DNA of 64,000 nucleotides from Macrostomum lignano (lineage: Eukaryota). The stretch spans positions 62,001-126,000 of the forward strand of contig NIVC01001167.1 of NCBI GenBank assembly GCA_002269645.1, read 5' to 3'. The translations under genes and the position numbers were made by a program. The notes under the pieces are model-generated. The model was not told the origin of the DNA, searched no databases, and was given only the letters and a program-made list of their open reading frames with translations. Of the stretch, positions 1-64,000 are shown one piece after another. The number at the start of each line of letters is the position of its first letter. Position 1 is the first letter of the stretch.

Positions 1-1749
1 ATCTGGAATCGATCTCTGAGAATGCGGGCATTCAGGGCGGCGTGCTGGGCTCTGTACAAGCTTACTGGCCGAGCGAAATTCTTGGCTGCGTCTGTGCTGC
101 AGTTCAAAATCGGTATGCCGGTTATTCAATTGGTGAAGCTCTTTGCCGAGAACCCGGCCCTGTTAGAGAGGGCCAGGCGCGGCGAGATTTGCGTCGGCTG
201 CAACGAGTCCTGGCTGTTGTGGCGTTTGACCGAGGGCAGAACGTTTGCTACCGATTATTCTTGCGCCAGCACTACCGGAATGTACGATCCGTTTGGGGTG
301 AGAATCCTGTCAGTCACTCATTTACTCACTCACTCACTTAATCATATAATCACTCATTTACTCACTCACTCACTTAATCATATAATCACTCATTTACTCA
401 CTCACTCACTTAATCATATAATCACTCATTTACTCACTCACTCACTCACTGAATCATTCAATCACTCATTTACTCACTCACTCACTCAATCATATAATCA
501 CTCATTTACTCACTCACTCACTCACTGAATCATTCAATCACTCATTTACTCACTCACTCACTTAATCATATAATCACTCATTTACTCACTCACTCACTTA
601 ATCATATAATCACTCATTTACTCACTCACTCACTCACTGAATCATTCAATCACTCATTTACTCACTCACTCACTCAATCATATAATCACTCATTTACTCA
701 CTCACTCACTTAATCATATAATCACTCATTTACTCACTCACTCACTCACTGAATCATTCAATCACTCATTTACTCACTCACTCACTCAATCATATAATCA
801 CTCATTTACTCACTCACCCACTTAATCATATAATCACTCATTTACTCACTCACTCACTTAATCATATAATCACTCATTTACTCACTCACCCACTTAATCA
901 TATAATCACTCATTTACTCACTCACTCACTTAATCATATAATCACTCATTTACTCACTCACTCACTTAATCATATAATCACTCATTTACTCACTCACTCA
1001 CTTAATCATATAATCACTCATTTACTCACTCACTCACTTAATCATATAATCACTCATTTACTCACTCACTCAATCATCTAATCACTCCTTTACTCACTCA
1101 ATCATTCAATCACTCATTTACTCACTCACTCACTTAATAATCCAATCTCTCATCTACTCACTCACTCACTCAATCATATAATCACTCATTTACTCACTCA
1201 CTCACTTAATCATATAATTACTCATATACTCACTCACTCAATCATCTAATCACTCCTTTACTCACTCAATCATTCAATCACTCATTTACTCACTCACTCA
1301 CTCACCATCCAGCTGGAGTGGAGCCCCATCGTGGTGTCCGCCCTGCTGCACATGCCTCTGCGCATGCTACCGGAAGTCCGGCCCACAGCCGGCCAGTTCG
1401 GCCACACCGATCTGTTCCCCGGCGGTCCGGTGGACATCACCTCAATTTCTGGCGATCAGAGCGCCGCCACCTTTGGCGAGTTGTGCCACCAGCCCGACCA
1501 GGTGAAGGTCACCCTTGGCACCGGCACGTTTCTGGACTGGAACACCGGCAAAGAGCCTTATGCGTCGATGAAAGGCCTCTACCCCGTGATTGGCTGGGTC
1601 CTTGACGGTGATCAGAGCGGACCGACCTACATGATCGAAGGTAGTCACGCAGACACAGGCAACACACTGGATTGGGGCTGCGCTATGGGATTTTATCCCA
1701 GCGTGTCGGAGGCCGAGTCTGCGGCTTTGACAGTGGCGGGTAAGTGGCT

Positions 1750-1804
<55 letters not shown>

Positions 1805-2896
1805 GCCTGTCTGTCTTAATATCTCTGTCTGCCTGTCTGTCTGTCTGTCTGTCTGCCTGCCTGCCTGTCTTAATATCTCTGTCTGCCTGTCTGTCTGTCT
1901 GTCTGTCTGTCTGTCTGCCTGTCTGTCTTAATATCTCTGTCTGCCTGTCTGTCTGTCTGTCTGTCTGCCTGTCTGTCTTAATATCTCTGTCTGTCTTTTT
2001 GTCTGTCTGTGTGTCTGCCTGCCTGCCTGCCTGTCTGTCTGTCTGTCTTCTGCCTGTCTGTCTGCCTGTCTGTCTTTCTGTCTGTCTGTGTGTCTGTCTG
2101 CCTGCCTGTCTTTCTGTGTCTGTAAGATTCAAGCTTGTGAAGCTTCGTGTCTTCATGAATTTCTAAATTTAAGCCTGTAAAAGCAATCAACTACTATTAG
2201 TAGCTAAATCGTGCACAATCTAGCCAAGTTTTTTTTAAATATCGCACTCGCAGACTCTGGCGGAGTGTTCTTTGTGCCATGTTTCACCTGGTCGGCTGTG
2301 CCGGTCTTTGATCCGGCCGCGTGCGCTGGCTTCCTAGGAGTTAACCTTGGTACAAGCAGGGAGCACATGGCCAGGGCCCTGCTTGAGGCGGTCATATTTC
2401 AGACTAAAGCCATTGCGGAAGCCTTCCGATTGGAGACTGGCAAGAAACCGGCTGTGTTGCGGTGAGATTTACAGAAAAATTCATTTTATTTGTTGCAATT
2501 TTTATTTTTAGTTAAAAAGTCCTCAACCGTCTACTTACTGTGCTGTAAGTAAGCTAGTTGCGTATTTTGCTAGATGAATTTATCTATGGCTCTTCAAACC
2601 CGCCAATCTCTAATTTTAGTTGCAACGGTGGCGTCAGCGCCAGCGATTTTATCATGCAGGGAATTGCCGATTTACTCGATTGCGATGTGGTCCGCGGTTC
2701 GAATCGCGAAGCAACGTCGCTCGGTTGCGCATTTTTAACGGCGATCGCTGCAGGACTGTGGAGCCAGGCTGAGATTGGCCAGAGGTTCGACAGCATTGAG
2801 CGACGTTTCCAGCCCAGGCCTGAGGCCGCTCAACGGCTGGCTAGGGATTATGAAAAATGGAAAGTGGCCGTACAAAGGTGCTACTCCTGGTACTGA
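1..2896 (+). CDS. GK5: Glycerol kinase 5-like (FGGY family), 5'-partial; exons <1-297, 1313-1739, 2254-2461, 2620-2896
   Basis: Spliced translation follows vertebrate GK5 as recalled: FATDYSCASTTGMYDP, SGDQSAATFGE, KVTLGTGTFLDWNTG, YPVIGW, DSGGVFFVPCF, VQRCYSWY*. GT-AG introns with matching phases 0, 1, 2. Confidence 0.92.
312..1305. repeat. ~36-bp minisatellite (cactcatttactcactcactcacttaatcatataat), GK5 intron
   Basis: Tandem units fill the intron from about 15 nt after the donor to about 7 nt before the acceptor. Confidence 0.95.
1751..2121. repeat. (CTGT/CCTG)n microsatellite with cttaatatct interruptions, GK5 intron
   Basis: Direct tetranucleotide repeats; same family as 59884-62742. 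Confidence 0.95.
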
Positions 2897-3530
2897 ACTG
2901 ACCTAGGGGCTGCTGTGGGGGGGTCAACTGACCTCCCTAAGCTATAGTATAAGAGTCAACTTGGCTTTTTTGTGTGCGGAGGTCTATTGATTTTCTTATT
3001 ACTTAATTTTACCGGGGTCACTTGACCTCCCTGTTCCTTGACCTAGAAGTACATGTATAGGGATCAATGGACCTCCCCATTCCTCGATCTTGGAGTATAG
3101 GGGTCAACTGACCTCCCCGTTCCTCGATCTTGGAGTATAGGGGTCAACTGACCTCCCCGTTCCTCGATCTTGGAGTATAGGGGTCAAGTGACCTCCCTGT
3201 TCCTTAATCTAGGAGTATAGGGGTCAAGTGACCTCCCTGTTTCTCAATCTAGGAGTATAGGGGTCAACTGACCTATCTGTTCCTCAATCTAGGAGTATAG
3301 GGGTCAACTGACCTATCTGTTCCTCAATCTAGGAGTATAGGGGTCAACTGACCTATCTGCTCCTCAATCTAGGAGTACAGAGGTCAATTGACCTCCCTGT
3401 TCCTCGATCTAGGAGTATAGGGGTCAACTGACCTCCCCGTTCCTCGATCTAGGAGTATAGGGGTCAACTGACCTCCCTGTTCCTCGATCTATAAGTATAG
3501 GAGTCAACTGACCTCCTTATTATTTGATCT
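2897..3530. repeat. 40-bp minisatellite (ggagtataggggtcaactgacctccctgttcctcgatcta) starting at the GK5 stop codon
   Basis: Period 40 (tggagtatag at 3091 and 3131); each unit contains a GGTCA-nn-TGACC dyad. Confidence 0.92.
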
Positions 3531-4169
3531 TCTAGCACCAATTACCCTCATTCCTAAATCTAATCAGTGATCTGACCATTTATTCATTTGTAAATCTGCA
3601 CTATTTTGCTACTTTGACTTTATGACTTTTTCGGGCGCTCATATCAGTTTTCCGTGACAAATTATTTGCTTTTTTAACTGAATGCTTCTATTTTAAGTAA
3701 GCAATGTAGGACATTAATATCTGCATATTTTTTGTTTATTTATAGTATTGCCTTCCATTTTGTTTCAATTTAAATGATTATTAGTTCGATACATATTTAT
3801 GATCAGCTGTTTAAATTCTCTTCAATTTTTCCTTAATTTCCACAAATTCGTTTGTCAGTTTTTCTGATTTTTTAGTTAGCAAACTAGTTTTAGTTGCAGA
3901 CACTTTCTTTGCGTTAATTGAATGCCATATTGTATTGCACACTTGATCATTGATGATGTCACACGATTTGCCACATTTCCAATTGTTAAAATGGCCATCT
4001 ACCTGTAAATAATGTAGTTCATTTTTATAGGAAGCAACTTTCTTGATTTCAGAAAAGCTTTATTGGCATCATGTTTCAGAAGAAATGTTCAATTGCTGTT
4101 CACATTACCTTAGTTGAATTGCCAGTAAATAATGCAGTTAACTTGCTTCATTACGGTCACTCTAAAGAC

Positions 4170-4445
4170 AGTCCCTCCAAAAGACAGATCACTCCCTTAA
4201 ACTAGGAAGATCACTCTTCCAGCAGCCCACTCCCATAGACAGTTCACTCCCTTAGACAGGTCACTCTTTAGACAGATCGCTCCCTTAGACAGGTCACTCT
4301 TCAGACAGTTCACTCCCTTAGACAAGTCACTCTTCAGACAGATCACTCCCTTAGACAGTTCACTCCAGACAGATCGCTCCCATAGACAGTTCACACTCTT
4401 AGACAGGTCACTCTTCAGACAGTTCACTTCCTTAGACAAGTCAGT
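4170..4445. repeat. Degenerate minisatellite built from agacagttcactccctt/agacaggtcactcttc subunits
   Basis: Repeated 16-17-bp subunits. Confidence 0.85.
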
Positions 4446-4959
4446 TCAGTTCCCTTGAACACAGGTTTAAATAAATTGTTAATCAATTTTACTAGTCTGT
4501 ATTTTACTAGATTTACTAGTATTAACTAGTTTTGTTTGAATTAATAGTCTGTCTATTATTAAAATTTTACATAACACGCGTATATAGTGTTAATCGCTTC
4601 TTATAACTGATTGTGCCTTACTTAATTGATTAATGATTTCATAATGACACAATATTTATATGCACATTATGCCCTACCTGCCAAATTGTTTGACAATAAA
4701 CTAAACCGAGGCCTTTGCTTGACTTGACAATTTGATTTCGGACAGAGCCATTGCACAAGATTGAAAATTTTAAAAATGAAAAAAATTTATGAACAGACTG
4801 GAGTTCTTTTTTTATCAAAGCGAAACTAAACAACAAAATTCTCGAAAAATATATATTTATCTTTGTAGAATTGACGAGTATTAATAACGAAAACTTTCAT
4901 TGCGGTCACTGTAAATAGGTCATCTGGTTTCACATGTTTTTAAGACCGGTATTATGTCG

Positions 4960-6750
4960 TAAGTGAATGGCGATTCTTTGACTGATTGGTGAATAGCGAT
5001 TCCTAAATTGATTAGTGAATGGCGATTCCTAAATTGATTAGTGAATGGCGATTCCTAAATTGATTAGTGAATGGCGATTCCTAAATTGATTAGTGAATGG
5101 CGATTCCTAAATTGATTAGTGAATGGCGATTCCTAAATTGATTAGTGAATGGCGATTCTTAAATTGATTAGTGAATGCCGATTCCTTAATTGATTGGTGA
5201 ATGGAGATTCTTTGACTAATTGGTGAATGGCGATTCTTTGACTAATTGGTGAATGGAGATTCTTTGACTAATTGGTGAATGGAGATTCTTTGATTGGTGA
5301 ATGACGACTCTTTGACTAATTGGTGAATGGAGATTCTTTGACAAATTGGTGAATGGAGATTCTTTGACTAATTGGTGAATGGAGATTCTTTGACTAATTG
5401 GTGAATGGAGATTCTTTGATTGGTGAATGACGACTCTTTGACTAATTGGTGAATGGAGATTCTTTGACAAATTGGTGAATGGAGATTCTTTGACTAATTG
5501 GTGAATGGAGATTCTTTGACTAAATGGTGAATGGCGATTCTTTGACAAATTGGTGAATGGAGATTCTTTGACAAATTGGTGAATGGAGATTCTTTGACTA
5601 ATTGGTGAATGGCGACTCTTTGACTAATTGGTGAATAGCGATTCTTTGACTAAATGGTGAATGGAGATTCTTTGACTAATTGGTGAATAGCGATTCTTTG
5701 ACAAATTGGTGAATGGAGATTCTTTGACAAATTGGTGAATGGAGATTCTTTGACAAATTGGTGAATGGAGATTCTTTGACTAATTGGTGAATGGAGATTC
5801 TTTGATTGATTGGTGAATGGAGATTCTTTGACAAATTGGTGAATGGAGATTCTTTGACTAAATGGTGAATGGAGATTCTTTGACTAATTGGTGAATGGCG
5901 ACTCTTTGACTAATTGGTGAATAGCGATTCTTTGACTAAATGGTGAATGGAGATTCTTTGACTAATTGGTGAATGGAGATTCTTTGACTAATTGGTGAAT
6001 GGAGATTCTTTGATTGGTGAATGGCGACTCTTTGACAAATTGGTGAATGGAGATTCTTTGACAAATTGGTGAATGGAGATTCTTTGACTAATTGGTGAAT
6101 GGCGACTCTTTGACTAATTGGTGAATAGCGATTCTTTGACTAAATGGTGAATGGAGATTCTTTGACTAATTGGTGAATAGCGATTCTTTGACTAAATGGT
6201 GAATGGAGATTCTTTGACTAATTGGTGAATGGCGATTCTTTGACAAATTGGTGAATGGAGATTCTTTGACAAATTGGTGAATGGAGATTCTTTGACAAAT
6301 TGGTGAATGGAGATTCTTTGACAAATTGGTGAATGGAGATTCTTTGACTAATTGGTGAATGGAGATTCTTTGATTGATTGGTGAATGGAGATTCTTTGAC
6401 AAATTGGTGAATGGAGATTCTTTGACTAAATGGTGAATGGAGATTCTTTGACTAATTGGTGAATGGCGACTCTTTGACTAATTGGTGAATAGCGATTCTT
6501 TGACTAAATGGTGAATGGAGATTCTTTGACTAATTGGTGAATGGCGATTCTTTGACAAATTGGTGAATGGAGATTCTTTGACTAATTGGTGAATGGAGAT
6601 TCTTTGACTAATTGGTGAATGGAGATTCTTTGACTAATTGGTGAATGGAGATTCTTTGACTAAATGGTGAATGGCGATTCTTTGACTAATTGGTGAATGG
6701 AGATTCTTTGACAAATTGGTGAATGGCGATTCTTTGATTGATTGGTGAAT
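4960..6750. repeat. 26-bp minisatellite (attggtgaatggagattctttgacta)
   Basis: Roughly 65-70 tandem units with variant blocks. Confidence 0.95.
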
Positions 6751-6850
6751 GGCGATTTTGAGATTCACTGATATAGGGTGATTCTTAGAAAATCAATAAA
6801 AGAAGATTCTGAATATATCGAATTAAGCTCCGGGTCCTTATAAACTGAGC

Positions 6851-9317
6851 TCAAAACGGCAGCAGCCGCAGGTACTCGCTGGCCGTGACGCATTCGCAGG
6901 TGTCGCAGCCGAAGGCGTCCTGCCTGCTGCCGTAGAAGCAGCCGCAGCTCCGGTTGGGGCAGCGGCATCCGCAGCCGACCTGGCACCCGGTGGCCTCATC
7001 AATTTCAAATCCGTGATGGCCGCAGCTTCGGGAGCAGCGCGGCTTGGCTGGACACCTGCTAGCTGCTGCTGGCTGCAAGCAGTGACACGCATGGCAACCG
7101 TAGGCGTCCTTAGCAACAGTGAAATTGCCAGCCTGACCGCAGCTGGAGATGCACTGGTTGAGGTCGGGGCAGTTGCAAGCGCAGCCGGGAAGCAGGCAGC
7201 CCAGAGAGTCCCGCAGGTGACCGTGCGGGCCGCAGCTGTTTGAGCAGCTGGGCTCAGTCTGTGAGCACCTGTTCGCTGGCGATTGGCCAGCGCATGAGCA
7301 GGTCAGACAGCCGGAGTTCGAATCCTCGCTGATGGAGAACTGCTGCCGGGGACAATTGGACGGGCACAGGCGGTCCATGGCGTTGGGCTGCTGGAGGCTG
7401 GATTTAGTGATGCAGGGCTGGGAGGCTGGCAGCTGCTGAGCTGCAGAGTGAGACCTGGAGCCGCCAGAGCAGGCTGAGCACAGCTGGCAGCCGAACCTGT
7501 CAATCTCCCAGCGCAGGCAGCTCTCGCCAACTGGACAGGCCTTTCAATTGAGGATTTGGGCGAGGGATTTTAACACCTCTCTGAACAACAATGATTGCAA
7601 AATTGCAAATCCAAATTCTTACACTTTAAATAAATCAGCTGCAATTATTTTCGTGCATGGAAATTTTTTATTCCGAGTCAAACGTGATTATAAATTCATC
7701 ATTAGCAAGGCGAAATAATAAGTGGGAAGTGAGGAAAAATCGCCTTATCACTAACCAGATCCTCCTCCCTTTTCACCAAGAAAAATCGCCTTTCCAACCA
7801 AAATTCTTAACGAAAAATCACATTTCCCCCAAAATAATTGTCCTAAAAGTACAAATAAAAATCGCCCTCCTCTCCCCATCCCAAGAAAAATCGCCTCCTC
7901 CCCCATCCCAAGAAAAATCGCCTCCTCCCCCATCCCAAGAAAAATCGCCTCCTCCCCCATCCCAAAAAGAATCGCCCTTCCCCATCCCTAGAAAAATCGC
8001 CCTCCTTTCCCATCCCTAGAAAAATCGCCCAGAAAGTAGGTACAAATCGCCCCCGGAACTTGTGAAAGCACAGTCAGGCGGACAATCCATCCATCATTCA
8101 CCTGTCTGGCAGGCGGGCACCGGCATGAGCAGTCCCTGACGCAGCCCCGATCGTCACGAGACTCGCCACTAGCGTAGCCGTAAGATCCGCAACTGTTGGG
8201 ACAGCGGAGCAGACACGGCGGCGGCGGCGGAGGCGGCGTGGTCAAAGGCTCCGGCGGGTCCTGCTGACAGACGCACACTGGACAGCCTTCAGTATTCGAA
8301 TCGCTACCAGTTGCAGCAGAACCCCGCGAGACGAGCCTAGCTGTTGCCGATGCCAGGCCCAAATCTGAGCAGGCCCTTGAGCAACTAAGGCGAGCTTCAT
8401 CTCGAGGTGGACAGCGGCAGCGACAGAGGGGACACCCGGCTGAGTCAGTCTGGAATCCGGACGGGCAGGAGAGGCGGCAGGCTGATTTGAAGAGCACCAT
8501 AGATGAAGATTCCGAGCAGCTGGGCGGAGGGCGGCAGATGCCGATTGGACACCCGCTGGAATCCACTTGCTGTCCTGCGGGGGGGGCGAAAGGCGATGTC
8601 TTATATTGGCAAAAATGTGCCTTACACTGTCAAACGCCTAGACGTGATAAAGGAGAGGCAGTTTATTTAAACAGGCAAGGCGTAGGTTACCTGCTGGCCC
8701 TTAAAAGGGCCGTTTTAGGTTTTAAAAAATTGTATGTAACTCGTGTAAATGTGAAGCAATGCTATCTTTCGGAAAAAGAGGGGCGTCTCCTTTGTTACTC
8801 GTAACTGTCGATAACTCATGCTGACGCCTGACATCCAATTCCAAACCAAAGGTTCATATTCAATTATTCATAAGTCGGTATAAGCCACACTAGCGGGCCC
8901 TAAAAGGGCCGTTTTAACTCAAAAACTGGCTTATTTAAACTGGTGTAGTGTAGTGTAGGGCCGGGAAGGTTGTTAGTTAATTCTCAAGGGAAGCTTACCA
9001 TAAGTACAGAATCCAATAGCATCTTTGTTCGTGCCGGGACAGTTATTTCTCATCTTTGTCTCCTCGTCAGGAGCCGTCTTTGCTGTCGTCAAATTCAGCG
9101 CATTCTCGGGGCAGCTGCAGCCGGTGAGCAGACCCGCTGAGCATATCTGATTGATTCTTGCCGGTTTTAACGACTGACAGGTGGCGCACAGGCTTCGACA
9201 TTGAGAATGATGCTCTGCAGTTGAGGAGGAGGAGACTGGTTTGACGCTGCCAAAGATTATCAGAGCCAGTAGGGCAACAGATAGAAATAGCAATTGATGC
9301 TGAGGCGCCATTGTCAT
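6851..9317 (-). CDS. Secreted Cys-rich protein with ~10 antistasin-like repeats, 493 aa; exons 9317-8999, 8574-8102, 7540-6851
   Basis: Signal peptide (LLFLSVALLALIIFGSVKP). Repeated C-x3-C-x2-G-x3-D-x2-GC-x2-C-x-C modules such as CRLSCPSGFQTDSAGCPLCRC. Phase-1 junction reads CTYG|QQVDSSGC and completes one module; phase-0 junction ARQ|ACPVGESC; total 1482 nt. Confidence 0.85.
7790..8052. repeat. ~30-bp minisatellite (aaaaatcgcctcctcccccatcccaag) in antistasin-gene intron 2
   Basis: Tandem units inside the intron. Confidence 0.85.
8696..8716 (-). other. Histone-3'-stem-loop-like element AAAAC-GGCCCT-TTTA-AGGGCC
   Basis: Perfect 6-bp stem and 4-nt loop with A-rich 5' flank; second copy at 8896-8915 has a 3-nt loop. 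Confidence 0.6.
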
Positions 9318-11812
9318 ATCAAGCGCTGTGCTGACTTGCAGTCTTGCAGTTTATTGCTCCCAATCAATTCAAGTCGCGTTTACAACTTTACAATAAATAA
9401 GCTTGATAAAGCAAAGCCAAGTCTAGAAAATCAAACCGAAGGGGTGTCGTGTCTTCCTTATCGCTTATAGCAAGTCTTGGTCTGTGCGTACACTCCCCAG
9501 CAATGTACATTGAGCGCCTCGTTATCTAATTGGCTAGAGTAATTTGGTCCAAGGATTTTATTATGGCTGACTAAAGCAACACCCCCTTTTAGTCGGGGCT
9601 TGTTCAGGCACCAATAAAATTTCGTCCCCGGCCCAGCCAGACCCAGACAGTTCAAATGACCTTTATACGTATACAGCACTGCTAACTTTATCTGTCAACA
9701 AAGGCCCTTTGCGAACAAATGTCTGTTGGTCCCTTTGGTAATGGCGGGTAATGGGCTTCTGTAAGAAGGGATTGTCTTGACTCTTGAGGCCTTGACTGGA
9801 ATGAAAATGCATGAGAAACCGATAAAAAATTTTCTGTGTGCCTGCCTATTCCATTTGTTCCCACTCGCACGTCGCACTCGCATTAGTAATTGCGAGTATA
9901 AATTATATAAGTTGGTACTAAATTAAAAGTTCACTGTGAAATGAAGGCATTTACCGCGTACCGGTACATAGAAAGTTGTTAAAAAAACACTCCAGCTGTA
10001 CTACTTACTTATGAGTTATGATCTCCAATTAAAAGATTAAAGTTTACTTTTTTCTCGATGTTGATGTTGCTAAAGAACTTGCACACCCAGTCAGTATCCA
10101 GAACATTTGTTGAACAGAACATGCTTGGAAAGTAAAGTTACAACTTTAACCTTGGCCTCCTAGACCCAGAGTCTGCAGTCGAGTCCATCCATAGCAAAAA
10201 TATACCGTCCTCAACTTGCGGGGGAGATGCGTGACTCATGCCTTTCTTCTCCAGGTGCTATCTCTACAGTCTACAACTAACGGCTCACTGCTCGAGTCGG
10301 AACAACCGCAAGTTAGCCAGTGACAGTGACTCACCTTACCAGTATGCTAGCTAGCTAGCTAGGGTAGGGATATCGGAAAGGAACGAAGTCTTTTTGTACT
10401 CGAGTCAACCCCCACCCCCCACACTCGTACATTTATTGATTCGGTTTCTGGCCTTCTGTCCTTCAGGGGCTTGCAAGTTGCCTTGCCTGCCTCTAGTCAA
10501 TTGATTTCTTCAAGGACCACTGGACCACTACGAGCTAGAAGGACTACTAGTGATCCTTGGATTTCTCTTGCTATTCTTTTTTAGTAGGGACTCCTAAGCT
10601 CGCTTTGCAGAGACGACCCAAGCGAAGCGACAAGCGAGCCTAGGACTTAGGAGTCCCTGCTTTCTATAGAGAAATCCTTGCTCTAGCTTGGGAATTCCGG
10701 GACAAGTTTTTATTAATATTTCTTCAAAAAGTGTTGTAATATCATATTTAATATAAATATGAATAGGAACATAACTGGGCCCAAAACTGCTAGTTGCTAG
10801 TATTTGATGCTGTGTGTAAGTGAGAGTTGATCAATTGGCTCAATTGATCAAGTCAATTTAGAGCTTCTGCTTCAGAAACTTTATTATTACTTTTCGTTTT
10901 ACATTTTTCTACTCGACACTATCAACATTCTACATTGGTCAGATAAAGATAACAATACACAATACACACATACATACATGTAATATCGCATTTGTAATTT
11001 TTGCATCACAGATTAAAATGTAAATTTTGATATTTTGATTTGCTTCTTAACTACTAATATAGTAGTAGTTTTATACTATTTATTACGTCACAAGATAATG
11101 CTGTTTTTCATCTATCTACAAATAGATCATTAACTCTATAGCAATCAAAAATGGAAGTAAAAAACGGTTTAGCCAATATTTAGCCTTAAAATTTCAACCA
11201 AAAACCTTAAAAATCATTGAATTCCACCAGGATTGGCCAAATTCCGGTATTAAATCCCGGGATCCCGAGATCACAAAAACCGGGATTTTGCAATCCCTAA
11301 CAACAGGTCTAGGTCTCAACTCTCAACTCTTAAGTCACAGGCCAGTATGTAGTTAACTTGACAGCGCATCCCGCATTGGGCTCGTTTTTTGACAAAATTA
11401 CAAATCAAAAAAATGATATTTTGGCAAGGTTAAAAATATATATATTTGCTCAAAATGAAATGGAAGAACCGCCTGAATCTTCCAGATTTTCAAGAAAAAA
11501 GAAAGGAAACCCCATGGCATGCAGTTTTGGCTTGCTCTGTTGGCTGCTAAAACAACGCAAGCAATGTCTCTGGTCGACTGGTTGGTAGTGTCCTGCTTTG
11601 CCGAGAGTATGAGAAAAGCTGAGTGGCTCGGGACTTTATGCTACTGAGAGTAGCGAGCATGAGCTGTGACAGCCTTTGTGAGGGTCTCTGGCCTTAATGA
11701 GTGTGTAGTTGTTGTTGGATAGAGGGTGAGACACTGCGGATATGGATTCTCTATCGATTATAATCTCGCCCAAAGTCCGTGGCAAACGTGATTCGACGAA
11801 GAGCACTAAGTG

Positions 11813-12262
11813 TTGTGTCACTCAGTATTGTGTCACTCAGTTTTGTGTCACTCAGTGTTGTGTCACTCAGTGTTGTGTCACTCAGTTTTGTGTCACTCAG
11901 TGTTGTGTCACTCAGTGTTGTGTCACTCAGTGTTGTGTCACTCAGTTTTGTGTCACTCAGTGTTGTGTCACTCAGTGTTGTGTCACTCAGTATTGTGTCA
12001 CTCAGTTTTGTGTCTCTCAGTTTTGTGTCACTCAGTGCTGCATGTGCTACTCAGTGTTGTGTCACTCAGTGCTGCATGTGTTACTCAGTGTTGTGTCACT
12101 CAGTGCTGCATGCGTCACTCAGTGTTTGTGTCACTCAGTGTTTGTGTCACTCAGCTAATGAATTGTGTCACTCAGTGCTGCATGCGTCACTCAGTGTTTG
12201 TGTCACTCAGTGTTTGTGTCACTCAGCTAATGAATTGTGTCACTCGGTGCTGTGTCACTCGG
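11813..12262. repeat. 15-bp minisatellite (ctcagtgttgtgtca)
   Basis: Tandem units with later higher-order variants. Confidence 0.95.
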
Positions 12263-13144
12263 TGTTATCTTTACATATGTATTTCAGTAGCACGGGCGTT
12301 AGCACCAGGGGCTTTAGCACCAGGGGCTTTAGCACCAGGGGCGCGAGCAAGAGGGACGCCAGCACCAAGAAGTATCTCTGGCAAGAATAAAATGCTTTTA
12401 CCCTTTTATTCTACTAGCAGTAGCACATTTTGATGTTTGCAGTAGCAAATCCGAAGCAGCAGAGGAATTTTATTAACTCCCATGATTTGCTGCTGACTGA
12501 AACCCGTCATCAGCAGCAATTTGAGATCAGTTCCCTTGCTTCTGCATATTAAAATGAAAACTCATAAATTTGCATTTCCCCGCCGCGGCGCAAACTGAAG
12601 CACGCGTCATGAAAGGCGTTCGCGAGCGCAAACACCTGGCAATTTAATTGGTAATTGCTGTCCACACGAATCTTCAGAAGGAACCCCCCCCAAAAGCACG
12701 TGCGATTGGCCGGCCGCGCGCCACCGTCCCGGCGAGGAAGCTGAGAAAAAATATACTCAAGAGAAAAAAGAAGAAAATTTGACATCGAACTTTTCTGAGG
12801 ACTGAGCTGCTTTTCTAAGTGAAGTCACGATTCGAGCTGAGAAGCGATCCAATATAAACAGAAGCTCGACTGTGCATGCACCTTGGAGGGGATCAGTTTC
12901 CTTGGCTGTCTCTGTCTCTCTTAAACCTGGATGGTCGCTGCGGAGAGTTTGCTCAAACCGGATCCGGTTTCGTTCAAACTCTCTCAATAAACTCACGATT
13001 ATTTCTATGCGAATCGCACTGAGTCTCGGGGACTGCAGGCGTGCAGCCTTGGATACCGTGGGGCTGGCCTCATGGTTGCATGGCCTCATGTTGCACCTGA
13101 AATCTTTTACGTCTGCTTATCTCATAATAACCGATCCGATTTAG

Positions 13145-13348
13145 GTGTCATTGTGGCGCCGATTCTGGTGTCATTGTGGCGCCGATTCTGGTGTCATTGT
13201 GGCGCCGATTCTGGTGTCATTGTGGCGCCGATTCTGGTGTCATTGTGGCGCCGATTCTGGTATCATTGTGGCGCCGATTCTGGTGTCATTGTGGCACCGA
13301 TTCTGGTGTAATTGTGGCGCCGATTCTGGTGTCATTGTGGCGCCGCTT
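13145..13348. repeat. 23-bp minisatellite (gtgtcattgtggcgccgattctg)
   Basis: About 9 near-identical units. Confidence 0.95.
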
Positions 13349-13739
13349 TGGGTAATCATTTGAGAGACGAATTCGAGGTCAGAATAGCGTTAAACTATGA
13401 TCTATACATCTATTTATATTTGTATATAGATCGATGTTATTCAGACTTAATATGAAAGAAACAATCTTCATTTTCCCTATCTTTGAAAGCACTGCAGTAG
13501 AACTGCAACGCGCCCCTTGATGATGGTTGACACGCTAAGGCCTCTCAGTAGGCATGTTATCGTCCCGTGTGTAAAAACTGAATTCGAGTTCTCTAATAGC
13601 CAAACATGCAAGCCACAACGGGAGCAGTCTGGTCAGCTCAACCGGCAAATCTGTATAATGACTGTATAGAATCTTTGCCACGGGCCTCTTCAACTCTCTT
13701 CATGGACCTCTGGAACTGTTCTTGTGGACTGATGAGTGT

Positions 13740-14142
13740 GATTAAACTGAGCGCTTGTGACAGACATTAGTTGTGATTGTGATAAAACTGAGCGCTTGTG
13801 ACAGACATTAGTTGTGGTTGTGATAAAACTGAGCGCTTGTGACAGACATTAGTTGTGGTTGTGATAAAACTGCGCTATTGTGACAGACATTAGTTGTGGT
13901 TGTGATAAAACTGAGCGCTTGTGACAGACATTAGTTGTGGTTGTGATAAAACTGCGCTATTGTGACAGACATTAGTTGTGGTTGTGATAAAACTGAGCGC
14001 TTGTGACAGACATTAGTTGTGGTTGTGATAAAACTGCGCTATTGTGACAGACATTAGTTGTGGTTGTGATAAAACTGAGCGCTTGTGACAGACATTAGTT
14101 GTGGTTGTGATAAAACTGCGCTATTGTGACAGACATTAGTTG
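13740..14142. repeat. 41-bp tandem repeat with alternating A/B variants
   Basis: gtgataaaactg(agcgct|cgctat)tgtgacagacattagttgtggtt about 10 times, no spacers. Confidence 0.95.
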
Positions 14143-14864
14143 CGATGAAACAAACTTAAATGACAGAATTTAATTCAGTCACGGTTAATCTCAATTACAT
14201 GCATGTATTTTGATCTTATTGTCCAGCTTCCGATCCAGAAGTAATATTTCTAGCGGTCCCTGGCGGGCCTATCATCTTGATCCTGGACACATGCTCGCAA
14301 GCCCGTGGGAATTTAGCAAACGGGGGCGGGCATTGAAGCCGACTTTTCTCCCAATTCAGATGACGAGTTCCCTACCCCCCAGTCTCACTGGTGATGCAGC
14401 TCTTGACAATTTGGACATTGTGCAATAAATGAAGCGGTAATGGCGGCTTCAATCTACCAAACACAGGGTTGTCTTCATCAGCCTTCTGCAGCAGACTTGA
14501 GCCAGGCTCGCTGCTTAAACCACCGATCTGCCTGTCAATCAATCTTTCCCCTCAGAGTCTGTCCGTATCGTTGCTTTAACGTCACCTGTCAAAGGTCAAT
14601 TTAATTTTGACTTGCTGGTTGTCGGTTTGACATCTAAAGAAGCTTATTGAGTTCTTGCAATGTGATTTGTTTTATCGAATCGGGGGTCTGCTGAAAATTC
14701 GAACAGATGTCACTAATTGTTTTTTAAGCGAGAAGTTCATGTAGGAGTTTATATCAATATGAGCAGCAATTATAGATAAGAAGCTTGTAAGCGGCAGTTT
14801 CAGGACTCTCTGATGCTGCAGCTCTGCTGAACACTATGGCTGAGGAGTGGGGTGAGAATTTGAG

Positions 14865-15715
14865 GGGTATTTAGAGTGTGGCAGAGGGGTATTTAGAGAT
14901 AGACAAATAGGGTATTTATTAGAGTGAAGCGAAGGGGTATTTAGAGTGAAGCGGAGGGGTATTTAGAGTGAAGCGGAGGGGTATTTAGAGTGAAGCGGAG
15001 GGGTATTTAGAGTGAAGCGGAGGGGTATTTAGAGATAGACAAATGGGGTATTTAGAGTGTGGCAGAGGGGTATTTAGAGATAGACAAATAGGGTATTTAG
15101 AGTGAAGCGGAGGGGTATTTAGAGTGAAGCGGAGGGGTATTTAGAGTGAAGCGGAGGGGTATTTAGAGATAGACAAATGGGGTATTTAGAGATAGGCAGA
15201 GGGGGTATTTAGAGTGAGGCAGAAGGGGATTTTAGATAGACAAATGGGGTATTTCAAGTGAAGCAGAGGGGTATTTAGAGTGAGGCAGAGGGGTATTTAG
15301 AGTGAGGCAGAGGGGTATTTAGAGTGTGGCAGAGGGGTATTTAGAGTGTGGCAGAGGGGTATTTAGAGATAGACAAATGGGATATTTCAAGTGAAGCAGA
15401 GGGGTATTTAGAGATAGGCAGAGGGAGTATGTAGAGTGAGGCAGAGGGGTATTTAGAGTGAGGCAGAGGGGTATTTAGAGTGGGGCAGAGGGGTATTTAG
15501 AGTGAGGCAGAGGGGTATTTAGAGTGGGGCAGAGGGGTATTTAGAGTGAGGCAGAGGGGTATTTAGAGTGAGGCAGAGGGGTATTTAGAGGGGGGCAGAG
15601 GGGTATTTAGAGTGAGGCAGAGGGGTATTTAGAGTGAGGCAGAGGGGTATTTATCGTGGGGCAGAGGGGTATTTATCGTGGGGCAGAGGAGAATTTAGAG
15701 ACAGACTGAGGGGTA
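14865..15715. repeat. 22-bp minisatellite (gaggggtatttagagtgaggca)
   Basis: Tandem units. Confidence 0.95.
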
Positions 15716-16504
15716 TTAAGAGATAGACAGTATCGGATCAGATGCAGCAGATTCTGGTAGGCCTCTTAAAAAAATCAGTTCTTCACGCCGCGCAGCAGGC
15801 AAGCAATTAAAATTTCTTCCTAAATGATTCGAGAAGTCTTCGTTGCAGGCGTAGCCCAGAGACCAATTCAATTTAATTGCTTTAGTTGCCAGGGCGGCTC
15901 CCAGTTCATGCGCGAGAAAGAGTTTTCTTATGTTTTTTCAAACAAGCAATATCTGGAAAGTGAAAGGTGTTAACAAGGCCTGTGGCGGCATGAACATTCA
16001 ATGAGGGTCTCCAATTAAAGACAGTTTCTGTTCTCTTCTGCTTCTCTGTCTTGACCCCTCGTCACCTTTTTCTTTCCACACTCCCCGCCCCTCAAGTCTT
16101 TGTTCTTGGCATTGTCTTTGTTCCATTCATTTTTCTCACCTGACTGATGGGAGCTCTTTACATGCTTCGCATCAACTGAGGACTTCAATAACCAAGTAGA
16201 TTTTTCATTATGTATCATTCTTTCTCCCTCTTCTTGATCAGTTCTGCGGAACAATGGTTATGGTTATAGCATTGCTATATCAGTTCCTCTAGTCTGGACC
16301 GTTGTGGACAAAAAATCCTATTGAAGGACCAGGGTATCGCCAGGGTTTCTTTCTACTGCGCAGAAAGGAACCAACCCCTGCCATACTGACACTTTCTCAC
16401 AGAAGACTTCTGTGTGATGGCGTGGTGGTGACCCGGCTGAATCTGCATGGCTGAATGGCAGCTCTGTGTATTTTACTATTAATTTGTGGTTAGGGTATTT
16501 TAGA

Positions 16505-18020
16505 CAACGAATCGCCCCTCAACTCCTGCAATGAATCGCCCTTCAACTACAGCAAAGAATCGCCCTTCAACTACAGCAAGGAATCGCCCCTCAACTACAG
16601 CAAAGAATCGCCCCTCAACTACAGCAAGGAATCGCCCCTCAACTGCAGCAAAGAATCGCCCCTCAACTACAGCAAAGAATCGCCCTTCAACTGCAGCAAA
16701 GAATCGCCCCTCAACTGCAGCAAGGAATCGCCCTCAACTGCAGCAAGGAATCGCCCTCAACTGCAGCAAGGAATCGCCCCTCAACTGCAGCAAGGAATCG
16801 CCCTTCAACTACAGCAAGGAATCGCCCCTCAACTGCAGCAAGGAATCGCCCCTCAACTGCAGCAAGGAATCGCCCCTCAACTGCGGCAAAGAATCGCCCC
16901 TCAACTGCAGCAAAGAATCGCCCCTCAACTACAGCAAAGAATCGCCCCTCAACTGCAGCAAAGAATCGCCCCTCAACTGCAGCAAAGAATCGCCCCTCAA
17001 CTGCAGCAAGAAATCGCCCCTCAACTGCAGCAAGGAATCGCCCCTCAACTGCAGCAAAGAATCGCCCCTCAACTGCAGCAAAGAATCGCCCCTCAACTAC
17101 AGCAAAGAATCGCCCCTCAACTGCAGCAAAGAATCGCCCCTCAACTACAGCAAAGAATCGCCCCTCAACTGCAGCAAAGAATCGCCCCTCAACTGCAGCA
17201 AGGAATCGCCCCTCAACTGCAGCAAGGAATCGCCCCTCAACTGCAGCAAGAAATCGCCCTTCAACTACAGCAAAGAATCGCTCCTCAACTGCAGCAAGGA
17301 ATCGCCCTCAACTGCAGCAAGGAATCGCCCTCAACTGCAGCAAGGAATCGCCCCTCAACTGCAGCAAGGAATCGCCCTTCAACTACAGCAAGGAATCGCC
17401 CCTCAACTGCAGCAAGGAATCGCCCCTCAACTGCAGCAAGGAATCGCCCCTCAACTGCGGCAAAGAATCGCCCCTCAACTGCAGCAAAGAATCGCCCCTC
17501 AACTACAGCAAAGAATCGCCCCTCAACTGCAGCAAAGAATCGCCCTCAACTGCAGCAAAGAATCGCCCCTCAACTGCAGCAAGAAATCGCCCCTCAACTG
17601 CAGCAAGGAATCGCCCCTCAACTGCAGCAAGGAATCGCCCCTCAACTGCAGCAAAGAATCGCCCCTCAACTACAGCAAAGAATCGCCCCTCAACTGCAGC
17701 AAAGAATCGCCCCTCAACTACAGCAAAGAATCGCCCCTCAACTGCAGCAAAGAATCGCCCCTCAACTGCAGCAAGGAATCGCCCCTCAACTGCAGCAAGG
17801 AATCGCCCCTCAACTGCAGCAAAGAATCGCCCCTCAACTGCAGCAAGGAATCGCCCCTCAACTGCAGCAAGGAATTGCCTATAAACTACAGCAAGGAATC
17901 GCCTATAAACTACAGCAAGGAATCGCCTATAAACTACAGCAAGGAATCGCCTATAAACTACAGCAAGGAATCGCCTATAAACTACAGCAAGAAACCGCCC
18001 CTCAAGATTTCAGCAAGGAA
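16505..18020. repeat. 24-bp minisatellite (aatcgcccctcaactgcagcaagg), upstream of PTF1a
   Basis: About 60 units; same family as 18646-18980. Confidence 0.95.
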
Positions 18021-18645
18021 TGCCAGTGGCTGTACAATTGTTATCCTGCAACTCAATACCATATGATTAAGAACTGGCTCACTATCAGCATGGGGACAGT
18101 ATGTGTCATGAAGCATGGTATAATCAGTCTCTATGCACAGATTTGTATCTGCTCCGCATGGTGACTGTGACAGAGGTACTGCTCGATCTCTCATATGGAC
18201 GAATATTATAAGATTAAATTACTGCACTGCACAGGTACTAGAACAGGCGTCTTGTCAGTAACAACTTCACCAAATAAACTTCTGCCTGAACATACATTTA
18301 TATAGTCAATCATTATAAAATATATCTAACAATTTGAGAAAGGATTGACTAACCAAACCCAAATCAATCAACGATCTGTTTAACCGGAACCGAATCAAAT
18401 TTTAAAGCGGGACCGCCCGCGCACCCCTCACTGCCCCCCCTTGCTGCATTTCGTTGTCGATCCCCCATTGGCCTGGGTCGGGTGTCAGCGCGACCAACCA
18501 GAAGAGCCTGCGTGTGGGAGGCGAAATAACTCCCTCATATTTTTAGCGGCCAAAAGCAGCTCAGACTCAAAAGGAAAAATTATCTAAATACTTCAAAACG
18601 ACTATACTTATATTTACAAGGAGGTGTCTATTTATTATTCAGAAA

Positions 18646-18980
18646 AGAATCGCCCTTCAACTGCAGCAAGGAATCGCCCTTCAACTACAGCAAAGAATCG
18701 CCCCTCAACTGCAGCAATTAGGAATCGCCCCTCAACTGCAGCAAGGAATCGCCCCTCAACTGCAGCAAGGAATCGCCCCTCAACTGCAGCAAGGAATCGC
18801 CCCTCAACTGCAGCAAGGAATCGCCCCTCAACTGCAGCAAGGAATCGCCCCTCAACTGCAGCAAAGAATCGCCCCTCAACTGCAGCAAGGAATCGCCCCT
18901 CAACTACAGCAAGGAATCGCCCCTCAACTGCAGCAAGGAATCGCCCCTCAACTACAGCAAGGAATCGCCCCTCAACTGCA
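18646..18980. repeat. 24-bp minisatellite ending 4 nt before the PTF1a ATG (probable 5'-UTR intron)
   Basis: Last unit ends ...ctgcag|cca ATG. Confidence 0.9.
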
Positions 18981-18984
18981 GCCA

Positions 18985-21900
18985 ATGGATCCCAGCTTGT
19001 TTCAGCATCATCATCAATCGTCCATATTTTATCCGCACAGCTTCGACCCTCATCAGCAGCCCCCGATGCCCGCCTGTCACGCTCAGCAGCAATTTCCCAA
19101 TCAGCCTCATCATCAGCACCAGCAGCTCCAGCATCAGCAGCATCAGCCAGCCGGCAAGAAGCGCGGCCGTCTCGACCCCCGCCTCCGTCGCATCCATCAG
19201 CGCAAGGCGGCCAATCAGCGCGAGCGCAAGCGGATGCGCTCCATCAATGCCGCTTTTGAAGGCCTACGAAGGCGCCTGCCGGTGGAGCAGTCCGAGGACA
19301 GGAGGCTGTCCAAGGTGGAGACGCTCAAGCACGCCATCCAGTACATTCAAGGCCTCGCCGATCTGCTCAGCGCTTTGGAGGCCGACGAGGCCAGGACCAA
19401 CCCTGATGGCGTGGCCGCCAGGAGGAGGGCCAAGATTGTCCTGCTGTGCAGGACTGCCAATGATGAGGGGTCTTCGACGGCTTCGGCTGCTGCTGGCAGT
19501 GGCTGGCAAGGTGAGTTAATTGAGCTTGATTCTCATGGGTGAGATGGATCTCCCTCTCCGCTGTCTACCCTCTCCCTCTCCGCTGTCTACCCTCTCCCTC
19601 TCCGCTGTCTACCCTCTCCCTCTCCGCTGTCTACCCTCTCCTTCTCCGCTGTCTACCCTCTCCCTCTCCGCTGTCTACCCTCTCCTTCTCCGCTGTCTAC
19701 CCTCTCCTTCTCCGCTGTCTACCCTCTCCTTCTCCGCTGTCTACCCTCTCCTTCTCCGCTGTCTACCCTCTCCTTCTCCGCTGTCTACCCTCTCCCTCTC
19801 CGCTGTCTACCCTCTCCCTCTCCGCTGTCTACCCTCTCCCTCTCCGCTGTCTACCCTCTCCTTCTCCGCTGTCTACCCTCTCCTTCTCCGCTGTCTACCC
19901 TCTCCTTCTCCGCTGTCTACCCTCTCCTTCTCCGCTGTCTACCCTCTCCCTCTCCGCTGTCTACCCTCTCCCTCTCCGCTGTCTACCCTCTCCCTCTCCG
20001 CTGTCTACTCTCTCCTTCTCCGCTGTCTACCCTCTCCTTCTCCGCTGTCTACCCTCTACTTCTCCGCTGTCTACCATCTCCCTCTCCGCTGTCTTACCCT
20101 CTCCCTCTCCGCTGTTTACTCTCTCCCTCTCCGCTGTCTACCATCTCCCTCTCCGCTGTCTACTCTCTCCTTCTCCGCTGTCTACCCTCTCCCTCTCCGC
20201 TGTCTACTCTCTCCTTCTCCGCTGTCTACCCTCACCCTCTCCGCTGTCTACTCTCTCCTTCTCCGCTGTCTACCCTCACACTCTCCGCTGTCTACCCTTT
20301 ACTATAGAACCATCTCCAACATGTAGCAAAATGTTTAACTTATATTATTAATTGGGCCAAAAAGTCAATCAGCAAGCATTAATAATTCAAATAGAAAATA
20401 TAACTAAACAAAGATTGCATTTTTTTGGTGAGACTACTATGTAGCTCTATTATATGCGCCAATGTATAAATATATCGATATCTATACAGCTCTGCGATAT
20501 AACTGCATTAATAAATGATTGATCGAACCGAATAGAAGAATCGCCGCCTGCCTGCATGCAGCTCACTCGCTTTTATAGAATGCAAACACTTGATGTTGGA
20601 GGCTGCGGCTATAGCAGCAAAAGGCGCGGGAACTGCCAGCAGTATAAGAGGGAGAGACAGAAAAACGGCCCCTCGAGACATTGCGCAACCGTTCCTGCAG
20701 GCAGCTAGATTTTGAAACCCTCTTATACTTGTTAATCCTTATCACACTAAATCCTTTGTTGAGAAGTCCGCCCAGCAGCAGACTTAATGCGAATGATGTA
20801 ACTATGCACACACAGCAGCATATTCTGGGTTTGAGAATGACGGACACTTCAGTTGGGGAAATTATGAAATTGTTGCCAAGTTGCTGAGAGAAGGTGCTGA
20901 AGGATTGAAGGAGGCTGGGTCTGCTCAGTATGGAGCTGCTTGAGAAATCTCTCAAGGAAAAAGTGGGTCCGGGAGTTGCTTCGGGGTTTTTCACTCTTTC
21001 TGACCCGTTATGCTCTTCAGGAAAAGTCGCTGTTTCTTCAACGGTTGTTTCTTCAGGGGCTGCTTCTTCAGGGGCTGCTTCTTCAGGAGATGTTTCTTCA
21101 GGGGCTGCTTCTTCAGGAGATGTTTCTTCAGGGGCTTAGTTCTTCAGCGGCTGTTTCTTCAGGGGCTGCTTCTTCAGGGGCTGTTTCTTCAGGAGATGTT
21201 TCTTCAGGGGCTGTTTCTTCAGGAGATGTTTCTTCAGGGGCTGTTTCTTCAGGAGATGTTTCTTCAGGGGCTGTTTCTTCAGGAGATGTTTCTTCAGGGG
21301 CTGTTTCTTCAGGAGATGTTTCTTCAGGGGCTGCTTCTTCAGGAGATGTTTCTTCAGGGGCTGTTTCTTCAGGAGATGTTTCTTCAGGGGCTGTTTCTTC
21401 AGGAGATGTTTCTTCAGGGGCTATTTCTTCAGCGGCTGTTTCTTCAGCGGCTGTTTCTTCAGTGGCTTGGTTCTTCAGGGACTGTTTCTTCAGGGGCTGT
21501 TTCTTCAGGGGCTGTTTCTTCAGAAGATGTTTCTTCAGGGGCTATTTCTTCAGGGGCTGTTTCTTCAGCGGCTGTTTCTTCAGTGGCTTGGTTCTTCAGG
21601 GACTGTTTCTTCAGGGGCTGTTTCTTCAGGAGATGTTTCTTCAGGGGCTATTTCTTCAGGGGCTGCTTCTTCAGGAGATGTTTCTTCAGGGGCTGCTTCT
21701 TCAGGAGATGTTTCTTCAGGGGCTGTTTCTTCAGGAGATGTTTCTTCAGGGACTGTTTCTTCAGGGGCTGCTTCTTCAGGAGATGTTTCTTCAGGGGCTG
21801 TTTCTTCAGCGGCTGTTTCTTCAGGAGATGTTTCTTCAGGGGCTGCTTCTTCAGGAGATGTTTCTTCAGGGGCTGCTTCTTCAGGAGATGTTTCTTCAGG

Positions 21901-24900
21901 GGCTGTTTCTTCAGCGGCTGTTTCTTCAGGAGATGTTTCTTCAGGGGCTGCTTCTTCAGGAGATGTTTCTTCAGGGGCTATTTCTTCAGCGGCTGTTTCT
22001 TCAGGGGCTGTTTCTTCAGGGACTGTTTCTTCAGGGGCTGTTTCTTCAGGAGATGTTTCTTCAGGGGCTGTTTCTTCAGGAGATGTTTCTTCAGGGGCTG
22101 TTTCTTCAGGGGCTTAGTTCTTCAGCGGCTGTTTCTTCAGGGACTGTTTCTTCAGGGGCTGTTTCTTCAGGAGATGTTTCTTCAGGGGCTGCTTCTTCAG
22201 GGGCTGTTTCTTCAGGAGATGTTTCTTCAGGGGCTGCTTCTTCAGGGGCTGTTTCTTCAGGAGATGTTTCTTCAGGGGCTGCTTCTTCAGGGGCTGTTTC
22301 TTCAGGAGATGTTTCTTCAGGGGCTGCTTCTTCAGGGGCTGTTTCTTCAGGAGATGTTTCTTCAGGGGCTGTTTCTTCAGCGGCTGTTTCTTCAGTGGCT
22401 ATTTCTTCAGCGGCTGTTTCTTCAGTGGCTGTTTCTTCAGGGGCTGTTTCTTCAGGGGCTTGGTTCTTCAGGGGCTGTTTATTCAGGGGCTTGGTTCTTC
22501 AGGGGCTGTTTATTCAGAGGCTGTTTTTCAGGGGCTTGGTTCTTCAGGGGCTGTTTATTCAGGGGCTTGGTTCTTCAGAGGCTGTTTCTTCAGAGGTATA
22601 GCAATAGCGACAAAATCAAGGTGAAAAATAACAATGATCAAAATCATATGCTTGGAATGCGAACTTTCACTCACTATTAGTTCAATTCTCACTAATTTAA
22701 TTCTATAATAGCACACGTGGCCATGTCCGCCGCCCAGATCCCCCCGTTGTAGTCACCATGGTCAGGAACAGCCGCACACAGGCAAGAAATGCCTGTGTGC
22801 GTGACATGTTATAGACAATAAATCTTATCATTGATGTTGTGTGACTGTGGCTTTGGCCACTTCAGATCTTGTGGCTCTCATCCGTCTCGATTCTCCATCC
22901 ACATCCTTTTAATGTGAATTAAACAACCGACGCGTGTGCACCTCCGTATGCAACTGTGCTTTCCCCTGTCTGCTTGTGCGTGACTTGCTGGGGATGCGAT
23001 GCTGCATGGGAACTGTTAGGATTCGAGCTGAATTGTTTCAAACCATATCGAGTTTTTGTTACTGGCCAGTTTAGGATGTTCTGCTCTCTCTACTCTCCTA
23101 CCAACCCTGTCTACTATCCTATCTACTCTGTCTACTGTTCTGTTAGCTACCATATCTACTCTCTGTTATCTACCCTGTCTACTCTCTGTTAACTACCCTG
23201 TCTACTCTGTTATCTACCCTGTCTACTCTCTGTTATCTACCCTGTCTAATCTGTTATCTACCCTGTCTACTCTCTGTTAACTACCCTGTCTACTCTGTTA
23301 TCTACCCTGTGTCTTCTGTTATCTACCCTGTCTACTCTCTGTTATCTACCCTGTCTACTCTGTTATCTACTCTGTCTACTCTGCTATCTACTCTGTCTAC
23401 TCTCTGTAAACTACCCTGTCAACTCTGCTATCTACCCGGTCTACTCTCTGTTAACTACCCTGTCTACTCTGCTATCTATCCTGTCTACTCTCTGTTAACT
23501 ACCCTGTCTACTCTGTTATCTACCCTGTGTCTTCTGTTTTCTACCCTGTCTACTCTCTGTTAACTACCCTGTGTCTTCTGTTTTCTACCCTGTCTACTCT
23601 CTGTTATCTACCCTGTCTACTCTGTTGTCTACCCTGTCTACTCTGTTATCTACCCTGTCTACTCTGTTATCTACCCTGTCTACTCTGTTAACTACCCTGT
23701 CTACTCTGTTATCTACCCTGTCTACTCTGTTATCTACCCTGTCTACTCTGTTATCTACCATGTCTACTCTGTTATCTACCCTGTCTACTCTGTTATCTAC
23801 CCTGTCTACTCTGTTATCTACCCTGTCTACTCTGTTATCTACCCTGTCTACTCTGTTATCTACCCTGTCTACTCTGTTATCTACCCTGTCTACTCTGTTA
23901 TCTACCCTGTCTACTCTGTTATCTACCCTGTCTACTCTGTTATCTACCATGTCTACTCTGTTATCTACCCTGTCTACTCTGTTATCTACCCTGTCTACTC
24001 TGTTATCTACCCTGTCTACTCTGTTATCTACCCTGTCTACTCTGTTATCTACCCTGTCTACTCTGTTATCTACCCTGTCTACTCTGTTATCTACCCTGTC
24101 TACTCTGTTATCTACCCTGTCTACTCTGTTATCTACCCTGTCTACTCTGTTATCTACCCTGTCTACTCTGTTATCTACCATGTCTACTCTCTGCTATCTA
24201 CCCTTTCTGCCCTCTTATCTAACCTGCCCCCTACTTCTCATATCTACTTTATTTCCTATCAGAAGTCTGAGTTCTCATGCACTGATATTTTCTATACGTA
24301 ATAAAATCAACCAAAGTAAAATTCAGAATCAATCCAAATCTCACGAAAGCCGTTTATTGAAAGCTTAATAAAAAATTCACCATTATACTGAGGTATAGAT
24401 TTACTTGCTCTAACACTTCATCACCTTCACCAGTCTCCACTTGAAGCTTTGACAGGCCTATAATACACAATACAACAACTGAGAGCTGGACAAGCCACCG
24501 GCAAAGGTGCCAAGGAATTAACGGTCAAGATTAACTGGTTGAGCGCATAACGCACCCATACGCGTGGCCAGTCAAAATCGCTTTCACACTGTATGCTAAG
24601 AAAGTTTTACACAATGATCCGAAATTCTTTATAAAAGATGAAGAACCGCTTTACAAGGAATTCGACCATTAGGCCACGTGGCTACCATGCAGACCCGCCA
24701 TCCTTGATCTGCTTGGGAACTTTGCAGCAACTCAGCCCCCTTAACTCACCGATCCCTTCGAAATAAAACACGTGCTCCCTGCACACTTGCACACTTCAAT
24801 AGTGCGATAAAATATGCTTGTTAAAGGGAGGTCTTTGTCGCGAATTTCTATACAAGAAAGCTCAGGCGCATGTTCCTCGGCCAGATACGGCCCTTGCCGT

Positions 24901-27900
24901 TTAAAAAACTTCTTGCCTCCTTCAGTTTTATATTGACGAGTGATGAAAAAATGAACAAAGTACCATCGCAAGCAGATGGCTGCAAAACGTGCCTGACCAA
25001 GTGATCAATTGACTCTCGTGAGCACTGGGGAGCAATGGCTGCGCGTCACTCAACTAAGTGTCTGTCTTTCACTATTTTATACCACACAGAGTCACGTAAA
25101 TTGGCTCAAGGCTCAAGCATTCTTTGATAGAAATTCTTCTTTTAGCTTTTGATTCTCGCAAAATTTAAGGTTTTCAATAGCTCGTTATTAGTGGCAGTCT
25201 GGTATTTGAAGGGTAGAGAAGAGAAAAGTAAAGTAGGGTAGACAGAGTAGGGTAGAGAGAGATAGGTAGAGAGATAAAAAAGAGAGTAGGATAGAGAGAG
25301 TAAGACTAGAGAGTAGGCTAGAGAGTGTAGGCTACAGAGTAGGGTAGAGAGTTTTGGCTAGAGTAGGGTAGAGAGTAGGGTAGAGAGAGTAGGGTAGAGA
25401 GTAGGGTAGAGAGAGTAGGATAGAGAGAGTAGGGTAGAGAGTGTAGGCTACAGAGTAGGGTAGAGAGTGTAGGCTACAGAGTAGGGTAGAGAGTTTTGGC
25501 TAGAGTAGGGTAGAGAGTAGGGTAGAGAGAGTAGGGTAGAGAGTAGGGTAGAGAGAGTAGGATAGAGAGAGTAGGGTAGAGAGTGTAGGCTACAGAGTAG
25601 GGTAGAGAGTGTAGGCTACAGAGTAGGGTAGAGAGTGTAGGCTACAGAGTAGGGTAGAGAGTGTAGGCTACAGAGTAGGGTAGAGAGTGTAGGCTACAGA
25701 GTAGGGTAGAGAGAGATAGGTAGAGAGATAAAAAAGAGAGTAGGATAGAGAGAGTAAGACTAGAGAGTAGGCTAGAGAGTGTAGGCTACAGAGTAGGGTA
25801 GAGAGTTTTGGCTAGAGTAGGGTAGAGAGTAGGGTAGAGAGAGTAGGGTAGAGAGTAGGGTAGAGAGAGTAGGATAGAGAGAGTAGGGTAGAGAGTGTAG
25901 GCTACAGAGTAGGGTAGAGAGTGTAGGCTACAGAGTAGGGTAGAGAGTGTAGGCTACAGAGTAGGGTAGAGAGTGTAGGCTACAGAGTAGGGTAGAGAGT
26001 GTAGGCTACAGAGTAGGGTAGAGAGTGTAGGCTACAGAGTAGGGTAGAGAGTGTAGGCTACAGAGTAGGGTAGAGAGTGTAGGCTACAGAGTAGGGTAGA
26101 GAGTGTAGGCTACAGAGTAGGGTAGAGAGTGTAGGCTACAGAGTAGGGTAGAGAGAGTAGGGTAGAGAGAGTAAGGTAGAGAGAGTAGGGTAAAGAGAGT
26201 AGGGTAGAGAGAGTAGGGTAAAGAGAGTAAGGTAGAGAGAGAGAGAGTAGGGTAGAGAGAGTAGGGTAGACAGAGAGTAGGGTAGAGAGTGTAGGGTAAA
26301 GAGAGTAGGGTAGAGAGAGTAGGGTAGACAGAGAGTAGGGTAGAGAGTGTAGGGTAGAGAGAGTAGGGTAGAGAGAGTAGGGTAGACAGAGAGTAGGGTA
26401 GAGAGTGTAGGGTAGAGAGAGTAGGGTAAAGAGAGTAAGGTAGAGAGAGAGAGAGAGTAGGGTAGAGAGAGTAGGGTAGACAGAGAGTAGGGTAGAGAGT
26501 GTAGGGTAGAGAGAGTAGGGTAGAGAGAGTAGGGTAGACAGAGTGTAGGGTAGAGAGTGTAGGGTAGAGAGAGTAGGGTAAAGAGAGTAAGGTAGAGAGA
26601 GAGAGTAGGGTAGACAGAGAGTAGGGTAGAGAGTGTAGGGTAGAGAGAGTAGGGTAGAGAGAGTAGGGTAGACAGAGAGTAGGGTAGAGAGTGTAGGGTA
26701 GAGAGAGTAGGGTAGAGAGAGTAGGGTAAAGAGAGTAAGGTAGAGAGAGAGAGAGTAGGGTAGAGAGAGTAGGGTAGACAGAGAGTAGGGTAGAGAGTGT
26801 AGGGTAGACAGAGAGTAGGGTAGAGAGTGTAGGGTAGAGAGAGTAGGGTAGAGAGAGTAAGGTAGACAGAGAGTAGGGTAGAGAGTGTAGGGTAGAGAGA
26901 GTAGGGTAAAGAGAGTAAGGTAGAGAGAGAGAGTAGGGTAGACAGAGTAGGGTAGACAGAGAGTAGGGTAGAGAGTGTAGGGTAGAGAGAGTAGGGTAGA
27001 GAGAGTAGGGTAAAGAGAGTAAGGTAGAGAGAGAGAGAGTAGGGTAGAGAGAGTAGGGTAGACAGAGAGTAGGGTAGAGAGTGTAGGGTAGAGAGAGTAG
27101 GGTAGAGAGAGTAAGGTAGACAGAGAGTAGGGTAGAGAGTGTAGGGTAGAGAGAGTAGGGTAAAGAGAGTAAGGTAGAGAGAGAGAGTAGGGTAGACAGA
27201 GTAGGGTAGACAGAGAGTAGGGTAGAGAGTGTAGGGTAGAGAGAGTAGGGTAGAGAGAGTAGGGTAAAGAGAGTAAGGTAGAGAGAGAGAGAGTAGGGTA
27301 GAGAGAGTAGGGTAGACAGAGAGTAGGGTAGAGAGTGTAGGATAGAGAGAGTAGGGTAAAGAGAGTAAGGTAGAGAGAGAGAAAGTAGGGTAGAGAGAGT
27401 AGGGTAGACAGAGAGTAGGGTAGAGAGAGTAGGGTAGAGAGAGTAGGGTAGAGAGAGTAGGATAGAGAGAGTAGGATAGAGAGAGTAGGATAGAGAAAGT
27501 AGGGTAGAGAGAGTAGGATAGAGAGAGTAGGATAGAGAGAGTAGGATAGAGAGAGTAGGATAGAGAGAGTAGGGTAGAGAGAATAGGATAGAGAGAGTAG
27601 GGTAGAGAGAGTAGGATAGAGAGAGTAGGGTAGAGAGAGTAGGGTAAAGAGAGTAAGGTAGAGAGAGAGAGTAGGGTAGAGAGAGTAGGATAGAGAGAGT
27701 AGGGTAGAGAGAGTAGGGTAAAGAGAGTAAGGTAGAGAGAGAGTAGGGTAGAGAGAGTAGGGTAGAGAGAGTAGGATAGAGAGAGTAGGATAGAGAGAGT
27801 AGGATAGAGAGAGTAGGGTAGAGAGAGTAAGGTAGAGAGAGAGAGAGTAGGGTAGAGAGAGTAGGATAGAGAGTAGGGTAGAGAGAGTAGGATAGAGAGA

Positions 27901-28443
27901 GTAGGGTAGAGAGAGTAGGGTAAAGAGAGTAAGGTAGAGAGAGAGTAGGGTAGAGAGAGTAGGGTAGAGAGAGTAGGATAGAGAGAGTAGGATAGAGAGA
28001 GTAGGGTAGAGAGAGTAAGGTAGAGAGAGAGAGTAGGGTAGAGAGTAGGGTAGAGAGAGTAGGGCAGAGAGTAGGGAGAGAGTAGGGTAGAGAGCAAGGA
28101 ACTAAAAAACAAAAGTAATACTTGTGCATCTCTCACCATGCCTCCCCAAACGGTCGCCCCGGTTCCAGCGCCCCAGCAGGCCATCCCGGACCTCGCAGAC
28201 AGCTGCCTGCTGGATTCTGACGACTCTCTACAGATGATGGACGACGATCCGGAAGGCGAGCTCGGCGAAGTCTGGGGCCACTCACTGGCTTGGATAGACC
28301 AGAGAGGCGATTTCGAACGGCTCATCCGCTGTCCGAACGGCCCGGAAGATCCGACGGAGGCTAGCAGGTCGCGGGTTCGAGCCCGGATTTGGCGACCAAC
28401 CCAAACGGCCACGGGAATGTGGTTCGGCGGAGGGGACGTTTGA
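18985..28443 (+). CDS. PTF1A: PTF1a/Fer1-type bHLH transcription factor, ~266 aa; exons 18985-19510 and 28169-28443 (alternative acceptor at 28199 possible)
   Basis: bHLH QRKAANQRERKRMRSINAAFEGLR...RLSKVETL; linker KIVLLCR resembles vertebrate KVIICHR; exon 2 has GHSLAW (C1, vertebrate GHSLSW) and RARIWRP (C2, vertebrate RTAKVWTP). Phase-1 donor CAAG|GTGAGT matches acceptor ccggttccag|. Confidence 0.88.
19548..20297. repeat. 22-bp pyrimidine-rich minisatellite (ctctccctctccgctgtctacc), PTF1a intron
   Basis: About 34 units starting about 35 nt after the donor. Confidence 0.95.
20563..22647 (-). pseudogene. Possible decayed type-I membrane/mucin-like gene: signal-like start, (EETAP/EETSP)n stalk, hydrophobic segment and tail
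   Basis: The minus frame of the 15-bp repeat reads EETAP and runs in frame into ORF 20563-20994 containing ICCCVCIVTSFALSLLLGGLL-NK. ATG at 22647 begins MILIIVIFHLDFVAIA. Disrupted by 16-nt units and gaa-taa variants. Confidence 0.35.
21040..22595. repeat. 15-bp minisatellite (ttcttcaggggctgt/ttcttcaggagatgt) with occasional 16-bp units
   Basis: About 100 units. Confidence 0.95.
23085..24215. repeat. 21-bp minisatellite (ctaccctgtctactctgttat), PTF1a intron
   Basis: Tandem units, most homogeneous in 23600-24180. Confidence 0.95.
25232..28092. repeat. Purine-rich 14/26-bp satellite (gagagtagggtaga; gagtgtaggctacagagtagggtaga), PTF1a intron
   Basis: About 2.9 kb of tandem units with higher-order blocks. 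Confidence 0.95.
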
Positions 28444-28949
28444 AGGTCATTCTTCAAGCAATATCGTCATCTTGTCTGGCGAGTTTGTCTTCAGCCGCTT
28501 AAAGATATTTTATTTGTGCATAAAAGTTGTTTCAACAGTTTAACAATGAGAGTTTTGCTCTATAAATTAAAGCAATTGTGTAGTTTTTTAATCCTCTAGG
28601 AGGCTGAGTGCATGCTAATGAGCTTGTTTATAATGAGCTATATAAATATAATTATCTTTAAATATACAGCAGCAACTACCATAACTTCTACTGTATATTT
28701 GCAGTCTCCTATGTCTCCTATCGTCAGGTGTACATGCCTGTCGATATTAGACAGTCGGGGGCGCCGTACACCCTGTGTGAGCGTGTGTACTAATTAGCTG
28801 TGAGGCGTGATCTCTGCGCGCGTGTGTGCTCAGCTCAGACACCTCAGGATGGCGGCTAAGACTTAGGAGATCCCATTTTTGGTCTAATATTAGTTTTCTT
28901 CATTTCATCCTACTTTTACCACCCTGAATAACCCTCTTCTATCATCTGT

Positions 28950-29365
28950 GAATCACCCTCTTCCCTCTCTGAGTCACCCTCTCTTCCCTCTCTGAGTCAC
29001 CCTCTCTTCCCTCTCTGAGTCTCTCTTTTCCCTCTCCGAGTCACCCTCTTCCCTCTCTGAGTCTCTCTTTTCCCTCTCTGAGTCTCTCTCTTTTCCCTCT
29101 CTGAGTTACCCTCTCTTCCCTCTGAGTCACCCTCTCTTCCCTCTCTGAGTCACCCTCTCTTCCCTCTCTGAGTCACCCTCTTCCCTCTCTGAGTCTCTCT
29201 TTTCCCTCTCTGAGTCTCTCTCTTTTCCCACTCCGAGTCACCCTCTTTTCCCTCTCTGAGCCACCCCCTTCCCTCTCTGAGTCTCTCTCTATTCCCTCTC
29301 TGAGTCTCTCTCTATTCTCTCTCTTTTCTCTCCCTGAGTCACCCTCTCTTCCCTCTCTAAATTAC
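28950..29365. repeat. ~23-bp minisatellite (gagtcaccctctcttccctctct)
   Basis: Tandem degenerate units. Confidence 0.9.
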
Positions 29366-29964
29366 CTGTCTTTCCTTCTTTGAATATCGCAGCATTCACT
29401 GCTAAGAATGGGGTCTCATTCAACAGGATATAACCGTGGGCTACTTATCACAGCAGGGAAGCAGCCATTCCTAACTAAGCACACCTCAAATCTCACCTCG
29501 ATGCTGTCCTAGGAGCAGTGGAATTCTTTCTATTATAATATACTTTTTTATTGAGTTTTTTTTGTTTGGGCCAAGAAGTTGAAACTATAGCTATAGCTAC
29601 TCTCCTCTATACTTCTCAAGTCTCAAGGGACACGAAATTATGATCCCACCTGAAGCTACGAGTATTAAACAACTCAAGTGGATAATTGATGACTCGAGGC
29701 TTGATAAACTATTCACAATGCGATAAGAGTTGACAAAAACTTTATGCGCGTTGAGGAATGAAAAAAATTCATTCTTTTTTTTGTTTAAAACTCAACGGGG
29801 AATCCTGAATGGAGTGTGGAAATATGGGATAATGTAAGGACCTGTTGATGGAAGGCGGAGCTGCTTAAAGACACGTTTCTTAACTTGATATGAAGATTCT
29901 ACATGCACCATTATGGCTAAAAATGGTGCGCCAGAGATAACGGATGTAGCACCTTGATGTCTGG

Positions 29965-30185
29965 AATTAGCGCCTTGAAATAACCGGAAATGGCGCCTAA
30001 GGATAACCAGAAATGGCGCCTTAAAATAATCGGAAATGGCGCCTAAGGACAACCGAAAAGGGCGCCCTACGCTAACCGTAAGTGACGCCTAAGAATAACC
30101 GGAAATGGCGCCTCAAAATAACCGGAAATGGCACCACAAGATTACCGGAAATCGGAACTCAAAGTAACCGTAAATGACGCCTAAT
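29965..30185. repeat. Degenerate ~24-bp repeat (aaataaccggaaatggcgcct)
   Basis: About 9 diverged units. Confidence 0.8.
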
Positions 30186-30647
30186 GTTTTTTTAGATAAA
30201 ATAATTAAGTCAAAAATACTTTGACGTATGTGATAATTATCAATGAAGTAGTTTAGTAAATTCGTCACAGATATTTACAAACTCCAATATTCCATAATTA
30301 TTAACAAGACACACTGCCGTATCAGTGGTACACACAGGAAACTAATTAACTAGAACTGATTTCTTCTGACCAGACAGACTTAACAAAAAACAGCGAAATC
30401 TGCTTTTATCAATGTTGTTTTTTTATTTACAATTTTTCCTTAGTGAGGCCAGGCGAGGTGAGGTGAGGTGGCTACACACAGACATATGGAAATAAAATCC
30501 GTATGATTTGCATTCGAAAAGTACATGCAAGGCTTCTTAATTTAGCAAAAAAAGAAATTAAATTGTTCAAAAGTAAAGCCTTCTGCCCGTCCTTCGAATT
30601 TTGTTTGTTCACATTTCTATCGAAATTCGTAAATCCAGATATCGAAC

Positions 30648-31560
30648 ACCAAGATCCTGAACTGGAATCCCAAGATCCTGAACTAGAATCCCAAGATCCT
30701 GAACTGGAATCCCAAGATCCTGAACTGGAATCCCAAGATACTGAACTGGAATCCCAAGATCCTAAACTAGAATCCCAAGATCCTGAACTAGAATCCCAAG
30801 ATCCTGAACTAGAATCCCAAGATCCTGAACTTTAAATCCCAAGATCCTGAACTGGAATCCCAAGATCCTGAACTTAAATCCCAAGATCCTGAACTGTAAT
30901 CCCAAGATCCTGAACTGGAATCCCAAGATCCTGAACTGGAATCCCAAGATCCTGAACTGGAATCCCAAGATCCTGAACTGGAATCCCAAGATCCTGAACT
31001 GGAATCCCAAGATCCTAAACTGGAATCCCAAGATCCTGAACTGGAATCCCAAGATCCTAAACTGGAATCCCAAGATCCTGAACTGGAATCCCAAGATCCT
31101 GAACTGGAATCCCAAGATCCTGAACTTAAATCCCAAGATCCTGAACTGGAATCCCAAGATCCTGAACTGGAATCCCAAGATCCTGAACTGGAATCCCAAG
31201 ATCCTGAACTGGAATCCCAAGATCCTGAACTGGAATCCCAAGATCCTAAACTGGAATCCCAAGATCCTGAACTGGAATCCCAAGATCCTGAACTGGAATC
31301 CCAAGATCCTGAACTGGAATCCCAAGATCCTGAACTAGAACCCCAAGATCCCAATTTCGAACCCCAAGATCCCGAATTAGAACCCCAAGATCCCGATTTC
31401 GAATCCCAAGATCCCGATTTCGAATCCCAAGATCTCGAATTAGAACCCCCAAGATCCCGAATTAAACCCCAAGATCCCGAATTAAACTTCAAGATCCCGA
31501 ATTAGAACCAAAAGATCCCGAATTAGAACCCCAAGATCCCAAATTAGAACCCCAAGATCT
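30648..31560. repeat. 21-bp minisatellite (ccaagatcctgaactggaatc)
   Basis: About 43 units, some of 20 nt. Confidence 0.95.
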
Positions 31561-32113
31561 AAAATTACGATTATATATTTTTAATTTTAGCAAATTTCTC
31601 TCCACTCGCTACTATAAGTAACGTACACAGCCACGCCAACTGACTAAAAATGCGAAATAAATAATAATATTTAATAATAAATTGATCAAATGACCACCAA
31701 AGATAAGAGAAGTAATCAATCAAGTAAGCATCAGAAGGCCACAATAAAGGTATACAAATAATTGTTTATTCAATTAGAAAGCATTAAAAGTTCTGCAAAC
31801 CGAAGCATAGGGTTTACTTGTGTTTTCAATATTAATAAAAGCAAAGCATAACTCAGATAAGGGCTCAGGAGACTGATTTTAGGGCAATTTTATTTATTTT
31901 TGGCACAACCAGCTCTTCATAGAACAATTTTTACACCAATTAAAATATTTCATCATAGATGCTCTTTGTACACTACTTAACCCAGCTAGTCAGTAGGCAA
32001 TTTAGCAAAACACTGTCAAAAGGTTTATTCTTCAAAAAATGGCAACAGAAGACATTTGAAGGAGAAAAAATTCAGATTGCATTTTTTGTTGGTTCACACG
32101 CGACCTGGCAGCC

Positions 32114-35100
32114 TCACAGGCCCCAATTGAAGCCGCCAGGGCGCTCTTCTTCTGGAAGAGGCTGATAATTGGGATCTTGCTGGCCTGGGGGCGCGTCGAA
32201 CAGCGTTTTGCTGTGGGAGACCAGGGTGGGCAAAAGTGAATTTTTTGCTTACCGACTTAACTGAGGAGTGTGACCCATGCTGTCACCGTGACTGTGACCC
32301 ATGCTGTCACCGTGACTGTGACCCATGCTGTCACCGTGACTGTGACCCATGCTGTCACCGTGACTGTGACCCATGCTGTCACCGTGACTGTGACCCATGC
32401 TGTCACCGTGACTGTGACCCATGCTGTCACCGTGACTGTGACCCATGCTGTCACCGTGACTGTGACCCATGCTGTCACCGTGACTGTGACCCATGCTGTC
32501 ACCGTGACTGTGACCCATGCTGTCACCGTGACTGTGACCCATGCTGTCACCGTGACTGTGACCCATGCTGTCACCGTGACTGTGACCCATGCTGTCACCG
32601 TGACTGTGACCCATGCTGTCACCGTGACTGTGACCCATGCTGTCACCGTGACTGTGACCCATGCTGTCACCGTGACTGTGACCCATGCTGTCACCGTGAC
32701 TGTGACCCATGCTGTCACCGTGACTGTGACCCATGCTGTAACTGTGACCCATGGTGTCACCGTGACCGTGACCCATGCTGTAACTGTGACCCATGCTGTA
32801 ACTGTGGTTGTGACCCATGCTGTAACTGTGACCCATGCTGTCACCGTGACTGTGACCCATGCTGTAACTGTGGCTGTGACCCATGCTGTCACCGTGACTG
32901 TGACCCATGCTGTAACTGTGGCTGTGACCCATGCTGTAACTGTGACCCATGCTGTCACCGTGACTGTGACCCATGCTGTCACCGTGACCCATGCTGTAAC
33001 TGTGACCCATGCTGTAACTGTGACCCATGCTGTAACTGTGGCTGTGACCCATGCTGTAACTGTGACTGTGACCCATGCTGTAACTGTGGCCCATGCTGTA
33101 ACTGTGGCTGTGACCCATGCTGTAACTGTGACTGTGACCCATGCTGTAACTGTGACCCATGCTGTAACTGTGACCCATGCTGTAACTGTGGCTGTGACCC
33201 ATGCTGTAACTGTGACCCATGCTGTAACTGTGACTGTGACCCATGCTGTAACTGTGGCTGTGACCCATGCTGTAACTGTGACCCATGCTGTAACTGTGGC
33301 TGTGACCCATGCTGTAACTGTGACCCATGCTGTAACTGTGGCTGTGACCCATGCTGTAACTGTGACCCATGCTGTAACTGTGGCTGTGACCCATGCTGTA
33401 ACTGTGGCTGTGACCCATGCTGTCACTGTGACTCGGACCGAGTATTTACTAATCATTAAGGGCAGTGACTCACAGGAATTGAGGAGTCCGCAGCACGCGA
33501 AAGCCGTTACGCTGTCTTGGGAAAACATCTTCAAGAAAATAATACACGTGACCTGCTGCGATGCCTGCAATAATAATAAGAAACATATTGATTTGCTGCT
33601 GTGTGATCTATTAATTTAGGATTGGGATCTATAGGTTTTAGTATTAGGATCTACAGATTTTAGTATTGTGGTCTATAGACTAATGATTAGTATCTATAGC
33701 ATACATGCGCAACCTCTGAAATTCGGTCGGCCATGCGACTTAGTTTTAACAAAAATGCGACGTAGTTTTTGGCCAAAAAATGCGACTTACATGTAAAAAA
33801 ACCCTAAAGCAAAATTAACGCAACTTTGGGTAAACGGCAGGAGTAACTATGACTGTCTTATTAAGCCAATATGCCTCGTCAGCTACTTAGTACTACTACT
33901 TGATTATTTTTTCGGGTGGGCATTTTTGCGACTTCCTTGGTTGGCCGCCAAATCGGTCGGCCGGATCGGCCGACTCGGCCGACTGTTGCGCATGTATGAT
34001 CTATAGATTGAGGATTACGATCTATAGATTTAGGATTAGGATCTATAGATTTAGGATTAGGATCTATAGATTTAGGATTAGGATCTATAGATTTAGGATT
34101 AGGATCTATAGATTTATGATTGCGATCTGTAGATTTAGTATCTGGGTATCTGTAGATTTTAGTATTGGGATCTATAGATTAATAAATACGAGTTTCTAGT
34201 GAATAAAACTTGTGGGAAAAGGTCTAAATTATGACAGACTCACCCATAGCGTCAACAATAATAACGTTTCCCAGTAGGAACGAAAAAGCCATCAGCACCC
34301 AAGGCAAGTAGGGAGCTTGAAAAGTGAGCAAACCAAAGAAATTCATCCTGATGAATGGATTCCTTCGACTCCAAACGTAGACAATCATGATTGTGAAAGC
34401 CTGGCTAAGGAATACCATATTCACGAATAGGCCTGCGAGCTGAAATTAAAAAAAGGAAATGATAAAACGGCCCTTTTCAGTTCTGCTACTTGCTATACAC
34501 AATTAAAATTAAGAGAAAATAACATAACAATCTAAACCTATGACTATTGAACACAAACGTAAAACAAATATTGAATTTCGCAATTTAATAAATATTGCTG
34601 CTATCTAGTCTAGGGTGTTAATAAAATATTTTCGTAAAACGACCCTTTTAAGGGCCACCACTACTTATCTACAAATTTTAATGAAATCAACTAATATTGA
34701 TAATCGAGACGCAGAGTCGACTTATTAAAAACACTTTTACAATAATGTTTACAAAAACGGCTCTTTTTAGGGCCGCTGCACTCAGATGATCACTCACCGT
34801 CATGAAGCAACCGCCAAAGATGAACATGAGCGCAAAATCGCTGGTTCGGCCTCGGAACGAGTTTTCTTCAAGCATGCGACAGTACCGATAATTGAACACC
34901 ATATTAAAGAAGAAATTGAATCCAAATGTGCCAAAGAAGCAGAAGTTTGTAATTAAACGCCAAAGCTGAAAATTTACGGAAGACAAGATTTAGGCATTAA
35001 AAACTTTCAAAACAATCAACCAATATGAGATAATTTAAAATGATAAAATACGACTTACCTGTAGGTTCTTGAATATCAATGTTGGATGGAAGTACAGTTG

Positions 35101-38100
35101 AAATGGACTGACAATGTCCAATTGCTAAAAAAATGCGAAGAAAAGTACATTTATAAAGAAATCAATTCAAAAAAGATTTTAATCTACAATTATATTATGT
35201 CTATATAAATTTCAATTCATTAATAACATTCTTTAAAGCATGTTGAACAACTTAAATCATTAAGAATTTTTTGATAGCAATTTTAAAAACTATTCAATTT
35301 TATATCAATGCTGCCACATCAATATTATTCATAATCTACGAGGGGTGTCCAAAAAGTAGTCATACTTTTAACTGTAGCTCTCGTTCTATAGCTTCCTGTG
35401 ATTTAAAATTTTATGAACTGATAGCAGCAAATCTCTTCTACAGACTGCTTTTTGAATTTTTTAAATTGATACCAGAGAACAAAAGTTATACCCACAAAAG
35501 TAACAGTACCTGTATCACAGAGTTACACAAATTATAGGCTGAGCTTCACGAGATCCATGCCGAGTAAGCTTCAATGAACTGTTGATTTCGGCTTGTCCAA
35601 CCTGTCAGCAATCTCTCTAATGGTCATTCGGGAGTCCTCGTCAAGAAGATTCAGAATGGAGTCCGTCAGTACATCAGGTCGATGAATGTATGGCCGCCCC
35701 GTCCGATGCTGATCTGCCAAGTCAATCCTTCCCTTGCTGAACTGCTCCATCCATCGATAAACTGTCATTTTGCTGACCACAGAGGATCCATGCGCAGAGC
35801 AAAGTTTTGCGTGAATTTCTGAGGCACCATGGCCAGCGCCCCAAAGAGTGAAGATAGTACTTTGCTGAGCAACAACTGAGTGCACATCCATGTGTGTTGT
35901 CGAGTATGGGCAATGAAATCAATTGCAAAATGCAAGCTCCTCTGTTTGCAAGTAAAGTAATGAATTTAATGCTTTATTTTTCTGCGCATGATTCTGTCCA
36001 TAGACAAATTTCAGTCAGTCACAGTGAGCATAATTTTGCAATTGGGCTTTGGTATTGCTTAAACAAGACATTTATCGATGCCTTCTTAATGAGTGAGTGC
36101 AGAAGTCGACTATCATAAATTTTGATATAGTTTGTGTAACTCTATGGTACAGGTACTGTTACTTTTGTGGGTATAACTTTTGTTCTCTGGTATCAATTTT
36201 AAAAATTCAAAAAGCAGTCTGTAGAAGAGATTTGCCACTATCAGTTCATAAAATTTTAAATCACAGGAAGCTATAGAAGGAGAGCTATGGTTAAAAGTAT
36301 CACTACATTTTGGACACCCCTCGTACCATTCCAGATTGCAGACTACAAAATTTGAGGGCCACATTGACCGATGACTATACTCTACAATTGTTAGAGCACC
36401 AAGAGGCCGTTCTCCCTACGTCAACCAAGATTAACCAAGACCCACTAAAACACTAGTTATGGCAAGCTTGTTTTACAAAAACCCACCATTCTGGGTAGTT
36501 CAAGGCACAGAAACTAACAATAGACAATGCTATACAATATCTGTAAGGAGAATTGCGAACCGTCACCAGCACCTACACAGCAATTGGCGAAAGTGTTGGT
36601 GAACTTATCATCCCACAACACACGACACACAAAACCTCAGCTGCTACAGGCGGAACTATTTAAGGGCCCATTTGATAACAAGGAGGCTGCATCTCGCACT
36701 ATGCAGTGTTGTCAATTACCAGACGAAACTTATTGCATTGACTTGGATTGCAATAGTTGCAGCGTGCTGCACCAAAAGATGGCCATTATCGAGGAGCAGA
36801 TGGACAGGCTCAAAAATGAGCTTCAAAGTGCCAAAGTGGCAACGTCTGAAAGGCACGACTTGCTACTGAAGGAGGTGGATGTGCACAAGTCAATGCAGAG
36901 GCGCTTGGAGGTGGCTAATGCTGAGATAGATGACCTGCACCAAGAAATTGGTCATCTCAGAACAACTGGCGAATCATCCAAATTTCAATCCAATGTTATT
37001 CGAATTATGCAAGACTTTGCCACTCAAAGCCTTGCAACAAGCCAAATCCCAGCTTCTTCTTCTTCTTTTTCAAGGCACCTCCGTGTGCGGACTGGCCAAT
37101 CTGGAGGGGGCAGTGGCCCCATGCTGCGAATGAGCTTTGGTAGCTCCTGCTATTTACGCTTCCCCATCGACCGAGGTCATATCCAAGATTCTGGGAAAAG
37201 ACCAATGAATGCCGCTTCTGGTGTCCGCCCCAAACGTGACTATTACAAGAGAGCAGAAGGCAGCTATTGAGCATGCGGTTGCTGAACTCCGTTGCAAGCC
37301 AGGTGACAAGCAGTTGCGAAAGCTCACTAGACTCCTCATTTGTTCCCTTTTTTCGACCTCGGAATTGTGTGTGACTACCGTGTCTGGCATGGCCAAGAAG
37401 CAGCAAATTTGTATGCCAGCAAATTGTCATATTGTGAGGACAATTACTCAGTTCCTCACAGCTGCTTCTCCTAATCCTCTACCAGATGGTCTTTTCTGCA
37501 ATTCATTCAAATATTGCTCATTGGATGCCCTCCAAAAAAAGAAAAGGATCAATTCTAGTACGCTAAGAAGTGGCAGGACCGATCAATCCTCTTCAACTGA
37601 CAAGATGAGTGTGCTAAGTGGTGGCGGGACCAATCAGTCTTCCTCAACCGAGACGAGTGCGCTAAGAAGCAGTGGGACTGATCAGTCCTCCTCAACCGAG
37701 ACGAGTGCGCTAAGAAGCGGCGGGACTGATCAGTCCTCCTCAACTGAGACAAGTGTGCTAAGAAGCGGCAGGACTGATCAGTCCTCCTCAACTGACGAGA
37801 CGAATGCAATAAGTGGCGGCAGGACAATAAAAAAGGGAGAAGCAAACAAAGCAGCAACCTTTTCAGAGCTCAAAGAGATCAAAGAGAAATGTTTGCAAAA
37901 CCTAGACAGTTTTTTTTGTAATATTCCCCCAGTTTGTATACTCGTATGCTGCTGCTAATAAGCATTACGGCTATTTGTTTTCAACTAATTGCAACTGTGT
38001 CAAACATGTGCCAGGATTAGTATATGGGAATCAAAATATTTTTTTTAATTGTTAAATGAATTGCTGTTCCATTGTTGAAACTGTTTAAATTCAACTAGAT

Positions 38101-39195
38101 TACCTTTGCCTTACATTTTTTGCTCCATGTTAACTTTTGTTTGAATTTAATTTAGATGACATTGTTGTTCTTTCTCTTCATCAATACTCACACTGCATTT
38201 ACTATGTATAGTGTGCTTTTGGTAATCTTTTTATGTTTTTTCACTGTTACATTAAGTTGTTATATTGCAATCTCATACTACTGTTTCCTTCTTTTTTCAC
38301 TACTAACAAACTACTAGCCAATCAGCATCTTTTGCATTTACAGTGTTATAAATATACACCTAACAAACTATTTCTCCCATTTTGTTACCCAGATCCACTA
38401 CCAAACTCAAAACTCTTAAGAGAATTTTACCTTAACTTCTATTTGCTTTTAATCAGAAGTGAATAATTATTACAATGGGAAATTGTCAGCCTAAGCAATT
38501 TTCTTACAATAGGCAAATTAAACCATTGCATCAATGGCAACTTTTGGTAACTTTTAGGAGCTTCTCACCAGAAGTGAATGGAAACATCAATGGCAACTTT
38601 TGGGAACTTTTGGGAACTCCTTATCCCTATACATGTAAAATTGAAATGGTAACTTTTGGTAACTTTTCTGCAAAAGTTACCATATTCCGGCCCTCTGATT
38701 GGCTATATGTGTAAATGTTTCCTAATGCGTACACCTTCTGATTGACTGTGAGAATGGTAACTTTTTGGTAACCCCTCTCCTCTCATTGCAACTCTGTAGT
38801 GTAAGTGCTCTGTTAGACTATAATCTACTGTTAATTTTTATATACATTTCTGACTTTCATCAACCCATTCTTAGTCTTAATTGTTAAATATAAATGAACA
38901 AATAAATTGTTACTTATTTTAAGAGCCTGATGATGCCTGATGCAAGGCAAAACATGTCGCATAAAAAATGATAGTGCTCACCTTCTTAATTCTAGATTTT
39001 TATTTAATTTAATCTCTACGCTGAAAATCTATTGTCAAAGTCATATAAAAATTATAAAACATTAATCAAGCATGATATAGCCATCGGCATTAGACATTAG
39101 GAACTTACAACTGCTAAAGTAGTCAACAGGCATGCTGTAGTATACCCTCTAGTAAAGACAGGGATTTGAAGGTACTCTTGCAAAATATTATTCAT
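32114..39195 (-). CDS. DERL2: Derlin-2/3 (ERAD component), 234 aa; exons 39195-39109, 35124-35059, 34965-34798, 34439-34244, 33564-33474, 32210-32114
   Basis: [29 protein letters not shown]|[14 protein letters not shown]...|[12 protein letters not shown]...[15 protein letters not shown]...|...[16 protein letters not shown]...APYLPWVL...G|[15 protein letters not shown]...|...[20 protein letters not shown]. All GT-AG, phases consistent, 705 nt. Confidence 0.96.
32268..33432. repeat. 24/18-bp minisatellite (gtgacccatgctgtcaccgtgact) filling Derlin intron 5
   Basis: Homogeneous 24-mers grading into 18/24-bp variants. Confidence 0.95.
33700..33998. mobile_element. 299-bp hAT-type MITE; TIR CATACATGCGCAAC, 8-bp TSD ATCTATAG
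   Basis: Perfect 14-bp TIRs at 33700-33713 and 33985-33998; identical flanks at 33692-33699 and 33999-34006; subterminal tcggtcggcc and tgcgact repeats. Confidence 0.88.
33828..33891 (+). other. Degenerate 28S rRNA fragment (helix 68-71 region, R2/Pokey/I-PpoI target) inside the MITE
   Basis: About 56 of 65 aligned positions match the recalled GGGTAAACGGCGGGAGTAACTATGACTCTCTTAAGGTAGCCAAATGCCTCGTCATCTAATTAGT. Confidence 0.88.
34636..34660 (+). other. Histone-3'-stem-loop-like element aaaac-GACCCT-TTTA-AGGGCC-acca; further copies at 34464-34480 (partial) and 34753-34774
   Basis: Full 5' AAAAC and 3' ACCA flanks, one stem mismatch; antisense within Derlin introns. Confidence 0.55.
35339..36323 (-). 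mobile_element. 985-bp internally deleted mariner-like element; ~198-bp TIRs, TA TSD
   Basis: TA|CGAGGGGTGTCCAAAA...TTTTGGACACCCCTCG|TA; TIR similarity spans 35339-35536 versus 36126-36323. Confidence 0.93.
35571..35891 (-). pseudogene. Truncated mariner transposase (N-terminal paired HTH only, 106 aa)
   Basis: ASEIHAKL...[25 protein letters not shown]...[10 protein letters not shown]...STVH*; no DD34D domain. Confidence 0.88.
36527..37270 (+). CDS. Intronless coiled-coil ORF (247 aa), probable N-terminal half of a BEN-domain protein
   Basis: Heptad segment [23 protein letters not shown]...[18 protein letters not shown]; overlaps the next ORF by 62 nt in a shifted frame. Confidence 0.5.
   Translation: MLYNICKENCEPSPAPTQQLAKVLVNLSSHNTRHTKPQLLQAELFKGPFDNKEAASRTMQCCQLPDETYCIDLDCNSCSVLHQKMAIIEEQMDRLKNELQSAKVATSERHDLLLKEVDVHKSMQRRLEVANAEIDDLHQEIGHLRTTGESSKFQSNVIRIMQDFATQSLATSQIPASSSSFSRHLRVRTGQSGGGSGPMLRMSFGSSCYLRFPIDRGHIQDSGKRPMNAASGVRPKRDYYKRAEGSY
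37209..37958 (+). CDS. BEN-domain ORF (249 aa) with ~5 copies of an [16 protein letters not shown] repeat
   Basis: [13 protein letters not shown]...[22 protein letters not shown] aligns by eye with recalled NAC1-type BEN LVTGTNVYITRAQ...[22 protein letters not shown]. Confidence 0.68.
   Translation: MPLLVSAPNVTITREQKAAIEHAVAELRCKPGDKQLRKLTRLLICSLFSTSELCVTTVSGMAKKQQICMPANCHIVRTITQFLTAASPNPLPDGLFCNSFKYCSLDALQKKKRINSSTLRSGRTDQSSSTDKMSVLSGGGTNQSSSTETSALRSSGTDQSSSTETSALRSGGTDQSSSTETSVLRSGRTDQSSSTDETNAISGGRTIKKGEANKAATFSELKEIKEKCLQNLDSFFCNIPPVCILVCCC
38480..38990 (+). mobile_element. Penelope-like pseudo-LTR remnant
   Basis: Four atgg(c/t)aactttt(t)gg motifs, two ctgattg boxes, AT-rich tract and a terminal hammerhead-like motif. 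Confidence 0.45.
38925..38960 (+). ncRNA. Degenerate minimal type-I hammerhead ribozyme motif
   Basis: gc-CTGATGA-t-GCCT-gatgca-AGGC-AAAAC-ATGT-C-gc; G12 appears as A; palindromic ACATGT stem III. Confidence 0.55.
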
Positions 39196-40711
39196 TGCAA
39201 GAATATTGTTTAATATTTTAACTGTAGAGCGGTGGTTGCGTGCCAACTGAGCTTTGTTGACGTTGCAAATGCTGGTGTACTGTTATGTAAGTATGCAGTA
39301 ATGCAGTGTCTTATGTCGTATGAATTGTCAAGAAAACGGTCTCCTAAGTTTTGACTCTAGAAGGATAACATATTTAGAACAAAATAAAAAAATACTTTTT
39401 AAACTGAGATGATAGGTATATTATTAAAGTTGTGTTGAAACGGAACAGTCTGACTCGAACAAGACGTGTGTACCATTTGCATTTAGTTCTGTTGGTTTCG
39501 TTTCTTATAAAAGGAGCAGTTTGAAATCCTAGCGACACGTAACACAACGCTTAAAAACAGGTATTAATACAAAAATAATACGTAGCAGCAAGCAAGCACA
39601 CAGTCACTTTCATAGTGACAAAAATTGCTTCGAGCAGTTTTTGATGAGAAAGAAATTAATTTGCAAAAGTGAATTGTTGAGTTGATTCATAACTGACATT
39701 TAATTTTGCTGTTTCAAGGATCATGAAGATTTATATTTAGACCAATAAATAAATGCATATTGAATTATTATTTACATGTGCATTTAAATTATGCACCGAA
39801 GCTCAAATATTAAGGACCTCTTAGGTTTTTTCATTTCAATCTTACTCTCAAAGCCCGATGAGGTGGAATCAGAATCGGTGGGGAGTAAAATGTGGAATAA
39901 TTTTGCAGTAATATGATTAACAAAATGTTGCAACAAAATGTTCATCTTTCATACATTTTTTCTAAGCTGAAAGCCGCAACTTTTTCCGAGTTTCTTTTTA
40001 CACAAAATGTACATGACTTGTATTCCATTTATTAATCACATGATATCTACCTATCTGTCCTTCATTCAAGGCAAATATTTCAGTTATCAGTGAATTACTA
40101 TCACGTTTAAATAATGGTCTCAGAGACTACTCGAGAATAAATCCTAACGGTCCTGTCAGTATCAGTGTTATTTTTTGATTGGCTGTGATTTTCGTAGGCG
40201 ATGTTAGCTACATAAACATGTGACATGTCGTGTGTACGTTACATGTACTGTAGAATATATGCAAGGTAAGTAGCTGGTCTCACTCGCCAATCTAATTTTT
40301 AGATAGATTCACTTTTTTGATAATTCAGTGATAGCTGCAGGTTTAGTAAAAAATATTATTTGCACAGTTTTGTGTTTAAAGAGAAACAAGAGATTACAAA
40401 GTGTGCAATGTTTGTTTTTCGCACTTGTACGACGTAATATGCGATTTTTTTAAATTATGAAATATTTTTGTTACGCGCCGTATACTATATTATACGACGT
40501 TACGTTACGCAGTGTAGGCTACTATACTGTTTAGTAGCTGATCGCTGCCATTAACTTGGAGTCCACCGGAAGAAGCTCGGATATGTGATTCAAAGTTAAA
40601 TTCAGTGATCAATGATTAGTGCTAAAATTGAAATTTTATATTTTTACCACTTGACTTAGTTGACTTTGACTTGTGCTTGTCTATTGTCTTTTAGATTTAT
40701 TAGAATCTAGG

Positions 40712-42218
40712 TAGGGATGCCAGAAACTAGCCTATGCCTTTTTGAGAACCAGTTAACCAGTTTGAAAAGCATCTTTTTTTAAGAAAACTAGTTTAAGTGT
40801 CAATTTTTTAAAGAACAAAATAAGCATAGAACTTACAATTAAATAGGCCTACTAGGCCTACAAAAAATGTCTTTTAATGATATTTGTTTGTTGCTAAAGC
40901 ATGTCCTTTTTGGTATAGAACCAAGACCGCCACACACCAAGACTGCCATACTTGAGGAGCTAGGGGAGAAATTTGGCTCAATGTGTTATTAAATGGTGCT
41001 AAAGAAGAGATAAGTAGGTAAGAGAGCCAGTAACATAAGGCTGCACAAGAGACGAACCTATGAGAGGAATAGCAATGAATTCCAAAAAATTGGTAGCTCC
41101 CTTTCAATACCAATAGCCAATAATAGCTGTGGTGGTCTTAGGCCTAGTCATACGCTCATTTTTCTTAACTTTAATCTAAACTAACTAGGCCGGTAGGCCC
41201 TAACCTAATAATTATATTATCAATTTGTGAATAGGCCTAATATGATTATGCAAACTTTTATTACAACTTCAAATGATTAACCTAAAGTTTTAAGTTTGAC
41301 AGAGTTAAAAACAAAGTTTTGAGATTGAGTTTATTAATAAGCTTTTTATAATATTTACATTTATGTCATTTTCTTTATCCCCTTGAATCTGCCACTCTGC
41401 CCCATTGAGTCTGCCTCTCTGCTTCTTTGAATCTATCTCCAAGATGGAATTCTTACACAAAAGTTGTTAATGTTACGCATTTGTACATGCTTGTTAAATT
41501 TGTACATGCCTACTTGCTGAAAAAGGGCCTACTTGTAACTTGTGCACTTTCAAAGAAGATGTGTGCTACTCAATTAAAGTAAAAAGCAAAAAGCAAAAAG
41601 CTGTTTGTAGCAAAATCATAGATAGGATGACTTATATACATATTACATGGTTATATGGCAAATGCACACTCAAGTTCTCCTATTTTTTTAGTCCAAAAGG
41701 TTGTTTTTATTCTAGAAAATTTTAAAACAAAAGTAAAACAAAGAATAATAGTTTTTTGCAAAAACAGTTACTTAAAATTTTAATAAAACTCATAATTTTT
41801 AAAGAATATTTTCTCTAAAAATGTAGCATTCAAGCTAATTTACGCTTGGAGTACAATTTTTTTAATTTACATCAACATAGAATTGAAAAACTAGAAATTT
41901 AATTTTTAGCATATAGGCCATAATTGCATTATGACAAATTATTTTTATAATTTGCATGCATGTTTGCATGTTGCTCCAAAAGTGTGCACGCTTACGTGCT
42001 GCTCCAAAAACATTTGCGTGATTTTTCTTTCCCCTAGCAAGAATTCTATCCTGGTATAATAAATTATTGTTTTCATATAAAATGTACAAATTACACAAAT
42101 TATATTCCATTTTTGAATTTTAATAAGCATGTGAAAAAAACTGAAAAACTAAACCAAAAAATGGTTTTTAGCCCAAAACCATTTTTGGCAAATTAGTTAA
42201 TTGGAGTTGGCATCCCTA
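40712..42218. mobile_element. 1507-bp non-autonomous hAT-like element; TIR TAGGGATGCCA
   Basis: 11-bp TIRs at 40712 and 42208-42218; flanks aatctagg and tttctagg (6/8 TSD match); AT-rich non-coding interior. Confidence 0.6.
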
Positions 42219-43851
42219 TTTCTAGGTCTAACTTGTGGCTTTGTTGTTCTTTATACATAAAATTTATAGTTTCTTTTAGATGATAAAATTTTTATGTTTG
42301 TTTATATAGGCTAGTTCCAATATTCTTATGCCTATATCTTAGGTTTAAATTTCATTTTATTATTTTCCTTGACCTGTGACCCTTGACTTTATGGCATAAG
42401 TTGTAAACTTGATTTTATTAAAACCTTCACTTAATATTAAGTAGGGGTCAAACAAGATCTTGATTATTAAGGTCTTGGCACTTTTTTCAATCTCAATCTT
42501 GAAAAAGTAAAGTCTCAAGATTTGTGACTATATGACTATTATTGTTAACTATGATATTGTAATTTATATTTAATATAATAAAGTTACTAACAAGCTGAAT
42601 ATTATATATTATATTGTACTAATTGTTTTTCCTTGTATTGTCATCATTGACATGTATATTTGACAAGTAATAATATTAGAGCATCAGATGGTAGGTAACA
42701 ATTATTTATATGGCTCTAAATGAGCTATACAAATGAAAATAGTTCTAGCATTGTTGGAGCTAGATTTACTTTTCATACTTAACCATTTCAATTATATCAA
42801 GATATCTATTTATAAATTTTATATTTAGTGATTTAGAATATATAAGGTATAATCTATTATTGAATCTCAAAATAGAGAATAGAATTAATGATTTTGATTA
42901 TAGTCTAAACAACTTAAATCACAATATATTATACTATTTGATAGTATTTGGTAATATAAGGCTGAACTTGATGCAGTTGTGGTTGTGGATGATATGCATA
43001 ATGTTGAGATTCTTTAGAAGTGTGAAAAATGTGCTAGACAGTTTGTATTTTTAAATTTTAAATTAGGCTTCTAATATAGCTTGTTGCTTTTATGAAAAGT
43101 TAGTTTTTGCATTTCTTTGGGGTTGATATTGAATGCTCTTTTCCTAATTGCCTAATTAACTTAGTACAATTGATTACAAAGATTAGAAGAGACAATCAAT
43201 GTTTACTGCTAACCTATAATACGCAATGACAGCAATTTCAAGAATTGTGCACTTCATGTTTTTAGTTGAGACTGAACTAAAATCCTCTATGAAAGTTTCT
43301 GTACTTAGTTGTTTTTATTGATGGTTTTTAGCATTTTTATTTATAATAAATTGAAATGGTTAACTCTAATAAGTTTGTCTATGACATTGTTAAAATGTCA
43401 CTCAGAATCATATTAATGATCAACATTGAAATTTTTATAGCTAGTGTATAAAGTGCAATATATAAGTCACATAGAGCAATAATATAAGTACATAAAATTG
43501 CATAATTTGTTTTTTTCAATCCAGTCATATGAATAAACAGATACATCTGTGTCTATTTTTTGAGTGCCAGTTTGGTATATAAATATTTATGACAGTTAGG
43601 AGGGGTCTATAACATTCAGTAGCATTTTGCATAAGATATTCCAGAAATAAACACAATAAAAAAGTTAAATAAAACCAGTACTAAGATGTCAAAAGTAAAG
43701 GTTTTACAAGGTTTTAATGATATTTTGCTTGTTTTGCTGTCATTTCTGCAGTCAGTAAATCGTCTCTACTGCTACAGTGTTGCGGCTCAGTGTGGCAGTT
43801 AGCCCAATTTGAAGTGAGAAGGCAGACACAGACTTGGGCTGAGGGCAAAAG

Positions 43852-52153
<8,302 letters not shown>

Positions 52154-52768
52154 TTGCCAGCCAGTTTCAGATTGCTTATAACTGGAGTTAAAATCATAAC
52201 AATTTATTTAGAAAAATCTCTACTTGTTTTCACTAAATTTACAGCAAAAATCTCTACTACTCTACTGATTAAGCTGGAGCAGTAATATAATTGGCGCATG
52301 CTGTTAACACTATTTACTCTTCTTTTTGTCATTTTTGTCAAATGTTTTTGTCGCTTGAAGTGCAGACAATTTTTTTGGATTTTTTTAAACGGGATTACGT
52401 TCCAGTATGTTATAAGTTTGTTCGTTTGTTTAATTTTTTGGCTTCTTAATATTTTATAATTGTTTGCTTTGTTGCTTTTGTTCTGTTGAAGCTGTTTCTG
52501 TATTGTATTGCTGCTTGGTGTTGAGAATTTGTTTATTATTATAGAACCCGTGTTTGTCAACTTCCTTTTAAGAGCTGCAATTTAGGTTCTTAACTCCTAG
52601 TTTAGTATCTGTCTTAATTTAGGCTTTTTCGCACCTGGAGCTTTAAAAATTTTTGTTATTACAAGTATTTGTTTCCTAGATAAAAAGAATTAATACGCGA
52701 TAAAGTTATAACAATTTTAAATATGGTTGCTAATCTGCTGCATTTTGGCGAAAATATCCAATTTAAAT

Positions 52769-53354
52769 CATTGCTCGGCAACCATTTTACCTCAAGAGCC
52801 GGAATAGAGCTTCTGGCTGCGGGCCAGATGAGAGTGGAAAGGAGAGGGAATAGAAGATGAGGGATGAGAGAAGAGATAGAAAGAGGAGAGAAGAGGGAGA
52901 GATTAGAGAGGGGAGAGGGAAGAGATAAGAGAGGGGAGAGAGGAGAGAAGAGAGGAGAGAGGAGAGATTAGAGAGGGGAGAGGGAAGAGATAAGAGAGGG
53001 GAGAGAGGAGAAATAAGAGAGGGGAGAGAGGAGACATAAGAGAGGGGAGAGAGGAGAAATAAGAGAGGGGTGAGAGGAGAGAGGAGAGATAAGAGAGGAG
53101 AGATAAGAGAGGCGAGAGGGAAGAGAGGGAGAGAGAGAAGAGAGGGGAGAGATAAGAGAGGGAAGAGATAAGAGAGGGGAGAGGGAAGAGATAAGAGAGG
53201 AGAGAGGAGACAGAAGAGAAGAGAGAGAGCTGAGAAGAGACACAAACCTTGAGAGGGCCGGATTGCTATTGTGAAATTTCAAAGGACACAAGAGACGGAT
53301 AGAGAGGCTTCGAGGGCCGCATGTGGCCCGCGTTCCGGAGTTTGCCGACCCCTG
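52769..53354. mobile_element. hAT-Charlie-like MITE (586 bp) with an internal GA-rich expansion (52835-53235)
   Basis: Right end gggccgcatgtggcccgcg...gtttgccgacccctg; degenerate left end cattgctcggcaacc; flanks atttaaat and attaaatc. Confidence 0.55.
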
Positions 53355-53382
53355 ATTAAATCATGGAATAATGTCAGAAAGT

Positions 53383-53402
53383 AAAACGGCCCTTCAAGGG
53401 CC
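53383..53402 (+). other. Histone-3'-stem-loop-like element AAAAC-GGCCCT-TCA-AGGGCC
   Basis: Same motif as at 8696 and 34636; 3-nt loop; intergenic. Confidence 0.5.
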
Positions 53403-54904
53403 ATACACTGTAGTAGGTATATATATAAAATTTTATACTCTTCAAAAATGTGTTGCTAAGTCATTAGTGTTATCATTTACGAGTAATTGCAAAGTTGGTT
53501 GCTTGAAGACCTGATTCAAGTTTAGGTCTCGTGTTTATTCACATTATTTACCTGCATTCTGTACATTGAATTGAGTTTTTTTTAAAATAACTTCATACAC
53601 TTTGCGGCGTTTGCCTTTCCTGTCTGTTTATAATAAAATTTCTGGTTTCTGTTGCTTTGTTTATTTGTTTCGTTTATTACCTGTTGTCTGTTGTAGCCAT
53701 GAATTAAATATACATTATTATTATTATATATTAATTTCGTGCGTTTTCCACAGATTGCAGACACCACGATTTCCACTAGTTAGTTAAAATATCACAGCTT
53801 AGTAACTGTTTTCTTTCGCAATTCTCTGTGTACACCGACCAGATCGTTGTAAAGTCTGTCTTTTCCTGTGCAACACCGGAAATATCTTAAAATTGCCAAG
53901 GCAAAAAACAGTCGTTCAATATTAATATGCTTACTACTCTACTGAAGTGCTTGAGTGAGTAGTGTGCTTAGTATTCTACTGCGAATGGTTTTTCCTAACG
54001 TTTTTTCCACAGTTTTTGTCATGTTTTTCTATTGAAACTCATTTGTTTCCAAAAGGTATTGAAATAGCAAATTCACTGTTCTGCAATATTATAAATCTAT
54101 AGGAATTGAGATTTATCTGTACTGTGTATTATAAATTACTCAAAGGTGCACTAATTAAATGTGTGTTTAGCATGTACGGCGCCTGAATGTCTATTGTTAT
54201 CTAATAAAATGACGTTATTTAATGTCGCTTTCACCATTATTAATAATAGTTTAATCAAATACTTTGAAATAATATGTATTAAATATATATACTACTTGTG
54301 AAAAGCGAAATTACGTTTTGTTAATTATTAATTATTAATAATAAAGCTGCAATATTGTTGTTACAGTTTGCTATTAATTACAGCTATAATAACAAATTAA
54401 TAACATAACCAATTGTCGAAAATTGCTGCTGCCATGGTGAAGAGTTTTCTCGGCTTGTTTATTTTTTAATGCAAGATTTACTTTAAACATGCCAAAATGA
54501 GTGCCTGTGGCACCAAAATGAGCGCTGACAACACCGATTCTGAAAATAATGTACATACAGTATATGTATATGTATATGTAGAATTCTTGGCTTTGTCCCT
54601 CCCTCCACCATAAAATACGTAACCCGGTTGTCCTACTTTGATTTCTTAATCTTTTAATCATGCGATTGAGGCTAGTGAGTAGAAGGCTATACATGATTCA
54701 AGTGTGATTTTCCTGAGCTGATACTGGCATCGGCATGTAAAAAAGCACGTCTAATATGCCAGTCCGTACATCACAGTCCAATTCAAAGCTCATTGTCAGC
54801 AGTTTCTTGCTTACTTTATTATTAAAAGCCCTTTAAAATCAGGTAAGGGTACTCGTAAGATGGCTTCGTAAACCAAAATTGCGCCAACAAAGATTAGAAC
54901 TTTT

Positions 54905-55008
54905 TCAATCCCGGCCCGATTTGTCGGGATCCCGGTATTGGCAAAGTCCGGGATATCCCGATCCCGAAAATCCCGGGATTGACAAAACTCGGGATCTTGT
55001 ATTCCCTA
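54905..55008. mobile_element. Solo DNA-transposon end with multiple (a)tcccggga motifs, ending attcccta; related end at 11231-11299
   Basis: Shared subterminal motifs and a TAGGGA(A/T)T terminus on the minus strand. Confidence 0.45.
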
Positions 55009-55760
55009 TACATGGCTTCATTTGGCCTTTGCCGTCATTATAGAGAAGCGAGAGAACAGGAGGAGCTCAAGGCTAAAGTTTACCTTAACCTGTTTCACAG
55101 ATTTTCTGGCTGTTAAGAGAGAGGAAGAGAGAGAGCCATTTTGGGTCCCAGGAGCCAGGAATGACGCGGATCCGACTTTAAGATTTAAGAATGCATACAA
55201 AAATAGTTGCATCCAGGGTTCAAAATCCATTTGTGTTGGTACTTGTAGTGTATAGTAGATTTTGCTGCCTTAGAAAACTTATTTATATAATTAGCATTGG
55301 CATTGGCACTGATAAGAGGGTGAACAGTAATTATAATAACGCCTTGATAATGGTCATTACTTTTGACTTCAATTAGGCCTTATAGGTCAGGTCGTAAAAT
55401 AATTTTTACATCCACTTGTGCGGGACTCACAATTTAACTAACACCTGCATTTCAGGTAAAAATAGGGGCCATAAAATACTTGGGACACTATTTTTATACT
55501 TTTTAGTTTTTACGAATATATAGAGGTGAAGAGTCCTAAAGCAAACTACGGGCATAATATTATTATTACAATGCTTACTAATTAATGGCTGAATGATGAT
55601 TCAAACCAAGGAGAGACCACATGAGGCAGAAGGTGGAGTGGCCAACTTCTAAAATTTTTGTTTTGACAGGCACAGGCAGAACCTTTTTATTTTCTCACTA
55701 TACTATATAGTATGAAACTTAATAAAGTAGCACTATTATACTAAGTCTAAAAGCATTGGT

Positions 55761-56820
55761 AGCGTTGGGAATCGTCGAGAATCGTTGAGAATCGTTGGGA
55801 ATCGTCGAGAATCGTTGAGAATCGTTGGGAATCGTTGGGAATCGTTGGGAATCGTTGAGAATCGTTGAGAATCGTTGGGAATCGTTGAGAATCGTTGGGA
55901 ATCGTTGGGAATCGTTGGGAATCGTTGGGAATCGTTGGGAATCGTTGGGAATCGTTGGGAATCGTTGGGAATCGTTGGGAATCGTTGAGAATCGTTGAGA
56001 ATCGTTGGGAATCGTTGAGAATCGTTGGGAATCGTTGGGAATCGTTGGGAATCGTTGGGAATCGTTGGGAATCGTTGAGAATCGTTGAGAATCGTTGATA
56101 ATCGTTGATAATCGTTGGGAATCATTGGGTATCATTGGAATCGTTGAGAATCGCTGAGAATCGTTGGAATCGTTGAGAATCGTTGAGAATCGTTGGAATC
56201 GTTGAGAATCGTTGAGAATTGTTGGGAATCGTTGGGAATCGTTGGGAATCGTTGAGAATCGTTGAGAATCGTTGGAATCGTTGGGAATCGTTGAGAATCG
56301 CTGAGAATCGTTGATAATCGTTGGAATCGTTGAGAATCGTTGAGAATCGCTGAGAATCGTTGATAATCGTTGGAATCGTTGAGAATCGTTGAGAATCGTT
56401 GGGAATCGTTGGGGATCGTTGGGAATCGTTGGGAATCGTTGAGAAGCGTTGAGAATCGTTGGGAATCATTGGGAATCGTTGAGAATCGTTGAGAATCGCT
56501 GAGAATCGTTGGAATCGTTGAGAATCGTTGAGAATCGTTGGGAATCATTGGGTATCATTGGAATCGTTGAGAATCGCTGAGAATCGTTGGAATCGTTGAG
56601 AATCGTTGAGAATCGTTGGAATCGTTGAGAATCGTTGAGAATCGTTGAGAATCGTTGAGAATCGTTGAGAATCGTTGGGAATCGTTGGGGATCGTTGGGA
56701 ATCGTTGGGAATCGTTGAGAAGCGTTGAGAATCGTTGGGAATCATTGGGAATCGTTGAGAATCGTTGAGAATCGTTGGGAATCATTGGGTATCATTGGAA
56801 TCGTTGGGAATCGTTGGGAA
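55761..56820. repeat. 10-bp satellite (gaatcgttgg/gaatcgttga) with higher-order blocks
   Basis: About 105 units; marker gaatcattgggtatcattgg recurs at about 56120, 56543 and 56780. Confidence 0.95.
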
Positions 56821-57260
56821 TCTTTGAAAATCGGGAGATCGATATATTTCGTTTTTAATCTGGTCCGGTGATTTTTACTTTAATCAAGCGAGATGTAAAT
56901 AAGAAGTGGTCAGACTCCAAAGCTCTAGTTCAAGTTCTCGCTGGCTTAAATGAACTGTTATAGCTACTCTATGCGAGGACAAAGACCTCTGGCGATAAAG
57001 TTTTTGCAAAGTAGAGGCCTCTTGGTGGTGGTGGCACGGGGAAGGAACAGAGAGAATTTCATCCATCCATTCTAACAACAGGCACAACCATCCAATGAGA
57101 ACACGGAGACAGGTGAGGAGGAGAGGAGGGGCAACACAGGGGGCGGCTGGGGGTTGGGGATGGCAGCCAAACCAGCCTCACAATTCAATTCAGCCCCCCC
57201 CCCTTCCCAAATATCTTTTTATACCCCGAAAATGCGACCCACTTGCATAGAGAGAGACAG

Positions 57261-57267
57261 TATAAAA
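57261..57267 (+). promoter_or_regulatory. TATA box of the Ig-domain gene
   Basis: TATAAAA 84 nt upstream of the ATG at 57345. Confidence 0.5.
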
Positions 57268-57344
57268 GGGCAAAGTGGCAAAATTGAACTCGCTCTTATC
57301 GAAGTGAAAACGTGAATTTAAAAGACACACTGCACTGCACAGCA

Positions 57345-60331
57345 ATGCCCAGTCGTGGCGTATTCACGCTACTATCTTTGTATCTAATTCTAATAGGTAA
57401 GTTAAAATTCATTCATTTAATAAGTTATTTTCGCTGGATAAAAAACATTAGGTTCAGGTGTACCCAAGTACCTGTTGCGTGCATTTTTTTAACTTGTACA
57501 CTGTCCTCCATTGCGCAAAACTTGACAAGAGCGAACAGACTGGACTGGGTACCTCAGCAACAGATTACTTCATTCATAATCATGCGTAACCTCATAATAG
57601 GTAATCGATTTTAATTGTGGTCTGACTGGTCTCCCCAATGACCGTCTAATCTAAACTCACCAGTATAACAAGACGAGATTTCTGAGTTCAGGAGCTCTCC
57701 AGACAGTCTCCTTTTACTTGTTGTAGTAGGGCGGGCCAGGTAGACGAGACAGCAAAGGAAGGTTCTATTTTAAAGTTAAAATTTATATCAATAATTATTA
57801 CTTAGCTAATAAAGTAAATGCGTTCCCTTGTCTTCGCTATCCTATTCATATTGCTTGGTAAGTAAAATTTCTATCGGTATGTTTTCATGAAATTGCCTCC
57901 AGAGTTCCCTAGAACAGAAAAATCAGCCCCAAGAATTCCCCAGAGGAATCGCCACCCCCAGAATTCCCCAGAGGAATTCCCCCCAGAATTCCCCAGAAGA
58001 ATCGCCCCCAGAATTCCCCAGAAAAATCGCCCTATCCAGAATTCCCTAGAAGAATCGCCCCCAAGAATTCCCCAGAAAATCGCCACCTCCCAGAATTCCC
58101 CAGAGGAATCGCCACCCCCCAGAATTCCCCAGAGGAATCGCCACCCCCCAGAATTCCCCAGTGGAATCGCCACCCCCCAGAATTCCCCAGAGGAATCGCC
58201 CCCCCCCAGAATTCCCCAGAAGAATCGCCCCCAGAATTCCCGAGAAAAATCGCCCCATCCAGAATTCCCCAGAAGAATCGCCCCATCCAGAATTCTCCAG
58301 AAGAATCGCCCCATTCAGAATTCCCCAGAAAAATCGCCCCAAAATTCCCGAGAAGAATCGCCACCCCCCAGAATTCCTCAGAATAATCGCGCCTAGAATT
58401 CCCTAGAAGAATCACCACCCCAGAATTCCCCAGAAGAATCGCCACCCCCCAGAATTCCCCAGAAGAATCGCGCCTAGAATTCCCTAGAAGAATCACCACC
58501 CCAGAATTCCCTTAGAAAATCGCCACCCCCCAGAATTCCCTAGAAGAATCGCCCCCAGAATTCCCCAGAGAAATCGTGCGATGAATTTACAGATTGCGAC
58601 ATTAATTATTGTTAAAAATGTTTCTCAAATTTCATGTTCAAAACAATTTAGCATAACGTTATTTATCAATTTTGATGCAGCAGTTCTGGAAGATGCTGGC
58701 TTGGTCGCGGCTGGCAGCAAAGCTCGCCACAGTCAAAGGTCGAAACCCAAACTGAAACGCAACGAGGATAACTGGTGCACCAGCATAGAGCACGTCAGGA
58801 GCCCGCTAAGCTACACTTTGCGCAATGAATCAAACAAGATCATAATCGAATGCCCGGTCCGGGTGTTGCCAAGGCGGTCCCGCTGCCGGTTCAGAGTCCA
58901 GTGGTACAAGGACGGCCGGGCGATCCAGTTCGATCGGGCCGGCATCAGCCCGTGAGTGTGGGGATCGGGTTTGATGAATTCGGCTTTCTAAATGAGTTAT
59001 TTAGATCCCACCCAACTTTCAGATCCCATCCCACACTTGAAATCCCAAATCCCACACTTGAATTCCCAAATCCCAACTTTCAGATCCCATCCCACACTTG
59101 AAATCCCAAATCCCAACTTTCAGATTCCATCCCACACTTGAAATCTCCAATCCCACAGTTAAAATCCCTAATACCACACTCGAAATCCCACCCACACTTG
59201 AAATCCCAAATCCCAACTTTCAGATCCCACCCGCACCTTCGCCTGTACCGCCGCGGACGGCACCTGGCCTTCACTCGGGTTAAATTCTATCACGCCGGCA
59301 ACTACACCTGCCGAATCAGAAGTAACGAAATCTTCCCACCCGGGCCGGGTTGCCATGGCAACCAGCAGGATCCCATCTCTTGCTACCCGGCCAAATCGTT
59401 GAAGTTCATTAATCTGAGGGTATCGCCGGAGTCACACTCGGCAATCATCGACAGCATGCCGTACTATCCGCCTGACGAGCCCCGGCAGCTGCAGGAGGGC
59501 CGGCTGTACATGTCGCGGCTGCGAGATGGCTCCGAGATTGAGTTGCACTTCCGTGACGACCGGCAGGCTGATCCGTTCGACTGCCGCTTCATCTTGGCGC
59601 ACCGGCGCGGAACTCCGTTAGCTGGCGCTCCACGGGTTGTCTGGTCCCACAGCCCCGACCCCGGACCGAGCATCCGGCCCACCGAGTTCACTGCCTTGGG
59701 CCCGAGCTCTATCCATGGCTATTCAATTGAAGACCCGCGGCAGGTGGCCTGCAAACCTGAGGACTTCGGCTTCGCCTATCTGAGTGATGAGTGGCAGAAG
59801 TCCAGCCTGATGGCCACCTGCTACAGGGCGGGCCTGTCCGCTCTGCGGGTGAGCGACAGGTCTCACGGATACTACAGGTGAGTGAGCTGTGTGTGTGTGT
59901 GTGTGTCTGTCTGCCTGTCTGTCTGCCTGCCTGTCTGTCTGTCTGCCTGTCTGTCTGTCTGCCTGTCTGTCTGTCTGTCTGTCTGCCTATCTGTCTGTCT
60001 GTCTGCCTGTCTGTCTGTCTGCCTGCCTGCCTGTCTGTCCGTCTGTCTGTCTGTCTGTCCGCCTGTCTGCCTGTCTGTCTGTCTGTCTGCCTGCCTGTCT
60101 GTCTGTCTGTCTGCCTGCCTGTCTGTCTGTCTGTCTGCCTGCCTGTCTGTCTGTCTGTCTGTCTGCCTGTCTGCCTGTCTTTCTGTCTTTCTGTCTGTCT
60201 GTCTATCTGTCTGCCTGTCTATCTGGCTGTCTGTCTGTCTGCCTGTCTGTCTGTCTGCCTGTCTGTCTGTCTACCTGTCTGCCTGCCTGTCTGCCTGCCT
60301 GTCTGTCTGCCTGCCTGTCTGTCTGCCTGCC

Positions 60332-60364
<33 letters not shown>

Positions 60365-60645
60365 GCCTGCCTGTCTGCCTGTCTGTCTGCCTGCCTGTCT
60401 GTCTGCCTGCCTGCCTGTCTGTCTGTCTGTCTGTCTGCCTGCCTGTCTGTCTGCCTGTCTTTCTGTCTGCCTGTCTGTCTGTCTATCTGTCTGCCTGTCT
60501 ATCTGGCTGTCTGTCTGTCTGCCTGTCTGTCTGTCTGCCTGCCTGTCTGTCTGTCTGTCTGTCTGTCTGTCTGCCTGCCTGCCTGTCTGCCTGTCTGTCT
60601 GCCTGCCTGCCTGTCTGCCTGTCTTTCTGTCTGCCTGTCTGTCTG

Positions 60646-60682
<37 letters not shown>

Positions 60683-61411
60683 GTCTGCCTGTCTATCTGT
60701 CTGTCTGTCTGCCTGCCTGCCTGTCTGCCTGCCTGTCTGTCTGCCTGTCTGTCTGCCTGTCTGTCTGTCTGTCTGCCTGTCTGCCTGTCTGCCTGCCTGT
60801 CTGTGTCTGTCTGTCTGTCTGCCTGTCTGTCTGTCTGCCTGCCTGCCTGTCTGCCTGCCTGTCTGTGTCTGTCTGTCTGCCTGCCTGCCTGTCTGTCTGT
60901 CTGCCTGTCTGCCTGTCTGTCTGCCTGTCTGTCTGTCTGTCTGTCTGTCTGTCTGCCTGTCTGTCTGTCTGCCTGCCTGCCTGCCTGTCTGTCTGTCTGT
61001 CTGTCTGTCTGCCTGCCTGCCTGTCTGTCTGTCTGCCTGTCTGCCTGTCTGTCTGCCTGTCTGTCTGTCTGTCTGTCTGTCTGCCTGTCTATCTGGCTGT
61101 CTGTCTGTCTGCCTGTCTGTCTGTCTGCCTGTCTGTCTGTCTACCTGTCTGCCTGCCTGTCTGCCTGCCTGTCTGCCTGCCTGTCTGTGTCTGTCTGTCT
61201 GTCTGCCTGTCTGTCTGTCTGCCTGCCTGCCTGTCTGCCTGCCTGTCTGTGTCTGTCTGTCTGCCTGCCTGCCTGTCTGTCTGTCTGCCTGTCTGCCTGT
61301 CTGTCTGCCTGTCTGTCTGTCTGCCTGCCTGCCTGTCTGCCTGCCTGTCTGTGTCTGTCTGTCTGCCTGCCTGCCTGTCTGTCTGTCTGCCTGTCTGCCT
61401 GTCTGTCTGCC

Positions 61412-61445
<34 letters not shown>

Positions 61446-61921
61446 CCTGTCTGCCTGCCTGTCTGTCTGCCTGCCTGTCTGTCTGCCTGTCTGTCTGCCT
61501 GCCTGTCTGTCTGCCTGCCTGCCTGCCTGCCTGTCTGTCCGTCTGTCTGTCTGCCTGTCTGTCTGTCTATCTGTCTGCCTGTCTGTCTGTCTGCCTGTCT
61601 GTCTGTCTACCTGTCTGCCTGCCTGTCTGCCTGCCTGTCTGTCTGCCTGTCTGTCTGTCTGTCTGTCTGTCTGCCTGCCTGTCTGTCTGCCTGCCTGCCT
61701 GTCTGTCTGTCTGTCTGTCTGCCTGCCTGCCTGTCTGCCTGTCTTTCTGTCTGCCTGCCTGTCTGTCTATCTGTCTGCCTGTCTATCTGGCTGTCTGTCT
61801 GTCTGCCTGTCTGTCTGTCTGCCTGCCTGCCTGCCTGTCTGTCTGTCTGTCTGTCTGTCTGCCTGCCTGCCTGTCTGCCTGTCTGTCTGCCTGCCTGTCT
61901 GCCTGTCTGCCTGTCTGTCTG

Positions 61922-61954
<33 letters not shown>

Positions 61955-61973
61955 GTCTGTCTGTCTATCTGGC

Positions 61974-62014
<41 letters not shown>

Positions 62015-62350
62015 GTCTGTCTGTCTGTGTCTGTCTGCCTGTCTGTCTGCCTGCCTGTCTGCCTGCCTGTCTGTCTGCCTGTCTGTCTGCCTGTCTGTCT
62101 GTCTGTCTGCCTGTCTGTCTGCCTGTCTGTCTGTCTGTCTGCCTGTCTGCCTGTCTGCCTGCCTGTCCGCCTGCCTGTCTGTGTCTGTCTGTCTGTCTGC
62201 CTGCCTGCCTGTCTGCCTGCCTGTCTGTGTCTGTCTGTCTGTCTGCCTGTCTGTCTGTCTGTCTGTCTGCCTGCCTGTCTGTCTGTCTGCCTGCCTGTCT
62301 GTCTGTCTGTCTGCCTGTCTGTCTGCCTGTCTGTCTGCCTGTCTGTCTGC

Positions 62351-62381
<31 letters not shown>

Positions 62382-62633
62382 CCTGTCTGCCTGCCTGTCT
62401 GTCTGCCTGCCTGTCTGTCTGTCTGCCTGTCTGTCTGCCTGCCTGTCTGTCTGCCTGCCTGCCTGTCTGTCTGTCTGCCTGTCTGTCTGCCTGCCTGTCT
62501 GTCTGCCTGCCTGTCTGTCTGCCTGTCTTTCTGTCTGCCTGTCTGTCTGCCTGCCTGTCTGTCTGCCTGCCTGCCTGTCTGTCTGTCTGTCTGTCTGTCT
62601 GTCTGCCTGCCTGCCTGTCTGCCTGCCTGTCTG

Positions 62634-62670
<37 letters not shown>

Positions 62671-63277
62671 GCCTGCCTGCCTGTCTGCCTGCCTGTCTGT
62701 CTGTCTGTCTGTCTGCCTGCCTGTCTGTCTGTCTGTCTGTCTGATCAATGCACCTGTCCGCCACCCAGGTGCTCGGTGAGCTATCAAAACAGCACCCTGG
62801 TAGAGCAGTTCCGCCTGGGCTTCTCAGCCGACCTGTCACTCAAAGCGAAGCCGCAGGGCCCGCTGGAGCCAGCCGTGGACTTCACCAAGAACTCCTCCGT
62901 GTGCCTTGGCGGCCGGCTGGAACTGGACTGCGTGGTGTCACCAGCCGCCGCCTCCGTGGTGCTGGCCAGAGTCTACGAGCCACAGCTAGACGCTTTTGGA
63001 GAAATTGTGAAGTACAAGAAGGTCGACCACCTGGTGGCGTACTGGTACCCGGAGGGGCTGGAGTCCAACGGCAGCAAGACGGCATCGGTGACCGTGGGCT
63101 CACGAGACATCCGAGTCAAGCTGGTGATGGACAGCGTGACAGCAGATCAAGACGGCTACTATATCTGCGCCGCTGAAGCCAAAGGCTTTCGAAGACCTGC
63201 GCTCAAATATTCTCGTCTCGACGTGATTCCAGACTGCGTAGTCGGGGAGGCGGCTTCGAGACTGAGCGCTGTGGCTG
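57345..63277 (+). CDS. Signal-peptide, three-Ig-domain protein, possibly FGFR-like (FGFRL/nou-darake type), 3'-partial; exons 57345-57396, 58681-58951, 59224-59877, 62769-63277
   Basis: MPSRGVFTLLSLYLILI signal; IECP...VQWYKDG...HAGNYTC; FDCRF...GYYR|C; NSSVCLGGRLELDCVV...DGYYIC. Phases 1, 2, 2 match; a further phase-1 donor at 63278. Confidence 0.85.
57895..58575. repeat. Degenerate minisatellite (ccccagaattccccagaagaatcgcc), Ig-gene intron 1
   Basis: Tandem units; same family at 63520-63545 and 63950-64000. Confidence 0.92.
58985..59223. repeat. ~40-bp repeat containing copies of the splice acceptor, Ig-gene intron 2
   Basis: aatcccaactttcagatccca recurs, with AG at 59021, 59082, 59122 and 59222. 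Confidence 0.9.
59884..62742. repeat. 2.86-kb (TCTG/CCTG)n microsatellite filling Ig-gene intron 3
   Basis: Tetranucleotide tract from just after the donor to about 25 nt before the acceptor. Confidence 0.97.
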
Positions 63278-63304
63278 GTGAGTTCAGAAGGCTCTGCGTG
63301 AATC

Positions 63305-64000
63305 TTGAATCCCCCAGATTCCCCTGAATCCCCCAGATTTCCTAGAGTCCCCCAGATTCCCCTGAATCCCCCAGATTCCCCTGAATCCCCCAGATTTCCC
63401 GTGAATCCCCCAGATTCCCCTGAATCCCCCAGAGATTCCCCTGAATCCCCCAGATTTCCCGTGAATCCCCCAGATTCCCCTGAATCCCCCAGAGATTCCC
63501 CTGAATCCCCCAGATTCCCCAGAATACCCCAGAAGAATCGCCCCCAGCGTTGGGAATCGTTGAGAATCGTTGGGAATCGTTGAGAATCATTGGGAATCGT
63601 TGAGAATCATTGGGAATCGTTGAGAATCGTTGGGAATCGTTGGGAATCATTGGGAATCGTTGAGAATCGTTGAGAATCATTGGGAATCGTTGAGAATCGT
63701 TGGGAATCGTTGAGAATCGTTGAGAATCGTTGGGAATCGTTGGGAATCGTTGGGAATCGTTAAGAATCGTTGAGAATCGTTGGGAATCGTTGAGAATCGT
63801 TGGGAATCGTTGAGAATCGTTGGGAATCGCTGAGAATCGTTGGGAATCGTTGAGAATCCACAGATTCCCTTGAGTCCCTCAGATTCCCCTGAATCCCTCA
63901 GATTCCCCTGAATCCCTCAGATTCCCCTGAATTCACAGAAAAATTACCGCCTCCCAGAATACCCAGAAGAATCGCCCCCAGAATTCCCCTAAAGAATCGC
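63305..64000. repeat. Mosaic of cagattcccctgaatcccc, gaatcgttg(g/a) and gaattcccc/gaatcgcc repeats, Ig-gene intron 4
   Basis: Three repeat families abut directly. Confidence 0.92.

What the first reader, a model, noticed from the sequence alone, without database searches (positions are those of the whole stretch)
8696..8915. Two histone-mRNA-type stem-loops in the sense strand of a non-histone intron
The minus strand reads AAAAC-GGCCCT-TTTA-AGGGCC (8716-8696) and AAAAC-GGCCCT-TTT-AGGGCC (8915-8896). This matches the metazoan replication-dependent histone 3' stem-loop bound by SLBP, yet no histone ORF exists in the window. Six copies in 64 kb (also 34464, 34636, 34753, 53383) share the motif but little flanking sequence. 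It may be a dispersed micro-element or an unrecognised SLBP-linked intronic signal (inference).
Basis: partly seen in the sequence, partly recalled or inferred. Interest (0 to 1): 0.7.

Follow-up and report, generated by a model that had tools for sequence, protein, structure and literature searches.

The report
Scattered histone-type hairpin copies in flatworm
A 27-base sequence identical to the hairpin that ends histone mRNAs occurs six times in this stretch of Macrostomum lignano DNA with no histone gene nearby, and the copies look like decaying repeat relics rather than working RNA signals.

Summary
The window is Macrostomum lignano contig NIVC01001167.1. It holds six copies of a unit of about 27 nt, TAAAAC-GGCCCT-TTTA-AGGGCC-GCTAC, where shuffles predict 0.01. 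The core 20-mer is a genuine histone 3' stem-loop elsewhere. In metagenome contigs, 100 of 155 exact copies lie 15-184 nt (98 within 72 nt) downstream of H2A, H2B, H3 or H4 ORFs on the same strand. The window has no histone ORF.

The reading as an SLBP-linked signal is not supported:
- Only copy 8716 has the canonical 6-bp stem and 4-nt loop.
- The others have 3-nt loops, an A·C mismatch at the critical second pair, a G·U pair, or a degenerate 3' arm.
- Only one copy has an ACCA flank.
- No copy reaches the Rfam threshold. Scores are 28.1, 20.6, 20.6, 16.6 and two unscored, against 25.7-40.5 bits for real ones.
- Two copies are sense to their host intron, three are antisense and one is intergenic.

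Flanks share nothing. Three copies share a non-histone GCT flank, which points to one repeat lineage. My best reading is decaying copies of a small dispersed repeat derived from a histone-type 3' end. How it spread is unknown.

The parts
8696..8722 (-). Copy 1. Perfect unit: T-AAAAC-GGCCCT-TTTA-AGGGCC, 3' flank AGCAG. Sense to the predicted host intron.
   Evidence: Folds at -13.9 kcal/mol. RF00032 score 20.6 bits against a gathering score of 34.
8891..8916 (-). Copy 2. T-AAAAC-GGCCCT-TTT-AGGGCC with a 3-nt loop, 3' flank CGCTAG.
   Evidence: Not reported by RF00032 even at E<=10 in a 311-nt search.
34463..34489 (+). Copy 3. 5' half intact (TAAAACGGCCCTTTTC), 3' arm degenerate (AGTTCT), flank GCTAC. 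Antisense to Derlin, about 20-45 nt from the Derlin 3' splice site.
   Evidence: No hairpin in the fold.
34635..34661 (+). Copy 4. GACCCT-TTTA-AGGGCC with an A·C mismatch at stem pair 2. The only copy with a histone-like ACCAC flank. Antisense to Derlin.
   Evidence: RF00032 score 28.1 bits, below 34. Only 4 bp form in the fold.
34753..34779 (+). Copy 5. A-AAAAC-GGCTCT-TTTT-AGGGCC with one G·U pair, flank GCTGC. Antisense to Derlin, about 20 nt from the Derlin 5' splice site.
   Evidence: RF00032 score 16.6 bits. Homeolog L003 has AAGGCC, which breaks a pair.
53382..53407 (+). Copy 6. T-AAAAC-GGCCCT-TCA-AGGGCC with a 3-nt loop, flank ATACA. It lies about 3.3 kb downstream of the last long HIPK ORF, so it is probably intergenic.
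   Evidence: RF00032 score 20.6 bits.
20662..20671 (+). Possible seventh relic. Only AAAACGGCCC (10 nt) is kept.
   Evidence: My rough estimate is about 0.08 chance matches to this 10-mer in the window. Weak.
8575..8998 (-). Predicted intron 1 (GTAAGC...CAG) of an unannotated secreted Cys-rich gene. Hosts copies 1 and 2.
   Evidence: The only database relative is an M. lignano UniRef entry with 67% identity over 31% of the query. The model is inferred, with no RNA evidence.
34441..34796 (-). 356-nt intron of Derlin-2-like gene BOX15_Mlig028359g1. Hosts copies 3-5 on the opposite strand.
   Evidence: The intron position is shared with Nematostella Derlin-2.

Best explanation
The six sites are copies of one short dispersed repeat of about 27 nt, consensus TAAAAC-GGCCCT-TTTA-AGGGCC-GCTAC. 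Its core descends from a histone-type 3' stem-loop. The copies were seeded into unrelated intronic and intergenic DNA. The local clusters of 2-3 same-strand copies, 118-199 nt apart, probably arose by local duplication or repeated insertion. The copies are now drifting neutrally and do not act as SLBP/U7 processing signals for the genes they sit in.

What is shown: non-random occurrence, identity to real histone stem-loops, absence of histone ORFs, unrelated flanks, mixed orientation, and structural defects. What is inferred: common descent from one repeat lineage, suggested by the shared T at position -6 and the shared non-histone GCT 3' flank at two loci, and neutrality.

The vehicle of spread is not shown. 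My favoured guess is a mobile element whose own transcript or terminus carried a histone-type hairpin. Diverged transposase genes ending in this exact stem-loop do exist in other eukaryotes.
For: Non-random occurrence.

The exact 20-mer is a bona fide histone 3' stem-loop. 100 of 155 metagenome instances lie 15-184 nt (98 within 72 nt) behind core-histone ORFs on the same strand.

There is no histone ORF in the window. A neutrally decayed histone gene would not keep a hairpin at 90-100% identity while losing all coding signal.

Flanks are unrelated.

Single lineage: T at -6 occurs in 5 of 6 copies, against 7% at that position in real histone stem-loops. The first base after the stem is G or C in 2 of the 5 copies with an intact 3' arm, against 0% and 7% in 100 real ones. 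GCTAC, GCTGC and (C)GCTAG flanks are shared between the 8.9-kb and 34.5-kb loci.

Decay: 3-nt loops in two copies, an A·C mismatch at pair 2, a degenerate arm, and a pair-breaking G>A in homeolog L003. There is no compensatory change.

Rfam scores of 28.1, 20.6, 20.6, 16.6 and two unscored compare with 25.7-40.5 bits for real stem-loops with the same core.

Orientation: 2 sense, 3 antisense, 1 intergenic.

Transposase and MADF-like genes with complete histone-type 3' ends are seen in metagenome contigs. A multi-copy non-histone family also carries the stem-loop.
Against: No transposon hallmark was found around any copy. There are no terminal inverted repeats, no target-site duplication, no coding remnant, and no Harbinger-like similarity in the window.

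No more diverged copies were found at up to 3 mismatches. An old neutral family would be expected to leave such a tail.

The unit boundaries coincide with the minimal SLBP-binding RNA: 5-6 nt, the hairpin, then about 5 nt. That could also reflect selection.

Only 64 kb of independent M. lignano DNA could be examined. The homeologs are 99% identical and give no power to test constraint. The species' own histone 3' ends and its repeat library could not be retrieved.
Confidence: 0.5

Rival explanations
1. The hairpins are working SLBP (and possibly U7) sites in host or antisense transcripts. For example they could cause S-phase-coupled premature cleavage, termination or transcript marking.
For: The core is exactly a real histone stem-loop. 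Copy 8716 is canonical and sense to its intron. The unit length equals the minimal SLBP-binding element (own knowledge). There is no tail of badly decayed copies. Planarians have canonical stem-loop histone mRNAs, so the machinery exists in flatworms (PMC10954484).
Against: Five of six copies have defects at loop length, pair 2, the 3' arm or the 3' flank. There is no common purine-rich downstream box, which is visible at +14 to +16 in real genes. All copies are below the RF00032 gathering score. Three copies are antisense to Derlin. A homeolog has a pair-breaking change.
Confidence: 0.08
2. The hairpins are termination hairpins of rolling-circle (Helitron or Helentron-like) non-autonomous elements. 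Only the 3' hairpin and a few terminal bases are conserved between subfamilies, and bypass of the terminator leaves several same-strand ends separated by unrelated DNA.
For: The hairpin is short and GC-rich. Same-orientation clusters have unrelated spacers. The hairpin is followed by CTAG/CTAC-like bases and then T in 4 of 6 copies. The window is 43% minisatellite, and such elements are known to seed minisatellites (own knowledge).
Against: Only 1 of 6 copies has a true CTRR end. The hairpin abuts the putative end instead of lying about 10 nt upstream. No 5' TC end or Rep/helicase remnant was found. An exact 20-nt identity to a histone stem-loop would need an extra capture event.
Confidence: 0.12
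3. The copies are RNA-templated insertions of SLBP-protected 3' fragments of histone mRNA, about 26 nt long, captured during double-strand-break repair.
For: The unit size and both boundaries match the SLBP footprint (own knowledge). There are no target-site duplications or inverted repeats, the flanks are unrelated, and either orientation occurs.
Against: The shared non-histone 3' flank (GCT...) and the T at -6 argue for copying from a diverged master sequence rather than from histone mRNAs. The model does not explain same-strand clusters. The M. lignano histone 3' ends are unknown.
Confidence: 0.08
4. The palindrome is a DNA-level binding site, for a dimeric factor or architectural protein, kept in homotypic clusters. 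On this reading the likeness to the histone hairpin is incidental or reflects a shared factor.
For: The core is a perfect 16-bp palindrome. Copies occur in clusters of 2-3 sites in non-coding DNA, independent of gene strand.
Against: The conserved flanks are asymmetric (TAAAAC on one side only). An exact 20-nt identity with histone stem-loops is not expected by chance. The defects break the palindrome.
Confidence: 0.06
5. The copies are a chance occurrence or an assembly or adapter artefact.
For: None beyond the short length of the motif.
Against: Shuffle expectations are 0.00-0.01 against 3-4 observed. The three Derlin-intron copies are present in three independently assembled homeologous contigs.
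Confidence: 0.01

Closest known systems
Replication-dependent histone mRNA 3' stem-loop (Rfam RF00032, SLBP/HBP binding site)
   Same: The 5' flank, the 6-bp GC-rich stem and the U-rich 4-nt loop are the same. The 20-mer AAACGGCCCTTTTAAGGGCC is found verbatim 15-184 nt (98 of 100 within 72 nt) behind H2A, H2B, H3 or H4 ORFs in metagenome contigs.
   Different: There is no histone ORF. The ACCA flank is present in 1 of 6 copies. No shared purine-rich downstream element is present. All scores are below the gathering score. The copies lie in introns in both orientations, and several have structural defects.
Transposon genes with histone-type 3' ends
   Same: The same exact stem-loop is used outside histone genes and is linked to mobile DNA. 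Transposases only 42-51% identical to each other keep it.
   Different: Those copies keep ACCCA plus a CCTCC(C/A)AGAAAGA-type box and follow an intact ORF. The M. lignano copies have neither, and the window has no Harbinger-like coding remnant. I found no publication on this in the held library.
Helitron/Helentron 3' terminal hairpins and their non-autonomous derivatives
   Same: Both are short GC-rich hairpins conserved amid otherwise unrelated sequence. Both occur as same-strand multiples and in association with tandem-repeat-rich DNA.
   Different: The CTRR end and the hairpin-to-end spacing are not met. No 5' end or Rep/helicase was found.
Bacterial REP/BIME-type dispersed palindromes and intrinsic terminators
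   Same: Both are dispersed hairpins of about 20-35 nt with sharp boundaries, sometimes clustered. On the opposite strand the unit reads hairpin plus GTTTTA, and the symmetric version occurs as terminator-like sites in long metagenome contigs.
   Different: The host here is a eukaryote and the sites lie inside spliceosomal introns. There is no RAYT-type transposase context.

Membership tests
Histone 3' UTR stem-loop (RF00032 / SLBP site) | 6-bp stem with an intact second G-C pair, and a 4-nt loop with U at positions 1 and 3 | tested here: not met
   Met by copy 8716. Copy 34754 has one G·U pair. Not met by 8915 and 53383 (3-nt loops), 34636 (A·C at pair 2) or 34464 (degenerate arm).
Histone 3' UTR stem-loop (RF00032 / SLBP site) | A-rich 5' flank (AAA) immediately before the stem | tested here: met
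   AAAAC precedes the stem in all six copies. This is the same as real instances.
Histone 3' UTR stem-loop (RF00032 / SLBP site) | ACCA/ACCCA 3' flank (cleavage region) | tested here: not met
   Only 34636 has ACCAC. The others have AGCAG, CGCTA, GCTAC, GCTGC and ATACA. In 100 real instances position +1 is A in 92% and G in 0%.
Histone 3' UTR stem-loop (RF00032 / SLBP site) | Purine-rich downstream element (U7 pairing) about 12-17 nt after the stem | tested here: inconclusive
   Real instances are enriched in A/G at +14 to +16. No common box is seen in the six copies. The M. lignano U7 sequence is unknown.
Histone 3' UTR stem-loop (RF00032 / SLBP site) | Location shortly downstream of a histone ORF on the same strand | tested here: not met
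   tblastn with H2A, H2B, H3 and H4 gives no hit better than E=0.4 in the window. Real instances lie 15-184 nt behind such ORFs, 98 of 100 within 72 nt.
Histone 3' UTR stem-loop (RF00032 / SLBP site) | Covariance-model score at or above the Rfam gathering score (34 bits) | tested here: not met
   There are 0 hits at gathering. Scores are 28.1, 20.6, 20.6 and 16.6, with two copies unscored. Real ones with the same core score 25.7-40.5.
Histone 3' UTR stem-loop (RF00032 / SLBP site) | Binding by SLBP and cleavage 4-5 nt after the stem | not testable with these tools
   This needs EMSA or CLIP and RNA 3'-end mapping.
Helitron 3' terminus | Hairpin about 10 nt upstream of a CTRR end, inserted between A and T | tested here: not met
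   CTAG occurs in 1 of 6 copies, CTAC in 2 and CTGC in 1. The hairpin is 1-2 nt from these bases. T follows in 4 of 6 copies.
TIR transposon / MITE | Terminal inverted repeats flanked by a target-site duplication | tested here: not met
   No convincing inverted-repeat or duplication pair brackets any copy. One 13-nt direct repeat (8663 and 8931) is within chance expectation.
LINE/SINE 3' tail copies | Fixed 3' end with variable 5' truncation, and a longer shared 3' tail | tested here: not met
   Both boundaries are sharp in all six copies, and there is no shared sequence beyond about 27 nt.

The most novel reading that the evidence does not exclude
M. lignano carries a genome-wide family, possibly tens of thousands of copies, of histone-type stem-loops outside histone genes. 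At least the intact members are bound by SLBP. They would give introns, antisense transcripts or transposon RNAs a non-polyadenylated, S-phase-linked 3' end. That would be either a host or transposon use of the histone mRNA pathway, or a tag that routes transcripts to PIWI surveillance, as proposed for non-polyadenylated RNAs in planarians.
Probability: 0.08. Interest if true: 0.8.

Novelty: new variant of a known kind. Interest (0 to 1): 0.42.

Why it matters
Histone stem-loops are regarded as essentially exclusive to replication-dependent histone mRNAs. A dispersed family of them in a regenerating flatworm would be a useful natural test of that view. It would show how specific the SLBP pathway is, and whether mobile elements borrow it. 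The transposase genes with complete histone-type 3' ends seen in metagenomes suggest that they do. It would also show how a functional RNA motif can become a genomic repeat.

In practice, any Rfam-style or motif-based annotation of histone 3' ends in M. lignano will meet many false positives. If the copies are only relics, the finding is a curiosity of a very repeat-rich genome.

Tried and rejected
1. Homeolog comparison. L002 and L003 carry the same Derlin intron at 99% identity with all three copies. There is no empty site and no power to test constraint.

2. Homeologs of the 8.7-kb locus. The Cys-rich gene is not annotated, and an exact look-up of the exon-1 ORF found nothing.

3. More M. 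lignano DNA through a transposon protein. The mariner fragment search first timed out and then found nothing.

4. Homeologs of the 53.4-kb locus through HIPK. The annotated 828-aa product could not be rebuilt with canonical GT-AG models, so I abandoned this route.

5. The real M. lignano histone genes could not be reached with the tools. Metagenome histone genes with the same 20-mer served as the yardstick instead.

6. Introner idea, rejected. The Derlin intron position is shared with Nematostella. A Lingula look-up failed.

7. tRNA/SINE idea. ARAGORN finds nothing near the copies.

8. snoRNA idea. The weak snR61 match at 34454-34546 scores 26.8 against a gathering score of 45 and is on the wrong strand for an intronic snoRNA. 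Rejected.

9. Decayed histone genes. Rejected because no coding trace remains although the hairpins are nearly intact.

10. '5'-truncated retroposon on the opposite strand'. Rejected once copy 34464 proved to be full length with a mutated arm.

11. Literature. No paper in the held library describes dispersed histone stem-loops or transposons that use them. The M. lignano genome paper does not mention them.
Full report
**Origin of the window.** Spliced Derlin exons on the minus strand (35124-34243) are 100% identical to NCBI protein BOX15_Mlig028359g1 of the flatworm Macrostomum lignano. The locus fetched for that protein matches window 22114-49195 base for base. The window is therefore NIVC01001167.1:62001-126000 of assembly GCA_002269645.1. 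About 43% of the window lies in minisatellite arrays.

**Checking the observation.**
- GGCCCT-N3-5-AGGGCC occurs 3 times, against 0.00 in shuffles.
- The 21-mer AAAACGGCCCTTTTAAGGGCC with up to 3 mismatches occurs 4 times, against 0.01.
- The 15-mer TAAAACGGCCCTTTT with up to 3 mismatches gives 14 hits, against 1.58. These are the six copies, some also hit on the opposite strand because the core is palindromic, plus four chance hits inside a minisatellite.
- No further diverged copies turned up.
- A 10-nt fragment at 20662 may be a seventh relic.

**The six copies, position by position.**

| Copy | 5' arm / loop / 3' arm | Defect | 3' flank |
|---|---|---|---|
| 8716- | GGCCCT / TTTA / AGGGCC | none (6 bp, 4-nt loop) | AGCAG |
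| 8915- | GGCCCT / TTT / AGGGCC | 3-nt loop | CGCTA |
| 34464+ | GGCCCT / TTTC / AGTTCT | 3' arm mutated, no hairpin forms | GCTAC |
| 34636+ | GACCCT / TTTA / AGGGCC | A·C mismatch at the second pair | ACCAC |
| 34754+ | GGCTCT / TTTT / AGGGCC | one G·U pair | GCTGC |
| 53383+ | GGCCCT / TCA / AGGGCC | 3-nt loop | ATACA |

All six keep AAAAC before the stem, and five keep a T before that.

**Flanks and histone genes.** Outside this unit of about 27 nt the copies share nothing. A multiple alignment of 220-nt neighbourhoods has 40% column identity. blastn finds only the core. Smith-Waterman scores of 120-nt upstream and downstream flanks do not differ from shuffles. There is no histone ORF in the window or in the homeologs.

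**Is it really a histone-type stem-loop?** Yes, for the core.
- 100 instances lie 15-184 nt (98 within 72 nt) downstream, on the same strand, of an H2A, H2B, H3 or H4 ORF.
- In those real cases the base after the stem is A in 92% and G in 0%. It is followed by C/A, C/A, A, and a purine-rich box appears at +14 to +16.
- Twelve of these contigs run through Rfam gave RF00032 scores of 25.7-40.5 bits for such sites.

The window copies score 28.1 (34636), 20.6 (8716), 20.6 (53383) and 16.6 (34754). Copies 8915 and 34464 are not reported even in 300-400-nt searches at E<=10. None reaches the gathering score of 34. The best-scoring copy owes its score to its ACCAC flank, but it has a broken second base pair. 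By established SLBP biochemistry that pair is critical.

**Genomic context.**
- Copies 8915 and 8716 lie in a predicted 424-nt intron (8998-8575, GTAAGC...CAG) between a signal-peptide exon and a Cys-rich exon of an unannotated minus-strand gene. They are therefore sense to that gene.
- Copies 34464, 34636 and 34754 lie in the 356-nt Derlin intron (34796-34441). Derlin is on the minus strand, so they are antisense to it.
- That intron position is shared with Nematostella Derlin-2. It is an old intron, not one created by an insertion.
- Copy 53383 is about 3.3 kb past the last long HIPK ORF and is probably intergenic.
- Orientation relative to host transcription is therefore mixed, which argues against a signal that acts on the host pre-mRNA.

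**Homeologs.** M. lignano is a recent polyploid. Two homeologous contigs (L002, L003) carry the same Derlin intron at 99% identity, with all three copies present. The only change inside a copy is a G>A in L003 that breaks a stem pair. The sample is too small to measure constraint. It does show that the copies predate the duplication and are not assembly artefacts.

**Interpretation.** Whole decayed histone genes are excluded. The hairpins are 80-100% intact, yet no coding trace remains of the most conserved genes known.

Independent capture from many different histone mRNAs is unlikely. The copies share features that are rare or absent in real histone stem-loops: T at -6 (7% in real ones), and a GCT(A/G)(C/G) 3' flank in three copies at two loci (G at +1 occurs in 0 of 100 real ones). 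That pattern points to one diverged master lineage, that is, a repeat family with its own consensus.

The spectrum of defects, the absence of compensatory changes, the sub-threshold scores and the mixed orientation fit neutral decay better than a maintained SLBP site.

How the unit spread is not shown. No inverted repeats, target-site duplications, tRNA-like parts or transposase remnants accompany it. Helitron-type end rules are not met.

Two observations still keep a mobile-element vehicle the most plausible source:
- Three diverged PIF/Harbinger-like transposase genes (42-51% identical to each other) and MADF-like ORFs in metagenome contigs end in this exact stem-loop plus ACCCA and a purine box.
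- A GC-rich multi-copy family carries the stem-loop with no histone ORF.

**Points that keep the functional reading alive at low probability.**
- The unit boundaries equal the minimal SLBP-binding element.
- No heavily decayed copies were seen.
- Copy 8716 is canonical and in sense.
- Flatworms have stem-loop histone mRNAs (PMC10954484).

**Limits.** Only 64 kb of independent M. lignano sequence could be examined. The species' own histone 3' ends, its U7 snRNA and its repeat library were out of reach. No RNA or binding data exist here.

**Verdict.** The motif is real and unusual. The 'micro-element' reading is supported. The 'SLBP-linked intronic signal' reading is not.

Noticed in passing
L018:382-1824, L037:316-1758, L118:~1219-2433 (metagenome contigs): Three full-length PIF/Harbinger-like transposase genes are 42-51% identical to each other. 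Each is followed within about 45-105 nt, on the same strand, by the exact histone stem-loop 20-mer, then ACCCA and a CCTCC(C/A)AGAAAGA-type box. MADF-like ORFs in L031 and L116 show the same arrangement. This suggests transposon genes that use histone-type 3' end processing. I found no paper on it in the held library.
   Followed up: partly
L006, L019, L020, L030, L053, L061, L062, L095, L114 (metagenome contigs, mostly Ga0058701): A GC-rich multi-copy family is conserved over at least 500 nt and ends in GGGCTTCCATTG, the histone stem-loop, then ACCAAACCTTCCATCAAAGAT. No core-histone ORF is present. L114 has two stem-loops 104 nt apart and L061 has a convergent pair.
   Followed up: partly
L015, L039, L078, L085, L107, L109, L117: A symmetric form AAAACGGCCCTTTTAAGGGCCGTTTT(T) occurs in long contigs. 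It looks like a bidirectional bacterial intrinsic terminator, so the 20-mer is not specific to eukaryotes.
   Followed up: no
L070, L072: Histone genes with this stem-loop are linked on one contig to 18S, 5.8S, 28S and 5S rRNA genes.
   Followed up: no
window 35340-36420: A defective mariner-like element. It has an N-terminal helix-turn-helix ORF fragment (35574-35918, minus strand) between near-identical terminal blocks of about 100 nt. A protein search with the fragment found nothing.
   Followed up: partly
window 33690-33995: A MITE-like insertion with terminal inverted repeats CATACATGCGCAAC...GTTGCGCATGTATG sits inside the 21-nt minisatellite GATCTATAGATTTAGGATTAG (33615-34180).
   Followed up: no
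window 6854-9317, minus strand: An unannotated multi-exon gene for a secreted protein with CPxGFxxDxxGCPxCxC (antistasin-like) repeats. The only database relative is an M. lignano UniRef entry named 'Stc1 domain-containing protein', with 67% identity over 31% of the query.
   Followed up: partly
window 43852-50105, plus strand: An HIPK-like kinase gene. The annotated product is 828 aa. Exons 43852-44679, 45590-45904 and 47869-48288 plus any single or double canonical GT-AG continuation do not give 828 aa. The deposited model may use non-canonical or additional exons.
   Followed up: partly
window 30703-30799 and ~28330-28400: The ARAGORN 'tRNA-Pro(agg)' of 97 nt lies inside the 21-nt minisatellite 30649-31559 and is probably a false call. 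A tRNA-like B box (GGTTCGAGCCC) at about 28380 suggests a tRNA-derived SINE fragment.
   Followed up: no
window 53250-53355: This sequence ends ...GGGCCGCATGTGGCCCGCGTTCCGGAGTTTGCCGACCCCTG, 28 nt upstream of copy 53383. It resembles the terminus of a Tc1/mariner-type MITE, which is recognition from memory only. A purine-rich minisatellite (52843-53240) lies inside it.
   Followed up: no

What the first reader, a model, noticed from the sequence alone, without database searches (positions are those of the whole stretch)
33700..33998. hAT-type MITE carrying the 28S rRNA R2/Pokey/I-PpoI target sequence, altered at the cut site
Seen: 299-bp element with perfect 14-bp TIRs and 8-bp TSD, inserted in a minisatellite in Derlin intron 4, with a 64-bp 28S-like segment at 33828-33891. 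Established: this is the conserved rDNA site CTCTCTTAAGGTAGC used by R2 retrotransposons, Pokey and I-PpoI. Differences concentrate at the cleavage point (TTAAGGTAGCC becomes TTATTAAGCC). Inference: a DNA transposon captured the rDNA hotspot, possibly as a repair or excision scar. It may be spreading decoy or landing sites for rDNA-specific elements, or rRNA-matching small-RNA templates. I know of no described hAT MITE family of this kind.
Basis: partly seen in the sequence, partly recalled or inferred. Interest (0 to 1): 0.85.

Follow-up and report, generated by a model that had tools for sequence, protein, structure and literature searches.

The report
Flatworm MITE carrying a 28S fragment
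A small, recently mobile cut-and-paste transposon in an intron of a flatworm (Macrostomum lignano) Derlin gene carries an ~80-bp piece copied from the 28S rRNA gene. The piece is most likely a passenger picked up once by the family's ancestor, which makes it a tidy but fairly ordinary case of a transposon capturing host DNA.

Summary
Window 33700-33998 is a 299-bp element with perfect 14-bp terminal inverted repeats and an 8-bp target-site duplication. The window is Macrostomum lignano contig NIVC01001167.1. Two paralogous Derlin loci in the same assembly have the empty site with one copy of the 8 bp, so this is a clean, recent insertion.

A second, 263-bp copy lies elsewhere in one paralog. 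It has identical termini and its own 8-bp duplication. It carries the same 28S-like segment with the same central change, so the fragment belongs to the family.

Against authentic eukaryotic 28S, window 33812-33891 aligns at about 80-86% identity (E about 1e-12 to 1e-13). It covers the whole 60-bp R2 substrate and the I-PpoI and Pokey site, but the cut-site core is destroyed.

- hAT is plausible from the 8-bp duplication, but the termini are atypical and no transposase partner could be found.
- Nothing supports a scar, decoy, landing-site or small-RNA role. The segment is no better conserved between copies than the rest of the element, and neither copy is occupied.

The best reading is a passenger fragment captured once during formation of the non-autonomous element. 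Genome-wide copy number and Repbase/Dfam status could not be tested.

The parts
33692..33699 (.). Left copy of the 8-bp target-site duplication (ATCTATAG)
   Evidence: The paralogous empty sites in L002 and L003 have a single copy.
33700..33998 (+). Whole non-autonomous element (MITE), 299 bp, with no coding capacity
   Evidence: It is absent from both paralogous loci.
33700..33713 (+). Left terminal inverted repeat, CATACATGCGCAAC
   Evidence: The second copy in L003 has the identical terminus.
33733..33801 (+). Three subterminal direct repeats of about 22-25 bp (ATGCGACNTAGTTTT...). They may be transposase-binding motifs, which is an inference.
   Evidence: repeat family D4.
33812..33891 (+). 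28S rRNA-derived segment (core 33828-33891), in the sense orientation of 28S on the + strand and so antisense to Derlin transcription. It corresponds to LSU_rRNA_eukarya model positions of about 2230-2310 and covers the 60-bp R2 substrate.
   Evidence: the R2 substrate is printed in PMC13000458.
33860..33866 (+). Disrupted core: ATTAAGC stands where 28S has AAGGTAGC (the R2 nick TTAAGG^TAGCC and the I-PpoI centre). The L003 copy has the same change.
33950..33984 (+). Right subterminal G+C-rich repeats (CGGTCGGCC, GGATCGGCC, GACTCGGCC), partly palindromic
   Evidence: repeats D5 and I4. They are partly deleted in the L003 copy.
33985..33998 (-). Right terminal inverted repeat, GTTGCGCATGTATG
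33999..34006 (.). Right copy of the 8-bp target-site duplication (ATCTATAG)
33615..34180 (.). Host 21-22-bp minisatellite (33615-33679 and 33998-34180) into which the element inserted
33473..34439 (-). Derlin coding exon 4 (about 34439-34240), intron 4 and coding exon 5 (about 33589-33473). The gene is BOX15_Mlig028359g1, protein P0001.

Best explanation
This is one copy of a non-autonomous cut-and-paste DNA transposon family (a MITE) of Macrostomum lignano. Its 14-bp terminal inverted repeats and subterminal short repeats would be recognised by a transposase supplied in trans. That transposase is probably of the hAT superfamily, because integration duplicates 8 bp.

The copy in the window inserted recently into a minisatellite in Derlin intron 4, after this locus diverged from its 99%-identical paralog.

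The family's internal region contains about 80 bp, possibly up to about 100 bp, copied from the 28S rRNA gene around the R2, Pokey and I-PpoI site. I read this as passenger (filler) DNA acquired once, in the ancestor of the family, when the short element was formed. The most likely route is template switching during repair of an excision gap (abortive gap repair). The alternative route is mobilisation of DNA lying between two neighbouring insertions.

The scrambled AAGGTAG core was already present in that ancestor. It is most simply one complex mutation or a junction artefact. The segment now decays like the rest of the element and has no demonstrated function.

Shown: the element anatomy, the insertion, the existence of a family, the homology to 28S, the shared change, and the lack of extra conservation. 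Inferred: the superfamily, the capture mechanism and the absence of function.
For: - Anatomy and insertion. The empty sites in L002 and L003 carry a single CTATAGAT.
- Recency: the flanks are 99.6-99.7% identical to L002, and both the terminal repeats and the duplication are perfect.
- Family: a second copy lies at L003 11545-11807. It is 93% identical, has identical 17-bp termini and has its own duplication, GCCAGAGG.
- 28S homology: E about 1e-12 to 1e-13 against loci verified as full-length LSU_rRNA_eukarya. Rfam's only significant family is LSU. In 116 kb of M. lignano DNA, the only rDNA-like pieces are the two MITE copies.
- Ancestral change: both copies have the same TGTCTTATTAAG.
- No extra constraint: 4/80 substitutions in the segment versus 13/183 elsewhere, p = 0.6. 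The covariance-model alignment shows many broken rRNA base pairs.
- Capture during gap repair is an established route: template switching during SDSA may capture sequence from other loci (PMC3814204, citing Rubin and Levy 1997). Pack-hAT elements carrying host DNA are documented (PMC8903248).
- No coding capacity: all six reading frames contain stop codons.
Against: - Only two copies could be examined, so subfamilies without the fragment cannot be excluded.
- The genome's own 28S and rDNA spacers were not available. The source of the fragment and of the rest of the internal region is therefore unverified.
- The differences from 28S are somewhat clustered at the endonuclease site (p about 0.04), which a pure-passenger view leaves to chance.
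- The termini do not fit the common hAT motif, and no autonomous partner was found, so the superfamily is uncertain.
- No microhomology or junction signature of template switching could be identified.
Confidence: 0.72

Rival explanations
1. Scar and decoy reading. The captured 28S copy had been cut at the R2, I-PpoI or Pokey site and misrepaired. Alternatively, only a cut-resistant variant could spread. The MITE would now disperse uncleavable target mimics that bind or distract rDNA-specific elements, or offer them landing sites.
For: - The segment spans the entire 60-bp R2 substrate.
- The upstream 33 bp differ from 28S at only 2 positions, and the overall spacing is preserved. MAFFT aligns the 64-bp core without gaps.
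- The worst-hit block is exactly AAGGTAG.
- The clustering is weakly non-random, p = 0.037.
- The change is ancestral to both copies.
Against: - The test was chosen after seeing the data. One complex mutation gives the same pattern, and the chance that it lands within a few bp of the site in an 80-bp fragment is about 10% (my estimate).
- There is ascertainment bias: this is the most conserved and most recognisable stretch of 28S.
- Neither copy carries an R2, Pokey or intron insertion.
- Conservation of the segment between copies is not elevated.
- The I-PpoI 15-mer keeps only 8 of 15 bases and the nick site is lost, so the landing-site idea is disfavoured.
- The searched literature has no evidence that R2 or a homing endonuclease exists in this species.
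Confidence: 0.07
2. Functional RNA reading. Transcribed copies, which lie in introns antisense to the host gene and so give antisense-28S RNA, would act as templates for rRNA-matching small RNAs or as sponges for factors that recognise helix 69 of 28S.
For: - Both copies lie in Derlin introns with the 28S-sense strand opposite to the gene.
- The element folds better than shuffled sequence as single-stranded DNA (z = -4.15).
Against: - The sample is two copies.
- The fold is driven by the terminal repeats and the G+C-rich palindromes, not by a long hairpin.
- The longest exact match to 28S is about 15 nt.
- The rRNA base pairs are broken.
- There is no Rfam snoRNA or miRNA hit of note.
- The segment shows no extra conservation.
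Confidence: 0.04
3. Same element, different superfamily. It may not be a hAT but a member of another superfamily that makes 8-bp duplications (P, Merlin, Sola3, Zisupton, or an atypical Mutator).
For: - The termini begin CATAC rather than the common hAT YARNG, and are more reminiscent of P-type CATG termini (my own knowledge).
- One duplication (GCCAGAGG) is G+C-rich.
- Only 1 of 2 duplications fits the hAT pattern nTnnnnAn.
Against: - hAT is by far the commonest source of 8-bp-duplication MITEs in animals.
- Short terminal repeats plus subterminal short repeats are typical of hAT.
- hAT termini vary widely.
Confidence: 0.22
4. Chance resemblance or assembly artefact. On this reading the 28S-like stretch is coincidental, or the insertion is a misassembly.
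For: - The Rfam gathering search finds nothing.
- The 701-bp E-value search missed the LSU match.
Against: - E is about 1e-13 against authentic 28S.
- LSU is the only significant Rfam family in the narrow search.
- A second independent copy has its own duplication.
- The empty sites are exact.
Confidence: 0.01

Closest known systems
hAT-superfamily MITEs (for example Mar in Drosophila willistoni, PMC3517528; BniHAT in Brassica, PMC7385995)
   Same: - Short non-coding element.
- Short terminal inverted repeats with subterminal short repeats.
- 8-bp target-site duplication.
- Insertion in genic and intronic DNA.
- Insertion polymorphism.
   Different: - The termini do not fit the usual YARNG motif.
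- No autonomous hAT partner has been identified.
- It carries a recognisable host rRNA-gene fragment.
Pack-TYPE or transduplicating DNA transposons (Pack-MULE, Pack-CACTA, Pack-hAT; PMC8903248) and filler capture by abortive gap repair (Rubin and Levy 1997, via PMC3814204)
   Same: A non-autonomous terminal-inverted-repeat element with host DNA between the transposon ends, which is then amplified by transposition.
   Different: - The captured DNA is about 80 bp of a non-coding rRNA gene, not exons.
- The host is an animal (a flatworm), whereas these elements have been studied mainly in plants.
- The capture mechanism was not demonstrated here.
Transposable elements with rDNA-derived sequence: Pokey and mPok (piggyBac, with IGS-derived repeats; PMC3849761), SINE28 (28S-derived SINE), 5S-derived SINEs and the Cassandra and Ajax TRIMs (review PMC10946416, Table 2)
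   Same: A mobile element carries a piece of the rDNA unit. In Pokey's case the element is also linked to this same 28S site.
   Different: - Those cases involve IGS repeats, 5S promoters or a retroposed 28S 3' part, often with a plausible role in transcription or concerted evolution.
- Here a cut-and-paste MITE carries the helix-69 region with a destroyed target core.
- The review's table lists no such case.
The 28S target site of R2 retrotransposons, Pokey and the I-PpoI-type homing endonucleases
   Same: The segment is homologous to the complete 60-bp R2 substrate and to the 22-bp I-PpoI/I-Vdi141I target.
   Different: - The core is TTATTAAGCC instead of TTAAGGTAGCC.
- Only 8 of 15 I-PpoI positions are kept.
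- The site is unoccupied in both copies.
- It is not in an rRNA gene.

Membership tests
MITE (non-autonomous TIR DNA transposon) | Terminal inverted repeats | tested here: met
   The repeats are 14 of 14 bp complementary, and they are identical in the second copy.
MITE (non-autonomous TIR DNA transposon) | Target-site duplication, with an empty site elsewhere | tested here: met
   There are two independent 8-bp duplications. Two paralogs have exact empty sites.
MITE (non-autonomous TIR DNA transposon) | Small size and no coding capacity | tested here: met
   The copies are 299 and 263 bp. All six reading frames contain stops. The frame translations have no protein relatives.
MITE (non-autonomous TIR DNA transposon) | A multi-copy, homogeneous family | tested here: inconclusive
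   Two copies were found in 116 kb of available M. lignano DNA, 93% identical to each other. The genome-wide count could not be obtained.
hAT superfamily | 8-bp target-site duplication | tested here: met
   The duplications are ATCTATAG and GCCAGAGG.
hAT superfamily | Typical terminal motif YARNG (common but not universal; from my own knowledge) | tested here: not met
   The termini read CATAC....
hAT superfamily | Target preference nTnnnnAn (Ac-like) or nnnTAnnn (Buster-like) (from my own knowledge) | tested here: inconclusive
   ATCTATAG fits both patterns. GCCAGAGG fits neither. The sample is two.
hAT superfamily | An autonomous partner with the same termini that encodes a hAT transposase (BED finger, RNase-H-like DDE, hAT dimerisation domain) | not testable with these tools
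   Ten of the window's longer ORFs gave no hAT domain, and the terminal-repeat pattern occurs only at the MITE.
Eukaryotic LSU (28S) rRNA, Rfam RF02543, as a derived fragment | Significant similarity to authentic 28S | tested here: met
   E is 1e-12 to 1e-13 against Rfam-verified 28S loci. The covariance-model hit has E 0.0094 at model positions 2209-2310.
Eukaryotic LSU (28S) rRNA, Rfam RF02543, as a derived fragment | Reaches the family gathering score and keeps the rRNA structure (that is, is an rRNA gene) | tested here: not met
   The score is 18.2 bits against a gathering score of 50, and many pairs are non-canonical. It is a decayed fragment, not a gene.
Functional R2 / I-PpoI / Pokey target site | Intact recognition core (CTCTCTTAAGGTAGC; nick at TTAAGG^TAGCC) | tested here: not met
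   The element has CTGTCTTATTAAGCC, matching 8 of 15 positions when aligned without gaps. A TTAA is still present.
Functional R2 / I-PpoI / Pokey target site | Occupied by an rDNA-specific element in some copies | tested here: not met
   Neither of the two copies is interrupted. The sample is very small.
Pack-TYPE or transduplicating transposon | Host-gene-derived DNA between the transposon ends, shared by family members | tested here: met
   Both copies carry the 28S-derived segment in the same position and orientation.

The most novel reading that the evidence does not exclude
The MITE family disperses through the genome a 28S R2-target mimic. Its protein-binding flanks are largely intact but its cleavage core is disabled. 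Either only a cut-resistant variant could spread in a genome with an active rDNA-specific endonuclease, or the copies now act as decoys that titrate R2-type ribonucleoproteins.
Probability: 0.05. Interest if true: 0.7.

Novelty: new member of a known kind. Interest (0 to 1): 0.3.

Why it matters
The locus gives a clean, datable example of recent DNA-transposon activity in the regeneration model Macrostomum lignano. The filled site can be compared with empty sites in near-identical paralogs. It is also an example of an animal MITE that has captured and amplified a host rRNA-gene fragment, a category not listed in the 2024 review of rDNA-derived transposable-element sequences.

There are two practical consequences:
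- Dispersed 28S-like pieces of this family will be annotated as LSU-rRNA fragments, and they can mislead rDNA mapping, FISH probe design or R2-site searches in this genome.
- The terminal repeats point to a recently active transposase that could interest those developing transgenesis tools for this species.

If the decoy reading were right, it would be a new kind of interaction between a DNA transposon and rDNA-specific retroelements. Nothing found here supports that reading.

Tried and rejected
1. Other copies via spurious ORFs. I concatenated all stop-free frame translations of the element and searched 5.8 billion proteins. Nothing was found.
2. Exact-pattern scans for the family-specific core GGCAGGAGTAACTATGACTGTCTTATTAAG in metagenome contigs and viral contigs. 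There were no matches.
3. More M. lignano DNA, all unsuccessful:
   - The mariner-type HTH ORF used as a protein query found nothing.
   - Ten window ORFs are not in the protein collection.
   - Five splice models of the neighbouring HIPK-like kinase (829 or 828 aa) are not in the collection.
   - As a result, only the window plus two paralogous 26-kb loci could be surveyed.
4. nhmmer with the two-copy alignment produced no output. I relied on blastn instead, which found no further copies.
5. Rfam at gathering threshold, and an E-value search over 701 bp, missed the LSU match. Only the 121-bp search recovered it.
6. Literature on M. lignano transposons. No description of hAT MITEs or of R2 in this species was found.
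7. I rejected the idea that the 8-bp duplication is just the minisatellite repeat.
8. I rejected a one-off capture in this copy alone.
9. I rejected a snoRNA-like guide on the antisense strand. There is no box D next to the complementary stretch and no Rfam hit.
10. I looked for a larger element around the L003 copy. There is none: no ORFs and no other inverted repeats.
Full report
**Source and context.** The Derlin exons of the window encode exactly protein PAA71365.1 (BOX15_Mlig028359g1) of the flatworm Macrostomum lignano. The contig fetched for that protein (NIVC01001167.1 of GCA_002269645.1) is 100% identical to window 22114-49195. The Derlin gene lies on the minus strand. The surrounding intron is full of minisatellites, and the element interrupts a 21-22-bp array.

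**The element is real.** Window 33700-33998 begins with CATACATGCGCAAC and ends with its exact reverse complement. These are the only two matches in the 64 kb, even allowing 2 mismatches. ATCTATAG flanks both ends. That octamer is part of the minisatellite unit, so I looked for an independent test.

- The same assembly holds two paralogous Derlin loci, L002 on NIVC01000038.1 and L003 on NIVC01000349.1.
- Both read ...CCTCAAT CTATAGAT ACTAATC... in gene orientation, with one copy of the octamer and no element.
- Their flanks are 99.6-99.7% (L002) and 97-99% (L003) identical to the window.

This proves a precise 299-bp insertion with an 8-bp duplication, made after the window locus and L002 diverged. 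The element has stops in all six frames.

**It belongs to a family, and the 28S piece is a family feature.** L003 11545-11807 holds a second copy in a different intron position.

- It is 263 bp long and 93% identical over 225 aligned bp.
- It has identical 17-bp termini and its own 8-bp duplication, GCCAGAGG.
- It has two short deletions in the subterminal regions.
- It carries the same 28S-like segment in the same place and orientation, with the same TGTCTTATTAAG core.

No further copy exists in the 116 kb of M. lignano DNA I could reach.

**The 28S homology is significant.** A metagenome scan for the canonical 28S string returned 120 rDNA loci. Rfam confirms three of them as full-length LSU_rRNA_eukarya.

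- Against these, default blastn aligns window 33828-33891 at 86% over 65 columns, E 1.8e-12.
- Looser scoring aligns 33812-33891 at 80-81% over 81 columns, E about 1e-13 in a 616-kb database.
- No other part of the element, and no other part of the three M. lignano loci, resembles rDNA.
- Rfam misses the fragment at gathering threshold and in a 701-bp E-value search. A 121-bp search returns LSU_rRNA_eukarya as the only significant family, with 18.2 bits, E 0.0094 and model positions 2209-2310.

The segment covers the complete 60-bp R2 substrate printed in PMC13000458. The cleaved-strand oligonucleotides there place the nick at TTAAGG^TAGCC. It also covers the I-PpoI/I-Vdi141I target CTGACTCTCTTAAGGTAGCCAA from PMC2602781. 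Pokey uses one specific TTAA in the 28S gene, and the sequence preferences around its insertions match that 28S site (PMC3849761).

**How it differs from 28S.** In the 64-bp core:

- The upstream 33 bp have 2 substitutions.
- The block AAGGTAG is scrambled to ATTAAG. This can be written as a 1-bp deletion plus GGT>TTA, followed 7 bp later by a 1-bp insertion, or as other equivalent gapped forms.
- The downstream 20 bp have 2-3 substitutions.
- Aligned without gaps, only 8 of the 15 I-PpoI positions survive.

The clustering is weakly non-random. The chance of at least 4 of 9 difference columns falling within 5 columns is 0.037. It is a post hoc test, however, and a single complex mutation would do the same.

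There is also ascertainment bias. This is the most conserved and best-known stretch of 28S, so a fragment from anywhere else would not have been recognised by eye.

**No sign of function.**

- Between the two copies, the 28S-like segment has 4 substitutions in 80 bp against 13 in 183 bp elsewhere (Fisher p = 0.6).
- The covariance-model alignment shows many broken rRNA pairs.
- Neither copy is interrupted by another element.
- The element folds better than shuffled sequence (z = -4.15). That fold comes from the terminal repeats and the G+C-rich subterminal palindromes, not from a long hairpin.
- Both copies place the 28S-sense strand antisense to Derlin, but that is a sample of two.

**Mechanism.** The simplest account is that the fragment is filler. 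It would have been acquired when the short element arose from a longer parent. Template switching during repair of an excision gap is an accepted route to internally deleted elements carrying foreign sequence (PMC3814204, citing Rubin and Levy 1997). An alternative is mobilisation of the DNA between two neighbouring insertions, which PMC8903248 appears to propose for Pack-TYPE elements; this is my reading of a truncated section title together with the local-insertion data shown. rDNA is an abundant potential donor. Neither route could be shown here, because the junctions carry no clear signature. This step is inference.

**Superfamily.** An 8-bp duplication, short terminal repeats and subterminal short repeats point first to hAT. 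Against that, the termini (CATAC...) do not match the common YARNG, only one of the two duplications fits the hAT target patterns, and several rarer superfamilies also make 8-bp duplications. No hAT domain was found among ten of the window's longer ORFs. I file the element as 'hAT-like, superfamily unconfirmed'.

**Comparison with what is known.** The 2024 review of rDNA and transposable elements lists the known rDNA-derived sequences in mobile elements. They are Pokey's IGS repeats, the 5S-derived SINEs and TRIMs, and SINE28. It lists no cut-and-paste MITE with this 28S region. I found no description of M. lignano hAT MITEs, or of R2 in this species. Repbase and Dfam could not be queried.

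The finding is therefore a new member of a known kind, namely non-autonomous DNA transposons that capture and amplify host DNA. It is not a new kind of system.

**Limits.** All attempts to obtain more M. lignano sequence or more copies failed. The following remain open: copy number, the consensus, the existence of subfamilies without the fragment, the autonomous partner, and comparison with the species' own rDNA.

**Verdict.** Interest is modest (0.3). The decoy or scar reading is not excluded but has roughly a 5% chance.

Noticed in passing
window 35342-36321: This is a 980-bp insertion that is absent from paralog L002, where the flanks are contiguous at 12866|12867. It has 200-nt inverted repeats (35337-35536 and 36126-36325, 95% complementary). 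Inside is an ORF (35574-35918, minus strand) with mariner-type HTH domains (HTH_32, HTH_48) but no catalytic domain. It is a second recent DNA-transposon insertion in the same Derlin gene. The protein search with this ORF found nothing.
   Followed up: partly
window 33700-33998 versus L003 11545-11807: Seven of the 17 substitutions between the two MITE copies are CpG to TpG or CpA, with the window copy keeping the CpG. The L003 copy also lacks the CGGTCGGCC motif at both ends. This suggests that the L003 copy is older and that CpG sites in this genome mutate faster.
   Followed up: partly
window 43852-50105 (+): This is a HIPK-like protein kinase gene next to Derlin. Its kinase-domain exons are at about 43852-44679, 45590-45904 and 47869-48288. 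A canonical GT-AG splice model gives 829 aa, but the annotation reports 828 aa. None of the five models I tried is in the protein collection.
   Followed up: partly
L003 10221-13525, compared with L001 and L002: About 3.3 kb of the early Derlin intron of paralog L003 shares no megablast similarity with the other two paralogs, although the exons and the downstream introns are 88-97% identical. The intron content has turned over rapidly between paralogs.
   Followed up: no
window 26084-28457, 30500-31500, 32500-33433, 48650-49110, 55700-56550, 57870-58500, 59800-62800: The window has an unusually dense set of long minisatellite arrays, for example a 24/42/66-bp unit at 32500-33433. These create long artefactual ORFs in several frames.
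   Followed up: no
window 7988-8566 (-), 21010-22680 (+): One ORF matches Antistasin-family repeats (7988-8566). Another matches Pentapeptide repeats (21010-22680), which is probably an artefact of a tandem repeat.
   Followed up: no
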